A program made the translations under genes and the position numbers. The notes beneath the pieces were generated by a model. It worked only from the letters and a program-made list of their open reading frames with translations, was not told where the DNA came from and did no database searches. Source: Sulfuritalea sp. (GTDB taxonomy: Bacteria; Pseudomonadota; Gammaproteobacteria; Burkholderiales; Rhodocyclaceae). From it: a stretch of DNA of 64,000 nucleotides. Shown in pieces: positions 1 to 64,000 of this stretch. The stretch is from NCBI GenBank assembly GCA_016710465.1, contig JADJVS010000001.1, forward strand, positions 15,255 through 79,254. The letters run 5' to 3'. Numbering within the stretch: position 1 is the first letter of the stretch; each line of letters begins with the position of its first letter.

Positions 1-185
1 AATCCGACGATTTGCGTTTAAGCAAGCAAGTCTTTGATTTGTGTAACACATAATCAAATGGGCATTGAGGTTTCCGGGTTGCGTTTATATAAACAGCCCT
101 CTTTGAAAATGAGTGCTTGAAAAAACCGCGGTTCAAACCGATAATCCGTCCCATAGTTTTCGGATTGGGGATTCCCGGTCGGTAG

Positions 186-223
186 CAGGCCTCGGTGGAA
201 GCACCGGGGCCTGTTGCTTTTGG
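186..223 (+). terminator. GC-rich hairpin plus T-rich tail (plus-strand orientation)
   Basis: CAGGCCTCGGTG / GAAG loop / CACCGGGGCCTG (11 of 12 pairs) followed by TTGCTTTTGG. It lies 13 nt beyond the stop of the last minus-strand R-M operon gene. Confidence 0.4.
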
Positions 224-235
224 CGAGCCGATTCT

Positions 236-979
236 TCACGGGAAACACTTGAGCCCCCATCCGTTCGGCTTCCTGGCCTCGCTCGCATAGAACTTGGGCC
301 GCAGCACGTCAAAGGCCCGGTTCTGCTGGTCTGGCCGCAAAACGCTCATGCCGACTGGGCGCGCCACCAAGTCCGCCAACTGCAAGCCCGCCGAATTGCT
401 CTTCTTGTCGACGAAGGCGATATCGAAGGGAAGCTGTTCCTTCCTGTAATTGCCGCCATCGCATACCCGCCGGAACTCCAATTCCAGTTCGGCGTCCTCA
501 CGCTTGCCGCGCTTCTCGACCATGACGTGGGTTCGTGCGGCAACCGTGCCCTTGTCGCGCAGGAAGTAGAAGACACGTTCCAGACCAAAGCCAAGCGCGA
601 TGTGATATGGATTGTCGGGCGCAACATAGCGCGAACGCAGGTGATCCTTGCGAATGACCGAACAGATCAGCGTGAACGGTGTGGCGGCGACGATATCGGT
701 CAGTTCGCCGAGGAACGCTTCCTTCTTTTCACGCGTCTTCAAGAACGCAAAGTCTCCCTGGTCCTTGCGTATCTCGCGCTCATGGAGAATCACGTCGTCG
801 TGCCCGAAGTGCCGCATCTTGAAGCGCTGGATCGCCGGCGAAAGCTGGGTGACGTAGTCCTCCTTGCGGACGACGCACAACGCCAGGACGAATATCGGGT
901 AGCCCGCATCGATCACATCCAGGCCATGGTCGCCGCTCTCGTCGACGAAGACCAGGTAGTCGCTGAAAGCGGCGGTCAT
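236..979 (-). CDS. DUF3800-like protein of unknown function (247 aa)
   Basis: N-terminus 'YLVFVDESGDHG' is typical of DUF3800. Start taken at the internal ATG (MTAAFSDY), which overlaps the hsdS TGA (ATGA at 976-979). Confidence 0.6.
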   Translation of the reverse strand: MTAAFSDYLVFVDESGDHGLDVIDAGYPIFVLALCVVRKEDYVTQLSPAIQRFKMRHFGHDDVILHEREIRKDQGDFAFLKTREKKEAFLGELTDIVAATPFTLICSVIRKDHLRSRYVAPDNPYHIALGFGLERVFYFLRDKGTVAARTHVMVEKRGKREDAELELEFRRVCDGGNYRKEQLPFDIAFVDKKSNSAGLQLADLVARPVGMSVLRPDQQNRAFDVLRPKFYASEARKPNGWGLKCFP

Positions 980-2292
980 GCGACGGCCTCCAGTTCTGGA
1001 ATCGACAGATCGCCGCAAAGCAATCGTGGAAGAAGTGTGTCACGCATGGCAGTCAGTTCATTTTCTTCGAGTCGGCAACTGACTAGCTTTGAAATCAGCG
1101 GGCCAATGATCGGCTCCATTGAAGACATCAATTTCTCGTCGGGGCAGAGCACCTTGGCATCCGTCAGGTGTTTGCGCTGGATGTGTCCCATCGTCGTTGC
1201 CTTGTTGGCGGCAATGTCCCGAAATTCTTGCAGGTGGTGGCGTGTCCAAAGGAAATAGAACCACTTTGGATAGTCGGCCGAGGTGACCTTGAATAGGTGC
1301 TGATTTAGCGCACCCTGACCACCACACCAAATTTCGACCTCCAGACTCCCGGACCAAGAGAACAAGACGTCGCCATTCTCGACGACATACGCTGGCGGGA
1401 TCTCGGTATTTGCCCGATCCGCACTAAGGGTATGCCCTGCGCGCAGCTGCGCGATCTTGATGACGGGCAGCCATTCATCTCCGGTCGCCGGGTACTTCTG
1501 TAGTGCCAAACCGTTGAGGAAGTCCGCGATGCTATCCAGGCAGCGGACGGTCCACCCCGCCGGAATTTCCCCAATCTCGGAATCCTGGAAACTGTCGGGG
1601 AACAGCGCGAGAACGTCCGGCGTCAGGCCAAGACGGCGGCAGATGGATTCAGGGGGCTCGCCGCTGGCCTTGGCACGGACGGGATCGAAGTCGACGAACC
1701 AGGAGTTGAAGATCGCCCGCGCCATCGCCTCCAGGGTTTCGTTCATGCGTCGGTTCAGTTCGATCTTGTCGTCGAGCGTACCGAGGATGTGGGCGATGGC
1801 ACGTTGTTCTCCGACACTTGGAAAGGGCAGCCGGAATTGTTTGATCTGCGCGGCACTAAGGTTTTGCTGCGCTGCCCCCGTCGAAAGCGACTTGATTTGA
1901 GATCGCTGGGAAAGCAATAGGTAGTAGAGATAGCGGAAGTGCGATTTCGATTCATCAGCAATCAGCGCGCAAGAAGCCTGATTACAAGTCATTGGACGCC
2001 TAGTAATACCAAGCTGACCAACGGTGGCGCCATACATGGCCAACAGTACCGTATTGGGGGGGAGAACTTTCGCTGATGACTCTTTAATCGCTTCGTCAGT
2101 AATGTGCTCTTCGGTATCGTCGATCCAGCAATCATTTAATTCTTGAGTCTTAACCCAAGGCCAAGAACCCTCTTCAAAGTAGGCGGATGTCTTTCGGCTA
2201 GGCGTGCCACCACTGGTGATCCGCTGGCACACATCGGCAATTGACTGTACTTGCCACTCATCAGGCGCTTGACGACAAATCTCAAACTCCAT
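976..2292 (-). CDS. hsdS: Type I restriction-modification specificity subunit HsdS
   Basis: Two target-recognition halves, each followed by a conserved helix ('FPSVGEQRAIAHILGTLDDKIELNRRMNETLE', 'LVSCRLEENELTAMRDTLLPRLL'). Lies in an operon with hsdM. Confidence 0.85.
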   Translation of the reverse strand: MEFEICRQAPDEWQVQSIADVCQRITSGGTPSRKTSAYFEEGSWPWVKTQELNDCWIDDTEEHITDEAIKESSAKVLPPNTVLLAMYGATVGQLGITRRPMTCNQASCALIADESKSHFRYLYYLLLSQRSQIKSLSTGAAQQNLSAAQIKQFRLPFPSVGEQRAIAHILGTLDDKIELNRRMNETLEAMARAIFNSWFVDFDPVRAKASGEPPESICRRLGLTPDVLALFPDSFQDSEIGEIPAGWTVRCLDSIADFLNGLALQKYPATGDEWLPVIKIAQLRAGHTLSADRANTEIPPAYVVENGDVLFSWSGSLEVEIWCGGQGALNQHLFKVTSADYPKWFYFLWTRHHLQEFRDIAANKATTMGHIQRKHLTDAKVLCPDEKLMSSMEPIIGPLISKLVSCRLEENELTAMRDTLLPRLLCGDLSIPELEAVA

Positions 2293-3412
2293 CCCCGCCC
2301 CCCAACTCCTCCACCGCCTTATGCAGGAAGGCCGCGATCTCCTCCTTGCCCGGCAGTTGCACCTGGTAGCGCGAGACGAACAGGGTGTTGCTCATGCCGG
2401 CCAGGGCGTACTCGACCAGTTCCTCGTTCTTGCGCGTGCATAACAGGATACCGACGGGCGGCTGGTCGCCTTCGGCCATTTCGTTCTTGGCGTAGTAACC
2501 GACATAGCTGTTGAGCTGGCCCAGGTGTTCGTGCATGAATGCGTCGTTCTTCAGCTCGATCAGCACATGGCATTTGAGGATGCGGTGGTAGAAGACCAGG
2601 TCGACGAAGAAGTGTTCGCCGCCGATCAGCAAACGCTTTTGCCGGGCCTCGAAGCAGAAGCCGTGGCCGAGTTCGAGCAGGAAGTCTTGCAACTTGTCAA
2701 GCAGGGCATCTTCCAGGTGACTCTCGCCCATCACCTCCTGCGGCTTGAGGCCGAGGAATTCGAATACGTAGGGATCGCGGATCACCTGGCGGCTGGTGGC
2801 GGGCTCGGCGCCGGCGTGGGCGAGCTTGGCCAGGGCTTCCTTGTCGGTGGAGAGACCGCTGCGCTGGAAATACTGGCTGGCGATCTGGCGCTTGAGTTCG
2901 CGCACCGACCAGTTGCCGCGCAGGGCTTCGACTTCGTAGAAGCGGCGCTGGAGCGGGTCTTGCATCTCCACCAGTTGCTCGAAGTGGCTGTAGGAAAGGC
3001 GGCCGATGAGGGTTTCCGGGTCTGGCGTGGGAGCGGTCGGCGATTGTGCGGACAGTGTCCGCACTTTTTCTTCCAGCAACGGGCGGGATACCACTTGGGC
3101 AGATAGTGCGGACGCTGTCCGCACTATCTGGGGATAGGCGCGGTAGAAGGCCAGGTAGCCGTAGAGCTGGCGCCGGCCGCTGTTGCTGACGGACTGGTCG
3201 CGCAGGGCCTTGGATAGTTCGGGCAGCAGTTTGTCGCCGTAGGTGGCGCGGTCGGCGCCTTGCAGTTCGAATTCCGCGATGTAGTAGCCGATAAACCAGT
3301 TGCGCAGGGTAAGGCTGACGTTGACGGCGCGGCTGGCCTGCTCGGCCAGGGCCGCATCCGCCTCCCGGATGGCGGTGACGAGGCCGGCGAAATCGAGGGC
3401 TTTGGAACTCAT
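2282..3412 (-). CDS. DUF1016 / YhcG-like PD-(D/E)xK nuclease-fold protein
   Basis: N-terminal 'VNVSLTLRNWFIGYYI' and C-terminal 'FFVDLVFYHRILKCHVLIELK' nuclease-like motif. Sits between hsdM and hsdS. ATG at 3412 preferred over the TTG at 3454. Confidence 0.7.
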   Translation of the reverse strand: MSSKALDFAGLVTAIREADAALAEQASRAVNVSLTLRNWFIGYYIAEFELQGADRATYGDKLLPELSKALRDQSVSNSGRRQLYGYLAFYRAYPQIVRTASALSAQVVSRPLLEEKVRTLSAQSPTAPTPDPETLIGRLSYSHFEQLVEMQDPLQRRFYEVEALRGNWSVRELKRQIASQYFQRSGLSTDKEALAKLAHAGAEPATSRQVIRDPYVFEFLGLKPQEVMGESHLEDALLDKLQDFLLELGHGFCFEARQKRLLIGGEHFFVDLVFYHRILKCHVLIELKNDAFMHEHLGQLNSYVGYYAKNEMAEGDQPPVGILLCTRKNEELVEYALAGMSNTLFVSRYQVQLPGKEEIAAFLHKAVEELGGGDGV

Positions 3413-3463
3413 GGCCGGAACCGCGTGGAGCTTGTGCAAGGGGTCATTGCACAAGTGCGGGCA

Positions 3464-5125
3464 TCAAAGCTCATAGCCCAGCCCAGACAGGTTCTTGCGG
3501 ATTTCGGCCTCCAGCCGGGCGCTGTCGGCGAACTGGTCGCGCAGCGTGGCGGTGAGCCGGGCCATCTTGTCTTCGAAGGCTTCGCCGTCCGCCACTTGCG
3601 CGGCGGCGCCGACGTAGCGGCCGGGGGTGAGGACGTAGTCGCTCTTGCGGATGTCGATGAGTTCGGCGGCCTTGCAGAAGCCGGGGATGTCTTGATATGC
3701 CACTGGATTCCCGCTTTCGCGGGAATGACGTGCGGACTTCCAGGCGTGGAAGGTATCGGCAACTTTGGCGATGTCCTCGGGTTTGAAGTCGCGCAGGACG
3801 CGGTCTTTCATGTAGCCGAGATTGCGGGCGTCGATGAACAGGGTTTCGCCACGGCGAGCGCGCACTCCATTGCGTTCGGCCTTGCTGCGGGTTAGGAACC
3901 AGATGCAGGCGGGTATCTGGGTATTGGTGAAAAGCTGACCCGGCAGGGCGACCATGCATTCGACCAGGTCGGCTTCGATCAGGGCCTTGCGGATTTCGCC
4001 TTCGTTGTTGGTATTGCTGCTCATCGAGCCATTGGCCAACAGCAGCGCCATGCTGCCGTGGGGCGCCAGGTGGTGGATCATGTGCTGCATCCAGGCGAAG
4101 TTGGCGTTATTGGGCGGCGGTACGCCGTACTTCCAGCGCACGTCGTCGTCCTTCACGCCTTCATTCCATTCCTTCATGTTGAAGGGCGGATTGGCCATGA
4201 TGAAGTCGGCGCGCAAATCCGGGTGCTGGGGCTTGTTGTAGGTGCTGGCCGGCTCCTTGCCGAAGTCGAAGTCCATGCCGCGGATGGCCATGTTCATCGA
4301 GGCCAGGCGCCAGGTGGTAGGGTTGGCTTCCTGGCCGTAGATGGAAAGCTGGCCGATGCGCCCACCGTGCTCCAGCACGAAGCGCTCGCTCTGCACGAAG
4401 AATCCGCCGGAGCCGCAGCAGGGGTCGTACACGCGACCTTGAAAGGGTTCAAGCATTTCGACGATCAGGCCGACGATGCTCTTGGGCGTGTAGAACTCGC
4501 CGCCGCGCTTGCCGGCGGCAATGGAAAACTCGCCGAGGAAGTATTCGTAGACGTGGCCGAGGATGTCCTTGGCGTGCAGGCTTTCGTGCTTGAAGGGCAC
4601 GGTGGCCAGCAGGTCGATCAGGCCGGGCAGCGCCGCGTCGATGCGCCAGCGGGCATAGCTCTTGTCGAGCACGTTCTTGAGCCTGGGGTTTTCCTTCTCG
4701 ACGGCTTCGAGGGCGTCGTCGAGCAGGCGGCCGATGCCGGTGAATTTGTATTCGAAGGTCTTGCCATTCCTGACTTCGAGCTTCGTGCCGATGGCGACCT
4801 TGGCGCTGGCCTTGAGGAAATCCCAGCGGGCCAGGGACGGCACCCAGAACACGTTCTTCTCGGTGTAGTAGTCGCGGGCTTCGAGTTCCTGCTCGATCAG
4901 CTCGGCGCCGTCTTCGCCGAGGTAGTAATCGTTGGCTGGATCGACGAAGGCGGCATTCAGTTCTTCGCGGCGTTCCTTGAAGGCGTCGGAGACGTACTTG
5001 AGGAAGACCAGGCCGAGGACGACGTGCATGTAGTCGCTCGGGTTGAGGTTGGCCCGCAGCTTGTCGGCGGCGGTCCACAGGCGCTTGTCGAGGTCGTTGA
5101 GGAATTGCTGTTCTTCGCTGTTCAT
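3464..5125 (-). CDS. hsdM: Type I restriction-modification DNA methyltransferase HsdM
   Basis: HsdM N-domain 'LWTAADKLRANL', AdoMet motif 'VYDPCCGSGGF', catalytic 'ANPPFNMKEW'. Confidence 0.92.
   Translation of the reverse strand: MNSEEQQFLNDLDKRLWTAADKLRANLNPSDYMHVVLGLVFLKYVSDAFKERREELNAAFVDPANDYYLGEDGAELIEQELEARDYYTEKNVFWVPSLARWDFLKASAKVAIGTKLEVRNGKTFEYKFTGIGRLLDDALEAVEKENPRLKNVLDKSYARWRIDAALPGLIDLLATVPFKHESLHAKDILGHVYEYFLGEFSIAAGKRGGEFYTPKSIVGLIVEMLEPFQGRVYDPCCGSGGFFVQSERFVLEHGGRIGQLSIYGQEANPTTWRLASMNMAIRGMDFDFGKEPASTYNKPQHPDLRADFIMANPPFNMKEWNEGVKDDDVRWKYGVPPPNNANFAWMQHMIHHLAPHGSMALLLANGSMSSNTNNEGEIRKALIEADLVECMVALPGQLFTNTQIPACIWFLTRSKAERNGVRARRGETLFIDARNLGYMKDRVLRDFKPEDIAKVADTFHAWKSARHSRESGNPVAYQDIPGFCKAAELIDIRKSDYVLTPGRYVGAAAQVADGEAFEDKMARLTATLRDQFADSARLEAEIRKNLSGLGYEL
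3707..3726. repeat. REP-like perfect palindrome inside hsdM (ATTCCCGC-TTTC-GCGGGAAT)
   Basis: 8-bp arms with a 4-nt loop. Translates as '...HSRESGNP...' in the hsdM frame and 'IPAFAGMT' on the other strand. Confidence 0.6.
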
Positions 5126-5283
5126 GGTGTGAGATTCGAATGAGAGGGCAAATCGCGACAGCGACGCCGTACCTTGTGGAATGCCGTTCGACTAGAGGCG
5201 AATCTTCGCATAGATTGAACGTCTGCGTGCCGTCGCGGCGGCGACTGACTTATCATCGGTGAACGTTTGGCCCAGGCACCTCC

Positions 5284-5640
5284 ATGCTCCCCGCCCTCAC
5301 TCTGCTCCTCACCTACCAACTGGTCGGTGAAGTCATCGCCCAGTTCTTCGCCCTGCCGGTGCCCGGGCCAGTGATCGGCATGGCGCTGCTGTTCGCCACG
5401 CTGGCGCTGCGCGGCGCGGTGTCGGAAGAGTTGCGCGGCACCGCCAACGGACTGCTGCAGCACCTGTCGCTGCTGTTCGTGCCGGCGGGCACCGGGGTGA
5501 TGCTGCATTTCGGCCGGCTGGCGGACGAGTGGCTGGCGCTGCTGGCCTCGCTGCTGGTGAGCACGGCGGTCACCATTGCCGTGAGCGCGCTGCTCATGCG
5601 GATGCTGATGCGACGTCGCGAGGCGGAGGACAAAGCATGA
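5284..5640 (+). CDS. CidA/LrgA family holin-like membrane protein
   Basis: 118 aa, four hydrophobic segments, 'LLLTYQLVGEVIAQFFALPVPGPVIGM'. Stop overlaps the next start (ATGA). Confidence 0.8.
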   Translation: MLPALTLLLTYQLVGEVIAQFFALPVPGPVIGMALLFATLALRGAVSEELRGTANGLLQHLSLLFVPAGTGVMLHFGRLADEWLALLASLLVSTAVTIAVSALLMRMLMRRREAEDKA

Positions 5641-6359
5641 CGCCGCGCCTGGGCGAAATCTGGGTTTATCTCTCGGCGTCGCCGCTGCTGGGCCTGAGCT
5701 TGACCCTGCTGGCCTACCAGGCGGCCTTCTGGCTGCACAAGCGCTGCAACGGCCACCCGGCCGCCAACCCGGTGCTGCTTTCGGTGCTGGCGCTGGTGGC
5801 GATCCTGTGGGCGACGGGCACGTCCTATGCCACGTATTTCGAGGGTGCGCAGTTCGTGCATTTCCTGCTCGGCCCGGCCACGGTGGCCCTCGCCATTCCG
5901 CTCTATGCCCAGTTCGCGCGTCTCAAGCGCCTTGCCCTGCCGCTGTTGGCAACGCTGGTGGCGGGCTCGATCACCGCGGCGCTGTCGGCGGTGGCGGTGG
6001 CGGCGGCCCTGGGCGGCAGCCGGGTGACGCAATTGTCATTGGCGCCGAAGTCGGTGACGACGCCGATCGCCATGGGCATTGCCGAGCGCGTCGGCGGCCT
6101 GCCCTCGCTCACTGCCGTGCTGGTGATCATGACCGGCATCCTCGGCGCCATCGGCGCGCGCTACGTGTATCGCCTGCTGGCGGTGAAGGACGAGGCGGTG
6201 CGCGGCTTTGCGTTGGGCCTGGCCTCGCACGGCATCGGCACGGCGCGCGCCTTCCAGGAAAGCGAACAGGCCGGCGCCTTCGCCGCGCTGGCGATGGGCC
6301 TCAACGGCCTGGCCACGGCGCTGCTGGTGCCTCTGTTGCTGCCGCTGCTGGCCGGCTGA
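5637..6359 (+). CDS. LrgB/CidB family membrane protein
   Basis: Polytopic membrane protein with 'SLAPKSVTTPIAMGIAE' typical of LrgB. Start taken at the internal ATG coupled to lrgA. Confidence 0.8.
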   Translation: MTPRLGEIWVYLSASPLLGLSLTLLAYQAAFWLHKRCNGHPAANPVLLSVLALVAILWATGTSYATYFEGAQFVHFLLGPATVALAIPLYAQFARLKRLALPLLATLVAGSITAALSAVAVAAALGGSRVTQLSLAPKSVTTPIAMGIAERVGGLPSLTAVLVIMTGILGAIGARYVYRLLAVKDEAVRGFALGLASHGIGTARAFQESEQAGAFAALAMGLNGLATALLVPLLLPLLAG

Positions 6360-6370
6360 GCCGCGCCGCC

Positions 6371-6793
6371 CTAAGCGCCGGCAAGCGGCCCGCTCTGCTC
6401 GCCCAGGCGAACCTTGAGTTCGCGCACCGTCAACGGCCGCAGCGCGGCGCGCCTTGCGATGCAATCCGGATTGCTCCGCCTGCCGCAGATCGCGCAGATG
6501 TTCAGCCCGTCGAAGAAATGGGTCAGGCGGTCGGAGCACCCTTGCAGGTGCACCGATCCGGCGCGCTCGCGGGCTTTCAGTATGACGCCGATGCCCCAGC
6601 GGGTGACGCTGGCGCAATCGCTCAGATCGATCACCAGCGCGTTATTGTTCCGCTTCGCGATATCGCAGGCGCTCCGAACCAGCTTCCAGTCGGCGTGACC
6701 CAGTTCGCCTTGCACAACGACCCTGGTTTCGGTCGGCGAAACCCGTAGTGTCGCTGCGGTTGCTGACGACGTTGCTTCTTCCAAAGCCTTCAT
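6371..6793 (-). CDS. STAS-domain (anti-sigma antagonist-like) protein with Cys-rich tail
   Basis: 'VVVQGELGHADWKLV...LVIDLSDCASVTRWGIGVIL...VHLQGCSDRLTHFFDGLN' resembles the SpoIIAA/STAS fold. AAGGAA sits upstream of the ATG at 6793. Confidence 0.45.
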   Translation of the reverse strand: MKALEEATSSATAATLRVSPTETRVVVQGELGHADWKLVRSACDIAKRNNNALVIDLSDCASVTRWGIGVILKARERAGSVHLQGCSDRLTHFFDGLNICAICGRRSNPDCIARRAALRPLTVRELKVRLGEQSGPLAGA

Positions 6794-7092
6794 TTCCTTG
6801 CCCCTTTGGCGCGCCGGGCAGACAGGGATCGCGGTCCCCGACGACCACCCACGGCATTCATGTAGCATGGTGTAGTGTGGGCCGTGTGGCATTTTTTTGC
6901 AATTGCACCAAGGATATAGCGCGAACGTACTAGGTCGCGCACCACCGTCGCCACGAGGACCCGACGACGCCAACGAAAACCCCGTGCCGACCGCGTTGAA
7001 ACGGGTGAGAATCAGGCGGCACCGCAAGGCCGCCGCACCGCGTTGATCCCACGGTTCAGGACGGCACCCCAGGCCAATCGAAAGGAATCCGC

Positions 7093-8088
7093 ATGCAAGC
7101 CTGTTACATCGAACGTTACGGCGACGCCGACGTGGTCAAGGTCGGCGTGTTGCCAGCGCCGACTCCCGGCCCCGGCGAGCTGGTGTTTCGCATGGAAGCG
7201 GCGAGCATCAACCCGGTGGATTTCAAAATCCGCGGCGGCATGCTGCGGGCGCTGCAGTCCTACCGCATGCCAGCGATCCTGGGCAACGACGCAGCCGGCG
7301 TGGTCACGGCGCTAGGCGCCGGAACGGCGGGCTTCAGCGTCGGCGACCGCGTCGCGGCGCGGCTGGACAAGGCGCGCATGGGCGGCTTTGCCGAGCGGGT
7401 GCTGGCGCGACCGGAACACCTGGCGCGGATACCCGAGGGCGTCGGATTTGCCGAGGCGGCGGCGGTGGCACTGGCCGGGCTGACGGCCTGGCAATGCCTG
7501 ACGGAGGTGCTGAAAGTCGGCCCCGGCGAGCGCGTGCTGATCCACGCCGGCGCCGGTGGCGTCGGCCATCTGGCGATCCAGTTGGCGAAGGAACTGGGCG
7601 CGCAGGTTACGACCACGGCGTCGGCTGCCAGCCACGACTGGCTGCGCGGCCTGGGCGCCGACGACTGCGTGGATTACCGCCAGGCCGACTTTACGCGCGA
7701 ATGCGCGCCCTTCGACGCCGTGCTCGACACCCTGGGCGGCGAGACGCTGCTGCGCTCGATCGCCCACACGCGGCGCGGCGGGCGCGTGGTCAGCGTCGGC
7801 GACCTGCCGACGCCGGAAGTCGCCCGCGAACTCGGCAAACCCTGGCTGGTGCCGGTGTTCTGGCTGCTTTCGCGCAAACCCCGTGCGCTGGCGCGCGCCC
7901 ACGGCGTGGCCTATCGCTACTGGTTCATGCGCGAGGACGGCGCGCAACTGGCACAACTGCTGGAACGGATCGGGCGCGGCGACCTTAAGGTGAAAATCGA
8001 GCAGGAGTTTCCGCTGGCGCGGGCGCCCGAGGCGCTGCGCCTTTCCGAAGTCGGCCGGGTGCACGGCAAGCTGGTGATTCGGCCCTGA
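7093..8088 (+). CDS. Zinc-type alcohol dehydrogenase / NADPH:quinone oxidoreductase family protein
   Basis: MDR-family layout with 'VLIHAGAGGVGHLAIQLAK' Rossmann motif. Confidence 0.8.
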   Translation: MQACYIERYGDADVVKVGVLPAPTPGPGELVFRMEAASINPVDFKIRGGMLRALQSYRMPAILGNDAAGVVTALGAGTAGFSVGDRVAARLDKARMGGFAERVLARPEHLARIPEGVGFAEAAAVALAGLTAWQCLTEVLKVGPGERVLIHAGAGGVGHLAIQLAKELGAQVTTTASAASHDWLRGLGADDCVDYRQADFTRECAPFDAVLDTLGGETLLRSIAHTRRGGRVVSVGDLPTPEVARELGKPWLVPVFWLLSRKPRALARAHGVAYRYWFMREDGAQLAQLLERIGRGDLKVKIEQEFPLARAPEALRLSEVGRVHGKLVIRP

Positions 8089-8104
8089 GCGGGGTACCGC
8101 CGAT

Positions 8105-8362
8105 TCAGTGATCCCTGCCGGTCAGCCGCCGCAGGTAGGCGGCGTGCTCCTCGGCCTCGCGCTGGCGGATTTCCTCGCGCGACTGACTCCATGGAAACAC
8201 CAGGAACATCAGCGGCAGCATCACCAGCAAAACCAGAAAGCCCGCTTCCAGGCCGCAACCGAGGCCAACCACGATGGGCGTGACGGCGACGCCGGTCATC
8301 ACGAAATCGACGATGTCGTCGGGTTTGGAATAACCGCAGGCGGCGAGGAATTTGGCGAGCAT
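8105..8362 (-). CDS. Small membrane protein, unknown function (85 aa)
   Basis: Two hydrophobic helices. GGGAGA precedes the ATG at 8362. Confidence 0.4.
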   Translation of the reverse strand: MLAKFLAACGYSKPDDIVDFVMTGVAVTPIVVGLGCGLEAGFLVLLVMLPLMFLVFPWSQSREEIRQREAEEHAAYLRRLTGRDH

Positions 8363-8479
8363 GGCAATCTCCCTGACGGGGTGGGCAGACTGACCGGCCA
8401 TCCCGGCGGCCGCCCTATTGACCGTGCTAACGGCACCCAAGCGGCCAGGCTTGAGCACTACTTCACGCTTGGCACCCAG

Positions 8480-8782
8480 TCAGTCGGCAAAGGCGTACTC
8501 GGCACTTTTCACGGCGCCGGCGACCAGGGTCACCTTGCAGGTGTGGCGGCCATAACTCTTCGGTTCGGCCAGCACCACCACGCCGGACTCGGGGACTGTG
8601 GCGCGGAACTTCCATTCCTCGATGAAGGCGCCAAGCTTCGCGGCACTCATGCCCGGTGTCACCTGGCGACATACGGACTTGATGCGATCCTCGCCGGTGG
8701 CGTTGAAATAGGTAAAGAAAATGGCGGCGAGAACGACGGGCGCACCGAACAGCAGGCCGAGGCCTTTGGCAAGTGGTGTCAT
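8480..8782 (-). CDS. Membrane-anchored small protein, unknown function (100 aa)
   Basis: N-terminal TM 'GLGLLFGAPVVLAAIFFTYF'. Start taken at the internal ATG. Confidence 0.35.
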   Translation of the reverse strand: MTPLAKGLGLLFGAPVVLAAIFFTYFNATGEDRIKSVCRQVTPGMSAAKLGAFIEEWKFRATVPESGVVVLAEPKSYGRHTCKVTLVAGAVKSAEYAFAD

Positions 8783-9037
8783 GGCGCTTGGGTGGAGAGG
8801 GATGCCGCATTCTGACCGAAACCGGCGCCCCCCGCCCGCCCGGCGCATATACAACCGACCGGTCGCGATTGACAGGCCGGGGCAAATCCCGATTCAGCCG
8901 GAAATTGCCCGGATGCCGGCCACTGGAAGGCGTTTCACCTTCCGTGCGGACGAGCTATCGGCGGGCTCATGCTAAGATGCCCTACGCCCATGCCGAGGGC
9001 AGACCGGCGGGCCGGGCAGGCCTGGAGAACGCGGAAA

Positions 9038-9667
9038 ATGGCCAGGACACGATCCCAGGATTACGATTCCATCAAGCAGGCCATCCTGCAGGCCGCGGCC
9101 AAGCTGTTCGCCGACAAGAGCTTCGAGGCCACCTCGATCAACGAGATCGCCGAGGCGGCGGGCCTCTCCAAGGCCGGCATCTACCACTACTTCGAATCCA
9201 AGACCGAGATCCTGCGCGTGATGCTCACCGAGCACCTCGAGTCGGTGACCGAGATCGTGGACACGGCGCTGAACACCTCGGATGCCCCGCGCGACAAGTT
9301 CCTGACCCTGACACGCCTCCTGATCGAGAACTACACGCAGCCGAGTTCGCGCAACCAGCACAGCGTGCTGGTCAATGACATCGGCGCCCTTTCGCCCAAG
9401 GACCGCGAGTTCATCGTCGCCACCGAGCGCCGCATCATTCGCGCCACCGAGCGCCTGCTGCAAAGCCTGTTTCCGCAACTGAACAAGCACCCGGACGTGC
9501 TGCAGCCGATCACCATGCTGTATTTCGGCATGATCAACTGGACCGATACCTGGTTCTCCGATAAGGGGCGCCTCAGCCCGCCGCAACTGGCGACGCTGGC
9601 CGCCGAACTGATCCTCAACGGCATCGCCCATACCGACTACGCGACGCTTCGCCAGGCCTCGAAGTAG
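9038..9667 (+). CDS. TetR/AcrR family transcriptional regulator
   Basis: HTH 'FEATSINEIAEAAGLSKAGIYHYFESK'. Confidence 0.85.
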   Translation: MARTRSQDYDSIKQAILQAAAKLFADKSFEATSINEIAEAAGLSKAGIYHYFESKTEILRVMLTEHLESVTEIVDTALNTSDAPRDKFLTLTRLLIENYTQPSSRNQHSVLVNDIGALSPKDREFIVATERRIIRATERLLQSLFPQLNKHPDVLQPITMLYFGMINWTDTWFSDKGRLSPPQLATLAAELILNGIAHTDYATLRQASK

Positions 9668-9678
9668 ACCGATCGGTT
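9667..9678. promoter_or_regulatory. Palindromic operator-like site GACCGATCGGTT
   Basis: Same GACCG-NN-CGGT core as the sites at 9787 and 12337. Confidence 0.35.
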
Positions 9679-9784
9679 AAACAATTCGCTGTAGCCCAGC
9701 GTCACCCGCACTGCCGGTCGTTATCGCCAAACCCATCCCAGATGGCAATGGCAACCGCCAGCGGCACTCCGTCTGCCGAATAAG

Positions 9785-9813
9785 TTGACCGCTCGGTCGG
9801 CCTATGTTAGCGT
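9785..9813 (+). promoter_or_regulatory. Putative promoter with embedded palindromic operator (upstream of the ligase)
   Basis: TTGACC - 17 nt - TAGCGT. Palindrome GACCGCTCGGTC spans 9787-9798. 26 of 31 nt match the element at 12334-12364. Confidence 0.5.
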
Positions 9814-9881
9814 GCCCGCATTGCCATCCGGGAGGCCGCCTCCCGGCAAATACACCACCGTTGCGCAATGGAGGAGACGAG

Positions 9882-11219
9882 ATGGGAACTATCACATTCG
9901 AGCATCCCGAGATCGAAAGCCTGGACCGCGACGGCATCGTGGCGATCCAGCGGGCCAAGCTGAAGAAGCTGGCCGAGCGCCTGCAGGGCTCGCCGGACTG
10001 GACCAAGCGCTTCAAGGCCGCCGGCATGGAGCCGCGCGACCTCGGCGATTTCGACAATCTGCATGCCATGCCGACGCTGGAAAAGTCCGACCTGCGCGCG
10101 CTCTATCCCTACCCTATGCTGACGGTGGACATTTCGCAGGTGCGCCGCTTCGTCGCCACCTCGGGTACCACCGGCCTGCCGGTGATGTTCGGCCTCACCG
10201 AGCGCGACCTCAACCACCTGCTTCCGTTCCAGATGTCGCGCCTGCTGCGCGCCGCCGGCATCCTGCCCGGCGACAAGGTGTACCAGGGCTACGGCTACGG
10301 CCTGTGGATCGGCGGCCTGGCCATGGACATCGGGCTTGCCGCCTACGGCGCTGTGAATTTCCCGATCGGCCCGGGGCGCAGCGACCTGATGCTGAAATGG
10401 CTGGGGGACCACGAATTCACCGCCTGTTCGTTGTCGCCTTTGTGGCTGATGACCCTGATTAACCAGGCCAAGGCGCAGGGCATCGATCCGCGCACGGCCT
10501 GGAAGCTGCGCGTGGGCGTGTTCGGCGGGCAGTCCATTTCGGCCGCCTTCCGCGACCAGCTCGAAGCCGAGATGCCGCCGGGATTCCGTGCGCAGAACAT
10601 CTACGGCACCACCGAGGCCGGCGGGCCCATCGTCAGCATTTCCTGCCCCTATTCGCACGACACGGACGAGATGCACCTGATCAATGAGGACACCCTCATC
10701 ACCGAGATCGTCGATCCGATGACGCTGCGCCCGGTGGGCCCCGGCGAGGTCGGCGAAGTGGTGATCACCTCGCTCGACCGCGAGGGCAGCCCGGTGGTGC
10801 GCTGGCGTACCCGCGACCTGGTCAGGCTTTCGGACAAACCCTACGACTGCCCCTGCGGCCGCCACGGCATGCCCAAGATCGGCCGCATCATCGGCCGCAG
10901 CGACGACATGCTGAAGATTCGCGGCGTGATGGTCTTCCCCAGCCAGGTCGAGGACATCATCGCCGACACCGAGGGCACGGTGAAGGAGGCTTGGCACATC
11001 TACATCGACAGCGACCCGATGCTGATGGAGGAAATCACCGTCGCCGTCGAGAAGGCCGGGGCCAGCGGCCGCGCCGCGCAGGACATCGAGCACGACCTCG
11101 GCCACGCCATCCATTCCCGCCTCGGCGTGCGCGTCAAGGTGGAATGCCTGGCCGAAGGCTCGCTGCCGCGCTACGAAGCCAAGGCGGTGCGCGTGCACCG
11201 TCGCGACAAGAAGGACTGA
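9882..11219 (+). CDS. PaaK-like (phenylacetate-CoA ligase / F390 synthetase family) acyl-CoA ligase
   Basis: 'VATSGTTGLPVMF' AMP motif, 'YGTTEAGGP', C-terminal 'KAVRVHRRD'. GGAGGAGA RBS precedes the ATG at 9882. Confidence 0.8.
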   Translation: MGTITFEHPEIESLDRDGIVAIQRAKLKKLAERLQGSPDWTKRFKAAGMEPRDLGDFDNLHAMPTLEKSDLRALYPYPMLTVDISQVRRFVATSGTTGLPVMFGLTERDLNHLLPFQMSRLLRAAGILPGDKVYQGYGYGLWIGGLAMDIGLAAYGAVNFPIGPGRSDLMLKWLGDHEFTACSLSPLWLMTLINQAKAQGIDPRTAWKLRVGVFGGQSISAAFRDQLEAEMPPGFRAQNIYGTTEAGGPIVSISCPYSHDTDEMHLINEDTLITEIVDPMTLRPVGPGEVGEVVITSLDREGSPVVRWRTRDLVRLSDKPYDCPCGRHGMPKIGRIIGRSDDMLKIRGVMVFPSQVEDIIADTEGTVKEAWHIYIDSDPMLMEEITVAVEKAGASGRAAQDIEHDLGHAIHSRLGVRVKVECLAEGSLPRYEAKAVRVHRRDKKD

Positions 11220-11250
11220 ACCCGGGAGTCGGCGCTGGCGGGACGGCGAT

Positions 11251-12210
11251 TCAGGTCCCGACGCGCTCCAGCATCTTCTCCGCCAGCGCGTAGGGATCGG
11301 TTTCGCGCGCGATCACCGGGTCGAGCAGCTCGTCCAGCCACTGGCCGTCCTCGGCGCGCATGCGGCGGTCGAGCAGGTCGCGCAGGATTTCGCCGACGCG
11401 AAAGCGCATGCGCGTGCGGACGCGCGTGCGGGCGGCATCGGAACCGTCGGCGTGGTCGGCAAAACAGCGGTCGATGTGCGCGGCAAGGTCGGCCACGCCA
11501 TCCCCGGTCGTTGCCTGGGTCTTCACCACCGGCGGGCGCCATCCGCGCTCGCTGTGCAGCCGCTGGCCGAGCGCGATCATCTCGGCGAGGGCCTGCACCG
11601 TGCGATCGGCCTCCTTGTGGTCGGCCTTGTTCACCACGAAGATGTCGCCGATCTCGTTGATGCCGGCCTTGGCGGCCTGCACGTCATCACCGCCCATGGG
11701 CGTTTGCAGCAGCACCACGACGGCGGCATGGCGCATGATGTCGGTCTCGTTCTGGCCGACGCCGACGGTCTCGATCAGCACCACGTCCCAGGGCATGGCG
11801 TCGAGCACGGTGAGCGCATCGCCCGTGGCGCGCGAGAGGCCGCCGAGGTGGCCGCGCGAGGCCATGCTGCGGATGAAGACACCGGCGTCGCCGCTGTGGT
11901 CCATCATGCGCAGGCGGTCGCCGAGCACGGCGCCGCCCGAGAAGGGGCTGGACGGATCGACCGCCAGCACCGCCACCTTGAGGCCGGCCTGGCGCCAGTG
12001 GCGCACCATGGCGTTGATCAGCGTGCTCTTGCCGGCGCCCGGCGGGCCGGTGACGCCGACCACCTTGCTGCGCCCGCCCCGGCGGTAGAGCGCCTGCAGC
12101 AGCGGCACCACGCCGGGCTCATCGCGCTCGACGCGGGTGATCAGGCGCGCCGCGCTGCGGATATGGCCGGCAGCCACGGCGTCGAGCAAACTGCGATCGG
12201 CTTCCTCCAC
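11251..12210 (-). CDS. meaB: MeaB/ArgK-type G-protein chaperone for B12-dependent mutases
   Basis: Walker A 'GPPGAGKST', 'ETVGVGQ', 'NKAD'. Confidence 0.88.
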   Translation of the reverse strand: MEEADRSLLDAVAAGHIRSAARLITRVERDEPGVVPLLQALYRRGGRSKVVGVTGPPGAGKSTLINAMVRHWRQAGLKVAVLAVDPSSPFSGGAVLGDRLRMMDHSGDAGVFIRSMASRGHLGGLSRATGDALTVLDAMPWDVVLIETVGVGQNETDIMRHAAVVVLLQTPMGGDDVQAAKAGINEIGDIFVVNKADHKEADRTVQALAEMIALGQRLHSERGWRPPVVKTQATTGDGVADLAAHIDRCFADHADGSDAARTRVRTRMRFRVGEILRDLLDRRMRAEDGQWLDELLDPVIARETDPYALAEKMLERVGT

Positions 12211-12334
12211 GTCCTTCTCCTTGCAAGCTGGTTAATTCGTCCTTTGGGTCGAATAATAACATTGGTCAAACCTAGGCGCTTTTAGTTCGCTACACGCTTC
12301 TGCTAAACCAATCCAGTAGCCGCCGCGTTAAACG

Positions 12335-12363
12335 TTGACCGGTCGGTCGGTTTTTGTTAGGAT
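12335..12363 (+). promoter_or_regulatory. Putative promoter with embedded palindromic operator (upstream of the mutase)
   Basis: TTGACC - 17 nt - TAGGAT. Palindrome GACCGGTCGGTC spans 12337-12348. Near-duplicate of 9785-9813. Confidence 0.55.
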
Positions 12364-12411
12364 GGCATCCGCCTGCGGCCCCCAGCGCCGCCAGCATGCA
12401 CAGGAGACGCA

Positions 12412-14031
12412 ATGAAGCGCGAGACGGATTACGGTTACGCCATCAAGCCGGTCTACACGCCTGCCGACGTGGCAGGCCTGGACTACGAGAAGGACCTTGG
12501 CCACCCCGGCAGCTTTCCCTACACCCGCGGCTACCACGAGAGCGGCTACCGCACGCGGATGTGGACCCAGCGCATGACGGCGGGCCTCGGCAGTTCGAAG
12601 CAGGCCAACGGCGTGCTCAAGAAATATCGCGAGATGGGGCAGCGCGGTGGCATGTGCGTGATCAGCGACCGCGTTTTCTCGCACTGCATCGACCCCGACC
12701 ACCCGCTGGGACGCAAGGAAGCCGGCGTCCTCGGCTGGCCCGGCTGCTCGCTGCTGGAGTTCGAGGAGCTGATGGACGGCATCCCGCTCACCGGGCAGTC
12801 GATCACCCTGCTCGGCTCATCGGCGCCGACGGTGATGCGCCTGGCCTACGTGGTGGCGCTGGCCCACAAGCGCGGCATCGATCCCAGCGAAATCCATGGC
12901 AGCGTCATGGAGTCGCCCTTCGAGAACTACTTCGGCCAGACCGACGTCCAGCCCTTCGACCTCAACCTCAAGCTCTGGCTCGACGCCTCGGAATACGTGG
13001 TGCGCAACAAGATCCGCATGCGCTCCAGCGTCATCAGCCAGCACTTCCAGGAGTCCGGCGGCAACAACGCGCAAGCCGTTGCCGTGGTGCTGTCGATGTA
13101 CAAGGAGCTGTGCGGCAAGCTGGTGCGCGAGCGCGGCCTGGACTTCGACGATGCCGCGCTGGTGCCCTACGAGCTGGTCAGCATCGGCACCCGCTTTTTC
13201 GAAGAGATCGCCAAAGTACGCGCCCTGCGCCGCATGTGGGCGCGCATCGCCAGGGACGAGTTCAAGGCGAAGACCGAGAAGGCCTGCCAGATGCTGATCG
13301 CGGTGCACACCTCGGGCCGCACCATGACCTACCAGCAGCCGCTCAACAACATCGCCCGCTGCGCCATCCAGTCGCTGGCCGGCGCCATGGTCGGCTGCAC
13401 GGCCATGGACAACGCCACCATGGACAACGCCTACGCCGAGCCCTCCGCGCTGGCGGCGCGCATGTCGCTCAACACCCAGCACATCGTGGCCCACGAGACC
13501 GGCGTCGCCGACGTGGTCGACCCGCTGGCCGGCTCCTACTTCGTCGAGGCCCTGACCAACGAGGTCGAGCAGGAGGCGACGAAGATCCTGAACAAGATCG
13601 ACGAGCTCGGCGGCCTCATCGCGGCGATCGACAAGGGCTACATCCAGGAGATGCTGCGCGACGAAGCCAACAAGAAGTTCATCGAGATGGACAAGAAGGA
13701 TCGCCTGATCGTCGGCGTGAACCACCTCGAAATCCCGCCCGAGGAGGATTTCGAGATCCCGATCCAGAAGCTGCACCCCGGCGATTCGGAAGCCATCGCC
13801 GAGCGCATGGCAAAGTGGAAACCGACCCGCGACCAGGACCTGCTCAAGGCCAGGATCCAGCAGCTTTACACCGATGCGCAGAAAGGCGACCGCTTCAACC
13901 TGATGCCGTCCATCGTCGAGGCGGTGGAAGCCTATGCCACCTCGGGCGAGGTGATCGGCACCATCCGCAAGGCACGCGGCTTGAACTACGACCCGTTCAA
14001 CGTCATCGAGTGCCCGTTCGCGCTGCACTGA
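12412..14031 (+). CDS. Coenzyme B12-dependent acyl-CoA mutase, large (substrate-binding) subunit, atypical
   Basis: Methylmalonyl-CoA mutase family TIM-barrel signatures: 'FPYTRG', 'WTQRMTAG', 'ISQHFQESGG', 'NNIARCAIQSLAG', 'DPLAGSYFVEALT'. Confidence 0.85.
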   Translation: MKRETDYGYAIKPVYTPADVAGLDYEKDLGHPGSFPYTRGYHESGYRTRMWTQRMTAGLGSSKQANGVLKKYREMGQRGGMCVISDRVFSHCIDPDHPLGRKEAGVLGWPGCSLLEFEELMDGIPLTGQSITLLGSSAPTVMRLAYVVALAHKRGIDPSEIHGSVMESPFENYFGQTDVQPFDLNLKLWLDASEYVVRNKIRMRSSVISQHFQESGGNNAQAVAVVLSMYKELCGKLVRERGLDFDDAALVPYELVSIGTRFFEEIAKVRALRRMWARIARDEFKAKTEKACQMLIAVHTSGRTMTYQQPLNNIARCAIQSLAGAMVGCTAMDNATMDNAYAEPSALAARMSLNTQHIVAHETGVADVVDPLAGSYFVEALTNEVEQEATKILNKIDELGGLIAAIDKGYIQEMLRDEANKKFIEMDKKDRLIVGVNHLEIPPEEDFEIPIQKLHPGDSEAIAERMAKWKPTRDQDLLKARIQQLYTDAQKGDRFNLMPSIVEAVEAYATSGEVIGTIRKARGLNYDPFNVIECPFALH

Positions 14032-14042
14032 AGGAGAGAACC

Positions 14043-14504
14043 ATGCAAGCTGGAAACGGAATCAAGGTCATCGTCACGATGATCGGGCTCGACGGGCATA
14101 CCACGGGCGGCGAGGTGGTGGCCATGATCCTGCGCGACGCCGGCTTCGAGGTGGTCTACCTCGGCGTGAACCAGACGCCGCGGATGATCATCGATGCCGC
14201 AATCCAGGAGGACGTCGATGTGATCGGAATCAGCTCGCATGCCTCGAACTACGGGCAGATCGAGGAACTGGTCGACCTGGCCAGGGCCAACGGGCTCGAC
14301 GACATGCTGATCGTGGTCGGCGGCAACATCCCGCGCGAGCCGGCACAGCACCTGCTGGCCAAAGGGGTGCACAAGATATTCCTGCCGGGCAGCAGCGGCG
14401 CGACGATCGTCGAGTACCTGTCCACCGAGGCGCGCGGCGCCCGAAAGTCGGCGCCGGCGACACGGCGATCCGGCGCCGGGAATGCGGATCAGGGGCGGAT
14501 GTAG
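14043..14504 (+). CDS. B12-binding small subunit of acyl-CoA mutase
   Basis: 'GLDGHTTGG' (DxHxxG), 'DVDVIGISS', 'VVGG'. The last ~24 codons run through a repeat/hairpin and overlap the convergent gene. Confidence 0.85.
   Translation: MQAGNGIKVIVTMIGLDGHTTGGEVVAMILRDAGFEVVYLGVNQTPRMIIDAAIQEDVDVIGISSHASNYGQIEELVDLARANGLDDMLIVVGGNIPREPAQHLLAKGVHKIFLPGSSGATIVEYLSTEARGARKSAPATRRSGAGNADQGRM
14443..14478. repeat. Short dispersed repeat / hairpin, copy 1
   Basis: GAAAGTCGGCGCCGGCGACACGGC is identical to 54504-54527, and 22 nt are identical to 34776-34797. CGGCGCCGG...CCGGCGCCG forms a 9-bp stem. Confidence 0.7.
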
Positions 14505-14920
14505 GCCCAGCCTTCGCGCTGCTTCTGCATCAGCTCGACGACGCCGGCCTTGACGTAGCCGACCTTGTCGATCATGTCCTCGCGCTTGATCTTCTGGTTG
14601 CTCATGGTGTTCTCGCAGGCGACCACCTTGACACCCGCCGCCATGGCATCGAGGACGCGGTTGGCGACGGTGGCGTCGGCCTTGAGCATGCCGATGCCGG
14701 GGCCATAGGCGACGATCTCGATTTCGGCATTGGTGACGCCGAGATCGGTCTGCACGTTCCTGGCGTTATTGAGCGCCAGATTCCACTTGGCGGGATCGGC
14801 GTCGCTGACCTGGAAGATGACGCGGGCCTTGCCCGGAGCATCGGCGGCCAGCGCCGGCAAGGGCGCGGCGAGGGCAAGCACGGCGACGAAAAGGCTGGCG
14901 CAGGCGGTGTGGCGAATCAT
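14489..14920 (-). CDS. Secreted DsrE/DsrF-like family protein (COG1416-type)
   Basis: Signal peptide '[14 protein letters not shown]'; 'IEIVAYGPGIGML', 'VVACENTM', C-terminal 'GWAYIRP'. Confidence 0.7.
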   Translation of the reverse strand: MIRHTACASLFVAVLALAAPLPALAADAPGKARVIFQVSDADPAKWNLALNNARNVQTDLGVTNAEIEIVAYGPGIGMLKADATVANRVLDAMAAGVKVVACENTMSNQKIKREDMIDKVGYVKAGVVELMQKQREGWAYIRP

Positions 14921-14966
14921 GGGATCTCCTCTGTGTTGTGGTCTGTCGGGGGCACTACAGCATCAT

Positions 14967-14992
14967 GACGCGTCGGGCGGCGGCTTTATTCC
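14967..14992 (-). promoter_or_regulatory. ECF-type promoter candidate for the DsrE-like gene
   Basis: Minus strand reads GGAATAAA - N14 - CGTC (17 nt between GGAAT and CGTC), 46 nt upstream of the ATG, with a GAGGAG RBS. Confidence 0.5.
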
Positions 14993-15017
14993 TTGTGCGC
15001 CGCCGCATCGACTCCCG

Positions 15018-15043
15018 GGAATAAACTTGCCTCATCCCGCGTC
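15018..15043 (+). promoter_or_regulatory. ECF-type promoter candidate for the sigma/anti-sigma operon
   Basis: GGAATAAA - N14 - CGTC with spacing identical to the divergent copy. Only 12 nt separate it from the ATG, so the leader would be very short. Confidence 0.45.
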
Positions 15044-15055
15044 CTACGCCTGTCC

Positions 15056-15601
15056 ATGGCCATCCTGTCCTTCCTCTTCCATAGCCGCCAATGGCGCGAC
15101 AGCCTCGAAGCGGCGCGCCCGGCGCTCTATCGCGTCGCCTACGCCTGGTGCCGCGACGCGGCGCTGGCCGATGACCTGGTGCAGGAGGCGACGACCAAGG
15201 CCCTGGAACGCGGTGACCAGTTGCGTGACCCAACCCGCTTCAAGGGCTGGCTGTTCGCCATTCTTTCACGCTGCTGGCACGACCACCTGCGCGCCCGCCA
15301 CCCGCACGAGGACATCGACGAGCTCGCCGACGAGTACCTGGCCGGCGGCAGCACGCCGCCCGAGGAAGCCGAGCGCCGCCAGACCATCGCGCGCGTGCGT
15401 GCCGCCGTAGCGCGGCTGCCGGTGGGCCAGCGTCAGGTGCTCACCCTGGTCGACCTCGAAGAGTTCGGCTATGCCGAGGTCGGCGACATCCTCGCCATAC
15501 CCATGGGCACGGTAATGAGTCGCCTGCACCGCGCCCGCCGCGCCCTGCGCGAGGACCTGCTGCGCGTCGAGTCCGCCGCGCCGCTGTGGAGGGTGAAATG
15601 A
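15056..15601 (+). CDS. ECF (sigma-70 family) RNA polymerase sigma factor
   Basis: Region 2 'DDLVQEATTKALER', region 4 'LPVGQRQVLTLVDLEEFGYAEVGDILAIPMGTVMSRLHRAR'. Confidence 0.85.
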   Translation: MAILSFLFHSRQWRDSLEAARPALYRVAYAWCRDAALADDLVQEATTKALERGDQLRDPTRFKGWLFAILSRCWHDHLRARHPHEDIDELADEYLAGGSTPPEEAERRQTIARVRAAVARLPVGQRQVLTLVDLEEFGYAEVGDILAIPMGTVMSRLHRARRALREDLLRVESAAPLWRVK

Positions 15602-16275
15602 AGCACGAGATATCCGACGAGCAACTGAATGCCTTTGTCGATGACGAACTCGATGCCACAGACCGCAACCGGGTACTGAGGGCGATGGCCGTCGACGGGG
15701 ATCTGGCGCAACGCGCCTGCACCCTGCGCCTGGTCAAGGAACAGGTACGCCACGCCTACGCCGAGCCGTCGGCAGCGCCGTCGCGGCAACGACCGGCTCG
15801 CCCCTGGCGCGCGCTGGCCATGGCACTGATGCTGGCGGGGGCCGCCGTGGGCGGCTGGATCGCCCGCGACCAGGTCGGCACGGGAAGCGACATGCTCGCG
15901 CGCAAGGCTGACACGGGGCACGTAATCCTGCACCTGGCGGCCTGGGACGAGCGACGGGCGCGCATCGCCCTCGACGACGCCGAGGGGCTGCTGCGCACCG
16001 CGCGCGAGGCCGGGCAGCCGATCGACGTGGAACTGGTGGCCAATCGCGGCGGGCTTGACTTGCTGCGCACCGGGGTTTCACCCCATGCGGATCGCATCGC
16101 GCGGCTGCGCGCCGAGCATCCGAACTTCGCCTTGATCGCCTGCGGCCAGACCGTGGAACACCTGCGCGAAAAGGGCCTGGCGGTACACCTGCTGCCCGGC
16201 ACCCGCGTCGCCAGCTCGGCGCTGGAGCAGATCGTCACGCGCATGAGCCAGGGCTGGTCCTACGTACGCGTCTGA
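15598..16275 (+). CDS. Anti-sigma factor with single TM and periplasmic DsrE-like domain
   Basis: ATGA-coupled to the sigma gene. N-terminal 'LNAFVDDELD', TM 'LAMALMLAGAAVGGWIA'. C-terminal 'VELVANRGGLDLL...LIACGQTV...GWSYVRV' aligns with the neighbouring DsrE-like protein. Confidence 0.7.
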   Translation: MKHEISDEQLNAFVDDELDATDRNRVLRAMAVDGDLAQRACTLRLVKEQVRHAYAEPSAAPSRQRPARPWRALAMALMLAGAAVGGWIARDQVGTGSDMLARKADTGHVILHLAAWDERRARIALDDAEGLLRTAREAGQPIDVELVANRGGLDLLRTGVSPHADRIARLRAEHPNFALIACGQTVEHLREKGLAVHLLPGTRVASSALEQIVTRMSQGWSYVRV

Positions 16276-16319
16276 AGGCGGCGCGGCGCCGTGCCGCCAG
16301 CGCCGACTCTCAGTATTGG

Positions 16320-17636
16320 CTACAGCTTCAGTGCGATCAGTGCAATCGAGGGCACGAAGACGATCAGCGCAATGCGCACAATATCGGACATCAGAAAGGG
16401 AATGATGCCGATGAAGGTTTCCTTCATCGAGGTGTCCTTGGCCATGCTGCTGATGATGAAGACGTTAAGACCGACGGGCGGCGTAATCAGGCCGATTTCA
16501 ACCACCATCAGCGAAAGGATGCCAAACCAGATCGCCTTGCCCTCGGGATCGAGGCCCCAGAAGTCCATGCCCATGATGATGGGGAAGAAGATCGGAATCG
16601 TCAGCATGATCATCGACAGGCTGTCCATGATGCAGCCGAGGATCAGGTAGATGATGATGATCACCAGCAGTACCAGCAGGGGCGACAGGCCGAGCCCCAC
16701 CACCCACTTGGCGAGTTCCGCCGGCATCTGCGTCAGCGCCAGGAAGACGTTCATGATGTCGGCGCCGAGCAGGATCAGGAAGATCATGGCCGTGGCCTGT
16801 GAAGTGCCATAGACGCATTCGAGGAAGCCGCGCTTGGACAGGCCACCCGAGCGCCAGGCGACGAAGGCCGTCGCCAGGGTACCGATCGAGGCGGCCTCGG
16901 TCGGCGTGAAAAAGCCGCCATAGATGCCGCCGATCACGGCGATGAATATCAGCATCACCGGCCAGGTATCGGCGATCGCCTTCAGTTTTTCGGCGATGCT
17001 GGCCTTTTCGCCACGCGGCGCGGCATTGGGATCAAGGCGGGCGATGATGCCGATCACAATCATGTAACCGACCATGGCGATGATGCCGGGAATCACGGCG
17101 GCCATGAACAGCTTGGCGATGTTCTGTTCGGTGAGGATGGCGTAGATCACCAGTGGCACCGAAGGCGGGATCAGGATGCCCAGCGTGCCGCCGGCGGCGA
17201 TCGCCGCCGTGGCGAGGCGCCCGGAATACTTGTGGTTGCGCAACTCGGGCAGGGCCACCTGGCCCATGGTGGCGGCGGTCGCCAGCGAGGAGCCGCAGAT
17301 CGCGCCGAAGCCGGCGCAGGCACCGACCGCAGCCATCGCCAGACCGCCGCGCCAGTGGCCGATCAGCGTGGCGCCGGCACGGAACAGGGCCTTGGACAAG
17401 CCGCCATGGGTGGCGAACTGGCCCATCAACAGGAACAGCGGCACCACCGAGAGATCGTAGATCGAATAGCGCGCCCAGGCGGCTGTCTTCATGTAACTGA
17501 GCAGCGGTGCCGGGCCGGCCATCCAGATGTAGCCGACCATGCCGGCGATCATCATGGCCATCGCGATATGTACGCGCAAGGCCATCAGGCCCAGCATCAG
17601 GACGCCGGCGACGGCGCCGGTTTCAATTCCGGTCAT
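16320..17636 (-). CDS. dctM: TRAP transporter large permease (DctM family)
   Basis: 438-aa polytopic protein with typical DctM motifs; overlaps dctQ by 4 nt. Confidence 0.88.
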   Translation of the reverse strand: MTGIETGAVAGVLMLGLMALRVHIAMAMMIAGMVGYIWMAGPAPLLSYMKTAAWARYSIYDLSVVPLFLLMGQFATHGGLSKALFRAGATLIGHWRGGLAMAAVGACAGFGAICGSSLATAATMGQVALPELRNHKYSGRLATAAIAAGGTLGILIPPSVPLVIYAILTEQNIAKLFMAAVIPGIIAMVGYMIVIGIIARLDPNAAPRGEKASIAEKLKAIADTWPVMLIFIAVIGGIYGGFFTPTEAASIGTLATAFVAWRSGGLSKRGFLECVYGTSQATAMIFLILLGADIMNVFLALTQMPAELAKWVVGLGLSPLLVLLVIIIIYLILGCIMDSLSMIMLTIPIFFPIIMGMDFWGLDPEGKAIWFGILSLMVVEIGLITPPVGLNVFIISSMAKDTSMKETFIGIIPFLMSDIVRIALIVFVPSIALIALKL

Positions 17637-18157
17637 GCTTCGGCTCCGGTAATGTCGATCCAGGCTGTATAGAGGGCCGCGCAGCCAAGAAGGAAGAAGG
17701 ATGGCACCATCGGCAGGTAGCCGTACCAGGTGGGCAGGTTAAGCAGCATCGAGGCATCGCCACTGTCGCGCAGATCGAGCATGCCCAGGGTGATGCGCCA
17801 GGCGAAGACGAAGCCGGCGACGGACAAGGCCAGGCTGGCGACGATATCGCAGGCGCGATTGAATTTCTTCGGCGCGTGGACGGTGAAGAAGTCTACGATG
17901 ATGTGGCCGCGGATCATCTGGCAGAAAGGCAACGCCATGGTCACGGCAACCGCCGACATCATCTGCACCAACTCGTAGTCGCCGAGGATCGGCGTGCTGA
18001 ACAGGCTGCGGCCGACAATGCTCGTCAAGGACATCAGGGACATCAGGATCAGCGTGATACCCGAGCCGACCGCGAAGGCGCGACAAACCTTGTTCAGCAC
18101 CCGGCCCACCAATGCGGTCGGCTCGGCATCCTTGTCGACATAGAGGGCGTCAGCCAT
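17633..18157 (-). CDS. dctQ: TRAP transporter small permease (DctQ family)
   Basis: Four TM segments. Start taken at the internal ATG (MADALYVD). Confidence 0.75.
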   Translation of the reverse strand: MADALYVDKDAEPTALVGRVLNKVCRAFAVGSGITLILMSLMSLTSIVGRSLFSTPILGDYELVQMMSAVAVTMALPFCQMIRGHIIVDFFTVHAPKKFNRACDIVASLALSVAGFVFAWRITLGMLDLRDSGDASMLLNLPTWYGYLPMVPSFFLLGCAALYTAWIDITGAEA

Positions 18158-18200
18158 CTTTTTCTCCTTGCGTTCCGTCCGCGACGCAGGTCGGGGACGG

Positions 18201-18238
18201 CAAAAAAACGCCGGGGCCGGCAGTGCCGGCACCCGGCG
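18201..18238 (-). terminator. Intra-operon intrinsic terminator/attenuator between dctP and dctQ
   Basis: Minus strand reads CCGCCGGGTGCCGGCACTGCCGGCCCCGGCG followed by TTTTTTT. Confidence 0.6.
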
Positions 18239-18252
18239 GTGCGTCGTGCTGC

Positions 18253-19284
18253 TTACTTGGTGTGCTTCTTGATCAGGTCCTGAGCCGCCTTGAACAGCTT
18301 GGGACCGTCGTGGCCGGCCTTGGTCATGTTGGCCATCCACTCGTCATCGAGCGCTCCGCTGGCCTTCTTCCATTTTTCAAGTTCCGAAGCCGGGATAACG
18401 TTGATGGTCATGCCCGCAGCCTTGCTCTTCTCGCGGCCGGGGCCGTCGTCGGCTTCCTGCACACGCCCGGCCATGGCCGAGAACTCGATGCCGGAGTTGT
18501 TGTCGATCACTTTCTTCAGGTCAGCCGGCAGGGAGTCGTACTTGGCCTTGTTCATGGCGATGGTGAACACCGTGGTATAGAGCGCCGGGAACTTCGGGTC
18601 CGTTTCCGCACCGAACTTGGCGATTTCATTGACCTTGATGCTCGGCACCACCTGATAGGGAATCACCGCACCTTCGATGACGCCCTTGGACAGCGCCTCG
18701 GGCACGGCCGGCACCGGCATGCCGACCGGCGTGGCGCCCATCGAGGCCAGCATCTTGTTGGTCAGGCGGGTCGGGGCGCGGAACTTCATGCCCTTGAAGT
18801 CTTCCATGGTCTTCATCTGCTTCTTGGTGGTGAACAGGTAGCCAGGGCCATGAACGTGGACGGCGAGCACCTTGACGTCCTTGAATTCGTGCGCGGCGTA
18901 CTGCTGGGTGAATTCCCAGGCGGCGCGGCTGGTGGCTTCCGCCTTGGTCATGGTGAAGGGCAGCTCGAAGACTTCCGACATCGGGAAGCGGTTGGCCGAG
19001 TAGCCGAGCACGGTCCACACCACGTCGGCGACGCCATCCTTGGCCTGGTCGTAGAGCTGCGGCGGCGTGCCACCGAGCTGCATGGCCGGATAGATCTGGC
19101 ACTTGATGCGGTTGTTGGAATCCTTGCCCAGCTTGGCACACCACGGCTCGAAGACGCCGGTATGGATGAAGGTCTGGGCCGAAAGGAAGTGATGCACCTT
19201 GAGGGTGACCTCCTGAGCCTGAACCGCGAAGGCGGTGCCGGCGATCGATGCGGCAATCAGGGTTTTTGCAAACAGCTTTTTCAT
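18253..19284 (-). CDS. dctP: TRAP transporter periplasmic solute-binding protein (DctP family)
   Basis: Signal peptide 'AASIAGTAFAVQAQE'; DctP-family body. Confidence 0.88.
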   Translation of the reverse strand: MKKLFAKTLIAASIAGTAFAVQAQEVTLKVHHFLSAQTFIHTGVFEPWCAKLGKDSNNRIKCQIYPAMQLGGTPPQLYDQAKDGVADVVWTVLGYSANRFPMSEVFELPFTMTKAEATSRAAWEFTQQYAAHEFKDVKVLAVHVHGPGYLFTTKKQMKTMEDFKGMKFRAPTRLTNKMLASMGATPVGMPVPAVPEALSKGVIEGAVIPYQVVPSIKVNEIAKFGAETDPKFPALYTTVFTIAMNKAKYDSLPADLKKVIDNNSGIEFSAMAGRVQEADDGPGREKSKAAGMTINVIPASELEKWKKASGALDDEWMANMTKAGHDGPKLFKAAQDLIKKHTK

Positions 19285-19505
19285 CTACGTCTCCTCTTTG
19301 ATGGCGGCGTCGCCGCCTTATTGAAATGACCGAACTCGCCCTAAAACCAGTGATACAAAAATCAATACACCTTATAGCATATCGAGAATTAATTCGCTAC
19401 AAAACAATCAGATAGATTGGATAGTGCAGTATAGTGCCTGTTACGATTTGCGATTTGAGCAAAATACTACACTAACCGCTCGGTGAATTGTTTGATTTCC
19501 AGCAA

Positions 19506-20825
19506 CTATTTCGGCCGCCGGTCGATCACCCGACGGGCCTTGCCGACGAGCGTCCGCTCGACCTTGTCGGTCTCGACTACATGCACCGTCGACGACACCC
19601 CGACCAGCACCTTGATCCGGTGCTCGACCTCACCTCCGATCTCCTTGCGCTGCTGTTCGGTGATCCTGTCCGACAGATCGGCGCGCACTTCGACATAGAC
19701 GTCGAGTTTGTCCAGATGGCCATCGCGGGTGACCTGCAGTTGGTACTGGGCGCATAGCTTCGGATGCTTGAGCAGGATCTCCTCGATCTGCGTCGGAAAC
19801 ACGTTCACGCCGCGGATGATCAGCATGTCGTCGCTGCGCCCGGTGATCTTTTCCATCCGCCGCATGGTGCGCGCCGTGCCGGGCAGCAGGCGCGTCAGGT
19901 CGCGGGTGCGGTAGCGGATGATGGGCAGCGCTTCCTTGGACAGCGAGGTGAACACCAGTTCGCCCATTTCGCCGTCGTCCAGCACCTTGCCGGTTTCGGG
20001 GTGGATGATTTCGGGGTAGAAATGGTCCTCCCAGATGGTTGGGCCGTCCTTGGTTTCGGCGCACTCGCAGGCCACGCCCGGGCCCATGACTTCGGAAAGG
20101 CCGTAGATATCCACAGCGTCGATGTTGAGGCGTTCCTCGATCTCGCGGCGCATTTCGTTGGTCCAGGGCTCGGCGCCAAAGAGGCCGACACGCAGGCTGG
20201 TTTCGCGCGGATTGATGCCGAGCTTGATCATTTCGTCGGCGATGGTCAGCACATACGACGGCGTGCAGCAGATCATGGTCGGCTTGAAGTCCTGGATCAA
20301 CTGAATCTGCTTTTCGGTCTGGCCGCCGGACATCGGGATCACCGTCGCCCCCAGGGCTTCGCCGCCGTAATGGGCGCCGAGGCCGCCGGTGAACAGGCCG
20401 TAACCGTAGGAATTGAGGATCATGTCATCGGCGCTGCCGCCGGCGGCACGCATCGAGCGCGCCATCAACTGGGCCCACATCGCGATGTCGTTCTTCGTGT
20501 AGCCGACCACCGTCGGCTTGCCCGTGGTGCCCGACGAGGCGTGGATGCGCACCACGTCGCGCATTGGCGCCGCAAACATGCCAAAGGGATAAGTATCACG
20601 CAGGTCGGCCTTGGTGGTGAAGGGAAACTTCGCCAGGTCCGAGATCTGTTTCAGGTCATCCGGGTGCACCCCGGCGGCGTCGTATTTCTTGCGGTAATGC
20701 GGCACGTTGTCGTAAGCGTGCCTGATCGACCACTTCATGCGTTCGAGTTGCACCGACCGCAGCTCGTCCTTGCTCGCCTTCTCGATGGCTTCCAGGCCCT
20801 TGCCCGGCGAATTCTTTGCGCTCAC
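19506..20825 (-). CDS. paaK: Phenylacetate-CoA ligase
   Basis: 'IHASSGTTGKPTVVGYT', 'YGLSEVMGPGV', 'RSDDMLIIRGVNVFP'. Context is the pad-like operon. Confidence 0.88.
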   Translation of the reverse strand: MSAKNSPGKGLEAIEKASKDELRSVQLERMKWSIRHAYDNVPHYRKKYDAAGVHPDDLKQISDLAKFPFTTKADLRDTYPFGMFAAPMRDVVRIHASSGTTGKPTVVGYTKNDIAMWAQLMARSMRAAGGSADDMILNSYGYGLFTGGLGAHYGGEALGATVIPMSGGQTEKQIQLIQDFKPTMICCTPSYVLTIADEMIKLGINPRETSLRVGLFGAEPWTNEMRREIEERLNIDAVDIYGLSEVMGPGVACECAETKDGPTIWEDHFYPEIIHPETGKVLDDGEMGELVFTSLSKEALPIIRYRTRDLTRLLPGTARTMRRMEKITGRSDDMLIIRGVNVFPTQIEEILLKHPKLCAQYQLQVTRDGHLDKLDVYVEVRADLSDRITEQQRKEIGGEVEHRIKVLVGVSSTVHVVETDKVERTLVGKARRVIDRRPK

Positions 20826-20842
20826 CCCTGCTCCCCCCTTGC

Positions 20843-22183
20843 TTAAGCCCTGTGGGCCATTTGTTTCACGAAATTGAGATTCTCCACGACCTTGCCCTGA
20901 ATGTGTGAAATCTGATCCTCGCTGAGATGGCGGAAGCGGCCCATGGCCTTCAGATAGTCGGTCACCGGCAGCGGCTCATCGACCGGCCGCGTGAAACGCA
21001 GGCCGCCGGCGCGGGTGTACTCCCAGAGCATGACGAAATTGGTTTCCACGGCCTTCCTCGCCACCTCCATGTTCTGGTCGGTCGGAAAGCGCCAGCCGGT
21101 GGTGCAAGGCGAATACACGTGCAGGTAGGCGAAACCGCGCTTGGAGGCCGCGATGGCCTTGTCCAGCTTGTCGTAGAGGTCCTCCATGTAGGCCGTGGAG
21201 GCCGTGGCGACATACTCGCAGCGGTGATTCACCATGATCAGCGGCAGGTTCTTGGCGTCCTGGGTCTTGCCCTGCGAAGGCAGGCCGCCGGAGCCGGTGC
21301 CCTGCCCCACCGGCGTGGTCGAAGTCCAGGCGCCGTAGGGCGTGCAGCTCGACCGCTGCATGCCGGTGTTCATGTAGCCCTCGTTGTCCACCACCATGAA
21401 CAGGATCTGCTCGTTGCGTTCGGCCGCGCCCGAGAGCGACTGGAAGCCGACATCCGACGCCCCGCCGTCACCGGCGATGGCCAGCGCCGTGACCTCGCGG
21501 CCGATGCGCTTGTAGTGGCGCTTGACCCCGGCCAGCATCGGCGCGGTATTGGTCAGCAGCGGATGGAAGACCGGCACCTTGGTCCCCGTGGTGCCGTTGA
21601 AACCCACCGAGCCCATGCCCGGCACGCAGCCGGGGGGCGTCGCCAGCACCGTATCCGGCCCGACCCGGCGCAGGGTGTGGCGCATCAGGAGTTCGGTGTT
21701 GCAACCCTGGCAGCCGGCCAGGCCCGGCGCGAACAGGTCTTCCCAGTCGCCGACCTCGTTGTAGATGCGCGAGGTGGTAACGAGCTTCAAGGCGTCGTGC
21801 GGGCAGGCGCTGACACAGGCTGGGCTTCCATCGCACATGTCGCACTTGGCGACACGGCCGCTGGCCTCGTCCAGGGCGATGCCGGCGTAGGCGCAGCCGA
21901 CGGTGCATAGCAGGCAATCGACGCACTTGTCGCCATTCCAGTCGATCACCCCGCTGGCGTAGTCCTTGCCCAGGGCGCCGGCCGGGCAGACCGTGACGCA
22001 TTTCGGATCGCCGCACTGGCGGCACAGCGCCAGCTCGAAACCTTCAGCCGCGTTGCCGGCGATCTGGAGGCGCGAGCGTGAAATCTCCGTAGTCCCGGTC
22101 TTGGCCGTGGCGCAGGCCGTCATGCAGTCGCCGCAGCCGTCGCACTTGTTGGCGTCGAAGGCGATGGTGTTGAATGCACCCAT
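20843..22183 (-). CDS. 2-oxoacid:acceptor oxidoreductase beta (ThDP) subunit with N-terminal poly-ferredoxin domain
   Basis: Four Cys clusters ('CDGCGDCMTAC', 'CRQCGDPKCVTVCP', 'CVDCLLCTVGC', 'CDMCDGSPACVSACP'), then the ThDP motif 'GDGGASDVGFQSL...DNEGYMNTG'. Confidence 0.85.
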   Translation of the reverse strand: MGAFNTIAFDANKCDGCGDCMTACATAKTGTTEISRSRLQIAGNAAEGFELALCRQCGDPKCVTVCPAGALGKDYASGVIDWNGDKCVDCLLCTVGCAYAGIALDEASGRVAKCDMCDGSPACVSACPHDALKLVTTSRIYNEVGDWEDLFAPGLAGCQGCNTELLMRHTLRRVGPDTVLATPPGCVPGMGSVGFNGTTGTKVPVFHPLLTNTAPMLAGVKRHYKRIGREVTALAIAGDGGASDVGFQSLSGAAERNEQILFMVVDNEGYMNTGMQRSSCTPYGAWTSTTPVGQGTGSGGLPSQGKTQDAKNLPLIMVNHRCEYVATASTAYMEDLYDKLDKAIAASKRGFAYLHVYSPCTTGWRFPTDQNMEVARKAVETNFVMLWEYTRAGGLRFTRPVDEPLPVTDYLKAMGRFRHLSEDQISHIQGKVVENLNFVKQMAHRA

Positions 22184-22185
22184 GT

Positions 22186-23457
22186 TTATCTCCAGGTCAG
22201 CGACATGATTTCCCGGGCCGATTTCATCGGCTCGGCGAGGAAGTGTTCCCTGACCGGGCTCAGGTCGATGCGACGCAGGATCAACTGACTCATCACGCCG
22301 GCGTCGAAGAACTCATTGACGCCGTAGATGCCGGTCAGTCGGCCCTCGTGGAAAATCACCTTGAGGTAGCGGCCGCTGGCTTCATCGAAACGGGTGACCA
22401 CCTCGCCGCCCTCGGGCACCTTGCTGGAGCCAACCGATATCGCGTGGCGACCGAAGAAGTGGTAGGTATTCACCGGAATCCCGCCGGGGTAGTCCTTGAT
22501 GCCGGGGTCGCCGGCCATGGCCATGCCGGCGATGCGACCCTGCTCGGCGGCGTCGGGCAGGATCGCGTTCATCACCTTGGTGTCGGAATAGAAGCTCTTC
22601 GCCTGGGCGCAGTCGCCGGCGGCAAAGACGTTGGGCACGCTGGTCTGCATGCGCTCGCCGACCAGGATGCCCTTGTCGCGCTCGACGGCAGCGCCCTCGC
22701 CGGTGAGGAAGTCCATGTTGGGCCGCACGCCTGTCGCCACCAGCAGCAGGTCGGCTTCCAGGGTGGCGCCGCTTTCCAGCGTGATCGTGGCGCCCGGGGT
22801 GGCAAACGCGGAAGATGGCGCCAGCTTGACCACCCGGCTGCCGGTGAGGATGGTGGCGCCGTTGTCGGTGAAGGCCTTTTCGATCAGGGCGGCGGCCGTG
22901 GCATCGAAATAACCGTCGGTCAGTTGCTTGGCCATCTCGACAATGGTGACTTTGGCCCCGGCTTTGACCAGGTTCTCGGCGGCATGCATGCCGACCAGGC
23001 CGGCGCCCATCACCACCGCCTGCTTCGAGGCTTTCATGGCGGCATTCAGTTTGGTGGCGTCGTCCAGCGTGCGCAGCACGTGGTAGCTGACCTGGGCTAT
23101 GCCCGGAATCGGCGGGATCGCGGGCGAGGCGCCGGTGGCGAGGAGGATTTTTTCATAGGCGATCTGGCTGCCGTCGGCCAGTTCCGCCGTGTTGCGCGCC
23201 GGATGCAATGCCTTCAATGCCGTGCCCCGCCTGAGGCTGATCTGGTGCCGGGCGAAGAATTTCTCGTCGCGCAGGAAGACCGTGTCCGGCGCGGAACGGC
23301 CCGAGACGACGTAGGGCAGCACGGTGGGCGAGTAGGGCAGGTGCGCATCGCGCGTGAGCATCGTCAGGCTGCCGTCCGTGTCGTGCATGCGGATCGCGGT
23401 GAGGGCTTCGAGCGCGGCGTGGCTGCTGCCGACGACCAGGTATTTCGTGGTTTCCAT
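22186..23457 (-). CDS. FAD-dependent pyridine nucleotide-disulfide oxidoreductase subunit
   Basis: 'YLVVGSSHAALEA' and 'AVVMGAGLVGMHAAE' dinucleotide folds; 'VFAAGDCA'. Start taken at the internal ATG (METTKY). Confidence 0.8.
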   Translation of the reverse strand: METTKYLVVGSSHAALEALTAIRMHDTDGSLTMLTRDAHLPYSPTVLPYVVSGRSAPDTVFLRDEKFFARHQISLRRGTALKALHPARNTAELADGSQIAYEKILLATGASPAIPPIPGIAQVSYHVLRTLDDATKLNAAMKASKQAVVMGAGLVGMHAAENLVKAGAKVTIVEMAKQLTDGYFDATAAALIEKAFTDNGATILTGSRVVKLAPSSAFATPGATITLESGATLEADLLLVATGVRPNMDFLTGEGAAVERDKGILVGERMQTSVPNVFAAGDCAQAKSFYSDTKVMNAILPDAAEQGRIAGMAMAGDPGIKDYPGGIPVNTYHFFGRHAISVGSSKVPEGGEVVTRFDEASGRYLKVIFHEGRLTGIYGVNEFFDAGVMSQLILRRIDLSPVREHFLAEPMKSAREIMSLTWR

Positions 23458-23459
23458 GC

Positions 23460-24722
23460 TCAGTCCTTCTCGTTGAGCCAGACCGGCTCGGTGCTCATCG
23501 TGGCGCCGCCGAGCAGGGCTTCGGTGGCGTCGATCACGCGATGGAAATGCGCCGTGGTGATGTCGGCGCCGGCCAGGCCGCCAATGAAGCTTTGCGCGGG
23601 GAGCATTTTTCCGGTCGCCTGCCCCAGGCGGTAGAGCGCGCCCAGGGTCTCCTGGTACATGGGCCCGCAGTTCCAGCGAAAGCCCACCGAGCGATCGACC
23701 ACGCCCAGGGCCTGGATGTTCTTCAGCGACTTGATCAGCGCCTCGACGGGGAAGGGGCTGAAGGTCTTGAGCTTGATCAGGCCGACCCGTTTGCCGGCGT
23801 CGCGCGCCTCGTCGATGGCGTCCTTGCCGGCGCCGCTCATGCTGCCCAGGGTCATGATCGCGAACTCGGCATCCTCCATGCGGTAGTCCTCGACCAGCGG
23901 CGCGTAGCGGCGGCCGAAGCGTACTGCCCATTCCTCATGCACGTCCTCGATCACCCGCAGCGAATTCTGCATGCCCTTGCACTGCCCCTTGCGGTAGCGC
24001 ACAAAGGTCGACGGTCCCTTGCCGGACGAACCGCCGGTCAGCGGATCGACCGCCATCGGCCGCAGTGGGTCCAGCGCCACGTGCCAGTTCACGTTCTTGT
24101 CGCCCATGAAGGCATCGACCTCGGCCTGGTCGGGCAGCTCGACGCGCGAGGTGCCGTAGGAAAGATAGTTGCCGTCAAGGCAGACATTCACCGGCAGCAT
24201 CACGTCGTGATGCTCGGCGATCTTGAAGGCCATGATGGTGGTGTCGAGCACTTCCTGCACGGTCTCGCAATACACCTGCACCCAGCCCACTTCGCGCACG
24301 GTCATCGCGTCCTGGTGGCCGCCCCAGACCGACTGCGGGGTGATGCCGTCGCGGGTGACGATGGACATGACGATCGGCAGGCGCATGCCCGAGGTGCGGA
24401 AGTAGGGCTCGAACATGAAGGCCAGGCCCGGGCCGCAGGTCGCGGTGTAGGTGCGCGCGCCGGCCAGCGCCCCGCCTTGCAGCACGGAGAGCACCGAGTG
24501 CTCGCCCTCGGCATCGACGATGTCGGCATCCATCTTACCGTCGGCGATCAGCTTGGCGACATGCTCGACCAGCGAGGACTGCGGCGTGATCGGATACACC
24601 GCGACCATGTCCGGGCGGGCCAGGGCCACGCCCAGTGCGGCGGCCTCGTTGCCTTCGACGAGGATGACTTTCTGTTTGGCAGGCGCCGAACTGGGCGGTT
24701 TTTCCAATGTGCTGGTGCTCAT
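23460..24722 (-). CDS. 2-oxoacid:acceptor oxidoreductase alpha subunit
   Basis: 'VAVYPITPQSSLVEH', 'TATCGPGLAFMFE'. Confidence 0.88.
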   Translation of the reverse strand: MSTSTLEKPPSSAPAKQKVILVEGNEAAALGVALARPDMVAVYPITPQSSLVEHVAKLIADGKMDADIVDAEGEHSVLSVLQGGALAGARTYTATCGPGLAFMFEPYFRTSGMRLPIVMSIVTRDGITPQSVWGGHQDAMTVREVGWVQVYCETVQEVLDTTIMAFKIAEHHDVMLPVNVCLDGNYLSYGTSRVELPDQAEVDAFMGDKNVNWHVALDPLRPMAVDPLTGGSSGKGPSTFVRYRKGQCKGMQNSLRVIEDVHEEWAVRFGRRYAPLVEDYRMEDAEFAIMTLGSMSGAGKDAIDEARDAGKRVGLIKLKTFSPFPVEALIKSLKNIQALGVVDRSVGFRWNCGPMYQETLGALYRLGQATGKMLPAQSFIGGLAGADITTAHFHRVIDATEALLGGATMSTEPVWLNEKD

Positions 24723-24884
24723 GCGGCCTCCGGAATTGAAGAGTCGGCGCTGGGGGACGGCGATTTGTCATCATGCCGCTGCCTCCGACATCTCGTGGGT
24801 AGTGTTCGTCGGCGCGTCGGCAGCGTGCAGCAATCGCGGACGCTACGCCCCCGCTCGCTTCGCTCACGGGTCCCCCTCCGCTGC

Positions 24885-25184
24885 TCATGCTGCCTCCGGG
24901 ATCATGGTGATCGCGCGCTGCGGGCATTCGTTGGCGCAGATGCCGCAGCCTTTGCAGGTCTTGAGGTTGAAGTCGAACCAGGCCGGCTTCTCTTCGACGC
25001 ACTGCACCGGGCAGTAGAGCCAGCACACGGCGCATTTGACGCACTTGTCGCGATCCACCACCGGCCGCATGCTGCGCCAGTCGCCGGGCAGCATCGGGCT
25101 CATGACGGTGGCCACGGGACTCAGGTCGTCGGGCACCTGGGCCTCGACGAGATTGAACATCGGATAGTGGGTGTGCCGACTCAT
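24885..25184 (-). CDS. 2-oxoacid:acceptor oxidoreductase delta (2x[4Fe-4S] ferredoxin) subunit
   Basis: 'CVKCAVCWLYCP' and 'CKGCGICANECP'. Start taken at the internal ATG, overlapping the gamma-subunit stop. Confidence 0.8.
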   Translation of the reverse strand: MSRHTHYPMFNLVEAQVPDDLSPVATVMSPMLPGDWRSMRPVVDRDKCVKCAVCWLYCPVQCVEEKPAWFDFNLKTCKGCGICANECPQRAITMIPEAA

Positions 25185-25753
25185 GCGGCCTCCTTTTGCG
25201 CAATGGCATGAACCACGGTCTCGTTGTAGCCGCGCTCCAGCGCGAGCAGGTTCTGTTTCAGGCCGGCGTCGCGGAAATCGGAATCCTCGAGCGAACGCTT
25301 GAGCGCTTCCAGCGACACCACGCCGGTGGTCCTGGCGAAGGCGCCCAGCATCAGGGTGTTGGTGATGGGCTTCTTGAAGATTTGCAGGGCGATGCCGATC
25401 GCGTCGCACAGCCCTACCGTCGCCACGTTGGGCGCGAGCGTGACCTCGGCCAGCGGCCGGTTGCTGGCCTGGACCAGGGTGCCGCCGGGCTTTAGGCCGG
25501 CAAAGATATCGACCGAGCGGGTCAGCGTCGGATCGACGCAGATCAGGCAGTCGGGGGCGTAGATGTTGGTCAATTGGCGGATCGGCTTGTCGCTGCAGCG
25601 CAGAAAGGAGACCACCGGCGCGCCACGTCGCTCGAAACCGAAGGACGGGATCGACACCGCGTACTTGCCCTCTTCGAGCAAAGCGGCCGCCAGCATCGCC
25701 GCCGCCGTGACGGCGCCCTGCCCGCCTCGTCCATGAAATCGCACTTCGTACAT
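25181..25753 (-). CDS. 2-oxoacid:acceptor oxidoreductase gamma subunit
   Basis: 'FHGRGGQGAVTAA', 'FGFERRGAPV'. Confidence 0.85.
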   Translation of the reverse strand: MYEVRFHGRGGQGAVTAAAMLAAALLEEGKYAVSIPSFGFERRGAPVVSFLRCSDKPIRQLTNIYAPDCLICVDPTLTRSVDIFAGLKPGGTLVQASNRPLAEVTLAPNVATVGLCDAIGIALQIFKKPITNTLMLGAFARTTGVVSLEALKRSLEDSDFRDAGLKQNLLALERGYNETVVHAIAQKEAA

Positions 25754-25814
25754 CGCCTCTCCTCCTGTCGACGGAACCTGTCGGTTCCGTCTCGTATGGT
25801 GCTAAAGCCTGCGC

Positions 25815-26735
25815 CTAACCGCGATTGCCGCCCGACATCATTTTCCATCCCGGCTTGGCCGCCGGACCGGACGGACCGCGCCCGCGCACGGGCAGATGAT
25901 CCACGGCCAAACCCTGCGTATATGCCGCTCGCCTAACCAGGGTGTATTTCATCACCCAACCGCTTGCGGCAACCAGCAAACCGGCCAGCAGCACCATCAG
26001 GGAGCGCCCCGGCAGGCCGACCAGCGCAGCGACCAGCACCACGGCCGGCAGACCGTGCCCGATGGTCTGGAAGCGCGGGCCGAAGGCATCGAGCACTTTC
26101 AGGGCCGCCAGGGGCGCGCCGCTCCGGGTCAGGCCGGCGAGGTAACGTCGCCAGCACCAGACGCGCACGGTCAGCAGGACCAGCAGCAGCACCAGCAGTT
26201 TCGTGTCCGGCCCTGCGCCGGCCAGTGCCGCGACACTTGCGGCAAATCCTGCCCCCTCTGCTAGGCCCGTGGACACCATCAACGGCACACTGGCTGGGTG
26301 ACGCCATGCCGGGATGCCCTTGTTCGCCGCCAGGATACGGGCCTGGCTGTAGAGGAAGGCGGCGCCGCAGGCGCCGGCGACCAGGGTCAGCACCACGGAA
26401 GCGGTGATGATCGCCAGTGCGCCTGTCGCAAATACGACCAGTGCAACCACGGCCTCCCGCGTCATCCAGGAGGTGGCGAAGTGGCGATAGACGTTCATCG
26501 CGCGCCAGGGCCTGCCGATCTCGAACCAGACGCAGGTCAGGCCGCAGCCGATCAGCGCCAGGCCCATCAGCAAGGCGGCACGCGTCGCGAAGGCGTCGAG
26601 GCCGGCAAAGGCCGCCACCAGCAACAGGCCACCGCCGGCGCCGCCACAGATGAAGTTGGCGGCGGCGCGCCAGTCCCAGTTGCGCTGCTGCTTGGGCGCG
26701 GCGAGTTCGACCGCGCGGGGGTTGAAGGGCTTCAT
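25815..26735 (-). CDS. padD: Membrane anchor subunit of Mo-oxidoreductase (DmsC/NrfD-like; PadD-like)
   Basis: About eight TM helices. ATGA-coupled to the Fe-S subunit. Confidence 0.65.
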   Translation of the reverse strand: MKPFNPRAVELAAPKQQRNWDWRAAANFICGGAGGGLLLVAAFAGLDAFATRAALLMGLALIGCGLTCVWFEIGRPWRAMNVYRHFATSWMTREAVVALVVFATGALAIITASVVLTLVAGACGAAFLYSQARILAANKGIPAWRHPASVPLMVSTGLAEGAGFAASVAALAGAGPDTKLLVLLLVLLTVRVWCWRRYLAGLTRSGAPLAALKVLDAFGPRFQTIGHGLPAVVLVAALVGLPGRSLMVLLAGLLVAASGWVMKYTLVRRAAYTQGLAVDHLPVRGRGPSGPAAKPGWKMMSGGNRG

Positions 26736-27379
26736 GATTTGTCCCACACGTAGTACACGCCAGGCTCGGTGCCGAGTTCCTCGTGCATGCGGAAATACTG
26801 GGTTTCCGCCAGCAAGGCATTGACGCCGCTGTTCGGATCGTCGATGTCGCCAAAGCCCATGGCGCCCGAGATGCAGGAATTGACGCAGGCCGGCGTCACT
26901 TCGGGGTCGACGCCGGGGACCAGACCCGTGCGTTCGGCGTGGTCGATGCGATCCTTGCAGAAGGTGCATTTCATCGAGACGCCGATACGCGCCGGATCGA
27001 AGCGCGCGGCTTCGGCGGCCGTCGGCGTATCGCCGTAAGCGAAACGCGGTTCATGGACGATGGAGCGCGCGTCGTAGGGACAGGCCATGACGCAGTTGGC
27101 GCAGCCGATGCACAAGTCGTAGTCGATGGCGACCAGGCCGTCGGCGCGCTTGGTGGTGGCCCGCGTCGGGCAGACGCTTTCACAAGGCGGGTCTCCGCAG
27201 TGCATGCAGGCCACCGGCAGGAAGGTGCGCCGCACGTCGGGAAACTCGCCGCTTTCAATATCCAGCACCCGCCGCCACTGGATCCCCGGCGGCGTGGCGT
27301 TGGCGCCCTTGCAGGCCGCCGTGCAGGTCTGGCAACCCACGCAGCGACGCAGGTCGATGGTCATTACGTAGCGGGTCAT
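26732..27379 (-). CDS. padC: 4x[4Fe-4S] ferredoxin subunit of Mo-oxidoreductase (DmsB-like; PadC-like)
   Basis: 'CVGCQTCTAAC', 'CMHCGDPPCESVCP', 'CIGCANCVMACP', 'CTFC'. Confidence 0.8.
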   Translation of the reverse strand: MTRYVMTIDLRRCVGCQTCTAACKGANATPPGIQWRRVLDIESGEFPDVRRTFLPVACMHCGDPPCESVCPTRATTKRADGLVAIDYDLCIGCANCVMACPYDARSIVHEPRFAYGDTPTAAEAARFDPARIGVSMKCTFCKDRIDHAERTGLVPGVDPEVTPACVNSCISGAMGFGDIDDPNSGVNALLAETQYFRMHEELGTEPGVYYVWDKS

Positions 27380-30138
27380 GCTGCGGCCCTCCCTTCCATG
27401 CGTCGTACGGCAACCCGCACGATGTCCGCGCCCGATCCCGTGGCATCGGTCAGATCCAGCGACATCGGCGCGATGCTGTTGAGGCTGGGCGCCTCCAGGG
27501 TCTTGGCGAAGGGCGTCGCCCAATGGTCGAACTGGCCGATGATGACCAGGGTATCGGGGCGTACACCCTGCACCAGCGCCGCCTTGCCATAGGTGGCGCC
27601 GATGTGCGAGCGCACTTCGATGCGGTCGCCCTCGGCGATGCCCAGGCCGGCCGCGGTCTTCGCGTTCATGATCACGCCCGCATGACCGCGCAGGTTCTGC
27701 GCCACTTCATGCATGACCTCGATCGCCGCATTGCCACCGGCGTGATACTGCATGCTCTTGGTGGTCAGCAGCCAGAAGGGGAAGTCTTCCGCCTTGGCGC
27801 CGGCTTTCTCGAGATTACGGATCCAGCGTCCCGGCACGTCATGCCATTCCGGAAGCGCGGCGTATTCGGAAAGCTGTTCGTCCCACCAGTTCATTTTTTT
27901 CTCATGCAGGCGGCGGCCCAGTTCGCGGCCGGCGCGCAGCAGGCGCTCCTGGTAGGGAAGCTCGTAGCGCAGGCCATGCTGCTCCATGGTCGGTGTCAGG
28001 TACCACTCCAGCCGCGACATCGGCACTGTGAAAAAGCCGTTCTGCTCGAACCACTTCAGGTCATGCTCTTCGCGGCCTTCCGACATGGTGCGCGTCGCCG
28101 CGCGGCAAACGGCATCCCAGACCTGTTCGGTGGTCGGCGGAGTGGCGGGATCGAGGCGGAAGTCGTAACCCTCGCCCTTCAGGGGCGAGACGCCGGATAT
28201 GCCCTTGTTGATCGCCTTGACGTAGGATTCGAGCAGGCCGGTGCGCATGGCCAGCTCGGTGGTGATCCAGGTGAAATCGCGCGCCTCGCCCTGGGGTTCG
28301 ACGGCCTTGGCGCGCAGCACCACGCCCTTGTGGTCCCAGAACTGCTCCATGTACTTGGTGCCGCCCATGCGGATCATCTGTGTCGACTCGAGGTCGGTGG
28401 CCTCGGGCAGCAGCACGTCGGCCATGTAGTTGGTCTCATCGACCGTGTAGGCGAAGCAGGCCATGAAAGGGAACTTCGCGGCGATCTCGGCCAGGTGGCG
28501 CGTGTCCCAGAAGGAGATCGAGGGGTTGGAGCGATACACCAGCCAGACCTCGGGCAGGGTCGGCATCGGCATGCTCCAGTCATCCGGGCGCTCGTTCTGG
28601 AACATCCAGGCCAGTTGCGTCGGACCCAGGGCCTGGCTCCAGGCGCCGTTGTGGCCGACGATGGGCACCAGCGTTTGATGCAGGTTGCGCGTCGAGGGGG
28701 CAACCTGCCATTCCTCCTTGGTGGTCGGGTTGAAGTACTGGACCATGAAGCCATCTTCGCCCGGCGCCACCGAAAGGTGACGGTTGTCGCGCGACTTGTT
28801 GAGGCGCACGGTGGTGCCCAGCAGGCCGCCCGGATTTTCCAGCGCACCGACCAGCGCCGCGAGCACGGTGCGTGCCCAACAACACTCATAGGCGCCCCAG
28901 CCATTGTTCACCGATTTGCCCAGCGTCACCGCGACCGGCCGCAAGGGCAGGGTCTTGCCGTCGATCTCGATGGTCTCGCCAATGCTGGCGGCCTCAAGGT
29001 ATTCGTTGGCGATGCGGCGGATGGTTGCCGCCTTGACGTCGCACACCGTCTCGGCCCATTCCGGTGTGTACTTCTCGATGTGCCGCGCCAGCATCTCGTA
29101 GGCGGTCGCCCCCTCGACGTCGCTGTACTCGCGACGCTCCTTGTCGGCATCGACCACCACGGCCCTGGCGACACGGTAGCTGCCGGCCACGGCCGGTTTG
29201 GCGCCGGGCGTGTCATGCACCACGGCGCCGGCCGTGTTCTCGTCCCACACCAGCGGTTTGCCGCTTTGCGGATCGCGCAGATACAGGCCATCCGGCGCCA
29301 CCAGATAGGGCGAGGCGGTGCGATCGCGGAGGAAGGGGATGTCCAGCTTTGCAAGCCCGTTCTCACGCACCAGCACATGGATCAGCGCAAACAGGAAGGC
29401 CGGATCGGTCTTCGGCCGGATCGGCACCCACTCGGCGGAACAGGCGCCCGTCGCCGAAAGATGCGGCTCGACCTGCACCCGCTTGTAGCCGCGCACGCGC
29501 GCGTCGGCGTGACGGGTCACGGCGCAGGGACCGCCGGTGACATCGACGTTGGCGCCCACCGCGATGTTGTATCGACAGTTTGGCGTATCGGCGGCCACGG
29601 TAAAGCCGCGATGCCAGAACTCGCCATAGAGATGCTCGGAATGCACGCACTTGACGCCCTGACCGGAGCCAAAGCTGAAATCGACCTCGCCCCAGGAGGC
29701 CAGGAAGGCCGGGAAGGTGCCCATGTAATTCGACGGCGTGCCGCCGTGGCCCAGGCTGACGGCGACGCGCGGCAGGCCGGCCTCGTCCACCAGGCCCTTG
29801 GCGCGCACCGCCTTGAGCTTTTCGGCGACGATGTCCAGCGCCTCATCCCAGGAGATCGGCACGAAGCCGGGATCCTCATTGCGCCCCTTCTTCGGATTGG
29901 TGCGCTTCATCGGTGTGCTGATGCGATTCGGGTTGTAGGTCTTCTGCACCAGGCCATAGGCCTTGACGCAGACCCGCCCCTTGGCCGGATGCACGTTGGC
30001 CGCGGCGAAGTTCGGCTCGATCTCGGTGGCGACGCCATCGACGACCTTGACATTCATCAGGTCGGGGCCGGAGACACAGTTGTAGCAGTAGCTCGGCACG
30101 TGCTTCACCGACTTGGACTGGGCAGATTCCATGCTCAT
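27376..30138 (-). CDS. padB: Molybdopterin (bis-MGD) oxidoreductase catalytic subunit; phenylacetyl-CoA:acceptor oxidoreductase PadB-like
   Basis: DMSO-reductase-family architecture over ~920 aa with no Tat signal. Start at MSMESAQ with GAGGAA 13 nt upstream. Operon context is pad-like. Confidence 0.75.
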   Translation of the reverse strand: MSMESAQSKSVKHVPSYCYNCVSGPDLMNVKVVDGVATEIEPNFAAANVHPAKGRVCVKAYGLVQKTYNPNRISTPMKRTNPKKGRNEDPGFVPISWDEALDIVAEKLKAVRAKGLVDEAGLPRVAVSLGHGGTPSNYMGTFPAFLASWGEVDFSFGSGQGVKCVHSEHLYGEFWHRGFTVAADTPNCRYNIAVGANVDVTGGPCAVTRHADARVRGYKRVQVEPHLSATGACSAEWVPIRPKTDPAFLFALIHVLVRENGLAKLDIPFLRDRTASPYLVAPDGLYLRDPQSGKPLVWDENTAGAVVHDTPGAKPAVAGSYRVARAVVVDADKERREYSDVEGATAYEMLARHIEKYTPEWAETVCDVKAATIRRIANEYLEAASIGETIEIDGKTLPLRPVAVTLGKSVNNGWGAYECCWARTVLAALVGALENPGGLLGTTVRLNKSRDNRHLSVAPGEDGFMVQYFNPTTKEEWQVAPSTRNLHQTLVPIVGHNGAWSQALGPTQLAWMFQNERPDDWSMPMPTLPEVWLVYRSNPSISFWDTRHLAEIAAKFPFMACFAYTVDETNYMADVLLPEATDLESTQMIRMGGTKYMEQFWDHKGVVLRAKAVEPQGEARDFTWITTELAMRTGLLESYVKAINKGISGVSPLKGEGYDFRLDPATPPTTEQVWDAVCRAATRTMSEGREEHDLKWFEQNGFFTVPMSRLEWYLTPTMEQHGLRYELPYQERLLRAGRELGRRLHEKKMNWWDEQLSEYAALPEWHDVPGRWIRNLEKAGAKAEDFPFWLLTTKSMQYHAGGNAAIEVMHEVAQNLRGHAGVIMNAKTAAGLGIAEGDRIEVRSHIGATYGKAALVQGVRPDTLVIIGQFDHWATPFAKTLEAPSLNSIAPMSLDLTDATGSGADIVRVAVRRMEGRAAA

Positions 30139-30155
30139 GTTCGTCACCAATTTCC

Positions 30156-31001
30156 TCAATGAATCCGTTGCGGATGCGAATACACGCAATGCCGCTCGCC
30201 ACGGGCGAAGCCGATCAAGGTCACGCCCGACTCGACCGCCACTCGCACGGCCATCCCGGTGGGCGCGGAAACGGCGGCGACCACGGCGATGCCGGCTGCC
30301 GCCGCTTTCTGCACGATCTCGTAGCTGGCGCGGCTGGTCATCAGCACGAAGCCCCCGTCGAAGCGTTGCCCGCGACGGGCCAGCGCGCCGACCATCTTGT
30401 CCAGCGCGTTATGGCGACCGACGTCTTCGCGCAGCAGTTCGATGCGGCCATCCGCTTCGCACCAGGCGGCGGCATGCACCGCGCCGGTGGCCCGAAACAG
30501 CGCCTGACTGGCCTGCAGGCCGGAAAGAGCGCGGGCTACCGCGCCCTCGGCGAGCACCGTTGAAGATTCGACCCGGGCGCTGCGGCGCGCCAGTTGATCC
30601 AGGCTTTCGGTGCCGCACAGCCCGCAGCCGGTGCGGCCGGCCAGGCTGCGCCGATGCCGCTTGAGCGCCTGCGCCCGCTCGGCCGTGATCTGCATCTGGA
30701 CTTCGATGCCGCTGCCGCCTTCGATGATTTCAAGATCGAGGACTTCCCCGGCGCGGCCGACGATGCATTCGCTGAGGCTGAAACCAATTGCAAAGTCTTC
30801 AAGGTCGGCCGGCGTAGCCAGCATCACGGCATGGGATATCCCGTTGTAGACCAGAGCCACCGGCACTTCCTCGGCGAGGATCTCGGCGCTGGATACCGCA
30901 TCGCCGCCCGTGCGCCGACTCGCCGGATAGATGCGGTGCGTCTCCTGATCCGTGCCAGTTGCGTGATGCATTGTGGCCTGCTCCTCCGAAAGGGCTTTCA
31001 C
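30156..31001 (-). CDS. fdhD: FdhD-type sulfurtransferase / Mo-enzyme maturation protein
   Basis: 'LVYNGISHAVMLATPADLEDFAIGF', 'GRTGCGLCG'. The start could instead be 30971. Confidence 0.85.
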   Translation of the reverse strand: MKALSEEQATMHHATGTDQETHRIYPASRRTGGDAVSSAEILAEEVPVALVYNGISHAVMLATPADLEDFAIGFSLSECIVGRAGEVLDLEIIEGGSGIEVQMQITAERAQALKRHRRSLAGRTGCGLCGTESLDQLARRSARVESSTVLAEGAVARALSGLQASQALFRATGAVHAAAWCEADGRIELLREDVGRHNALDKMVGALARRGQRFDGGFVLMTSRASYEIVQKAAAAGIAVVAAVSAPTGMAVRVAVESGVTLIGFARGERHCVYSHPQRIH

Positions 31002-31117
31002 CCGCTTTTCGTTACGATACAGAACGGTGATTCTAAAAGCAAGCGTTTTGTATCATATTAGAAGCGCCTAATGCGGCATACTGTATACATTCGCCCCGAA
31101 CAAGGCGCTCGCCTACA

Positions 31118-32131
31118 ATGCCGCCGGAAGGGCAGAACCCAGCCCCGAAACCCATGCCCCGCATCGGAAAACAATTGAAAAGCCGACACCTCAGCCAGTG
31201 GATCGCCAACTTCCTCGACCGGCATCCGACACGTGCCAATTCCCTGATCATCACGGTCTACGGCGATTTCATCGCGCCGCATGGCGGCACGGTCTGGCTC
31301 GGCAGCTTCATCCGCCTGATGGAGCCGCTGGGCCTCAACGAGCGCATGGTGCGCACCAGCGTCTATCGCCTCTCCCAGGAGAAATGGCTGGTCTCGGAAC
31401 AGATCGGGCGCCGCAGCTATTACAGCCTCACCACCTCGGGCCGGCGCCGCTTCGAGCAGGCCTATCGGCGCATCTATTTCGCCCCCCAGGACACCTGGGG
31501 CGGAGAATGGCAGTTGGTGCTGATTCCCGGCTCGCTGGCCGGGGCGCCGCGAGATCAACTGCGCAAGGAACTCGCCTGGGCCGGCTACGGCGCGCTGGCC
31601 TCTGGCATTCTGGCCCATCCCTCGGCGGATACCGAAGCCTTGCTGGACATCCTTCAGGAAACCGGCGCCCATGACAAGGTGGTCGCCATGCGCGCGGCCA
31701 ACATCAGCGCGCTGACCAGCAAACCGCTGCAGGAACTGGTCCATGAATGCTGGAATCTCGACGTGCTCGCCGCCAAGTACACCGACTTCATCGAATGCTT
31801 CCGGCCGGTGCTGCGCACGCTTCGCGCGGCCGGCGATCTCGATCCCGAACAGTGCTTTCTGGTCCAGACCCTGCTGATGCACGACTTTCGCCGCGCCTTG
31901 CTGCATGACCCGCAGTTGCCCGTGCAACTCTTGCCCGTCAATTGGAGCGGCGGGGTGGCACGGCAGCTTTGCCGCGACATCTATTCCATCACCTGGCCTC
32001 ATGCCCAACGCCACCTGCTGGCGGTCTGCGAAACCGCGAGCGGTCCATTGCCGCCTCCGGCGACGTATTTCCTGGAGCGCTTTGGCGGTCTGGCAGTCGC
32101 GGGGGCCAGCCCGGCGCTGGCAACCGCATAG
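31118..32131 (+). CDS. paaX: PaaX family phenylacetyl-CoA-responsive transcriptional repressor
   Basis: 'SLIITVYGDFIAPHGGTVWLGSFIRLMEPLGLNERMVRTSVYRLSQEKWL'. The start could instead be 31154. Confidence 0.85.
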   Translation: MPPEGQNPAPKPMPRIGKQLKSRHLSQWIANFLDRHPTRANSLIITVYGDFIAPHGGTVWLGSFIRLMEPLGLNERMVRTSVYRLSQEKWLVSEQIGRRSYYSLTTSGRRRFEQAYRRIYFAPQDTWGGEWQLVLIPGSLAGAPRDQLRKELAWAGYGALASGILAHPSADTEALLDILQETGAHDKVVAMRAANISALTSKPLQELVHECWNLDVLAAKYTDFIECFRPVLRTLRAAGDLDPEQCFLVQTLLMHDFRRALLHDPQLPVQLLPVNWSGGVARQLCRDIYSITWPHAQRHLLAVCETASGPLPPPATYFLERFGGLAVAGASPALATA

Positions 32132-32166
32132 GTTGACCGAGATCAAATGATACATTTTTGTCAGGT

Positions 32167-32181
32167 CTTGCGAATCATTTT
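32167..32181 (-). promoter_or_regulatory. PaaX-operator-like site
   Basis: Minus strand reads AAAATGATTCGCAAG, matching 12 of 15 positions of the published PaaX consensus WWTRTGATTCGYGWT (quoted from memory). Lies 65 nt upstream of the 32246 ATG. Confidence 0.45.
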
Positions 32182-32245
32182 GTATCTGATATAGTTCGCC
32201 CCTGAGGCAATCCGGCGTTCGCCCGGAACCTCCGGGGAGAACACC

Positions 32246-34336
32246 ATGAGCAAGACGTCAATCGCCACCAACGGCAATCCTGACCTGGTCCGGCTGGCCA
32301 CCAGCCTGTTCCGTCAAGCCGCCGCCACCGGCAGGCGGAGTCTCGAACCCTTTGAACTTGAATCACTGCTGACCGCGCTGGGCCTTGGCTTTGCGCCTGG
32401 CGCCAGCGAGCTGACGGACCTGCGCATCAGCCTCAACCGCACCCGCGAATTCGGCATGGTGCTGAGCGCCGGTTTGGGCGGGCTCGACGCCGAACTCGAC
32501 GAAGGCAACTTCCGCCGCGACCGCGCCTCGGTGTATGCCGCGGCGGAACTGACCGATGCCGACAACTTCCTCGCCCTGTTCAAGCGCACCATTGCCTGGC
32601 AGCGAATTGCGGCCCAGGCCGCTCGCGCGGGCAAGATGCCGCCCGAAGCGGCGCTGCGCGCCTGTTTCGATGGCCTGCTGGCACTGGCCGCCGGTCCATG
32701 GGGCGCCGATTCGGATGCACTGCTGCCGCAACATCTGGAACTGAATCCGGTATGCGCCACCGACACCATCGCCGTCGGCGCCGCGCGTTGCGAGTTCGCC
32801 CCGGCCCCGCCGCGGCGCCTGCCGCGCCCGACAGACAAGATCGCCAAGCTGATCCACCCGAAGTCGATAGGCATCATCGGCGTCTCCTCGACCAGCATGA
32901 ACTTCGGCCGCATCATCCTGAAGAACCTGATGGGCAGCGGCTATCCCAAGGATCAACTGTGCATCATTCGCCCCGGCGAAACCGAGATCGACGGCGTGCG
33001 CTGCGTCGAGGGGCTGAAGGCCCTCGACGGCAAGCTTGACCTTCTGATCGTCGCGGTGGCCGCCAGCGCGGTATATGAGCTGGTCGACGAGATCATCGAG
33101 ACCGATGCGGTCGAGTCCGTGATGCTGATTCCCGGCAGCCTGGGCGAAACGCGCGCCAGCCGCGAGCCCGCCGCCGCGCTCGCCGAACGCATCAATGCCG
33201 CGCACGGTAAGCCCGGCGGCGGGCCGATCTTCCTCGGTGCCAACTGCCTGGGCGTGGTTTCGCATCCGGGCAACTACGATTCCTGGTTCATTCCGCTCGA
33301 ACGCCTGCCCAAGCCGCCGAAAAAGGCCGAGCGCAATTCGGTGATGCTCTCCCAGAGCGGCGCCTTCATGATCACCCGCATCAGCCAGAATCCCTGGCTC
33401 GACCCGCGTTACATGCTGGCGCTGGGCAACCAGACCGACCTGACCCACGGCGACATGCTCGCCTATTTCGCCGAACTGCCGGAGATCGAGACCATCGGCA
33501 TTTACATCGAGGGCTTCAAGGATGGCGACGGGCTCGACTTTGCCCGCGCCGTGCGCAAGGCCGTGGCGAAGGGCAAGGACGTGGTGGTGTACAAGTCCGG
33601 CAAGACCGCGCCCGGCATGGGCGGCGTGATGGGACATACCGCCTCGATCGCCGGCGGCCCGATACTCTTCGAATCCGTGGTGAGGCACGCCGGCGCCATC
33701 GTCGCCGAAGATTTCAACGGCTTCGACGACCTGTTCTACGTCGCCGGCGCACTGCACGGCAAGACGATAAGCGGCAAGCGGCTGGGGGCCATCAGCGGCG
33801 CCGGCTTCGAGGCCGTGGGCATGGCCGATTCGATCGAGTCGGACAGCTTCGCCATGGAAATGGGCGCCCTGGAATCCGGCACGATCACCGCGCTGGAAGA
33901 CGTCCTCAAGGCCAAGAAGCTCGACGCCCTGGTCGAGGTGCGCAATCCGATCGACATCAACCCCGGCGCGGACGACGAGGCCCACCTGCAGATCGTCGAG
34001 GCCTTCCTGCGCGACCCGAACATCGACGCCGTGGTGGTCGGCCTCGACCCCACCGCGCCCTCGGTGCGCGCCCTGGAGTCGAGCAAGCTGCGCCCCGGCT
34101 TCGATATCAATGACCCGAAGAGCACGGTACATCTGATGCCGCCCATCGTCGAGCGCAACGCCAAGCCGATCATCGGCATTGTCGATGGCGGCAGCCTCTA
34201 CGACACAATGTCCGCGCGCCTGATGGACCAGGGCGTCTGCATTTTCCGCAACTGCGCGCGCGGCACCAGGGCGCTGGTGCGCTACGTCGAAGCCCGCCTC
34301 AATGCCGACGCCATCCGTCGGCGCCCGTCGAACTGA
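32246..34336 (+). CDS. ADP-forming acyl-CoA synthetase-like (CoA-binding / succinyl-CoA-synthetase-like) protein
   Basis: 'PKSIGIIGVSSTSMNFG' CoA-binding Rossmann fold, 'GANCLGV', 'SQSGAF', 'MGHTASIAG' phosphohistidine-loop-like motif. Confidence 0.7.
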   Translation: MSKTSIATNGNPDLVRLATSLFRQAAATGRRSLEPFELESLLTALGLGFAPGASELTDLRISLNRTREFGMVLSAGLGGLDAELDEGNFRRDRASVYAAAELTDADNFLALFKRTIAWQRIAAQAARAGKMPPEAALRACFDGLLALAAGPWGADSDALLPQHLELNPVCATDTIAVGAARCEFAPAPPRRLPRPTDKIAKLIHPKSIGIIGVSSTSMNFGRIILKNLMGSGYPKDQLCIIRPGETEIDGVRCVEGLKALDGKLDLLIVAVAASAVYELVDEIIETDAVESVMLIPGSLGETRASREPAAALAERINAAHGKPGGGPIFLGANCLGVVSHPGNYDSWFIPLERLPKPPKKAERNSVMLSQSGAFMITRISQNPWLDPRYMLALGNQTDLTHGDMLAYFAELPEIETIGIYIEGFKDGDGLDFARAVRKAVAKGKDVVVYKSGKTAPGMGGVMGHTASIAGGPILFESVVRHAGAIVAEDFNGFDDLFYVAGALHGKTISGKRLGAISGAGFEAVGMADSIESDSFAMEMGALESGTITALEDVLKAKKLDALVEVRNPIDINPGADDEAHLQIVEAFLRDPNIDAVVVGLDPTAPSVRALESSKLRPGFDINDPKSTVHLMPPIVERNAKPIIGIVDGGSLYDTMSARLMDQGVCIFRNCARGTRALVRYVEARLNADAIRRRPSN

Positions 34337-34362
34337 AACCAACACTCCAAGGAGGAATCACC

Positions 34363-34764
34363 ATGAGCGACACCCTCAAGCCCGGCCTTTCCGCCACCCG
34401 CCACGTCGACATCGACCGCGACAAGACCATCAGCTTCATGGGCGACGACTGCCGCGTGTATTCGACGCCGAACCTGCTCTACGACATCGAAATGGCCTGC
34501 CGCGACCTGCTGCTGCAGAACATCGAGCCCGGCAAGGATTCCGTCGGCACGCGCGTCGAACTAGACCACGTCGGCGCCACGCTGATGGGCATGTGGGTGG
34601 ATGTCACGGTGACGCTGACCGAGGTCAACGGGCCCGCCGTGAGCTTCGAATTCACGGCCCGCGACGCGGTCGAGGAAGTCGCCCGCGGCAAGCACAACCG
34701 CTTCATCGTCGGCATCGAGAAAACCGCCCAGCGCCTGCAGGCCAAGCGCGCCAAGGCCGGCTGA
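34363..34764 (+). CDS. Hotdog-fold acyl-CoA thioesterase (FlK-like)
   Basis: 133 aa. 'VYSTPNLLYDIEMACRDLL', 'VGTRVELDHVGATLMG'. Confidence 0.65.
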   Translation: MSDTLKPGLSATRHVDIDRDKTISFMGDDCRVYSTPNLLYDIEMACRDLLLQNIEPGKDSVGTRVELDHVGATLMGMWVDVTVTLTEVNGPAVSFEFTARDAVEEVARGKHNRFIVGIEKTAQRLQAKRAKAG

Positions 34765-34775
34765 AGCAGGACAAG

Positions 34776-34809
34776 AGTCGGCGCCGGCGACACGGCGCCG
34801 CTATTCTTC
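34776..34809 (+). terminator. Intrinsic terminator built from dispersed repeat copy 2
   Basis: CGGCGCCG - GCGACA - CGGCGCCG followed by CTATTCTTC, 12 nt after the thioesterase stop. 22 nt are identical to 14445-14466. Confidence 0.55.
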
Positions 34810-34869
34810 GGCGGTCCCCGGCAGGTTCAGTGCCTCGACGAAGCCGAAGCGCTTGAAGTCGCGCACCCG
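34801..34869 (-). pseudogene. Remnant of a peptide deformylase 3' end (last 22 codons plus stop)
   Basis: Minus strand translates 'RVRDFKRFGFVEALNLPGTAEE*'. The intact def nearby ends '[22 protein letters not shown]' (15 of 22 identical, same length to the stop). Confidence 0.7.
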
Positions 34870-34881
34870 CTGGGCGGCTGC

Positions 34882-35304
34882 CTAAATCGCTTCCACGCCC
34901 ATCTTCATCCGTTTCGCGTTTGCGGACATCACGCTGTCCAGCGTGGCAACAGATTGCGCGCCTATCTCCCTCGCCACGGCCAGGTGCAGCGCATCGCCTG
35001 CCCGCAGCCGGTGTGTGTGTTGCTTCGCCAGATCGGCGGCGCTTCTAAATGCCGTGCGGCTGACAGGAACGATGCGCAGTCCGCTCATCGTCAGCTTCTC
35101 GAATTCCTTCCGCACGATCTTGGCGTCGCTTTCCACCAGTTCCCCCGCTCTGAGCTTGATTGAAACCGCGCTATCGAACTCCGTCAGCAGCCAATCGCCA
35201 CTGACGGGGATTTCGTTCAAGCCGCCGAACCATGCCTTTACGTCAGCCGTCCTTGGCTCGGGCACCAACAGTGACACGGCGACACTGGTATCAAGGTAGA
35301 TCAT
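34882..35304 (-). CDS. vapC: PIN-domain toxin VapC
   Basis: 'MIYLDTSV', 'LLTEFDSA', 'GDALHLAVA', 'TLDSVM' acidic PIN residues. Start overlaps the antitoxin stop. Confidence 0.85.
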   Translation of the reverse strand: MIYLDTSVAVSLLVPEPRTADVKAWFGGLNEIPVSGDWLLTEFDSAVSIKLRAGELVESDAKIVRKEFEKLTMSGLRIVPVSRTAFRSAADLAKQHTHRLRAGDALHLAVAREIGAQSVATLDSVMSANAKRMKMGVEAI

Positions 35305-35551
35305 CAGTAGCGATCCTCTTGGCGCATCATCTCGACGGTAGTGGTCGTCATCGGCATTTTGGCGTGCAGCTTGCGCAATCGCTCCAAGAAGGCCGCCTTG
35401 TCGAATGTCTGTGTTGGCGTCAACTTGATCTCGCCCAATGCCGTCACTTCCGCATCAACCGTGTCGCCATCGCGCAACCGGCCGCGCGCGTGCACTCTAC
35501 CGGCAATCGAACCGCCAGGCTGTTACCCCACTTCGATAGTTGCAACCTCAT
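35304..35551 (-). pseudogene. vapB: AbrB/SpoVT-type antitoxin VapB, frameshifted
   Basis: The ATG at 35551 encodes 'MRLQLSKWGNSLAVRLPVECTRAAG', then stops after 35 codons. The rest ('LRDGDTVDAEVTALGEIKLTP...') continues in another frame (ORF 35304-35495). The shift lies near 35470-35480. Confidence 0.7.
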
Positions 35552-35662
35552 GACGTCCCCGATGTAGAAACACGTATAAACATAGTAGCACGAACTGAAA
35601 TGCGTGCAAGCACCTCACACGGTCTTGACGGGCAACCGTGAAGATGCCGGGACCGAAGCGCC

Positions 35663-36190
35663 CTATTCGTCCGCCACGCCGGGGATATTCAGGGCATCAG
35701 TGAACCCGAATAGGCGAAAGTCCCTGACTCGCATGGAGTAGAGGATGCCGTCGAGATGGTCGCATTCGTGCTGCACCACGCGCGCGTGGAAGCCTTCGAC
35801 ACGGCGTTCAAAGCGCCGCCCGGTTTCGTCGCAGCCCGCGTAATACAGGCGCTTCCAGCGCGGCACCCAGCCGCGCAGCCCGGGCACCGAGAGGCAACCC
35901 TCCCAGCCCTCTTCTTCCTCGTCGCCGAAGGGCGTCAGCTCGGGATTGATCAGCACGGTTTCCGGCACCGGCGGCGCCTCGGGATAGCGCGGAGTCGCCT
36001 GCATGCCGAAGATCACCACGCGCAGATCGACTCCGATCTGCGGCGCTGCCAGTCCAGCGCCGTCAAGATGCGCCATGGTGTCACGCATGTCGGCGAGCAA
36101 TTCGGCGAGTTCCGTGGTGCCGAACCCGGTCACCGGCTGCGCCACCCGCAGCAGTCGCGGGTCGCCCATGCGCAGGACTTCGCGGATCAT
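35663..36190 (-). CDS. def: Peptide deformylase
   Basis: Motifs 'GLAAPQIG', 'EGCLSVPG', 'QHECDHLDG'. Start taken at the internal ATG (MIREVL). Confidence 0.9.
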
Positions 36191-36281
36191 CGCCGCCTCA
36201 TGCCGCCGCCGGGCCGCCCCAAGGCGGAATACGCCCCCCTTGGGGGGGCAGCGAGCCGGGGTTGCGAGCGTGGGGGGGCAA

Positions 36282-37019
36282 TCATGCCTCGCACAGCCCT
36301 TCGATGATCCGGCGCACGCGCCCCATGGCTTCGTGCAACACGGCCTCCAGTTCGTCAAACCGGATTCCGTGCGCGGAGTCGGCCCGTCCGGCAGCCCAGT
36401 TCGCCACTACACAAAGCGCCGCATAGGGCAGGTCAAGCTCCCGTGCCAGCCCGGCCTCGGGCATGCCGGTCATGCCGACGATGTCGGCGCCATCGCGGTG
36501 CATGCGATCGATCTCGGCGGCGGTTTCCAGGCGCGGCCCCTGTGTCGTCGCATAGATGGCGCCGTCGAGCACCGTCTCGGCGACGCGCCGCGCGACATCC
36601 AGCAGCACCTGGCGCACGCCTTCATCATACGGCTCGGTGAAATCGACGTGCACCACCGGGCCGTCGCCCCCCGACTGGAAGGTCATTTCGCGGCCCCAGG
36701 TGTAGTCGATGATCTGGTGCGGAACGACCAGCACACCCGGCCCGAGGTCGCCACGAATTCCACCGACGGAGGCCACCGATACCACCCGGGAAGCGCCCAC
36801 GCTGTCCAGCGCATGCATGTTGGCCCGATAATTCACCAGATGCGGCGGTATCGTGTGTCCGTGGCCGTGGCGGGCAAGAAACACGACATCCTGGCAACCG
36901 ATGCGGCCGAAGGTCAACGGTCCGGAGGGCTCGCCATAGGGCGTGCGCACGACTTCGCGGTGCGAGACGTCGAGATTGGCGAGTTGCGTCAAGCCGCTGC
37001 CGCCGATGATGCCGAGCAT
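36282..37019 (-). CDS. 5'-methylthioadenosine / S-methyl-5'-thioinosine phosphorylase
   Basis: 'MLGIIGGSG', 'FLARHGHGH', 'VGGIR', 'GMTGMPEA'. Confidence 0.85.
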
Positions 37020-37108
37020 AAAAATCCCTTGAAAATTCAATCAGAACGAGCACAGGGGCGTGCTAGAATTCGCCCCTTTTTTCCGCATCGCAGCACGCCC
37101 CCACCCCT

Positions 37109-38929
<1,821 letters not shown>

Positions 38930-39184
38930 ACCTTCCGGACGTCATCGTCGGCCCATCGACGATAACCGCCGGCGCGGCCCACGCGGCCCCTTGAGCGGCC
39001 AGGCGCCACCGGGGTTTACGTGCGAGTCAACGCGATTCCGGGCGCCGCGCCATGCGATGCGCACAAGGGGTTTGGGCGCCATCCTGCGCTATGATAGGCT
39101 TTGACGCGCCCGGGCCAGCCGGCGGTATTTGCCCGGCGTCCGAGCGCGTTCCGTTTTCCGTTTCGATTTCACTGACGATTCGCC

Positions 39185-39673
39185 ATGAACGATACCGACG
39201 CAGGCTTGAGTTTCGATATTCCCGGAATCCAGAAATGCCAGCAGAATCGCTATCCGCTGCTGTTCGTCGACCGCATCACCGATCTCATACCGGGAAAGCG
39301 GGCGCGCGGCATCAAAACCTTCACCTATAACGAGTGGTTTTTCCCGGCGCACTTCGCGGACGAGCCCACGGTTCCCGGATTCATCATGGTCGAATGCCTG
39401 GTGCAGACCTTCATCATGATCTTTCTGTCCAGGCCGGAATACCAGGGCATGAAGACCGCGTTCTCGAATATCAGCGACTTTCAGTTCAAGCGCAAGATCG
39501 TGCCCGGCGAGTCCCTCGATATCCTGGCGATTCTGGATTCCTTCAATCGCGGCGTGGCGAAGGGCCGCGCGACGGGTCACGTGGCGGGAGAACTGGCCTG
39601 CGCCGGCGAGTTCGTGATCGCGGTGCCTGACGTCCTGAAACAGTTCACACCACGCCCCCCCACCTCGTCCTGA
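39185..39673 (+). CDS. FabZ/FabA-like hotdog dehydratase
   Basis: 'NRYPLLFVDRITDL', 'FFPAHFADEPTVPGFIMVECLVQ' (catalytic His and Glu positions retained). Confidence 0.75.
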   Translation: MNDTDAGLSFDIPGIQKCQQNRYPLLFVDRITDLIPGKRARGIKTFTYNEWFFPAHFADEPTVPGFIMVECLVQTFIMIFLSRPEYQGMKTAFSNISDFQFKRKIVPGESLDILAILDSFNRGVAKGRATGHVAGELACAGEFVIAVPDVLKQFTPRPPTSS

Positions 39674-39688
39674 GCTTTCCAGACGTCC

Positions 39689-41473
39689 ATGCCCAGGGTT
39701 GCCGACTATGTGATGGAAAGACTCCAGGCGCAAGGCGTGCGCCATGTCTTTCTGGTCAGCGGCCGGGGCGCCTTGTTCCTGACGGATGCCGTTGCCAGGC
39801 TCAAGACCATGTCGGCGGTATGCATGCACCACGAGCAATCCGCCGCCTTCGCCGCCGCTGCGTATGCCCAGCATTCGGGAGGCCCTGGCGTCTGTCTGGT
39901 GTCGACAGGCTGCGCCGCGACCAATACCCTGACGGGAGTTCTGTCGGCATGGCAGGACGGTCTGCCCTGCATCTTCATCTCCGGCCAAAACACCCTGGCC
40001 GAGACCACGCGATACACGGGAAAAGCCCTGCGTACCTTCGGCCAGCAAGAGGCAGACATCGTAAGCATCGTTGCGTCCATCACCAAATACGCGGTGATGA
40101 TCACCGATCCGGCAAGCATTGCCCATGAGCTCGACAAGGCACTGTTTCTGGCCATGTCGGGGAGACCCGGCCCGGTATGGATAGACATCCCTCTTGACAT
40201 CCAGAGCATGCGCGTTGTCCCCGAGGAACTCGCGCGCTTCGTACCTGATGCGAATTTGCCGGGCCAGCCCTCGGCCGAGGATGTGTGCCAGGTTGCCGCG
40301 GCGCTGCGCGACGCGAAGCGTCCGGTGCTGTTGCTGGGAAGCGGCATGCGCAGCGCGAAGGCGGTCGATGCGCTGCGGGACTTCCTCGCGAGCAATCCAG
40401 TTCCCGTCACCTACGCGGCCTCGGCACCCGACGTCATCGATGCTGGCGATCCGCTGCTGATCGGGTCGGTGGGAGCGATGGGCTGTTCCCGGGCGGGCAA
40501 TTTCGCTGTCCAGAACGCCGACCTGGTGCTGGTGGTGGGGTGCCGGCTCTCATCCATGGTGACCGGAACGGATTTCGCGAAGTTTGCACGGGCCGCCAGG
40601 ATCATCGTCGTCGACATCGATCCGGCGGAACATGCAAAGGACGGCGTGCGGATCGACAGGCTCGTCGTCGCCGACGCCAGGCAGTTTCTACTGGCGCTGA
40701 CGCAAGCCGCGGCCATCGGCGACACCAGCGCCTGGCGCCTGAAGTGCCAGCACTGGAAGACAGTTTTTCCACGCCACGAGGCACGTCAGGGAAGCACGGA
40801 GCGAGTCGACCTCCATCATCTCGCCGATTGCCTTTCCCGCGTGCTGCCCGCCGACGCCTCGCTGGTCACCGACTCTGGTTTTGCCGAAATCATCCTGCCG
40901 ACCAATGTCGGATTTTCCAGGGGGCAGCGCTGCATCCACCCGGTATCGCAAGGTGCCATGGGATTCGCGCTGCCGGCGATCGTTGGCGTACACTTTTCCG
41001 GCGACCACCCGATCGTCGCCGTCGTCGGTGACGGTTCGGTGATGATGAACCTGCAGGAGCTGCAGACCATACGGCATCACAATATTCCGGCGAAGATCCT
41101 GATCATCAGCAACAATGCCTACGGCATCATCCGCCGGCGCCAGACCGACCTGTTCCGCTCGCGCACCATAGGAACGGACTCGAGCAACGGCGTAAGCTGC
41201 CCGGATTTCCGCGAGGTGGCGAAGTCCTTCGCACTGCCCTATGCACGCATAGAGCGCGCCGAAGAGCTTGAGCCAAGGCTGCGAGATATCCTCATGGCGG
41301 ATGGGGCGATAATCTGCGAAATTCTTGGCCTGGAGAATCAGGACTACATCGAGACAAGCCTCGCCAGGAATTCGGCGGGCCGCCTGGTGCGCCGCCCCCT
41401 GGAAGATCAAGCTCCGTTTCTGGACCGGACGACATTCCTGGCCGAAATGATCGTCGAACCCATCGACCAATAG
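39689..41473 (+). CDS. Thiamine diphosphate-dependent enzyme (acetolactate synthase large-subunit-like)
   Basis: N-terminal Pyr domain 'HEQSAAFAAAAYA', C-terminal 'VVGDGSVMMNLQELQT...ISNNAYGI' ThDP motif. Confidence 0.8.
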   Translation: MPRVADYVMERLQAQGVRHVFLVSGRGALFLTDAVARLKTMSAVCMHHEQSAAFAAAAYAQHSGGPGVCLVSTGCAATNTLTGVLSAWQDGLPCIFISGQNTLAETTRYTGKALRTFGQQEADIVSIVASITKYAVMITDPASIAHELDKALFLAMSGRPGPVWIDIPLDIQSMRVVPEELARFVPDANLPGQPSAEDVCQVAAALRDAKRPVLLLGSGMRSAKAVDALRDFLASNPVPVTYAASAPDVIDAGDPLLIGSVGAMGCSRAGNFAVQNADLVLVVGCRLSSMVTGTDFAKFARAARIIVVDIDPAEHAKDGVRIDRLVVADARQFLLALTQAAAIGDTSAWRLKCQHWKTVFPRHEARQGSTERVDLHHLADCLSRVLPADASLVTDSGFAEIILPTNVGFSRGQRCIHPVSQGAMGFALPAIVGVHFSGDHPIVAVVGDGSVMMNLQELQTIRHHNIPAKILIISNNAYGIIRRRQTDLFRSRTIGTDSSNGVSCPDFREVAKSFALPYARIERAEELEPRLRDILMADGAIICEILGLENQDYIETSLARNSAGRLVRRPLEDQAPFLDRTTFLAEMIVEPIDQ

Positions 41474-41508
41474 ACCCACCGGCCCCACTACCAAGCGCAG
41501 GCAACGTC

Positions 41509-42543
41509 ATGGCCACCATCAAGTTACGCAACGGCATCGAGCTTTCCGATTTCGGCAAGCCCTATTTCGTTGCCGAGCTGAACACCAGCCATTTCGGTGA
41601 TCTCGAAACCGCCAGGCAAATGATCGTGCGGGCTAGGGAAGTCGGTTGCGATTGCGTGAAGTTCCAGTCGTGGTCCACGCAAAGCCTGTATTCCAAATCC
41701 TTCTACGACGCCAATCCCGTCGCCCGCCGCATGGTCGGCAAGTTCGCCCTGGCGGAGGACAGCCTGCGCGACCTGGCCCGGTTTGCCAAGTCGGCCGGAA
41801 TTGCGTTCGCATCGACGCCCTACTCGCGCGAGGAGGTCGAATTCCTGATCGAGCAGTGCGACGTCCCCTTCATCAAGGTCGCCTCGATGGAGTTGAACAA
41901 CCTCCCCTTCCTGGACTTCATTGCCCGCACGGGAACACCGATGGTGCTGTCCACCGGCATGGGTGAACTCGGCGAGATTCGCGCGGCTGTCGAAACCATT
42001 GCCAATGCGGGAAACCGGAATCTGTGCGTACTTCACTGCGTTTCGACCTATCCCGCCGCCGCCCCGGCGATCCGCCTCAATAATATCCTTGGCCTGCGCG
42101 ACGAATTTCCAGAGTATCCGATCGGCTATTCGGACCATTCTCTCGGTCTGGAGTGTGCCGCCGCGTCCGTCGCGCTTGGCGCCTGCCTGATCGAGAAGCA
42201 CTTCACCCTCGACCACAACAAGCTCGGCATGGACAACCAAATGGCAACCGAACCGGCGGAAATGATGGCCCTGGTCCAGGCGTGCCGGAATGTGCATGAG
42301 GCCATGGGCAGCCGCGAACGTATCCTTCCCCCGGAGGAATACGAGCAGCGATTGAAGATGCGACGCAGCATCATCGCCGCGCGCGAATTGAAACAGGGCA
42401 CCCGGATCACCCCGGCCGATCTGGACGCAAAGCGCCCCGGCTCGGGCCTGCCGCCAACCGCGATGGCGACATTGATCGGGAAGGTGGTTATTCGCGGCAT
42501 CGAAGCGGACACCCTGATCCGGGAGTGCGATGTTTCAGATTGA
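41509..42543 (+). CDS. NeuB-family (N-acetylneuraminate / nonulosonate synthase-like) PEP-condensing enzyme
   Basis: 'YFVAELNTSHFGDLETARQMI', 'DCVKFQ', 'IKVASMEL', 'GYSDHSLG', C-terminal SAF-like domain. Confidence 0.8.
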   Translation: MATIKLRNGIELSDFGKPYFVAELNTSHFGDLETARQMIVRAREVGCDCVKFQSWSTQSLYSKSFYDANPVARRMVGKFALAEDSLRDLARFAKSAGIAFASTPYSREEVEFLIEQCDVPFIKVASMELNNLPFLDFIARTGTPMVLSTGMGELGEIRAAVETIANAGNRNLCVLHCVSTYPAAAPAIRLNNILGLRDEFPEYPIGYSDHSLGLECAAASVALGACLIEKHFTLDHNKLGMDNQMATEPAEMMALVQACRNVHEAMGSRERILPPEEYEQRLKMRRSIIAARELKQGTRITPADLDAKRPGSGLPPTAMATLIGKVVIRGIEADTLIRECDVSD

Positions 42544-42624
42544 AGCGACGAGTGGCATCCCGCTAGCGAGAGAACCGAGCGCAACGCGGAAAACATGCCA
42601 GGTCCTGGATAGCGGAGCGCGCCC

Positions 42625-43284
42625 GTGAGTTCGCTGTTCGTCTACTGCGCCGGCGGCTATGGCAAGGAAGTGATCGAAGTCGCGCGGCGCTACAACTCGC
42701 TTCACGGGTGCTGGGAAGCCATCCATTTTCTCGATGACGTGTGCACCGAACCAGCCCGCCACGAGGCGAGGATCTTCGCCTTCGACGATGCCTGCGAGCA
42801 CATCGGGAAGCACGGCGGCGAAGTGGTGATCGCCTCGGGAGAGCCCAGCCTTCGCGCTACGCTGAGGATGAAATTGCAGCAACGCGGGCTGCGGCTCGGC
42901 CGCCTGGTCGACGCAACATCGATCGTCAGCCAGCCCGAAAGCCTGAGCGAAGGCGTCGTGATATCGCAGCATTGTTCGGTTTCGCGCGATGCCAGGCTGG
43001 GATGCAATGTTTCCGTCAATGCGATGTCCATCGTCGGCCATGATGTCGTGGTCGGCGATGATTCGGTCATCTCCTCGATGGTCAATATCGGCGGAAAAAC
43101 CGTGATCGGCCGCAGCACCTATATCGGGATGGGTGCCTTGATCAAGGACCAGGTGCGAATCGGCGAAGGCGTCATCGTCGGGATGGGCTCGGTGGTGTTC
43201 AACGACCTGCCGGACAACGTCATCGCCCTGGGCAATCCCGCAAGGCCGATGCGCCCCAACCTGGAACAACGAGTCTTTAAATGA
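42625..43284 (+). CDS. NeuD/PglD-type hexapeptide-repeat acyltransferase
   Basis: GTG start. N-terminal 'FVYCAGGYGKEVIEVAR' followed by a left-handed beta-helix repeat region. Confidence 0.75.
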   Translation: MSSLFVYCAGGYGKEVIEVARRYNSLHGCWEAIHFLDDVCTEPARHEARIFAFDDACEHIGKHGGEVVIASGEPSLRATLRMKLQQRGLRLGRLVDATSIVSQPESLSEGVVISQHCSVSRDARLGCNVSVNAMSIVGHDVVVGDDSVISSMVNIGGKTVIGRSTYIGMGALIKDQVRIGEGVIVGMGSVVFNDLPDNVIALGNPARPMRPNLEQRVFK

Positions 43285-43541
43285 ACGGAGGCAGCGTGAG
43301 CAACAAGGAAAAATATGACGATATCTTCATCGAGTGCTTCGGCCTTGCGCCCGACCAGCTCGGCGACAAGCTGGCCTACCGCAGCGTTCAGGCCTGGGAT
43401 TCGGCGGGGCACATGGGGATGATCGCGGCGATCGAGGAGGCCTTCGGCATCATGCTGGAAACCGACGACATCATCGAGTTCAGTTCCTACAACGTCGGCA
43501 TCGAGATACTGCGCAAATACGGGGTCGACCTGTCGACATGA
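43281..43541 (+). CDS. Acyl carrier protein
   Basis: 86 aa with 'WDSAGHMGMIAAIEEAFGI' (Ser attachment motif). ATGA-coupled on both sides. Confidence 0.7.
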   Translation: MNGGSVSNKEKYDDIFIECFGLAPDQLGDKLAYRSVQAWDSAGHMGMIAAIEEAFGIMLETDDIIEFSSYNVGIEILRKYGVDLST

Positions 43542-44962
43542 CGCTCCTCGGCGCAAGCGGGCCCGCTGGGCTGGCGGTCCTTCCGGAGGAAGGATGCTGC
43601 CTGTCGCACGGGGAACTCGGTGCCGAAGTCAGGGCACTGGCGGCGAAGTTCCCGCCGCCGGGCCTGCTGTTCTGCCTGTGCCACAACGACTTGCCAACGC
43701 TGCTTTGCTACCTTGCCTGCCTCGACCGCGCGGTGGTACCACTGCTGCTGCCCGGAGGCATCGACAAGGCAAGGCTCGCCGGCCTGCTGGAGGCCTATAG
43801 GCCCAACTATGTGTTTCATAAACGGGACGACCTCGCCGGGATTTCCGCCCAGACCATTCTGCATTGCGGCGAATACGGACTGTATCGAACGGGCGACGAC
43901 ATCCGGCACGTACTGCACCCGGATCTCGCGCTACTGCTGACCACCTCGGGATCGACCGGGTCGCGCAAGCTGGTTCGAATTTCCAGGCGAAACCTGCTGG
44001 CCAATGCCGATTCGATCATCGACTACCTGGGCATCGAGGCTGGCGAGCGAGCAATTACCACGCTCCCCATCCACTACTCCTACGGCTTGTCGGTCATCAA
44101 CAGCCACCTCAGGGGCGGCGCCGCATTGCTGCTCAGCGACCGATCGATCATGGAGCGCCAGCTTTGGGCCCAGATCCAGCGCGACGGGGCAACGAGTCTC
44201 GCCGGTGTTCCCTATACCTACGACATGCTGCTCAAGCTGGGTATCGAACGGCTCAAGATGCCTGCAATGAGAACCTTCACCCAGGCGGGCGGACGACTGG
44301 CCCCGGAACGGATCCGGCGCGTTGCCGAATCCTGTGGTGCGCGCGGCATGCGCTTCTATACGATGTATGGCCAGACCGAAGCCACGGCGCGGATCGCCTA
44401 TCTGCCCTGGCAGGAAACCCTCGCCCGGGCCGGCAGCATCGGTCGGCCCATTCCGGGCGGAGCGCTTTGGCTGGAAGACCCGCAGGGCCTGCGGATCACG
44501 CAAGCCGGATGCACCGGCGAACTGATCTATTCCGGCCCCAATGTGTGCCTTGGATATGCCACTTCGCACCGGAACCTCGCCCTCGGCGACCAGAACCATG
44601 GCATTTTGCGGACCGGCGACCTGGCGATCATCGATGACTACGGCTATTTCACGCTGGTAGGCCGTGCCAGCCGATTCGTGAAGATTTTCGGCAACCGGAT
44701 TGCTCTGGACGAAGTCGAATCCTTGCTCCACGAACAAGGTCTCAGCGCCACGGTCACCGGCACCGACGAGCGGCTCGACGTGCATCTTGAAGGGCAGCTC
44801 CCTGACTACGACCTGCAGACCCGCCTCGCCGCAACTCTGGGCGTCAATCCCACCGCAATCGCGGTCAGGGCCCTGCCCAGCATCCCCAGGCTGGAGAGCG
44901 GGAAGATCGATTATGCTTCCCTTGCCGGGATTTTGAGCCCACGCGATGTCGATGCGCACTGA
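43538..44962 (+). CDS. Acyl-AMP ligase (AMP-dependent synthetase) predicted to load the ACP
   Basis: 'LLLTTSGSTGSRKLV', 'YGQTEAT', 'LRTGDL'. Start taken at the internal ATG. Confidence 0.8.
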   Translation: MTLLGASGPAGLAVLPEEGCCLSHGELGAEVRALAAKFPPPGLLFCLCHNDLPTLLCYLACLDRAVVPLLLPGGIDKARLAGLLEAYRPNYVFHKRDDLAGISAQTILHCGEYGLYRTGDDIRHVLHPDLALLLTTSGSTGSRKLVRISRRNLLANADSIIDYLGIEAGERAITTLPIHYSYGLSVINSHLRGGAALLLSDRSIMERQLWAQIQRDGATSLAGVPYTYDMLLKLGIERLKMPAMRTFTQAGGRLAPERIRRVAESCGARGMRFYTMYGQTEATARIAYLPWQETLARAGSIGRPIPGGALWLEDPQGLRITQAGCTGELIYSGPNVCLGYATSHRNLALGDQNHGILRTGDLAIIDDYGYFTLVGRASRFVKIFGNRIALDEVESLLHEQGLSATVTGTDERLDVHLEGQLPDYDLQTRLAATLGVNPTAIAVRALPSIPRLESGKIDYASLAGILSPRDVDAH

Positions 44963-46058
44963 TCCTGTCGGCGATCCCTCGCCGCGTTCTCTACCCAGTC
45001 CTGGACATCCCTACGCCCTGCACCGCGCGGCCAAACAAGAGGCGCTGGTTCCCGAACTGAATCGCCTGACCCGGCTGCACTACGCCGGCTGCGCCGAGTA
45101 TCGCCGCCTGGTCGACGTGCTCCACGGCGGCCCGCGCCAGGTCGATCGTTGCGAAGACTTTCCCTACCTGCCGGTACGCCTGTTCAAGCACTATGAGCTG
45201 CGCAGCGTGCCTGAAGCGGACCTGGTCAGGACGCTGAGTTCTTCCGGCACCTCGGGACAGGCGGTTTCACGCATCCACCTCGACAAGGATACGGCGGCCA
45301 GACAGACCCGCGCATTGACCGAGATCGCGGGAAGTTTCATCGGCAGCCGGCGCCTGCCCATGCTGATCGTCGACTGCCCGGCGACGCTTGCCAACCGTGC
45401 CGGCTTTTCGGCGCGGACCGCCGGCATCCTCGGCTTTTCGATCTTCGGACGCAATCCCACCCATGCCCTCGACGACGACATGCAGATCGACTCCGGGGCG
45501 ATCGAAGCCTTCCTCGCCCGCCACGGCGAGGGGCCAGTTCTGGTTTTTGGCTTTACCGCAGTCGTCTGGCAGCATTTCGTGCTTGCCCTTGCAGCACGCG
45601 GAGCCAGCCTTTCGATTCCCGGCGGCATCCTGATTCACGGTGGTGGCTGGAAGAAGCTCGCTTCCGCCGCGGTATCGCCAGACGAATTCAAATCGCGCCT
45701 GCGGCGGTTGACCGGGATCGCCAGGGTCCACAATTACTACGGCATGGTCGAGCAGACCGGATCCATCTTCATGGAATGCGAACACGGCTTTCTCCACGCC
45801 TCGGATTATTCCGAGGTGATCATCCGCGACCCGCTGGATTTCAAGGTCGTCGCTCCCGGCGTGCCGGGCCTGATTCAACTGCTGTCGGTACTACCGCACA
45901 GCTATCCGGGGCATTCGATATTGACGGAGGACACTGGAACAATGGTCGGCGTGGACGACTGCCCATGCGGCCGCCAGGGAGCACGCTTTCAGGTGCATGG
46001 GCGGCTCAAGGATGCCGAAACCCGGGGTTGCAGCGATGTCGATCACCATCCCGCCTGA
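44946..46058 (+). CDS. LuxE-family acyl-protein synthetase
   Basis: 'FPYLPVRLFKHYELRSVP', 'SSSGTSGQAVSRIHLD', 'HNYYGMVEQTG'. Confidence 0.75.
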   Translation: MSMRTDPVGDPSPRSLPSPGHPYALHRAAKQEALVPELNRLTRLHYAGCAEYRRLVDVLHGGPRQVDRCEDFPYLPVRLFKHYELRSVPEADLVRTLSSSGTSGQAVSRIHLDKDTAARQTRALTEIAGSFIGSRRLPMLIVDCPATLANRAGFSARTAGILGFSIFGRNPTHALDDDMQIDSGAIEAFLARHGEGPVLVFGFTAVVWQHFVLALAARGASLSIPGGILIHGGGWKKLASAAVSPDEFKSRLRRLTGIARVHNYYGMVEQTGSIFMECEHGFLHASDYSEVIIRDPLDFKVVAPGVPGLIQLLSVLPHSYPGHSILTEDTGTMVGVDDCPCGRQGARFQVHGRLKDAETRGCSDVDHHPA

Positions 46059-47253
46059 GCTTGCGCTTTCCATGCGCTTTCCGCTGGGAAGCGCGGACGA
46101 TATTGCGCCGGCGCCCGAGCCGGTGTTTTCGCCTTTGCGGGTCGAATTTCTCGCCGGCCTGTCAAAGGCCTTGTTCGCCGATGCCTCCGCCAAAAGCCAC
46201 CCCGATGTCGCCGCATTCGCTTTTTGGTGTCGTCGCGCGAACATCGAAACCTGGGCCTCCAGACATCGCCCGAGTGGCCTGCGCATCGGTCTGGGTCCGG
46301 TCTTCCACGTTGCCCCCGCCAATGTGCCGATCAATTTCGCCTACTCGCTGGCGTTCGCGTTTCTCGCCGGAAACACAAGCATCGTCCGCCTGCCCTCCCG
46401 GCATGGCGAGCAGATCGATCTCGTGATCCGGGCGTTGCAGGAAGTGCTCGCGGAGCCGCGGTTTGCCACGCTGCGTTCGGCCATTCATCTGCTTCGCTAC
46501 GAGCACGACGATCGCATCACCGAGTTCTGGCTGCAAAACACCCTGGGGCGGATCATCTGGGGTGGCGACGCCACGGTCGCGCACATGCGCGGCCTGAGGG
46601 CGCATCCGCGTTCCCGCGAGATCGCGTTTTCCGACCGATACTCGTTTTGTGTCGTGAATGCCGCCGCCATTCTGGCGGCCGACGCGGGTGCCTTGTCCGA
46701 TCTGTACCTCAGGTTCGCCAACGACATGTATCTGATGGACCAGCATGCCTGTTCCTCGCCCCACATGCTCGCCTGGATCGGCGAAGCAGGCGAAGTCGAC
46801 GATGCCAGGCGCCTGTTCTGGCCCGGCTTCGAGTTGCTGGCACAATCAAGATACGAACCGGAACCGATACAGGTCATGGACAAGTACGTGGACACCTGCC
46901 GCGAGATCATCGACTCGCCCACTGTCGATGCCGTCGTCTTGCGGCATCCCGCGCTCACGCGCATCCGCCTGTGCTCCCTGACCAACGACCTGTATCGGCG
47001 GCGCGGGTATTTCGGCACGCTGCACGAACTGTCCCTCCCCTCCCTTTCGAATATCGCGGCAGGCATAGACCCGCGCTGCCAGACGATGACCTATTTCGGT
47101 TTCGATGCCGAGGAACTGAGAAGCTTCGTTGTCGACCAGCGCCTGCTCGGCCTGGACAGAATCGTGCCGATCGGCAAGGCCCACGACATGGGCTATTCCT
47201 GGGATGGCTTCGATCTCATCGGCGCCCTGTCGCGCGTGGTCGAAATAAATTAG
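46036..47253 (+). CDS. LuxC-family acyl-CoA/acyl-protein reductase (aldehyde-forming)
   Basis: 'HVAPANVPINFAYSLAFAFLAGNTSIVRLPS', 'MDQHACSSP'. Overlaps luxE by 23 nt. Confidence 0.75.
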   Translation: MSITIPPELALSMRFPLGSADDIAPAPEPVFSPLRVEFLAGLSKALFADASAKSHPDVAAFAFWCRRANIETWASRHRPSGLRIGLGPVFHVAPANVPINFAYSLAFAFLAGNTSIVRLPSRHGEQIDLVIRALQEVLAEPRFATLRSAIHLLRYEHDDRITEFWLQNTLGRIIWGGDATVAHMRGLRAHPRSREIAFSDRYSFCVVNAAAILAADAGALSDLYLRFANDMYLMDQHACSSPHMLAWIGEAGEVDDARRLFWPGFELLAQSRYEPEPIQVMDKYVDTCREIIDSPTVDAVVLRHPALTRIRLCSLTNDLYRRRGYFGTLHELSLPSLSNIAAGIDPRCQTMTYFGFDAEELRSFVVDQRLLGLDRIVPIGKAHDMGYSWDGFDLIGALSRVVEIN

Positions 47254-47359
47254 CCCGGCGGTGCCACGAGGCACCGGCGATCAACGGCACCCGGGCCTCA
47301 ATCGGGCATCCGGCGCGAGGGCAAAGTCGGCGCCCGTGAGACGCCGAATCCGCGGGAGC

Positions 47360-47863
47360 TCAGCCAAGCGCCTTCAGCGCCGCGTCGTAATCCGGCTCCT
47401 GCGCGATCTCGGGCACCATCTGGCTGTGCACTACCTTGTCATTCTCGTCGAGCACGACCACCGCGCGCACGGTCAGGCCGACCATCGGCCCTTCGGCGAA
47501 GGCCACGCCCCAGTCCTTCATGAACTCGGGATGGCGGAAGGTCGAAAGGTGCGCGACGTTGGCCAGTCCCTCCATGTCGCAGAAGCGCTTGGCGGCAAAC
47601 GGCAGGTCGCCCGAAACACACAGCACCACGGTATTGGCCAGGCTGCCGGCGGCCTCGTTGAACTTGCGCGTGGATTTGGCGCAGGTCGGCGTGTCGATGC
47701 TGGGATAGATGTTGAGCACCTTGCGCTTGCCGGCAAAGTCCTTGAGACCAACATCGGCCAGCGTGCCGCTGGTCAAGGTCATAGCCGGGGCCTTGGCGCC
47801 GACACCGGGAAAATCGCCGTCGACGCGAACCGGATTGCCGCGCAGGGTGATGGTTGTACTCAT
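47360..47863 (-). CDS. tpx: Thiol peroxidase
   Basis: '[10 protein letters not shown]' peroxidatic Cys, '[16 protein letters not shown]'. Confidence 0.92.
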
Positions 47864-47905
47864 ATGTAGCTCCTCTCTGGGGTGGTGGTTGGGGGATACG
47901 GGAAA

Positions 47906-48679
47906 TCAGTGTAACCGAGCAAGACGCGGAAGTACCGCGTTGGCATTTGCCGAGGTAGCCGCGGCCAGATCCTCCACCGCCAAACCACGCAACGCCGCCA
48001 TGGCCAGCGCGATCCCCGGCAACTGGTCGGGTGAATTGCGCCCGCCGGCCAGCCAGGCCGGCGGGATGTCCGGCGCATCCGTCTCCAGCACGATGGCATC
48101 GAGCGGCAGGGTCGCGGCCAACTCACGGATGCGATTCGCGCGAGGAAAGCTCATGGCGCCGCCGAACCCCAGTTTGAAGCCCAGCTTGATGAATTCGTCG
48201 GCCTGCTGCCGGCTGCCGTTGAAGGCATGTGCAATGCCGCCGGGCACGGGGCACCGGCGCAGGTGCTTGAGCACCTGGTCGATGGCCCGCCGCACATGCA
48301 GCAGGACCGGCAGGCCGGCGTCGCGAGCGATTTCAAGTTGGGCACCGAACCAGAACTCCTGGCGCGCATCATCGCTCGCCTCGATGAAGCGATCGAGCCC
48401 GATTTCACCGACCGCCACGGGCTGTTCGCGTTGGATGATTTCACGCAGGACGTCGAGGTCCGGCTCGCGGGCGCGATCGACATACATCGGATGGATGCCG
48501 TAGGCCGGCCGGCAGCCAGCGAACTCCCGGCATACCGAAGCCACGGCGCCGAAATTCGCGCGCTCCACGGCCGGCACCACGATACGGCCGACACCGGCGG
48601 CCGCGGCCGCGTCTGCCACGGCATCCCGATCGGCATCAAACTCGGCCGCATCGAGATGGCAGTGGGTGTCAACCAGCAT
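47906..48679 (-). CDS. TatD-family metal-dependent hydrolase
   Basis: 'MLVDTHCHLD', 'GEIGLD', 'LHVR', 'ETDAP'. Confidence 0.88.
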   Translation of the reverse strand: MLVDTHCHLDAAEFDADRDAVADAAAAAGVGRIVVPAVERANFGAVASVCREFAGCRPAYGIHPMYVDRAREPDLDVLREIIQREQPVAVGEIGLDRFIEASDDARQEFWFGAQLEIARDAGLPVLLHVRRAIDQVLKHLRRCPVPGGIAHAFNGSRQQADEFIKLGFKLGFGGAMSFPRANRIRELAATLPLDAIVLETDAPDIPPAWLAGGRNSPDQLPGIALAMAALRGLAVEDLAAATSANANAVLPRLARLH

Positions 48680-48682
48680 GGC

Positions 48683-48877
48683 CTACCCGACTTCGTCGAT
48701 CCAGGCCTGCTGGATGGCTTCGAGCTTCTTCTCGCCGCAATGGCTTTCACTTTCCTCGAAGCCCGGAAGCTCCATGACCCAGGTCATCAGGTCGACGAAA
48801 TTGATGCGCGTCGGATCGACGTCAGGGTGCGCATCGGCAAGCTGAATCGCAATCTCCAGGGAGTCTGTCCACTTCAC
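48683..48877 (-). CDS. iscX: Fe-S assembly protein IscX
   Basis: GTG start overlapping the fdx stop. '(M)[21 protein letters not shown]...FVDL'. Confidence 0.8.
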   Translation of the reverse strand: MKWTDSLEIAIQLADAHPDVDPTRINFVDLMTWVMELPGFEESESHCGEKKLEAIQQAWIDEVG

Positions 48878-49221
48878 TTTTTCGAGTGCCCTTCCTTGAC
48901 CATGTTGATGGTGTATTTCGGAATCTCGATCACCAGCGGCGTCTGCCCGACCACGGCCTGGCACGAGAGGCGCGAACTTGGCTCAAGGCCCCATGCCTTG
49001 TCGAGCAAGTCTTCCTCGAGCTCCTCGGCCTCGCCCAGGGAATTGAATCCCTCGCGAATCACGACGTGGCAGGTGGTGCAGGCGCATGATTTCTCGCAGG
49101 CGTGCTCAATCTCGATGTCATTGGCGAGCAGCGCGTCGCAGATCGTGGTGCCCGGCGCGGCATCGAGCACGGCGCCGTCCGGACAAAGCTCGACATGGGG
49201 AAGGATGATGATCTGGGTCAT
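48874..49221 (-). CDS. fdx: ISC-type [2Fe-2S] ferredoxin
   Basis: '[12 protein letters not shown]' and 'SRLSCQ' cluster ligands. Confidence 0.92.
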
Positions 49222-51092
49222 GCGTCGAGTCCAATCTGGTCGATCTTCTTGCCGGCCAGCGCCTTGCTGACGTTCTTGTTCATGCGCCGTGCGGCAAACT
49301 CGTTGGTGCCCTTGCTCAGCGCATCCATGGCCTGATCGATGGCGCGCCGATCGTCGCCCATCACCGCCGCCTGCAGACGCACGATGGCGTTGTCGATATA
49401 ACTGCGTTCCTCGGCCGACAACAGTTCGGCATCGTCCTTGAGCGCCGAAGCCACCGCCTCTATCAGGCGCTGGGCTTCGACCTGGGCCTCGCGCAGGGCA
49501 CGACGGAAGGCGTCGTCCGAGGCATGGCTGAAGCTGTCCTTGAGCATGGCCGCGATTTCGTCGTCGGAAAGCCCGTAGGAGGGCTTGACCTCGATGCGGG
49601 CCTCATGACCGGTCGTCTGCTCGCGCGCCGTCACCGACAGCAGGCCGTCAGCATCGACCTGGAAGCTGACGCGTATCCGCGCCGCGCCGGCCACCATCGG
49701 CGGTATGCCGCGCAGTTCGAACCGCGCCAGGCTGCGGCAATCGGAAACCAGCTCGCGCTCGCCCTGTACCACGTGCACCGCGAGCGCGGTCTGGCCGTCC
49801 TTGTAGGTGGTGAACTCCTGGGCACGGGCGATCGGTATCGTGCTGTTGCGCGGAATCACCTTTTCCACCAGCCCGCCCATGGTTTCCAGTCCGAGCGACA
49901 GCGGGATCACGTCGAGCAGCAGCCAATCGTCACCGGCGGAGCGATTGCCCGCCAGCAGGTTGGCCTGGATCGCCGCGCCCAGCGCAACCACTTTGTCCGG
50001 GTCGAGGTTGTTGAGCGGCTCCTGGCGAAAGAACTCGCCGACGGCGTGCTGGATCTGCGGCATGCGCGTCGAGCCACCAACCATCACCACGCCCTTGATG
50101 TCTTCCGCCGCAAGGCCGGCGTCGCGCAAGGCCTTGCGCGTCGGTACCAGGGTCTTCTGCACCAGGGTGCGGGTGATCTCGGTGAAGATATCGGTGGTCA
50201 GGGTGACATCGACATACTCGCCGCTGCCGAGCTTGACCGTGATCGGCGCCTCGTCGTGCTGCGAGAGATATTCCTTGGCTTCACGCGCCCGCACCTGCAG
50301 CAGGCGCACATCGTGTGGCGACAGCGGCGCCAGGCCGGCCTGCTCGATGATCCAGCAGAAGACGCGGTGATCGAAATCATCGCCGCCCAGAGCCGAATCG
50401 CCGCCCGTCGCCATCACCTCGAAGACGCCCTTGGACAAGCGCAGGATGGAAACGTCAAACGTGCCGCCGCCGAGGTCGAATACCGCATAGACGCCCTCGG
50501 CGCCATTGTCGAGACCGTAGGCGATGGCGGCGGCCGTCGGCTCGTTGAGCAGGCGCAGCAAATTCAAGCCGGCGAGGCGTGCGGCGTCCTTGGTGGCCTG
50601 GCGTTGGGCGTCGTCAAAATAGGCGGGCACGGTGATCACCACGCCGGTCAACTCGCCGCCGAGCGAGGCCTCCGCCCGGTGGCGCAAGACCTTGAGCACT
50701 TCGGCCGAAACCTCCACCGGACTCTTGATCCCCTGCGCGGTTTTCAGCTTGACCATGCCTTCGGCGTCGATGAAATCGTAGGGCAGCATTTCGACGTGGG
50801 CGATGTCCTTGCGGCCTCGGCCCATGAAGCGTTTGGCCGAAACCACCGTATTGCGCGGATCGGACGCCTGATGGCTCTGTGCCACGTAACCGACTTCGAT
50901 CTCGCCGCCGGCGGCATAGCGCACGATCGACGGCAACAACGGCCGGCCGCGCTCGTCGTTGAGCACCACGCTCATGCCGCTGCGCACCGTGGCTACCAGT
51001 GAATTGGTGGTGCCCAGGTCGATGCCGACCGCAAGCCGATGTTCGTGGGGAGCCGCCGATTCTCCGGGCTCCGCGATTTGAAGGAGTGCCAT
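49218..51092 (-). CDS. hscA: Fe-S cluster assembly chaperone HscA (Hsp70)
   Basis: '[12 protein letters not shown]', '[10 protein letters not shown]'. Length 624 aa. Confidence 0.95.
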
Positions 51093-51142
51093 GTGCTGTA
51101 ATCAGTGGCGCCCTTGCAGGCGCTTCGGTCTATTCGTAAGTA

Positions 51143-51685
51143 TCAGGCCAGTACGGCCTCGAGCGCGTCATCGATCTCGTGCAACAGCTTTTCCTGAAAC
51201 ATTAGTTGGCGGACAAGCTCGGCTGCCACCGGGAAATCCTGCCGCGTGTCGATCAGCTCCTGCAGGCGCTGGTATTCCCCCTTCATCTCGGAGACCAGCG
51301 TGCGGCGCAAACCGTCAAGCGCCGTGTCGTCAGCGCCGACTCTTGCCTCAGCCACAGCCTCGCGCAACTCCATCTGCGCCACCAGGAATTCCATGGGCAT
51401 GGACGTATTGCTTTCGACCTGGGCATCGTGCCCCTGCAACTGCAGCAGGTAGCGCGCGCGGGCCAAAGGCGACTTCAGGGTCTGATAGGCCTCGTTAACC
51501 CTTGTCGCCCACTGCATGGCCAGACGCTGATTGGCCTCGGATCCCTGCGCGTGCTTGTCGGGATGCACCTGGGCCTGGATGTCACGGAAGCGTGTTTCCA
51601 GCGCCGCCGCATCGATGCCCTGTGCGCGCGCCAGGCCAAACAGGGCGAAGTAGTCGGCGGAAAAATCCAGCGGAAAGGTCGTCAC
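51143..51685 (-). CDS. hscB: Co-chaperone HscB (J-domain)
   Basis: 'YFALFGL...HPDK' J-domain plus C-terminal helical domain. Confidence 0.9.
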   Translation of the reverse strand: MTTFPLDFSADYFALFGLARAQGIDAAALETRFRDIQAQVHPDKHAQGSEANQRLAMQWATRVNEAYQTLKSPLARARYLLQLQGHDAQVESNTSMPMEFLVAQMELREAVAEARVGADDTALDGLRRTLVSEMKGEYQRLQELIDTRQDFPVAAELVRQLMFQEKLLHEIDDALEAVLA

Positions 51686-51698
51686 GACAACCCGAGGC

Positions 51699-52106
51699 TC
51701 AAACGTTGAAGGACTCGCCGCAGCCGCAGGCGTCCTTGACGTTCGGGTTGTTGAACTTGAAGCCCTCGTTGAGGCCTTCTCGCGCGTAGTCGAGCTCGGT
51801 GCCGGAAAGATAGGGCAGGCTCTTGGGATCGACCAGCACCTTCACCCCGTGACTGATGAACTCGATGTCCTCTGGATTCGGGCCGTCGGCGAATTCAAGC
51901 TTGTAGGCCATGCCCGAGCAACCGGAGGTACGCACACCAAGGCGGATGCCGATACCCTTGCCGCGCTTGGCGAGGAACTTGGCGATGTGATCGGCGGCCC
52001 GCGGCGACAGCGTTACCGGGCTGGCACGCTCGGCACCCTGCCATCCGGCGGGAACCGCCTGTGCTTGGGATGCGGCCTCGGGACTGGTCGTGGTACATGC
52101 GCTCAT
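51699..52106 (-). CDS. iscA: Iron-sulfur cluster insertion protein IscA (with ~29-aa N-terminal extension)
   Basis: '[16 protein letters not shown]', C-terminal 'CGCGESFNV'. Confidence 0.88.
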
Positions 52107-52108
52107 GG

Positions 52109-52492
52109 TCAGGCTCCGTGCTTCTTCTTGTAGTCGGCCACCGCCGCCTTGATCGCATCCTCGGCAAGGATGGAACAGTGGATCTTGACCGGCGGCAAGG
52201 CGAGTTCCTCGGCGATCTGGGTGTTCTTGATTTCCAGTGCCTGGTCGATGGTCTTGCCCTTGACCCATTCCGTCACCAGCGAGGAGGAGGCGATGGCCGA
52301 GCCGCAACCATAGGTCTTGAACTTGGCGTCCTCGATGACGCCGTCCTTGCCGACCTTGAGCTGGAGCTTCATCACGTCGCCGCAGGCCGGAGCGCCGACC
52401 ATGCCGGTGGCGACGCCTTCGTCGTCCTTGGCGAAGGAGCCGACGTTGCGCGGATTTTCGTAATGCTCGAGTACTTTTTCGCTATATGCCAT
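52109..52492 (-). CDS. iscU: Fe-S cluster scaffold IscU
   Basis: '[11 protein letters not shown]', '[12 protein letters not shown]', 'LPPVKIHCS'. Confidence 0.95.
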
Positions 52493-52502
52493 GATGGTTT
52501 CC

Positions 52503-53714
52503 TTAGTGAGCAGCCCATTGCACGGAGTTCAAATCAACGCCGTCCTTGTACATTTCCCACAGCGGCGACAGATCGCGCAGCTTGCCCAGCTTGTCGTGCA
52601 ACAGCTTGATCGTGAAATCGATTTCCTCTTCGGTAGTGAAGCGGCCGAGGGTGAAGCGGATCGAGCTGTGCGCCAGTTCGTCCGAACGTCCCAGCGAGCG
52701 CAGCACATAGGACGGCTCCAGGCTGGCCGAGGTGCAGGCCGAACCGGAGGACACCGCGATGTCCTTGATCGCCATGATCAGCGACTCGCCCTCGACGAAG
52801 TTGAAACTGACATTGAGGTTGTGCGGCACACGCTGCTCGATGTCGCCATTGACGTAGGTTTCCTCGATATCCATGAGGCCCCTGAGCAATTTGTCGCGCA
52901 GCATGCGGATGCGCTCATTCTCGGTAGCCATTTCCTCGCGCGCAAGACGGAAAGACTCGCCCATGCCGATGATCTGGTGCGTCGCCAGGGTGCCCGAACG
53001 CATGCCGCGCTCGTGGCCGCCGCCATGCATCTGAGCTTCCAGCCGGACGCGCGGTTTGCGCCTGACGTAGAGCGCGCCAATACCCTTGGGACCATAGGTC
53101 TTGTGCGCGCAGAAGGACATCAGGTCGACCTTCAGCTTGGACAGGTCGATCGGCATCTTGCCCGTGGCCTGCGCCGCATCGACGTGGAAGATCACGCCCT
53201 TTTCGCGACAGATCTCGCCGATTTCGGCGATCGGCTGGATCACGCCTATCTCGTTGTTCACTGCCATCACCGATGCCACGACGGTATCCGGGCGCAGCGC
53301 TGCCTTGAACTGCTCGACAGTGATCAGCCCGTTTTCCTGCGGCGTCAGGTAGGTCGCCTCGAAGCCCTGGCGTTCCAGTTCCTTGACCGTATCGAGCACG
53401 GCCTTGTGTTCGGTGGACACCGTGATGATGTGCTTGCCCTTGGTGCCGGCGTAGAAGTGCGCCGCACCCTTGATGGCGAGGTTGTTCGATTCGGTGGCGC
53501 CCGAGGTCCAGATGATTTCCTTGGCATCGGCGCCGACCAGCGCCGCGACCTGCTCGCGCGCCTCCTCGACGGCCTTCTCGGCGTCCCAGCCATAGACATG
53601 GGAGCGCGAGGCCGGGTTGCCGAAATGCTCGGTCAACCAGGGAATCATCTTCGCCGCCACGCGCGGATCAACCGGGGTGGTGGCCGAGTAGTCGAGATAC
53701 ACCGGCAGTTTCAT
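52503..53714 (-). CDS. iscS: Cysteine desulfurase IscS
   Basis: '[19 protein letters not shown]', PLP-Lys '[10 protein letters not shown]', active-site 'SSGSACTS'. Confidence 0.93.
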
Positions 53715-53742
53715 GCCTGAATCCATTGACGATTTCTCCAGT

Positions 53743-54900
53743 TCAGCGAACAAGGGCCGTCAGACCCCTGAGTTGCAGGATTGTAGTGTTCAAGGCGCCC
53801 AGAAAATCACGCACCTGAACAAGGGTATTGTCCGCACCAAGGCTGACGCGCACCGCGGCACGCGCCAGTTCCGGCGCCACGCCCATCGCCAGCAGCACAT
53901 GCGAGGGCTCTGGATTGGCGCTGGAACATGCGGCACCGGCGGCGACCGCGAAACCGGCACGGTCAAGCTTGCCGACCAGGGTTTCGCCGTCGACGCCATC
54001 GAAGGCAAAGTAGCAGGTATTCGGCAAACGCTCGGCACCGGCGGAAAAGATCGTCGCGCATTGCGCCAGCAGGCCGGATTCCAGTTCCGTCCGTAGCGCC
54101 GACAACTCGCTTATCCGCCGGTCGAGTCGCGATGCCGCGAGTTCGGCGGCGATCCCGAAACCAACGATCGCCGCGACATTCTCGGTACCGGAACGCATGC
54201 CGCGTTCATGCCCGCCCCCGGCGATCAGCGCTTGCAGCTCGACGCGCTTGTCAAGCACCAGCGCCCCGGCGCCCTTGGGCCCGCCCAGCTTGTGGGCCGA
54301 GAGCGTCATGGCATGCACGCCGGCGGCATTGAGCGCGCGGAAATCAAGCCTCATGCGACCGCAGGCCTGTACCGCATCGGTATGGAACCATGCCCGCGCC
54401 GAGGCGGCCCGCGCCGCCAGCCCGGCCACGTCCTGCACCGCGCCGGTTTCGTTATTGGCCAGCATCACCGATACCAGGGCCGGCTTGTCGGCAAGTGCTG
54501 CTTGAAAGTCGGCGCCGGCGACACGGCAATTGTCATCCACTTCGACTTCGCGCAGCCGCCAACCTGACTGTCGCAAAGCCTTTGCCGGCTCGCGCACGCA
54601 GGGGTGCTCAATGGCGGAGATCGCGATCGTGCCCGGCGACAGGCAGGCGGCCGCGCCCTTGATGAACAGGTTGTTGGCCTCCGAACCCCCGCTGGTGAAC
54701 ACCACCTCGGTGGGATGCGCTCCCACGGCGTGGGCCACGCGCTGCCTCGCCTCGTCGATCGCCCGCCGCGCCGCGCGCCCATAGTCGTGGCGGCTGGATG
54801 CGTTGCCGAACCTCGCATCGAGGTAGGGCAGCATCGCCTCACGCGCCCGCGCATCGAGGGGCGTGGTCGCGTTGTGATCGAAATAGACGGGGGCAAACAT
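53743..54900 (-). CDS. Second, NifS-like class V cysteine desulfurase
   Basis: '[12 protein letters not shown]', '[12 protein letters not shown]', 'AAGAACSS'. No IscS-type C-terminal tail. Confidence 0.8.
54504..54527. repeat. Dispersed 24-nt repeat copy 3 (inside the NifS-like CDS)
   Basis: GAAAGTCGGCGCCGGCGACACGGC is identical to 14443-14466. It encodes 'CRVAGADF' on the minus strand. Confidence 0.7.
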
Positions 54901-54918
54901 CGCGCTTCGCTTCGGCGT

Positions 54919-55410
54919 TCAGGCGGCGGCGAGTTCCTCGGCGGGCCGACGCGAACGACGCAGCGGCCGCTCGTCGTGCAATACCGCCGTCTGGCCGGTA
55001 CGCTCGCGTTGCTGGGCCACAAGCTCGGCCAGCGTGACCGAACTCAGATACTCGAACATCTTTTCGTTGAGGCTGGTCCACAGCTCGTGGGTCATGCAGG
55101 GGCGCTGGTCCTCGGCACAATTGCCCTTGCCGCCGCAGTTGGTGGCATCGAGGGTTTCATCCACGGCATGGATGATCTCGGCAACGGAAACACCCTCCAG
55201 CGGCTTGGCCAGGCAATATCCGCCGCCGGGACCGCGCACGCTGGATACGAGATGGCGGCGACGCAGCTTGCCGAAGAGCTGTTCCAGATAGGAAAGGGAA
55301 ATCTTCTGCCGCTCACTGATCCCGGCCAAGGTGACCGGGCCGGTGTGCTGACGCAGGGCAAGATCGATCATCGCGGTAACGGCAAAGCGGCCTTTGGTGG
55401 TCAGTCTCAT
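54919..55410 (-). CDS. iscR: Rrf2-family Fe-S regulator IscR
   Basis: 'MRLTTKGRFAVTAMIDLA', 'ISLSYLEQLF', Cys triad 'CGGKGNCAEDQRPC'. Confidence 0.9.
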   Translation of the reverse strand: MRLTTKGRFAVTAMIDLALRQHTGPVTLAGISERQKISLSYLEQLFGKLRRRHLVSSVRGPGGGYCLAKPLEGVSVAEIIHAVDETLDATNCGGKGNCAEDQRPCMTHELWTSLNEKMFEYLSSVTLAELVAQQRERTGQTAVLHDERPLRRSRRPAEELAAA

Positions 55411-55457
55411 GTGTACTCTCCGTAGGGTTATGCACTCGAAAACACATCGGGAAATCA

Positions 55458-55482
55458 ATACCCGAGCATTTCCATCAACTAT
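55458..55482 (-). promoter_or_regulatory. IscR type-1 box candidate
   Basis: Minus strand reads ATAGTTGATGGAAATGCTCGGGTAT, matching 21 of 25 positions of ATASYYGACTRWWWYAGTCRRSTAT (consensus from memory). Lies 48 nt upstream of the iscR ATG. Confidence 0.5.
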
Positions 55483-55499
55483 ATTTGGACTTGACCGTT

Positions 55500-56252
55500 T
55501 TAGTCAACTATTTTCGAGATTAATTTCGGATCGAAATTGTCGGCCGTGGCGACATCGTCCTCCAGCGCCACGCCGCAACGCTCCATGGTCTTGAGCAAGG
55601 CCTCGATGCGGCGGTCTGTTTCCACGGCATGGTCGAGCAAGCCATGGATCGCCATGGCCAGCGGATCGTCTTCGGCGCGCGTCACGGCGTAGGCCGAAAA
55701 TCCCATCTGCCCGGCCTTGACTTCACGATCGATCTCACTGCGGTCTTCGATGATCCTCGCCGGGATGCCCACCGCCGTCGCACCCGGCGGCACGTCACGC
55801 ACCACCACCGCGTTCGAACCGACCTTGGCGCCCGATCCGAGCGTGATCGGCCCCAGCACCTTGGCGCCCGCGCCGATCACCACGCCGCGCTGCAGCGTCG
55901 GATGCCGCTTGCCCTTGTTCCAGGACGTGCCGCCGAGCGTTACGCCGTGGTACAGGGTGCATTCATCCTCGATCACCGCCGTCTCGCCGATGACCACGCC
56001 CATGCCGTGGTCAATGAACACGCGACGGCCTATCGTTGCACCCGGATGGATTTCGATGCCGGTGAAGGCACGCGTAAGATGAGACAAGGCACGCGCCAGC
56101 CAGCGCATGCGGGCACCCCACAGCCAGTGGGAAACCCTGTGCAAGGTAAGGGCATGAAAACCCGGATAGCAGGTCACCACCTCCCAGGTCGAACGGGCCG
56201 CCGGATCGCGTTCGAAAACGCAAGCGATGTCTTCGCGCAAATGATCAAACAT
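55500..56252 (-). CDS. cysE: Serine O-acetyltransferase
   Basis: '[20 protein letters not shown]', '[28 protein letters not shown]'. Confidence 0.9.
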
Positions 56253-56330
56253 GGATGAATTTATTGAAATTTCAGCTACGGCAACTTGACGTCCTGCGAT
56301 GGTAAAAATCCCGATAGAAAAGGTCAAGTT

Positions 56331-57143
56331 TTATTTGGGCTTTTCCATACTATCTTCAGGGGATTGTGATTTCTCGTTTCGGCAAGGCGCACCGGGCAAA
56401 GGATTTTCCAGTGCGGCGATCATGCCGCGCAGGATGTTGATTTCCTCCTTTTCCGGCACGGCGCGCGCCAGCAGGCGGCGCATGCGCGGGATCAGGCGCT
56501 TGGGGCTGGCCGGATCGAGGAAGCCGCTACCGATCGCGGCACGTTCGATATGGGCGACCAGGCCTTCGACCTCTTCGTGGCTGGCGACCTGCCCGGCACC
56601 CGAGATTGCCGGTGGCGCACCGGGGTCCAGCGCCGCAAGCCGCAGTTCATAGCTCATCACCTGCACGGCCGCCGCCAGGTTCAGCGAACTGAATTCGGGC
56701 GCCACGGGTATCGTCGCCCAGCGCCGGCACAAACCCAGTTCCTCGTTGGAGAGGCCGGAGGTCTCGTTGCCGAACACCAGCGCCACCTCGCCGCCGGCGC
56801 TGGCGGCACAAACCGCTTCCATCGCCGCGTCGCGCGCCCATAGCGCCGGTGTCGCCAGCTCGCGGCGGCGCGCGGTGAGCGCCACCGCCAACACCGTTCC
56901 CTGCAAGGCCGCGGACATTGAATCGACCACCGCCGACTGCACCAACAGATCGGTCGCGCCGGCCGCCATGGCATCAGCCTGGGCATTGGGAAAATCCCTG
57001 GGCCTGACCAATACCAGGCGCGACAGACCCATGGTCTTCATCGCCCGCGCCGCCGCGCCGATGTTGCCGGGATGGCTGGTGTGCGACAGCACCACGCGAA
57101 TGCGTTCGAGGTTAATGGCGGCGGAAGCCTGCGCTGCGGTCAT
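56331..57143 (-). CDS. trmJ: tRNA (cytidine/uridine-2'-O-)-methyltransferase TrmJ (SpoU family)
   Basis: 'SHPGNIGAAARAMKTMG', 'LVFGNETSGLSNEEL', 'SLNLAAAVQV'. Confidence 0.88.
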   Translation of the reverse strand: MTAAQASAAINLERIRVVLSHTSHPGNIGAAARAMKTMGLSRLVLVRPRDFPNAQADAMAAGATDLLVQSAVVDSMSAALQGTVLAVALTARRRELATPALWARDAAMEAVCAASAGGEVALVFGNETSGLSNEELGLCRRWATIPVAPEFSSLNLAAAVQVMSYELRLAALDPGAPPAISGAGQVASHEEVEGLVAHIERAAIGSGFLDPASPKRLIPRMRRLLARAVPEKEEINILRGMIAALENPLPGAPCRNEKSQSPEDSMEKPK

Positions 57144-57238
57144 GCCATGTCCCGGATACCGTGGGCCGGGAAGGTATCCCGGGATAGAATTGCGGGCTCG
57201 CTCACCCTGTGTGACATACCGTCCGCCCCGCCCGAATC

Positions 57239-58045
57239 ATGCATCCCACGCTGAACATCGCCATCAAGGCCGCGCGTCGCGCCGGCCAGATCATCAACCG
57301 CGCCAGCCTCGACATCGAGAAGCTCAAGATCGAAGTCAAGCGGCAAAGCGATTTTGTCACCGAGGTGGATCGCGCGGCGGAAGCCGCCATCCTAGATGTG
57401 CTGCGCGAGGCCTATCCGAGCCATGGAATTTTAGCAGAGGAGTCTGGCCTCGCCGGGACCAATCCCGAGTCGGAGTACCAGTGGATCATCGATCCGCTCG
57501 ATGGCACCACCAACTTCATCCACGGCCTGCCGCAGTATGCGATCTCCATCGGACTGGCGCACAAGGGCGTGATGACCCAGGGCGTGGTCTATGACCCGAA
57601 CCGCAACGAGCTGTTCACCGCCACCCGCGGCGGCGGCGCCTTCCTCAACGACAAGCGCATTCGCGTCAGCAAGCGCATCAAGCTCGACGAAGCCCTGATC
57701 GGAACCGGCTTTCCCTACCGCATGTTCGACCACATCGAGGCCTACCTGGCAATATTCCGCGATGTCGCACAAAAGACCGCCGGCATGCGCCGCCCCGGCG
57801 CCGCCGCGCTCGACCTGGCCTGGGTCGCCTGCGGCCGCATGGACGGCTTCTGGGAACTCGGCCTCTCGCCGTGGGACATGGCGGCGGGCACCCTGCTGAT
57901 CACCGAGGCTGGCGGCCTGGTCGGCGACCTCTCGGGCGAAGCCAGTTACATGAAGACCGGCAACATCGTCGGCGGCAACCCAAAGGTGTTTGCCCAGTTG
58001 CTGCAACTCATCGCGCCGCATCGAACGGCGGCACTTTCCGCCTGA
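57239..58045 (+). CDS. suhB: Inositol monophosphatase family protein SuhB
   Basis: '[12 protein letters not shown]', '[18 protein letters not shown]'. Confidence 0.92.
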
Positions 58046-58055
58046 TCGCCCACGC

Positions 58056-60662
58056 ATGGCGGTCGCGCCGAGCGCCACGGAGCTGGCGGCCCATACCCCG
58101 GTGATGCAGCAGTGGCTGCGCCACAAGGCGCAGCATGAAGACAAGCTGCTGTTCTTCCGCATGGGGGATTTCTACGAGCTGTTCTACGAGGATGCCGAAC
58201 GTGCCGCGCGCCTGCTCGACATCACGCTGACCGCGCGTGGCCAGTCAGCCGGCAAGCCGATCGCCATGGCCGGCATCCCCTACCACGCGGTCGATGGCTA
58301 CCTGGCCAAGCTGGTCAAGCTCGGTGTTTCGGTGGCCATCTGCGAGCAGATCTCCGATCCGGCGCAGGCCAAGGGGCCGGTCGACCGCGCCGTGACACGC
58401 ATCGTCACGCCCGGCACCCTGACCGACGCCAACCTGCTCGACGACCGCAATGAGAGTCTGCTGTTGGCACTGGCCGTTGACCGCCAGCGCGCCGGCCTGG
58501 CCTGGCTCAACCTCGCCAACGGCGACCTGCGCCTGCTGGAAACCACGGCCGACGCCCTGCCCGCCCATTTTGAGCGCCTGCGCCCGGCCGAGCTGCTGCT
58601 GCCCGACGCCATGCGTGGCGAACTACCGGATACGCGCGCCGTGGTCCAGCATTTGCCGGACTGGCATTTCGACGAGCGCGCCGCGACGCATGCGCTGGCC
58701 GAACACTTCGGCACCCGCGACCTCGCCGGCTTCGGCGTCGGCAAGGAAACCCTGGCGCTGGCTGCCGCCGGCGCGCTGTATCGGTATGCCCAAGCCACGC
58801 AGTTCCAGTCACTCACCCACCTCACCCAATTGACCGTCGAGCACGAAGGCAGCTACCTCCGCCTGGATGCCGCGACCCGGCGCAACCTTGAAATCTCCGA
58901 AACCCTGCGCGGCGAGGCTTCGCCCACTCTGCTTTCGCTGTTCGACACCTGCGCCACCAGCATGGGCTCGCGCTGGCTGCGCCACTGCCTGCACCATCCC
59001 GCAACCGACCGCAACATCCCGCGCGCGCGCCACGACGCCGTGGCGGCCCTGATCGGCGAATCCGGCAATGGCCCGGCCGCCAATCTTGCCAAGGCGCTGA
59101 CCGGTTTTGCCGACATCGAGCGCATCGCCTCGCGCATCGCCCTGAAAAATGCCCGCCCGCGCGACCTCTCATCCCTGCGCAACAGCCTGGCGCGGCTCGA
59201 CGACATACGGTCGACAGTTCCCGCAGGGACGCACAGCGCTGGCGCTGGCGGTACGGCGACCCGGCTCGCCGAATTGGTTGCGGCGCTGGCAACACCCCAC
59301 GCATGCGTCGGCCTGCTCTCCGACGCCGTGGCGCCGGAGCCTTCCGCGCTGCTGCGCGAAGGCGGCGTAATCGCCCCGGGCTACAGCGCCGACCTCGACG
59401 AACTGCGCGCAATCCAGGACAACTGTGGCGCCTTCCTCGTCGAGCTCGAGGTCCGCGAACGCGAGCGCAGTGGCATCGCCAGCCTCAAGGTCGAGTTCAA
59501 CAAGGTGCACGGCTTCTACATCGAAGTCACCCATGCCAACGTCGACAAGATCCCCGACGACTACCGCCGCCGGCAGACGCTGAAAAATGCCGAGCGCTAC
59601 ATCACGCCGGAGCTCAAGGCCTTCGAGGACAAGGCACTGTCGGCCAACGAGCGGGCGCTGGCGCTGGAACGCCAGTTGTGGGACGAACTGCTCGGCGCAT
59701 TGGCCACGCACATCACGCCGCTGCAGAAGATCGCCCGCGCGATCGCCGAACTCGATGGCCTGGTCGCCTTCGCCAGCGCGGCCCAGCGTTACGACTATCG
59801 CGTCCCGGAATTCCGCGACGAGGCCTTGATCGAAATCGAGGCCGGGCGCCATCCGGTGGTCGAGCGCCAGCTTGATGGCCAGACGTTCATCGCCAACGAC
59901 ACGCGCCTCGGCGCCAACCGTCGCATGCTGCTGATCACCGGCCCCAACATGGGCGGCAAATCGACCTACATGCGCCAGGCCGCGCTGATCGTGCTACTGG
60001 CGCATTGCGGCAGCTTTGTCCCCGCCGTGCGCTGCCGGCTCGGGCCAATCGACGCCATCTACACCCGTATCGGCGCCTCGGACGACCTCGCCTCGGGACG
60101 TTCGACCTTCATGGTGGAAATGACGGAAGCCGCTGCCATCCTTAACGGCGCCACGGAGAAGTCACTGGTGTTGATGGACGAGATAGGGCGCGGCACCTCG
60201 ACCTTCGACGGTGTCGCCCTGGCCTTCGCCATCGCCCGCCACCTGCTGGAGAAGAACCGTGCCTGGACCCTGTTCTCGACCCACTACTTCGAGTTGACCC
60301 GCCTCGCGCAGGATTCACCGATCTGCGCCAACATCCACCTCGACGCCGTCGAGCACGGCCACAAGATCGTCTTCCTCCATGCCGTCGAGGAAGGCCCTGC
60401 CTCGCAAAGCTACGGCGTGCAGGTCGCGGCACTGGCCGGCATGCCGCCGGCGGTAGTGCGCGAGGCGCGGCGGCGCCTGGCCCTGTTGGAGAATCGCGAG
60501 GCGGGCACGCTGCAGCAGCCCGACCTCTTCGCCAGCGCGCCGCCCCTGCCGGAACCGCCGCATCCGGCGCTGGATGCCCTGCGCGACCTCAACCCGGACG
60601 AATTGAGCCCGCGCGAAGCCCTCGACCGGCTCTATCAACTCAATCGCCTGGCCAGGCAGTGA
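58056..60662 (+). CDS. mutS: DNA mismatch repair protein MutS
   Basis: '[11 protein letters not shown]', '[11 protein letters not shown]', Walker A 'GPNMGGKST', '[13 protein letters not shown]'. Confidence 0.95.
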
Positions 60663-61609
60663 AGCTCCTCGCGGCGCTGATCCTGGCAATGCTGATGGCA
60701 GCGCCGTCGCATGCCCAGCGCGTGTCGTTCGGGCTCTTCGGCGACACCCCCTACAACGCCTGGGAACGCCGGCACCTGCCCGAACTGATCGCCGAAATGG
60801 ACGGCGAGGACCTTGCCTTCGTAATCCACGACGGCGACATCAAGAGCGGGTCTAGCGAATGCAGCGACGCCGCGTTCCTCGACGTTCTGGGAGCCTTCCG
60901 CCAGTCCATGCATCCACTGATCTATGTCCCCGGCGACAACGAGTGGACCGACTGCCATCGCCGCAGCAACGGCGCATACGATCCATTGGAGCGCCTGGCG
61001 AAATTGCGTGAACTGTTCTTTGCCGACGCGCATGCCCTTGGCCGGCGCAAGCTTGTGCTGGAGCGGCAGAGCAATGATCCCGCTTTCACCGCCTACCGCG
61101 AGAACGTGCGCTGGGAAGCGGGCGGCGTGCTGTTCGTCGGACTCAACCTGCCCGGCAGCGCCAACAATTTCCATGGCGCCAAGGGCGGCGGCCCATCCGC
61201 CGACTACCTCGCGCGCGGCAAGGCCAATCACGCATGGCTGGCGCAGGCCTTCGCCCTGGCCGGGGATCGCCGCCTGGCCGGCCTGCTCTTGGTGATTCAG
61301 GCCAACCCCGGCTTCCACGCCGCAAATGCCGGCCGCCCGGCAACGGGATATGCCGATTTCCTGGATCAGTTGCGGCGGGAGACCATGAGGTTCGCCGGAC
61401 AGGTCGTGCTGGTCCATGGCGACACCCACCAGCATCGCATCGATCAGCCGATGGAAGATCCGGAGAGCGGAGCGCCGATCAAGAACTTCACTCGCGTCGA
61501 AACCTTCGGCTCCCCCTCCTTCGGCTGGATCAAGGCAAGCGTCGATCCCGCCAACCCGAGGCTGTTTCGCTTCGAGCCGCGAATTTTTGCCAAGCCTGTG
61601 TTTCAATAG
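60659..61609 (+). CDS. Secreted metallophosphoesterase-like protein
   Basis: GTG start overlapping the mutS stop. Signal peptide '[13 protein letters not shown]'; 'GDTPY', 'HDGDI', 'PGDNEW', 'HGDTH'. Confidence 0.65.
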
Positions 61610-61644
61610 GGTGCAGACGCATGCCTGACGGGACGCTCTGACGG

Positions 61645-62742
61645 ATGGATGCCGAATACATTGCGACGATCCTCGTGGTGGACGACCATCCGGTCAACCT
61701 TTTGCTGGTGGAGAAGTTGCTGCGGCCGCACTACCGCGTTCGCACCGCCAATTGCGGCGCCAAGGCCCTGGAAGAAGCCCAGTCCGCCTCGCCGCCGGAC
61801 CTGATTCTGCTCGACGTGATGATGCCGGACATGAGCGGCTATGAAGTCTGCACACGACTCAAGGCAAACCCCGCGACGCACGACATTCCGATCATTTTTG
61901 TCACGGCGATGTCCGAGATCGAAAGCGAGGAACAAGGGCTGTCCCTCGGTGCCGTCGACTACCTGGCCAAGCCGATCAGCACCCCCATCCTGCTGGCCCG
62001 CGTGAAAAACCACCTGGCCCTGCGACGCCAGGCAATGGAACTCGAAGAGTTGAACCGCTCCCTGGCACAGCGGGTCGCCGACGGGGTTGCCCAGGTCGAG
62101 CGTTTGAGCCGATTGCGCCGCTTCTTTTCACCCGCGGTCGCCGACATGCTGCTGACCGGGGATGCCGAAGACCCCCTGAAAACGCATCGCCGCGAGATCG
62201 TCGTGGTCTTCATCGATCTTCGCGGGTATACGTCATTTACCGAGGCATACGGCGCCGACGAAGTCATGCATGTGCTGGGCGAATTCCATACAGCCATGGG
62301 TGCTCTGATCATGGCCTATGGGGCAACCCTGGAACGATTCGCCGGCGACGGCATGATGATCTTCTTCAACGATCCGCTGGAAATGGATGACCCGGCGGGA
62401 TCCGCGGTGCGCATGGCGCTGGCCATGCAGCAGCGCTTCGCCGAGCTGCAGGTCCTGTGGCGAACGCGTGGCTACACGCTATCGATGGGCATCGGCATCG
62501 CCCAGGGCGTGGCGACCATAGGCGCCATCGGCTTCGAGGGTCGCCGCGACTACGGCGCGATCGGCAGCGTCACCAACCTCGCGGCGCGCTTGTGCGGCGA
62601 GGCGCGAGGCGGCCAGATCCTGATCTCCCGCCAGGCGGCAAACGACGCCGCCACATCCGTTCCAATGCATGCGCTCGGTGAAATCAGTCTCAAGGGCTTC
62701 GCGGCGCCGGTGGAAATATTCGAACCATCCGCCAATCCCTGA
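61645..62742 (+). CDS. Response-regulator receiver fused to class III adenylate/guanylate cyclase
   Basis: REC domain 'ILVVDDHP...LDVMMPDMSG...AKP'. Cyclase domain 'VVFIDLRGYTSF', 'RFAGDGMMIFF', 'YGAIGSVTNLAARL'. Confidence 0.85.
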   Translation: MDAEYIATILVVDDHPVNLLLVEKLLRPHYRVRTANCGAKALEEAQSASPPDLILLDVMMPDMSGYEVCTRLKANPATHDIPIIFVTAMSEIESEEQGLSLGAVDYLAKPISTPILLARVKNHLALRRQAMELEELNRSLAQRVADGVAQVERLSRLRRFFSPAVADMLLTGDAEDPLKTHRREIVVVFIDLRGYTSFTEAYGADEVMHVLGEFHTAMGALIMAYGATLERFAGDGMMIFFNDPLEMDDPAGSAVRMALAMQQRFAELQVLWRTRGYTLSMGIGIAQGVATIGAIGFEGRRDYGAIGSVTNLAARLCGEARGGQILISRQAANDAATSVPMHALGEISLKGFAAPVEIFEPSANP

Positions 62743-62773
62743 TTTTGCCGTCGCCGCGACGACGCGTCGCCGA

Positions 62774-63226
62774 TCAGTGAAACTCGTCCTCGTGGGGAAC
62801 GGGTGCCGGCAACACGAGAATTCCCTCTTCGAGCAGTTCCATGGTTTCATCCGCGCTCGCGATGCCCCGGATGCCGCGGGCTGGTGCCTCGTCATAATGG
62901 ATCCGGCGCGCCTCCTCGGGAAAGCGCTCGCCGACATTCTCGGCTTTCCGGGCGGCCAATGCCAGTGCCCGATACAAACCGGCCGCAACGGAATCCGGCA
63001 CGGCGGGCGTTGCGGCGGCTTCGGCTGTTTCGGCGGGTGGCTGGACCACGTTGCGCCGAACGTAGGGCGCAGAAGGCAGCAGGCTCACCGCCGCGGTCTG
63101 GCACTGTGGGCAGAGCACCAACTGCCGTTCGCACTGCTGGCGAAAAGCGTCGGACGAGGCAAACCAGCCCTCGAACCGATGGCCGGAATCGCACAGAATA
63201 TTCAGGACGATCACTGTCGAACGCAT
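62774..63226 (-). CDS. DUF1178 family protein
   Basis: 'LCDSGHRFEGWFASSDAF...CPQC' zinc-ribbon-like N-terminus typical of DUF1178. Confidence 0.6.
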   Translation of the reverse strand: MRSTVIVLNILCDSGHRFEGWFASSDAFRQQCERQLVLCPQCQTAAVSLLPSAPYVRRNVVQPPAETAEAAATPAVPDSVAAGLYRALALAARKAENVGERFPEEARRIHYDEAPARGIRGIASADETMELLEEGILVLPAPVPHEDEFH

Positions 63227-63404
63227 GCTTGAAAAGGCCGCGCAGGCAGCCGAAGCAGACATTGTAGCCGGCCAGCCCCGGCACCGTATTTTCCGCAGCC
63301 GGAGCGTAGTTTCCACAGGAGTCGACAGCCTTGCTTTCGACTATCCTGATCCGATCCGGCAGCGCGATTGTTCACGCGCGGGTTCGCGAACCAGGGAGCA
63401 CGTG

Positions 63405-64000
63405 ATGGCTCAGCAGCAAGCATTACCGCTACGCACCGCATCGCCGGGAGAAGTCATCTTCTCCGAAGGCGCCACGGGGCATCCCCTCATGTATGTGATC
63501 AAGGAGGGCTCGGTCGAGATATCCATCACCCGCGGCGAGCGCAAGGTCGTGTTGTCCACGCTGGGCCGCGGCCAGTTCTTCGGCGAAATGGCCCTGCTAT
63601 CCACCGAACCGCGCAGCGCCACGGCCAGGGCCCTCACTTACTGCGAATTCCAGGTCATCGAGCCCGACGCCCTGGAGCGGCTGATCGACAAATCCTCGCC
63701 CATCGTTCGCTACATGTTGCGCACGCTGATCGCGATGGTGAAGAAGAAGGACGAGTTTGTCGCGCGCCATGCCATGGGATTTTCCGTCGTCGTCGCCTAT
63801 GCCCAGTTGCTGGAGTTGATCGCTGCGCCGGAGGCGACGTCCGGCAGGCTGCGCCGCGAACGCGAAGCGGAGGTATCGCTGCCGATCGACGAGGTCACCG
63901 ACAAATGCATGCGCATCCTGCGCCATTCACGCCAGGAAGTGACTGCGACCCTGAAGCACATGTTCAAACTCGGCCTGATCTCCATCGAATCCGGACGGCC
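63405..64000 (+). CDS. Cyclic-nucleotide-binding domain protein (3' end truncated by window edge)
   Basis: Read manually; not in the ORF track because the ORF is open at the window edge. 'GEVIFSEGATGHPLMYVIKEGSVEI...GRGQFFGEMALLSTEPRSATARA'. GGGAG RBS. No stop through position 64000. Confidence 0.75.
   Translation, partial: MAQQQALPLRTASPGEVIFSEGATGHPLMYVIKEGSVEISITRGERKVVLSTLGRGQFFGEMALLSTEPRSATARALTYCEFQVIEPDALERLIDKSSPIVRYMLRTLIAMVKKKDEFVARHAMGFSVVVAYAQLLELIAAPEATSGRLRREREAEVSLPIDEVTDKCMRILRHSRQEVTATLKHMFKLGLISIESGR

Follow-up and report, generated by a model that had tools for sequence, protein, structure and literature searches.

The eight-gene operon between typA and tpx in Sulfuritalea sp. 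is one copy of a widespread gene cassette and not a one-off. The best explanation, to which we assign a probability of roughly 50%, is that the operon is self-contained and horizontally mobile and serves as a ‘side-chain factory’ for a glycan of the cell surface. Judged from sequence, and at the same even odds, the cassette would combine an aldehyde with phosphoenolpyruvate (PEP) to build an unusual acyl side chain, destined for an amino sugar of that glycan.

Operon organization and gene content

The operon spans positions 39185-47253 of the window, the 64-kb stretch of DNA that was analysed. It comprises eight co-directional plus-strand ORFs that abut or overlap, with typA on one side and tpx on the other (Table 1). 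The junctions are, in gene order, gaps of 15, 35 and 81 bp and overlaps of 4, 4, 17 and 23-62 bp, the ACP gene sharing 4 bp with each neighbor. The AMP-ligase likely starts at the ATG at 43538, overlapping the ACP stop, rather than at the listed 43334. A preliminary inspection, hereafter the sequence-only reading, had described eight plus-strand ORFs between these two genes and named a family for each; the ORFs are present at those coordinates, and searches of Pfam, NCBIfam and the PDB show all eight assignments to be correct. It had also remarked on missing sugar-pathway partners, which is borne out: 30 of the larger remaining ORFs of the 64-kb window were scanned and contain no sugar-nucleotide, glycosyltransferase or flippase gene, and the window contains neither a hydrolysing 2-epimerase nor a CMP-nonulosonate synthetase. 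The scanned ORFs encode restriction-modification, a TRAP transporter, aromatic/acyl-CoA metabolism, a molybdoenzyme, the isc operon, mutS and similar functions.

Table 1. Genes of the cassette and its boundaries (positions in the window)
Feature	Coordinates	Strand	Evidence
typA/bipA, left boundary, outside cassette	37109..38929	+	TIGR01394 955.8 bits, above cut-off
FabA/FabZ-like hot-dog dehydratase, first gene of FabZ-ThDP-NeuB block	39185..39673	+	PF07977 6.8e-17
Three-domain ThDP enzyme, AHAS/YerE superfamily, JanthE-like	39689..41473	+	TPP_enzyme_N/M/C
NeuB paralogue, NeuB + SAF; predicted PEP:aldehyde condensation	41509..42543	+	PF03102 7.5e-74, PF08666 3.6e-12
NeuD/PglB/VioB-family (PglD-like) left-handed beta-helix hexapeptide acyltransferase	42625..43284	+	TIGR03570, PF17836 (PglD_N), PF00132 (Hexapep)
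Acyl carrier protein (ACP), 86 aa	43281..43541	+	Orthologue profile vs PDB ACPs; attachment Ser41
ANL-superfamily adenylating ligase, predicted ACP loader	43538..44962	+	PF00501 1.9e-39
LuxE-like acyl-protein synthetase	44946..46058	+	PF04443 2.2e-48
LuxC-like acyl-thioester reductase, aldehyde-forming (predicted)	46036 (or 45997)..47253	+	PF05893 1.2e-23
tpx thiol peroxidase, right boundary, outside cassette	47360..47863	-	NF001808 233 bits, above cut-off

The segment had appeared by eye to be less GC-rich than its flanks, and the dip is real though modest: 62.2% in the cluster versus 64.4% in the rest, the lowest value among 224 sliding 8-kb windows, with a mean GC3 of 0.76 versus 0.82 (Mann-Whitney p=0.005). 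Compared with locus L003, typA is 95% identical to its syntenic counterpart, tpx, which forms the right boundary there too, is 90% identical, and the NeuD/PglD-like acyltransferase is 76% identical. Flanking proteins share 86-97% identity where cassette proteins share only 55-78%. The lower GC and GC3, together with the lower identity of the cassette relative to its flanks, point to horizontal acquisition in the Sulfuritalea lineage.

Recurrence of the cassette across bacteria

A pattern search for the NeuB paralogue in a species-representative genome collection gave 348 matching stretches, and the best 80 of these plus four others form a set of 84 independent loci. ACP, ligase, LuxE, LuxC and the NeuB paralogue occur together in 64/84 loci, the remainder being mostly cut by contig ends; the arrangement is therefore not due to chance, and the neighborhood conservation that the sequence-only reading had proposed to check is evident. 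Seven genes (ACP, AMP-ligase, LuxE, LuxC, FabZ-like, ThDP enzyme and NeuB paralogue) recur together in at least 10 phyla. The cassette is encoded in alpha-, beta-, gamma-, delta- and epsilon-proteobacteria, Firmicutes, Bacteroidota and Spirochaetota, as well as in Melainabacteria, Nitrospira, Elusimicrobiota, Verrucomicrobia and Margulisbacteria. A literature search turned up no paper describing the cassette as a whole.

Two blocks are rigid, FabZ-ThDP-NeuB and ligase-LuxE-LuxC. Among the 84 loci, the most frequent adjacency is ThDP to NeuB (69), followed by LuxE to LuxC (65), FabZ to ThDP (62), ligase to LuxE (50), ACP to FabZ (41) and ACP to ligase (27). The ThDP and FabZ-like genes are jointly absent from nine loci, every one of which has an SDR gene within the cassette, mostly directly upstream of NeuB; this variant still has ACP, ligase, LuxE/LuxC, NeuB and acyltransferase. 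In loci L057 and L032, a second NeuB-like/ThDP pair adjoins an E1-type dehydrase. The eighth function, a predicted acyltransferase, is almost always there but comes from non-orthologous genes.

Sequence features of the cassette proteins

The predicted catalytic residues are preserved in all eight enzymes. The FabZ-like protein scores below the cut-offs of the FabZ equivalogs (102.2 vs 113 and 96.7 vs 155), and its top PDB matches are FabZ proteins (E 1.7e-21). Of its catalytic pair, His56 is present in 64/66 orthologues and Glu70 in 65/66, and the gene is set in the cassette, not in an lpxD-fabZ-lpxA context.

The best PDB match of the ThDP enzyme is JanthE (8RPH, E 5e-113, 37% identity), ahead of AHAS (1.6e-66); in bits, JanthE scores 382, plant AHAS 228 and PpYerE (5AHK) only 221. 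JanthE is its nearest solved relative, though not an orthologue. All 67 orthologues have the catalytic Glu and largely preserve the GDG...NN motif (G 65/67, D 67/67, N 62/67); JanthE itself has CDG in place of GDG. A biosynthetic acetolactate synthase was considered and rejected: all AHAS equivalogs lie far below cut-off (best 338 vs 738 and 335 vs 538), and the operon contains no ilvN-like gene. Neither an E1-type dehydrase for a 3,6-dideoxy-4-keto sugar nor a YerF-type reductase is encoded in the window.

The NeuB paralogue falls below the equivalog cut-offs for both NeuB (TIGR03569, 297.4 vs 399.65) and PseI (TIGR03586, 247.3 vs 340.25). Phylogenetic placement, as suggested by the sequence-only reading, puts it in a clade of its own apart from canonical NeuB: the paralogues are monophyletic, and across the 73 sequences pairwise identity has a median of 55%, as against 29-37% to N. 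meningitidis NeuB (NmNeuB) and co-located paralogues. Its 18 clade-specific positions include the changes EIGxNH to ELNTSH and KxQTH to KFQSW. The metal, PEP and aldehyde sites were assessed with the NmNeuB residue list of the 1XUZ literature. In an alignment to 1XUU, E25, K53, Q55, T110, K129, S132, E134, S154, Y186, S213, H215, H236, D247 and R314 are matched, most of them invariant among 35 clade members, and N184, replaced by Ser, is the sole listed residue unmatched. The loss of NeuB catalytic residues, which the sequence-only reading had named as evidence against its proposals, is thus not seen. Loci L004 and L087 contain canonical NeuB, NeuC and NeuA genes in addition to the paralogue. 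A CMP-transferase (CTP_transf_3) lies near the cassette in just 3/84 loci, and Epimerase_2 in 2/84.

The acyltransferase passes the TIGR03570 cut-off for the NeuD/PglB/VioB sugar N-acyltransferase family (166.3 vs 160.8). Its position in the cassette is the variable one: other loci have GNAT, other left-handed beta-helix (LbH) or unannotated proteins there. The last are ∼250 or 345 aa long (clusters u18 and u20) and have no Pfam match; that they act as acyltransferases is a guess. The ACP of the window likewise has no Pfam match (no PP-binding) and only a weak match to AmcB. Its orthologue in locus L090 has a weak PP-binding match, and a profile built from the orthologues finds ACPs in the PDB (2LML, 3.3e-5), with the attachment site Ser41 in WDS(V/I)GHM invariant in 35/35 orthologues. 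The TSGSTG P-loop of the AMP-ligase is also invariant across orthologues. In the reductase pair, the C-terminal RGCSD Cys of LuxE is kept in 56/56 orthologues and the catalytic Cys of LuxC, in DQxACSSP, in 61/61; the two proteins are fused in loci L027, L066 and L085. Both score far below the Lux equivalog cut-offs (50.4 vs 550 and 21 vs 750), and they presumably act on a short polar acid rather than on myristate.

Genomic context

Genomic neighborhood analysis places the cassette mostly among genes for glycan synthesis. Recognisable glycan genes are encoded in 48 of the 58 loci of at least 16 kb, and at least 50 of these 58 have an acyltransferase next to the cassette. DegT homologues lie near the cassette in 42/84 loci; 39 of the 42 keep the aminotransferase Lys and only 3 are of the E1 type. 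Most of the surroundings are NDP-6-deoxy-hexosamine pathways, and nonulosonate genes stand beside the cassette in only a few loci (L004, L087 and L009). Locus L087, from a Treponema-type MAG, has the cassette inside a legionaminic/pseudaminic-type locus with its own canonical NeuB.

The sequence-only reading had offered two proposals, each partly supported and half right, with neither sufficient alone. According to the first, the operon is an accessory module for an N-acylated nonulosonic acid whose core genes lie elsewhere. The biological role it assigns agrees with the glycan genes, acyltransferases and aminotransferases of the other loci, but the acceptor is drawn too narrowly. The second proposed a sugar-independent route in which an aldehyde and PEP give a 4-hydroxy-2-oxo acid that is processed by the ThDP enzyme and dehydrated. 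It gives the best account of the internal chemistry, which is favored because the NeuB paralogue is distinct from the canonical NeuB with which it coexists, adjoins the ThDP gene so regularly and so rarely has a CMP-transferase nearby; ‘sugar-independent’, however, is unsupported in general, though it may hold for Sulfuritalea.

Proposed pathway and alternatives

We infer the following substrates and order of steps. A short carboxylic acid would be adenylated by LuxE and passed to LuxC, the thioester being reduced to an aldehyde. The NeuB paralogue would then join this aldehyde to PEP, giving a 4-hydroxy-2-oxo acid three carbons longer. The JanthE/YerE-like ThDP enzyme would decarboxylate the 2-oxo acid, and a 3-hydroxyacyl unit would end on the ACP, to be dehydrated there by the FabZ-like enzyme; in the variant that has neither enzyme, the SDR adjoining NeuB presumably reduces the 2-oxo group instead. 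The AMP-ligase would load the carboxylic intermediate onto the ACP, from which the NeuD/PglD-like transferase would shift the acyl group to an amino sugar carried on a nucleotide, acylating its amino group; in Sulfuritalea this sugar is probably made elsewhere in the genome. Several points weigh against this scheme. Non-oxidative ThDP decarboxylation removes the sole carboxylate and so leaves the acid loaded by the ligase unexplained; it would need a dicarboxylic starter, carboligation to a 2-oxo acid, or a thioester formed by an oxidative or internal-redox route. JanthE, only 37% identical, is no orthologue, and the acyltransferase might simply use acetyl-CoA. No glycan genes lie within 10 kb of the cassette in this window or in loci L001-3 and L090, so the acceptor here could be a non-sugar.

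A different use of the same intermediates, which we regard as unlikely, is C-branching: as in the making of erwiniose and caryophyllose, the NeuB product, once decarboxylated, would be ligated by the ThDP enzyme to a 4-keto-6-deoxy sugar carried on a nucleotide, giving a long acyl-branched sugar, with ACP, ligase, FabZ and LuxE/LuxC only making the aldehyde and the acyltransferase merely N-acetylating. The kinship of the ThDP enzyme to JanthE, a YerE-like ketone-accepting carboligase whose locus is an erwiniose-type sugar cluster, suggests such a role, as do the many cassette loci with an NTP-transferase and a 4,6-dehydratase, which would give the 4-keto sugar, and the bona fide E1-dehydrase setting of the second pair in L057 and L032. 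Yet nearly all DegT homologues near cassettes are aminotransferases, a YerF-like side-chain reductase is not conserved with the cassette, and sugar genes are absent from the Sulfuritalea window. An ACP and two activating enzymes would be excessive for an aldehyde alone, and the gene set kept by the ThDP-less variant argues for acyl transfer, not branching.

The surroundings in Sulfuritalea raise another possibility, to which we give slightly less weight than to C-branching. The operon sits amid housekeeping genes, and the window, like loci L001-3 and L090, shows no glycan genes. The product would then be a sugar-independent small molecule: a hydroxy/oxo acid, free or bound to a carrier, or else an amine bearing an N-acyl group, for example a signal, a head group of a lipid or a conjugate of a polyamine or amino acid. 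Having its own acyltransferase, the operon could be complete alone. Surface-glycan genes are, however, often dispersed across genomes. Across taxa the cassette lies overwhelmingly within glycan loci, its acyltransferase scores above the sugar N-acyltransferase cut-off, and there is no exporter, regulator or tailoring gene of the kind usual in metabolite clusters. Direct synthesis of an N-acyl nonulosonic acid by the operon, the other genes just supplying the N-acyl group, is very improbable. It would accord with the intact NeuB residues, including the Arg314 equivalent, and with the settings in L087 and L004, but both loci already hold a canonical NeuB, and the cassette enzyme belongs to a distinct clade under both cut-offs. 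Hydrolysing 2-epimerases and CMP-transferases are scarce, and a near-obligate ThDP neighbor that uses 2-oxo acids makes little sense for a CMP-activated sugar.

Comparison with known systems

The side-chain pathway favored here combines parts of several known systems. With NeuB, PseI and LegI, the NeuB paralogue shares the fold, the NeuB and SAF domains and the conserved metal-, PEP- and aldehyde-site residues, whereas its partner gene encodes a ThDP enzyme and not NeuA or NeuC. As in the Lux fatty-acid reductase, a LuxE with a C-terminal Cys is adjacent or fused to a LuxC with a catalytic Cys; unlike the Lux system, the operon has no luxA, luxB or luxD. The Vibrio cholerae O1 rfbKLMNO tetronate genes also include an ACP/ligase/LuxE/LuxC-type cassette. 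Cassettes of ACP, acyl ligase, LuxE and LuxC, with or without FabG, are found in flagellin glycosylation islands of Aeromonas and Enterobacteriaceae, where their chemistry is unproven and a ‘liposugar’ has been speculated (PMC7874193, PMC4875605). These have the same ligase-LuxE-LuxC-ACP block near transferases, thought to give a non-acetyl acyl decoration, but as described they lack a fixed block with a NeuB paralogue, a ThDP enzyme or a FabZ-like gene.

The flagellin glycan of Treponema denticola offers a lead by analogy. It is described as a Pse/Leg-type nonulosonic acid with an N-(2-methoxy-4,5,6-trihydroxyhexanoyl) group (PMC13439194, citing Kurniyati 2017). In its carbon skeleton this acyl group corresponds to a 2-keto-3-deoxyhexonate that has been reduced and O-methylated. 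Such a skeleton would be expected if a NeuB-type enzyme joined glyceraldehyde to PEP and a reductase then acted on the 2-oxo group. In Treponema-type MAGs the cassette occurs at loci L084, L085 and L087, the last with its Leg/Pse-type locus; no homologue named as T. denticola is among the matches.

The sequence-only reading knew of no described pathway like its second proposal, but erwiniose is made by the same logic, although the parts are non-homologous: ErwJ is an acylating aldehyde dehydrogenase, ErwI a pyruvate aldolase and ErwE a ThDP enzyme (PMC9306805). JanthE and ErwE use 4-hydroxy-2-oxo acids as donors (PMC12188165, PMC12247030, PMC9306805), and the JanthE locus itself encodes an acylating aldehyde dehydrogenase and a pyruvate aldolase alongside, in keeping with the aldehyde to 2-oxo acid to ThDP logic of the cassette. 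What the cassette would share with erwiniose and caryophyllose synthesis is the sequence from thioester to aldehyde to a C3-extended 4-hydroxy-2-oxo acid, the donor for an AHAS-superfamily ThDP enzyme. The aldehyde makers, LuxE/LuxC versus a DmpF-type enzyme, are non-homologous, as are the enzymes of C3 addition, a PEP-dependent NeuB paralogue (predicted) versus a pyruvate aldolase. The cassette further has its own ACP, ligase, FabZ-like dehydratase and acyltransferase, is without the YerF-type reductase, and goes with aminotransferases rather than E1 3-dehydrases.

Eight-gene operon between typA and tpx

All eight plus-strand ORFs that the sequence-only reading had delimited at 39185-47253 are present, and its eight family assignments were each confirmed by Pfam and NCBIfam. 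The 86-residue carrier protein has no match in Pfam; a profile built from its orthologues matches solved ACPs, and the Ser of its WDSxGHM motif is invariant among them. The ligase most likely starts at the ATG that overlaps the ACP stop codon and not where the long ORF has its first in-frame start codon. At the first three junctions, 15, 35 and 81 bp separate the genes; at the next four, they overlap by 4, 4, 17 and 23-62 bp. This spacing looks like that of a single operon, flanked by typA and a convergent tpx (NCBIfam). A search of Rfam gave no match, and promoter and terminator matches show no excess over shuffled expectation.

Features of the operon and of the surrounding window, with the basis of assignment
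Feature	Position	Strand	Basis
FabA/FabZ-like	39185-39673	+	Pfam/NCBIfam
Three-domain ThDP enzyme	39689-41473	+	Pfam/NCBIfam
NeuB+SAF	41509-42543	+	Pfam/NCBIfam
NeuD/PglB/VioB-family hexapeptide transferase	42625-43284	+	Exceeds curated cut-off
Carrier protein (86 aa)	43281-43541	+	Orthologue profile, invariant Ser
AMP-binding ligase	Likely start ATG 43538	+	Pfam/NCBIfam
LuxE	44946-46058	+	Pfam/NCBIfam
LuxC	End at 47253	+	Pfam/NCBIfam
DUF3800 protein, YhcG-type PDDEXK nuclease, type I R-M methylase (HsdM)	236-5125		
Second PaaK-like ligase	9804-11219		
TRAP transporter (DctPQM), PaaK-like ligase, TPP/4Fe-4S oxidoreductase subunit, pyridine-nucleotide-disulphide oxidoreductase	16320-23931		
PaaX	31118-32131		
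Spacer upstream of FabZ-like gene (256 bp)	38930-39184		
Two tandem class-V aminotransferases (IscS/NifS-like)	52503-54900		

A lower GC content, suspected by eye, was borne out but is small (62.2% in the cluster versus 64.4% in the rest of the window); the cluster is the lowest-GC 8-kb stretch within the window, with a GC3 of 0.76 against 0.82 for the rest (p=0.005). The expected partner genes are indeed missing: among 30 of the larger remaining window ORFs, none is a sugar-nucleotide, glycosyltransferase or flippase gene. Elsewhere in the window, the genes at the left end probably form a defence or mobile island, the TRAP transporter, PaaK-like ligase and oxidoreductase genes together with PaaX and the second PaaK-like ligase point to an aromatic-acid degrader, probably a betaproteobacterium of the Rhodocyclales type, and the isc operon is preceded by the tandem aminotransferase genes.

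Distribution and gene order of the cassette

More than 100 proteins from very different phyla share 58-75% identity with the window NeuB homologue, and a NeuB-paralogue pattern, scanned over one genome per species, matches 348 stretches. Cassette carriers, at least 348 genomes at species level, span at least 10 phyla, including gut Firmicutes, Treponema, Helicobacter, rhizobia and Nitrospira. Culturable carriers comprise Chromobacterium aquaticum DSM 19852, Rhizobium esperanzae CNPSo 668, Novosphingobium sp. JCM 18896, Massilia sp. 9I, Desulfobacter vibrioformis DSM 8776 and Paenibacillus motobuensis, among others. Among PLSDB plasmids, none carries a NeuB with more than 40% identity to the cassette clade. 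When the best 80 loci and four others were surveyed by tblastn with the eight window proteins, ACP, ligase, LuxE, LuxC and the NeuB paralogue were found together in 64 of 84, most of the remainder being interrupted by contig ends.

Gene order reveals two rigid blocks, FabZ-ThDP-NeuB (FabZ adjoins ThDP in 62 loci and ThDP adjoins NeuB in 69) and ligase-LuxE-LuxC (50 and 65 loci, respectively), with the ACP gene ahead of either (of FabZ in 41 loci, of the ligase in 27). LuxE and LuxC are fused into a protein of ~770 residues in three unrelated loci (L027, L066:4068-6335 and L085:15180-17498). Nine loci, each belonging to gut Firmicutes or Bacteroidota, have neither ThDP nor FabZ (L078, where the ThDP C-terminus lies at the contig edge, was not counted as ThDP-less), and each of these nine cassettes contains an SDR, in most cases immediately upstream of NeuB. 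ThDP and FabZ thus behave like a single, exchangeable sub-module.

Catalytic residues are preserved across orthologues: the ThDP catalytic Glu and the Asp of the GDG motif (both 67/67), the FabZ His (64/66) and Glu (65/66), the LuxC Cys (61/61), the LuxE C-terminal Cys (56/56) and the ACP Ser (35/35).

Individual loci vary in composition. Two or three tandem FabZ-like paralogues precede the ThDP gene in L067, L069, L009, L046 and L090:4324-5481, and L028 and L037 have two ACPs each. By sequence, a lactate/malate-dehydrogenase-like protein of ~320 residues follows LuxC in L038, L040 and L079, and a type II thioesterase-like protein (GYSMGS motif) lies between ligase and LuxE in L046, L059, L076 and L079.

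A dedicated NeuB clade

The cassette NeuB paralogue retains the metal-, PEP- and aldehyde-binding residues of Neisseria meningitidis NeuB, including the Arg314 equivalent, with the exception of N184, replaced by Ser. It scores under the NeuB and PseI equivalog cut-offs. The 73 cassette sequences share 46-100% mutual identity (median 55%), versus only 29-37% with NmNeuB and a co-encoded NeuB-domain paralogue (L009) and 19-27% with a NeuB-cupin fusion (L057); they are monophyletic with respect to all three and are marked by 18 clade-specific positions. Canonical NeuB genes coexist with the paralogue, a 2-oxo-acid-using enzyme nearly always precedes or follows it, and a CMP-transferase is almost never nearby. 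We therefore infer that the paralogue makes no nonulosonic acid and instead condenses PEP with the LuxC product, the only possible aldehyde of the cassette.

Genomic context and origin

All ORFs near cassettes were clustered, and the clusters that recur were annotated. Besides DegT aminotransferases, present in 42 loci, these comprise SDRs, FabH-like enzymes, nucleotidyltransferases, acyltransferases of GNAT, hexapeptide and PglD-like types, NDP-sugar dehydratases and epimerases, and sugar C- and O-methyltransferases. The catalytic lysine is kept in 39 of 42 aligned DegT homologues, which are therefore aminotransferases rather than E1-type dehydrases. Recognisable glycan genes occur in 48 of the 58 loci that span 16 kb or more, and at least 50 of these 58 have an acyltransferase candidate, usually adjoining the cassette; the eighth member is thus constant in function but non-orthologous, its slot being occupied in the window by a NeuD/PglD-type enzyme. 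In Paenibacillus, the cassette follows canonical NeuB, NeuC and NeuA; in a Verrucomicrobia MAG, it lies amid a flippase, glycosyltransferases and dTDP-sugar genes; and in a Treponema-type MAG, it is inserted in a Leg/Pse-type locus (PseB-like dehydratase, aminotransferase, NeuC, PglD, NeuB).

A metagenomic relative (L001-L003) shares the typA ... tpx-isc synteny and carries, between typA and the FabZ-like gene, an FkbM-type (Methyltransf_21) methyltransferase (L001:6513-7613), of which the window has no remnant, the spacer standing alone. Flanking proteins of the window share 86-97% identity with their L003 counterparts, cassette proteins 55-78%. Together with the GC3 dip, this suggests that an ancestor acquired the cassette, with subsequent fast divergence, as is typical for genes of surface glycans, or replacement at the same site. 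In L089, the closest relative with a usable flank (NeuB identity 75%), LuxC is followed on the same strand by a TPR-repeat protein (L089:7384-8046) and not by tpx; cassette sites therefore differ even among fairly close relatives.

The ThDP enzyme and its relation to JanthE

The best solved relative of the window ThDP enzyme is JanthE (8RPH, E 5e-113), with AHAS and PpYerE scoring far behind. JanthE was rejected as an orthologue: it shares 31-37% identity with all cassette ThDP enzymes, those of Oxalobacteraceae included, and it is encoded in a sugar cluster of the erwiniose type that lacks the cassette. The donors accepted by this YerE-like carboligase are 2-oxo acids, 4-hydroxy-2-oxovalerate among them, and its physiological substrates are described as unidentified; the related ErwE prefers 4-hydroxy-2-oxo acids, supplied by an acylating aldehyde dehydrogenase and a pyruvate aldolase, and couples them to a CDP-4-keto sugar (PMC12188165, PMC12247030, PMC9306805). 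In Janthinobacterium sp. HH01 (L088:6805-17306), JanthE has CDP-sugar genes on one side (NTP-transferase, 4,6-dehydratase, E1-type dehydrase) and on the other reductases, a DmpF-like acylating aldehyde dehydrogenase, a DmpG-like 4-hydroxy-2-oxovalerate aldolase and a glycosyltransferase. From this erwiniose-type layout, 4-hydroxy-2-oxovalerate is the predicted donor of JanthE and a CDP-3,6-dideoxy-4-keto sugar the predicted acceptor.

Two Rhodocyclaceae MAGs encode, immediately upstream of the cassette, a second pair consisting of a NeuB-SAF-cupin fusion and another JanthE-like ThDP enzyme (L057:1079-4709 and L032:34-4729), beside an E1-type (His) DegT dehydrase, a sugar C-methyltransferase and a NUDIX protein. 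This pair is an independent instance of NeuB-like/ThDP coupling and looks like a YerE-type branching pathway with the NeuB-like enzyme in the place of the pyruvate aldolase.

Proposed function and alternatives

The sequences show the families, the intact active sites, the block structure and the genomic contexts. The role proposed for the cassette, to which we assign a probability of about 0.5, is to build an acyl group for an amino sugar of a surface glycan. LuxE/LuxC would convert a short acid to an aldehyde, to which the NeuB paralogue would add PEP, giving a 4-hydroxy-2-oxo acid. The ThDP enzyme would decarboxylate this product, and the FabZ-like enzyme would dehydrate the resulting beta-hydroxy unit on the ACP; in the variant cassette, the SDR would reduce the 2-oxo group instead. 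The ligase would load the ACP, and the PglD/NeuD-like enzyme would move the acyl group onto an amino sugar made elsewhere. This exact order of steps is tentative and in its entirety doubtful. Its weak point is that a carboxylate or thioester must survive ThDP decarboxylation, which may be achieved by starting from a dicarboxylic acid, by carboligation onto a 2-oxo acid or by an oxidative or internal-redox route.

A bolder, improbable version would have the cassette build short functionalised acyl chains on a carrier protein by an undescribed non-Claisen route, in which LuxE/LuxC, the NeuB paralogue acting on a non-sugar aldehyde and PEP, and the ThDP and FabZ-like enzymes would yield 3-hydroxy- or enoyl-ACP for transfer to the amino sugar. 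The 4-hydroxy-2-oxo acid could here be dehydrated to a 2-oxo-3-enoate, with ThDP internal-redox decarboxylation giving an acyl-ThDP as acyl donor to the ACP.

C-branching of a keto sugar in the manner of YerE would suit the kinship with JanthE and the second pair of the Rhodocyclaceae MAGs; the predominance of aminotransferases among the DegT homologues near cassettes and the variant without ThDP speak against it, and we regard branching as unlikely. A non-glycan product in the window organism would agree with the lack of sugar genes in the window; the glycan genes of most longer loci and the NeuD/PglD-type enzyme of the window itself make it quite unlikely. A plain nonulosonate synthase, as the conserved NeuB residues might imply, is highly improbable given the canonical copies and the scarcity of CMP-transferases.

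An amino-acid starter, adenylated by the ligase and converted to an N-acetyl-amino aldehyde resembling ManNAc, was considered in view of the conserved Arg314 equivalent and of the ligase's TIGR01733 score of 6e-41. It is unlikely: in a by-eye, and hence weak, alignment, the A4 position is a Ser, inside the acyl-CoA-synthetase-type motif 'IHYSYG', and not the Asp to which an alpha-amino group binds. A branched-chain amino-acid acetolactate synthase, bioluminescence lux genes and a housekeeping FabZ were all rejected on curated cut-offs and context.

For the favoured acyl-building role, Treponema offers a lead. In T. denticola flagellins, a Pse/Leg-type sugar bears an N-(2-methoxy-4,5,6-trihydroxyhexanoyl) group (PMC13439194). 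The skeleton of this group is that expected of the glyceraldehyde plus PEP product after 2-oxo reduction and O-methylation, and the genes of the SDR variant, together with a methyltransferase, match it. Treponema-type MAGs carry the cassette within nonulosonate loci; a search with a Treponema NeuB paralogue had no named T. denticola protein among its matches, and the link to this glycan is a lead.

Significance and comparison with known systems

Serotype, motility and recognition by phages and the immune system are all shaped by unusual N-acyl and C-branched groups that decorate O-antigens, capsules and the glycans of flagellin, and for most of these groups we know of no side-chain genes. The cassette, small and self-contained, could account genetically for glycans like the trihydroxyhexanoyl-nonulosonate of Treponema flagella. 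If the proposed chemistry is true, the sialic-acid synthase fold would serve a second purpose, the PEP-dependent extension of non-sugar aldehydes, and the biocatalytically interesting JanthE/YerE class would gain new natural donor substrates; under the non-Claisen version, both the function of NeuB and the type of ThDP reaction would be new to glycan decoration, and present in hundreds of species.

Bioinformatic work has already described the ligase-LuxE-LuxC-ACP block in flagellin glycosylation islands (PMC7874193, PMC4875605). Literature searches for LuxE/LuxC with NeuB, acetolactate synthase or O-antigen/flagellin returned such simpler ACP-ligase-LuxE-LuxC islands alone and not the full cassette; we found no description of the combination of a dedicated NeuB clade, a fixed FabZ-ThDP-NeuB block and an association with N-acyl transfer. 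The cassette is widespread and uncharacterised, its previously known parts being the ligase-LuxE-LuxC-ACP block and the erwiniose logic. With erwiniose biosynthesis, it shares the succession of aldehyde, 2-oxo acid and ThDP enzyme, whereas the parts are non-homologous, LuxC replacing the aldehyde dehydrogenase and the NeuB paralogue the aldolase.
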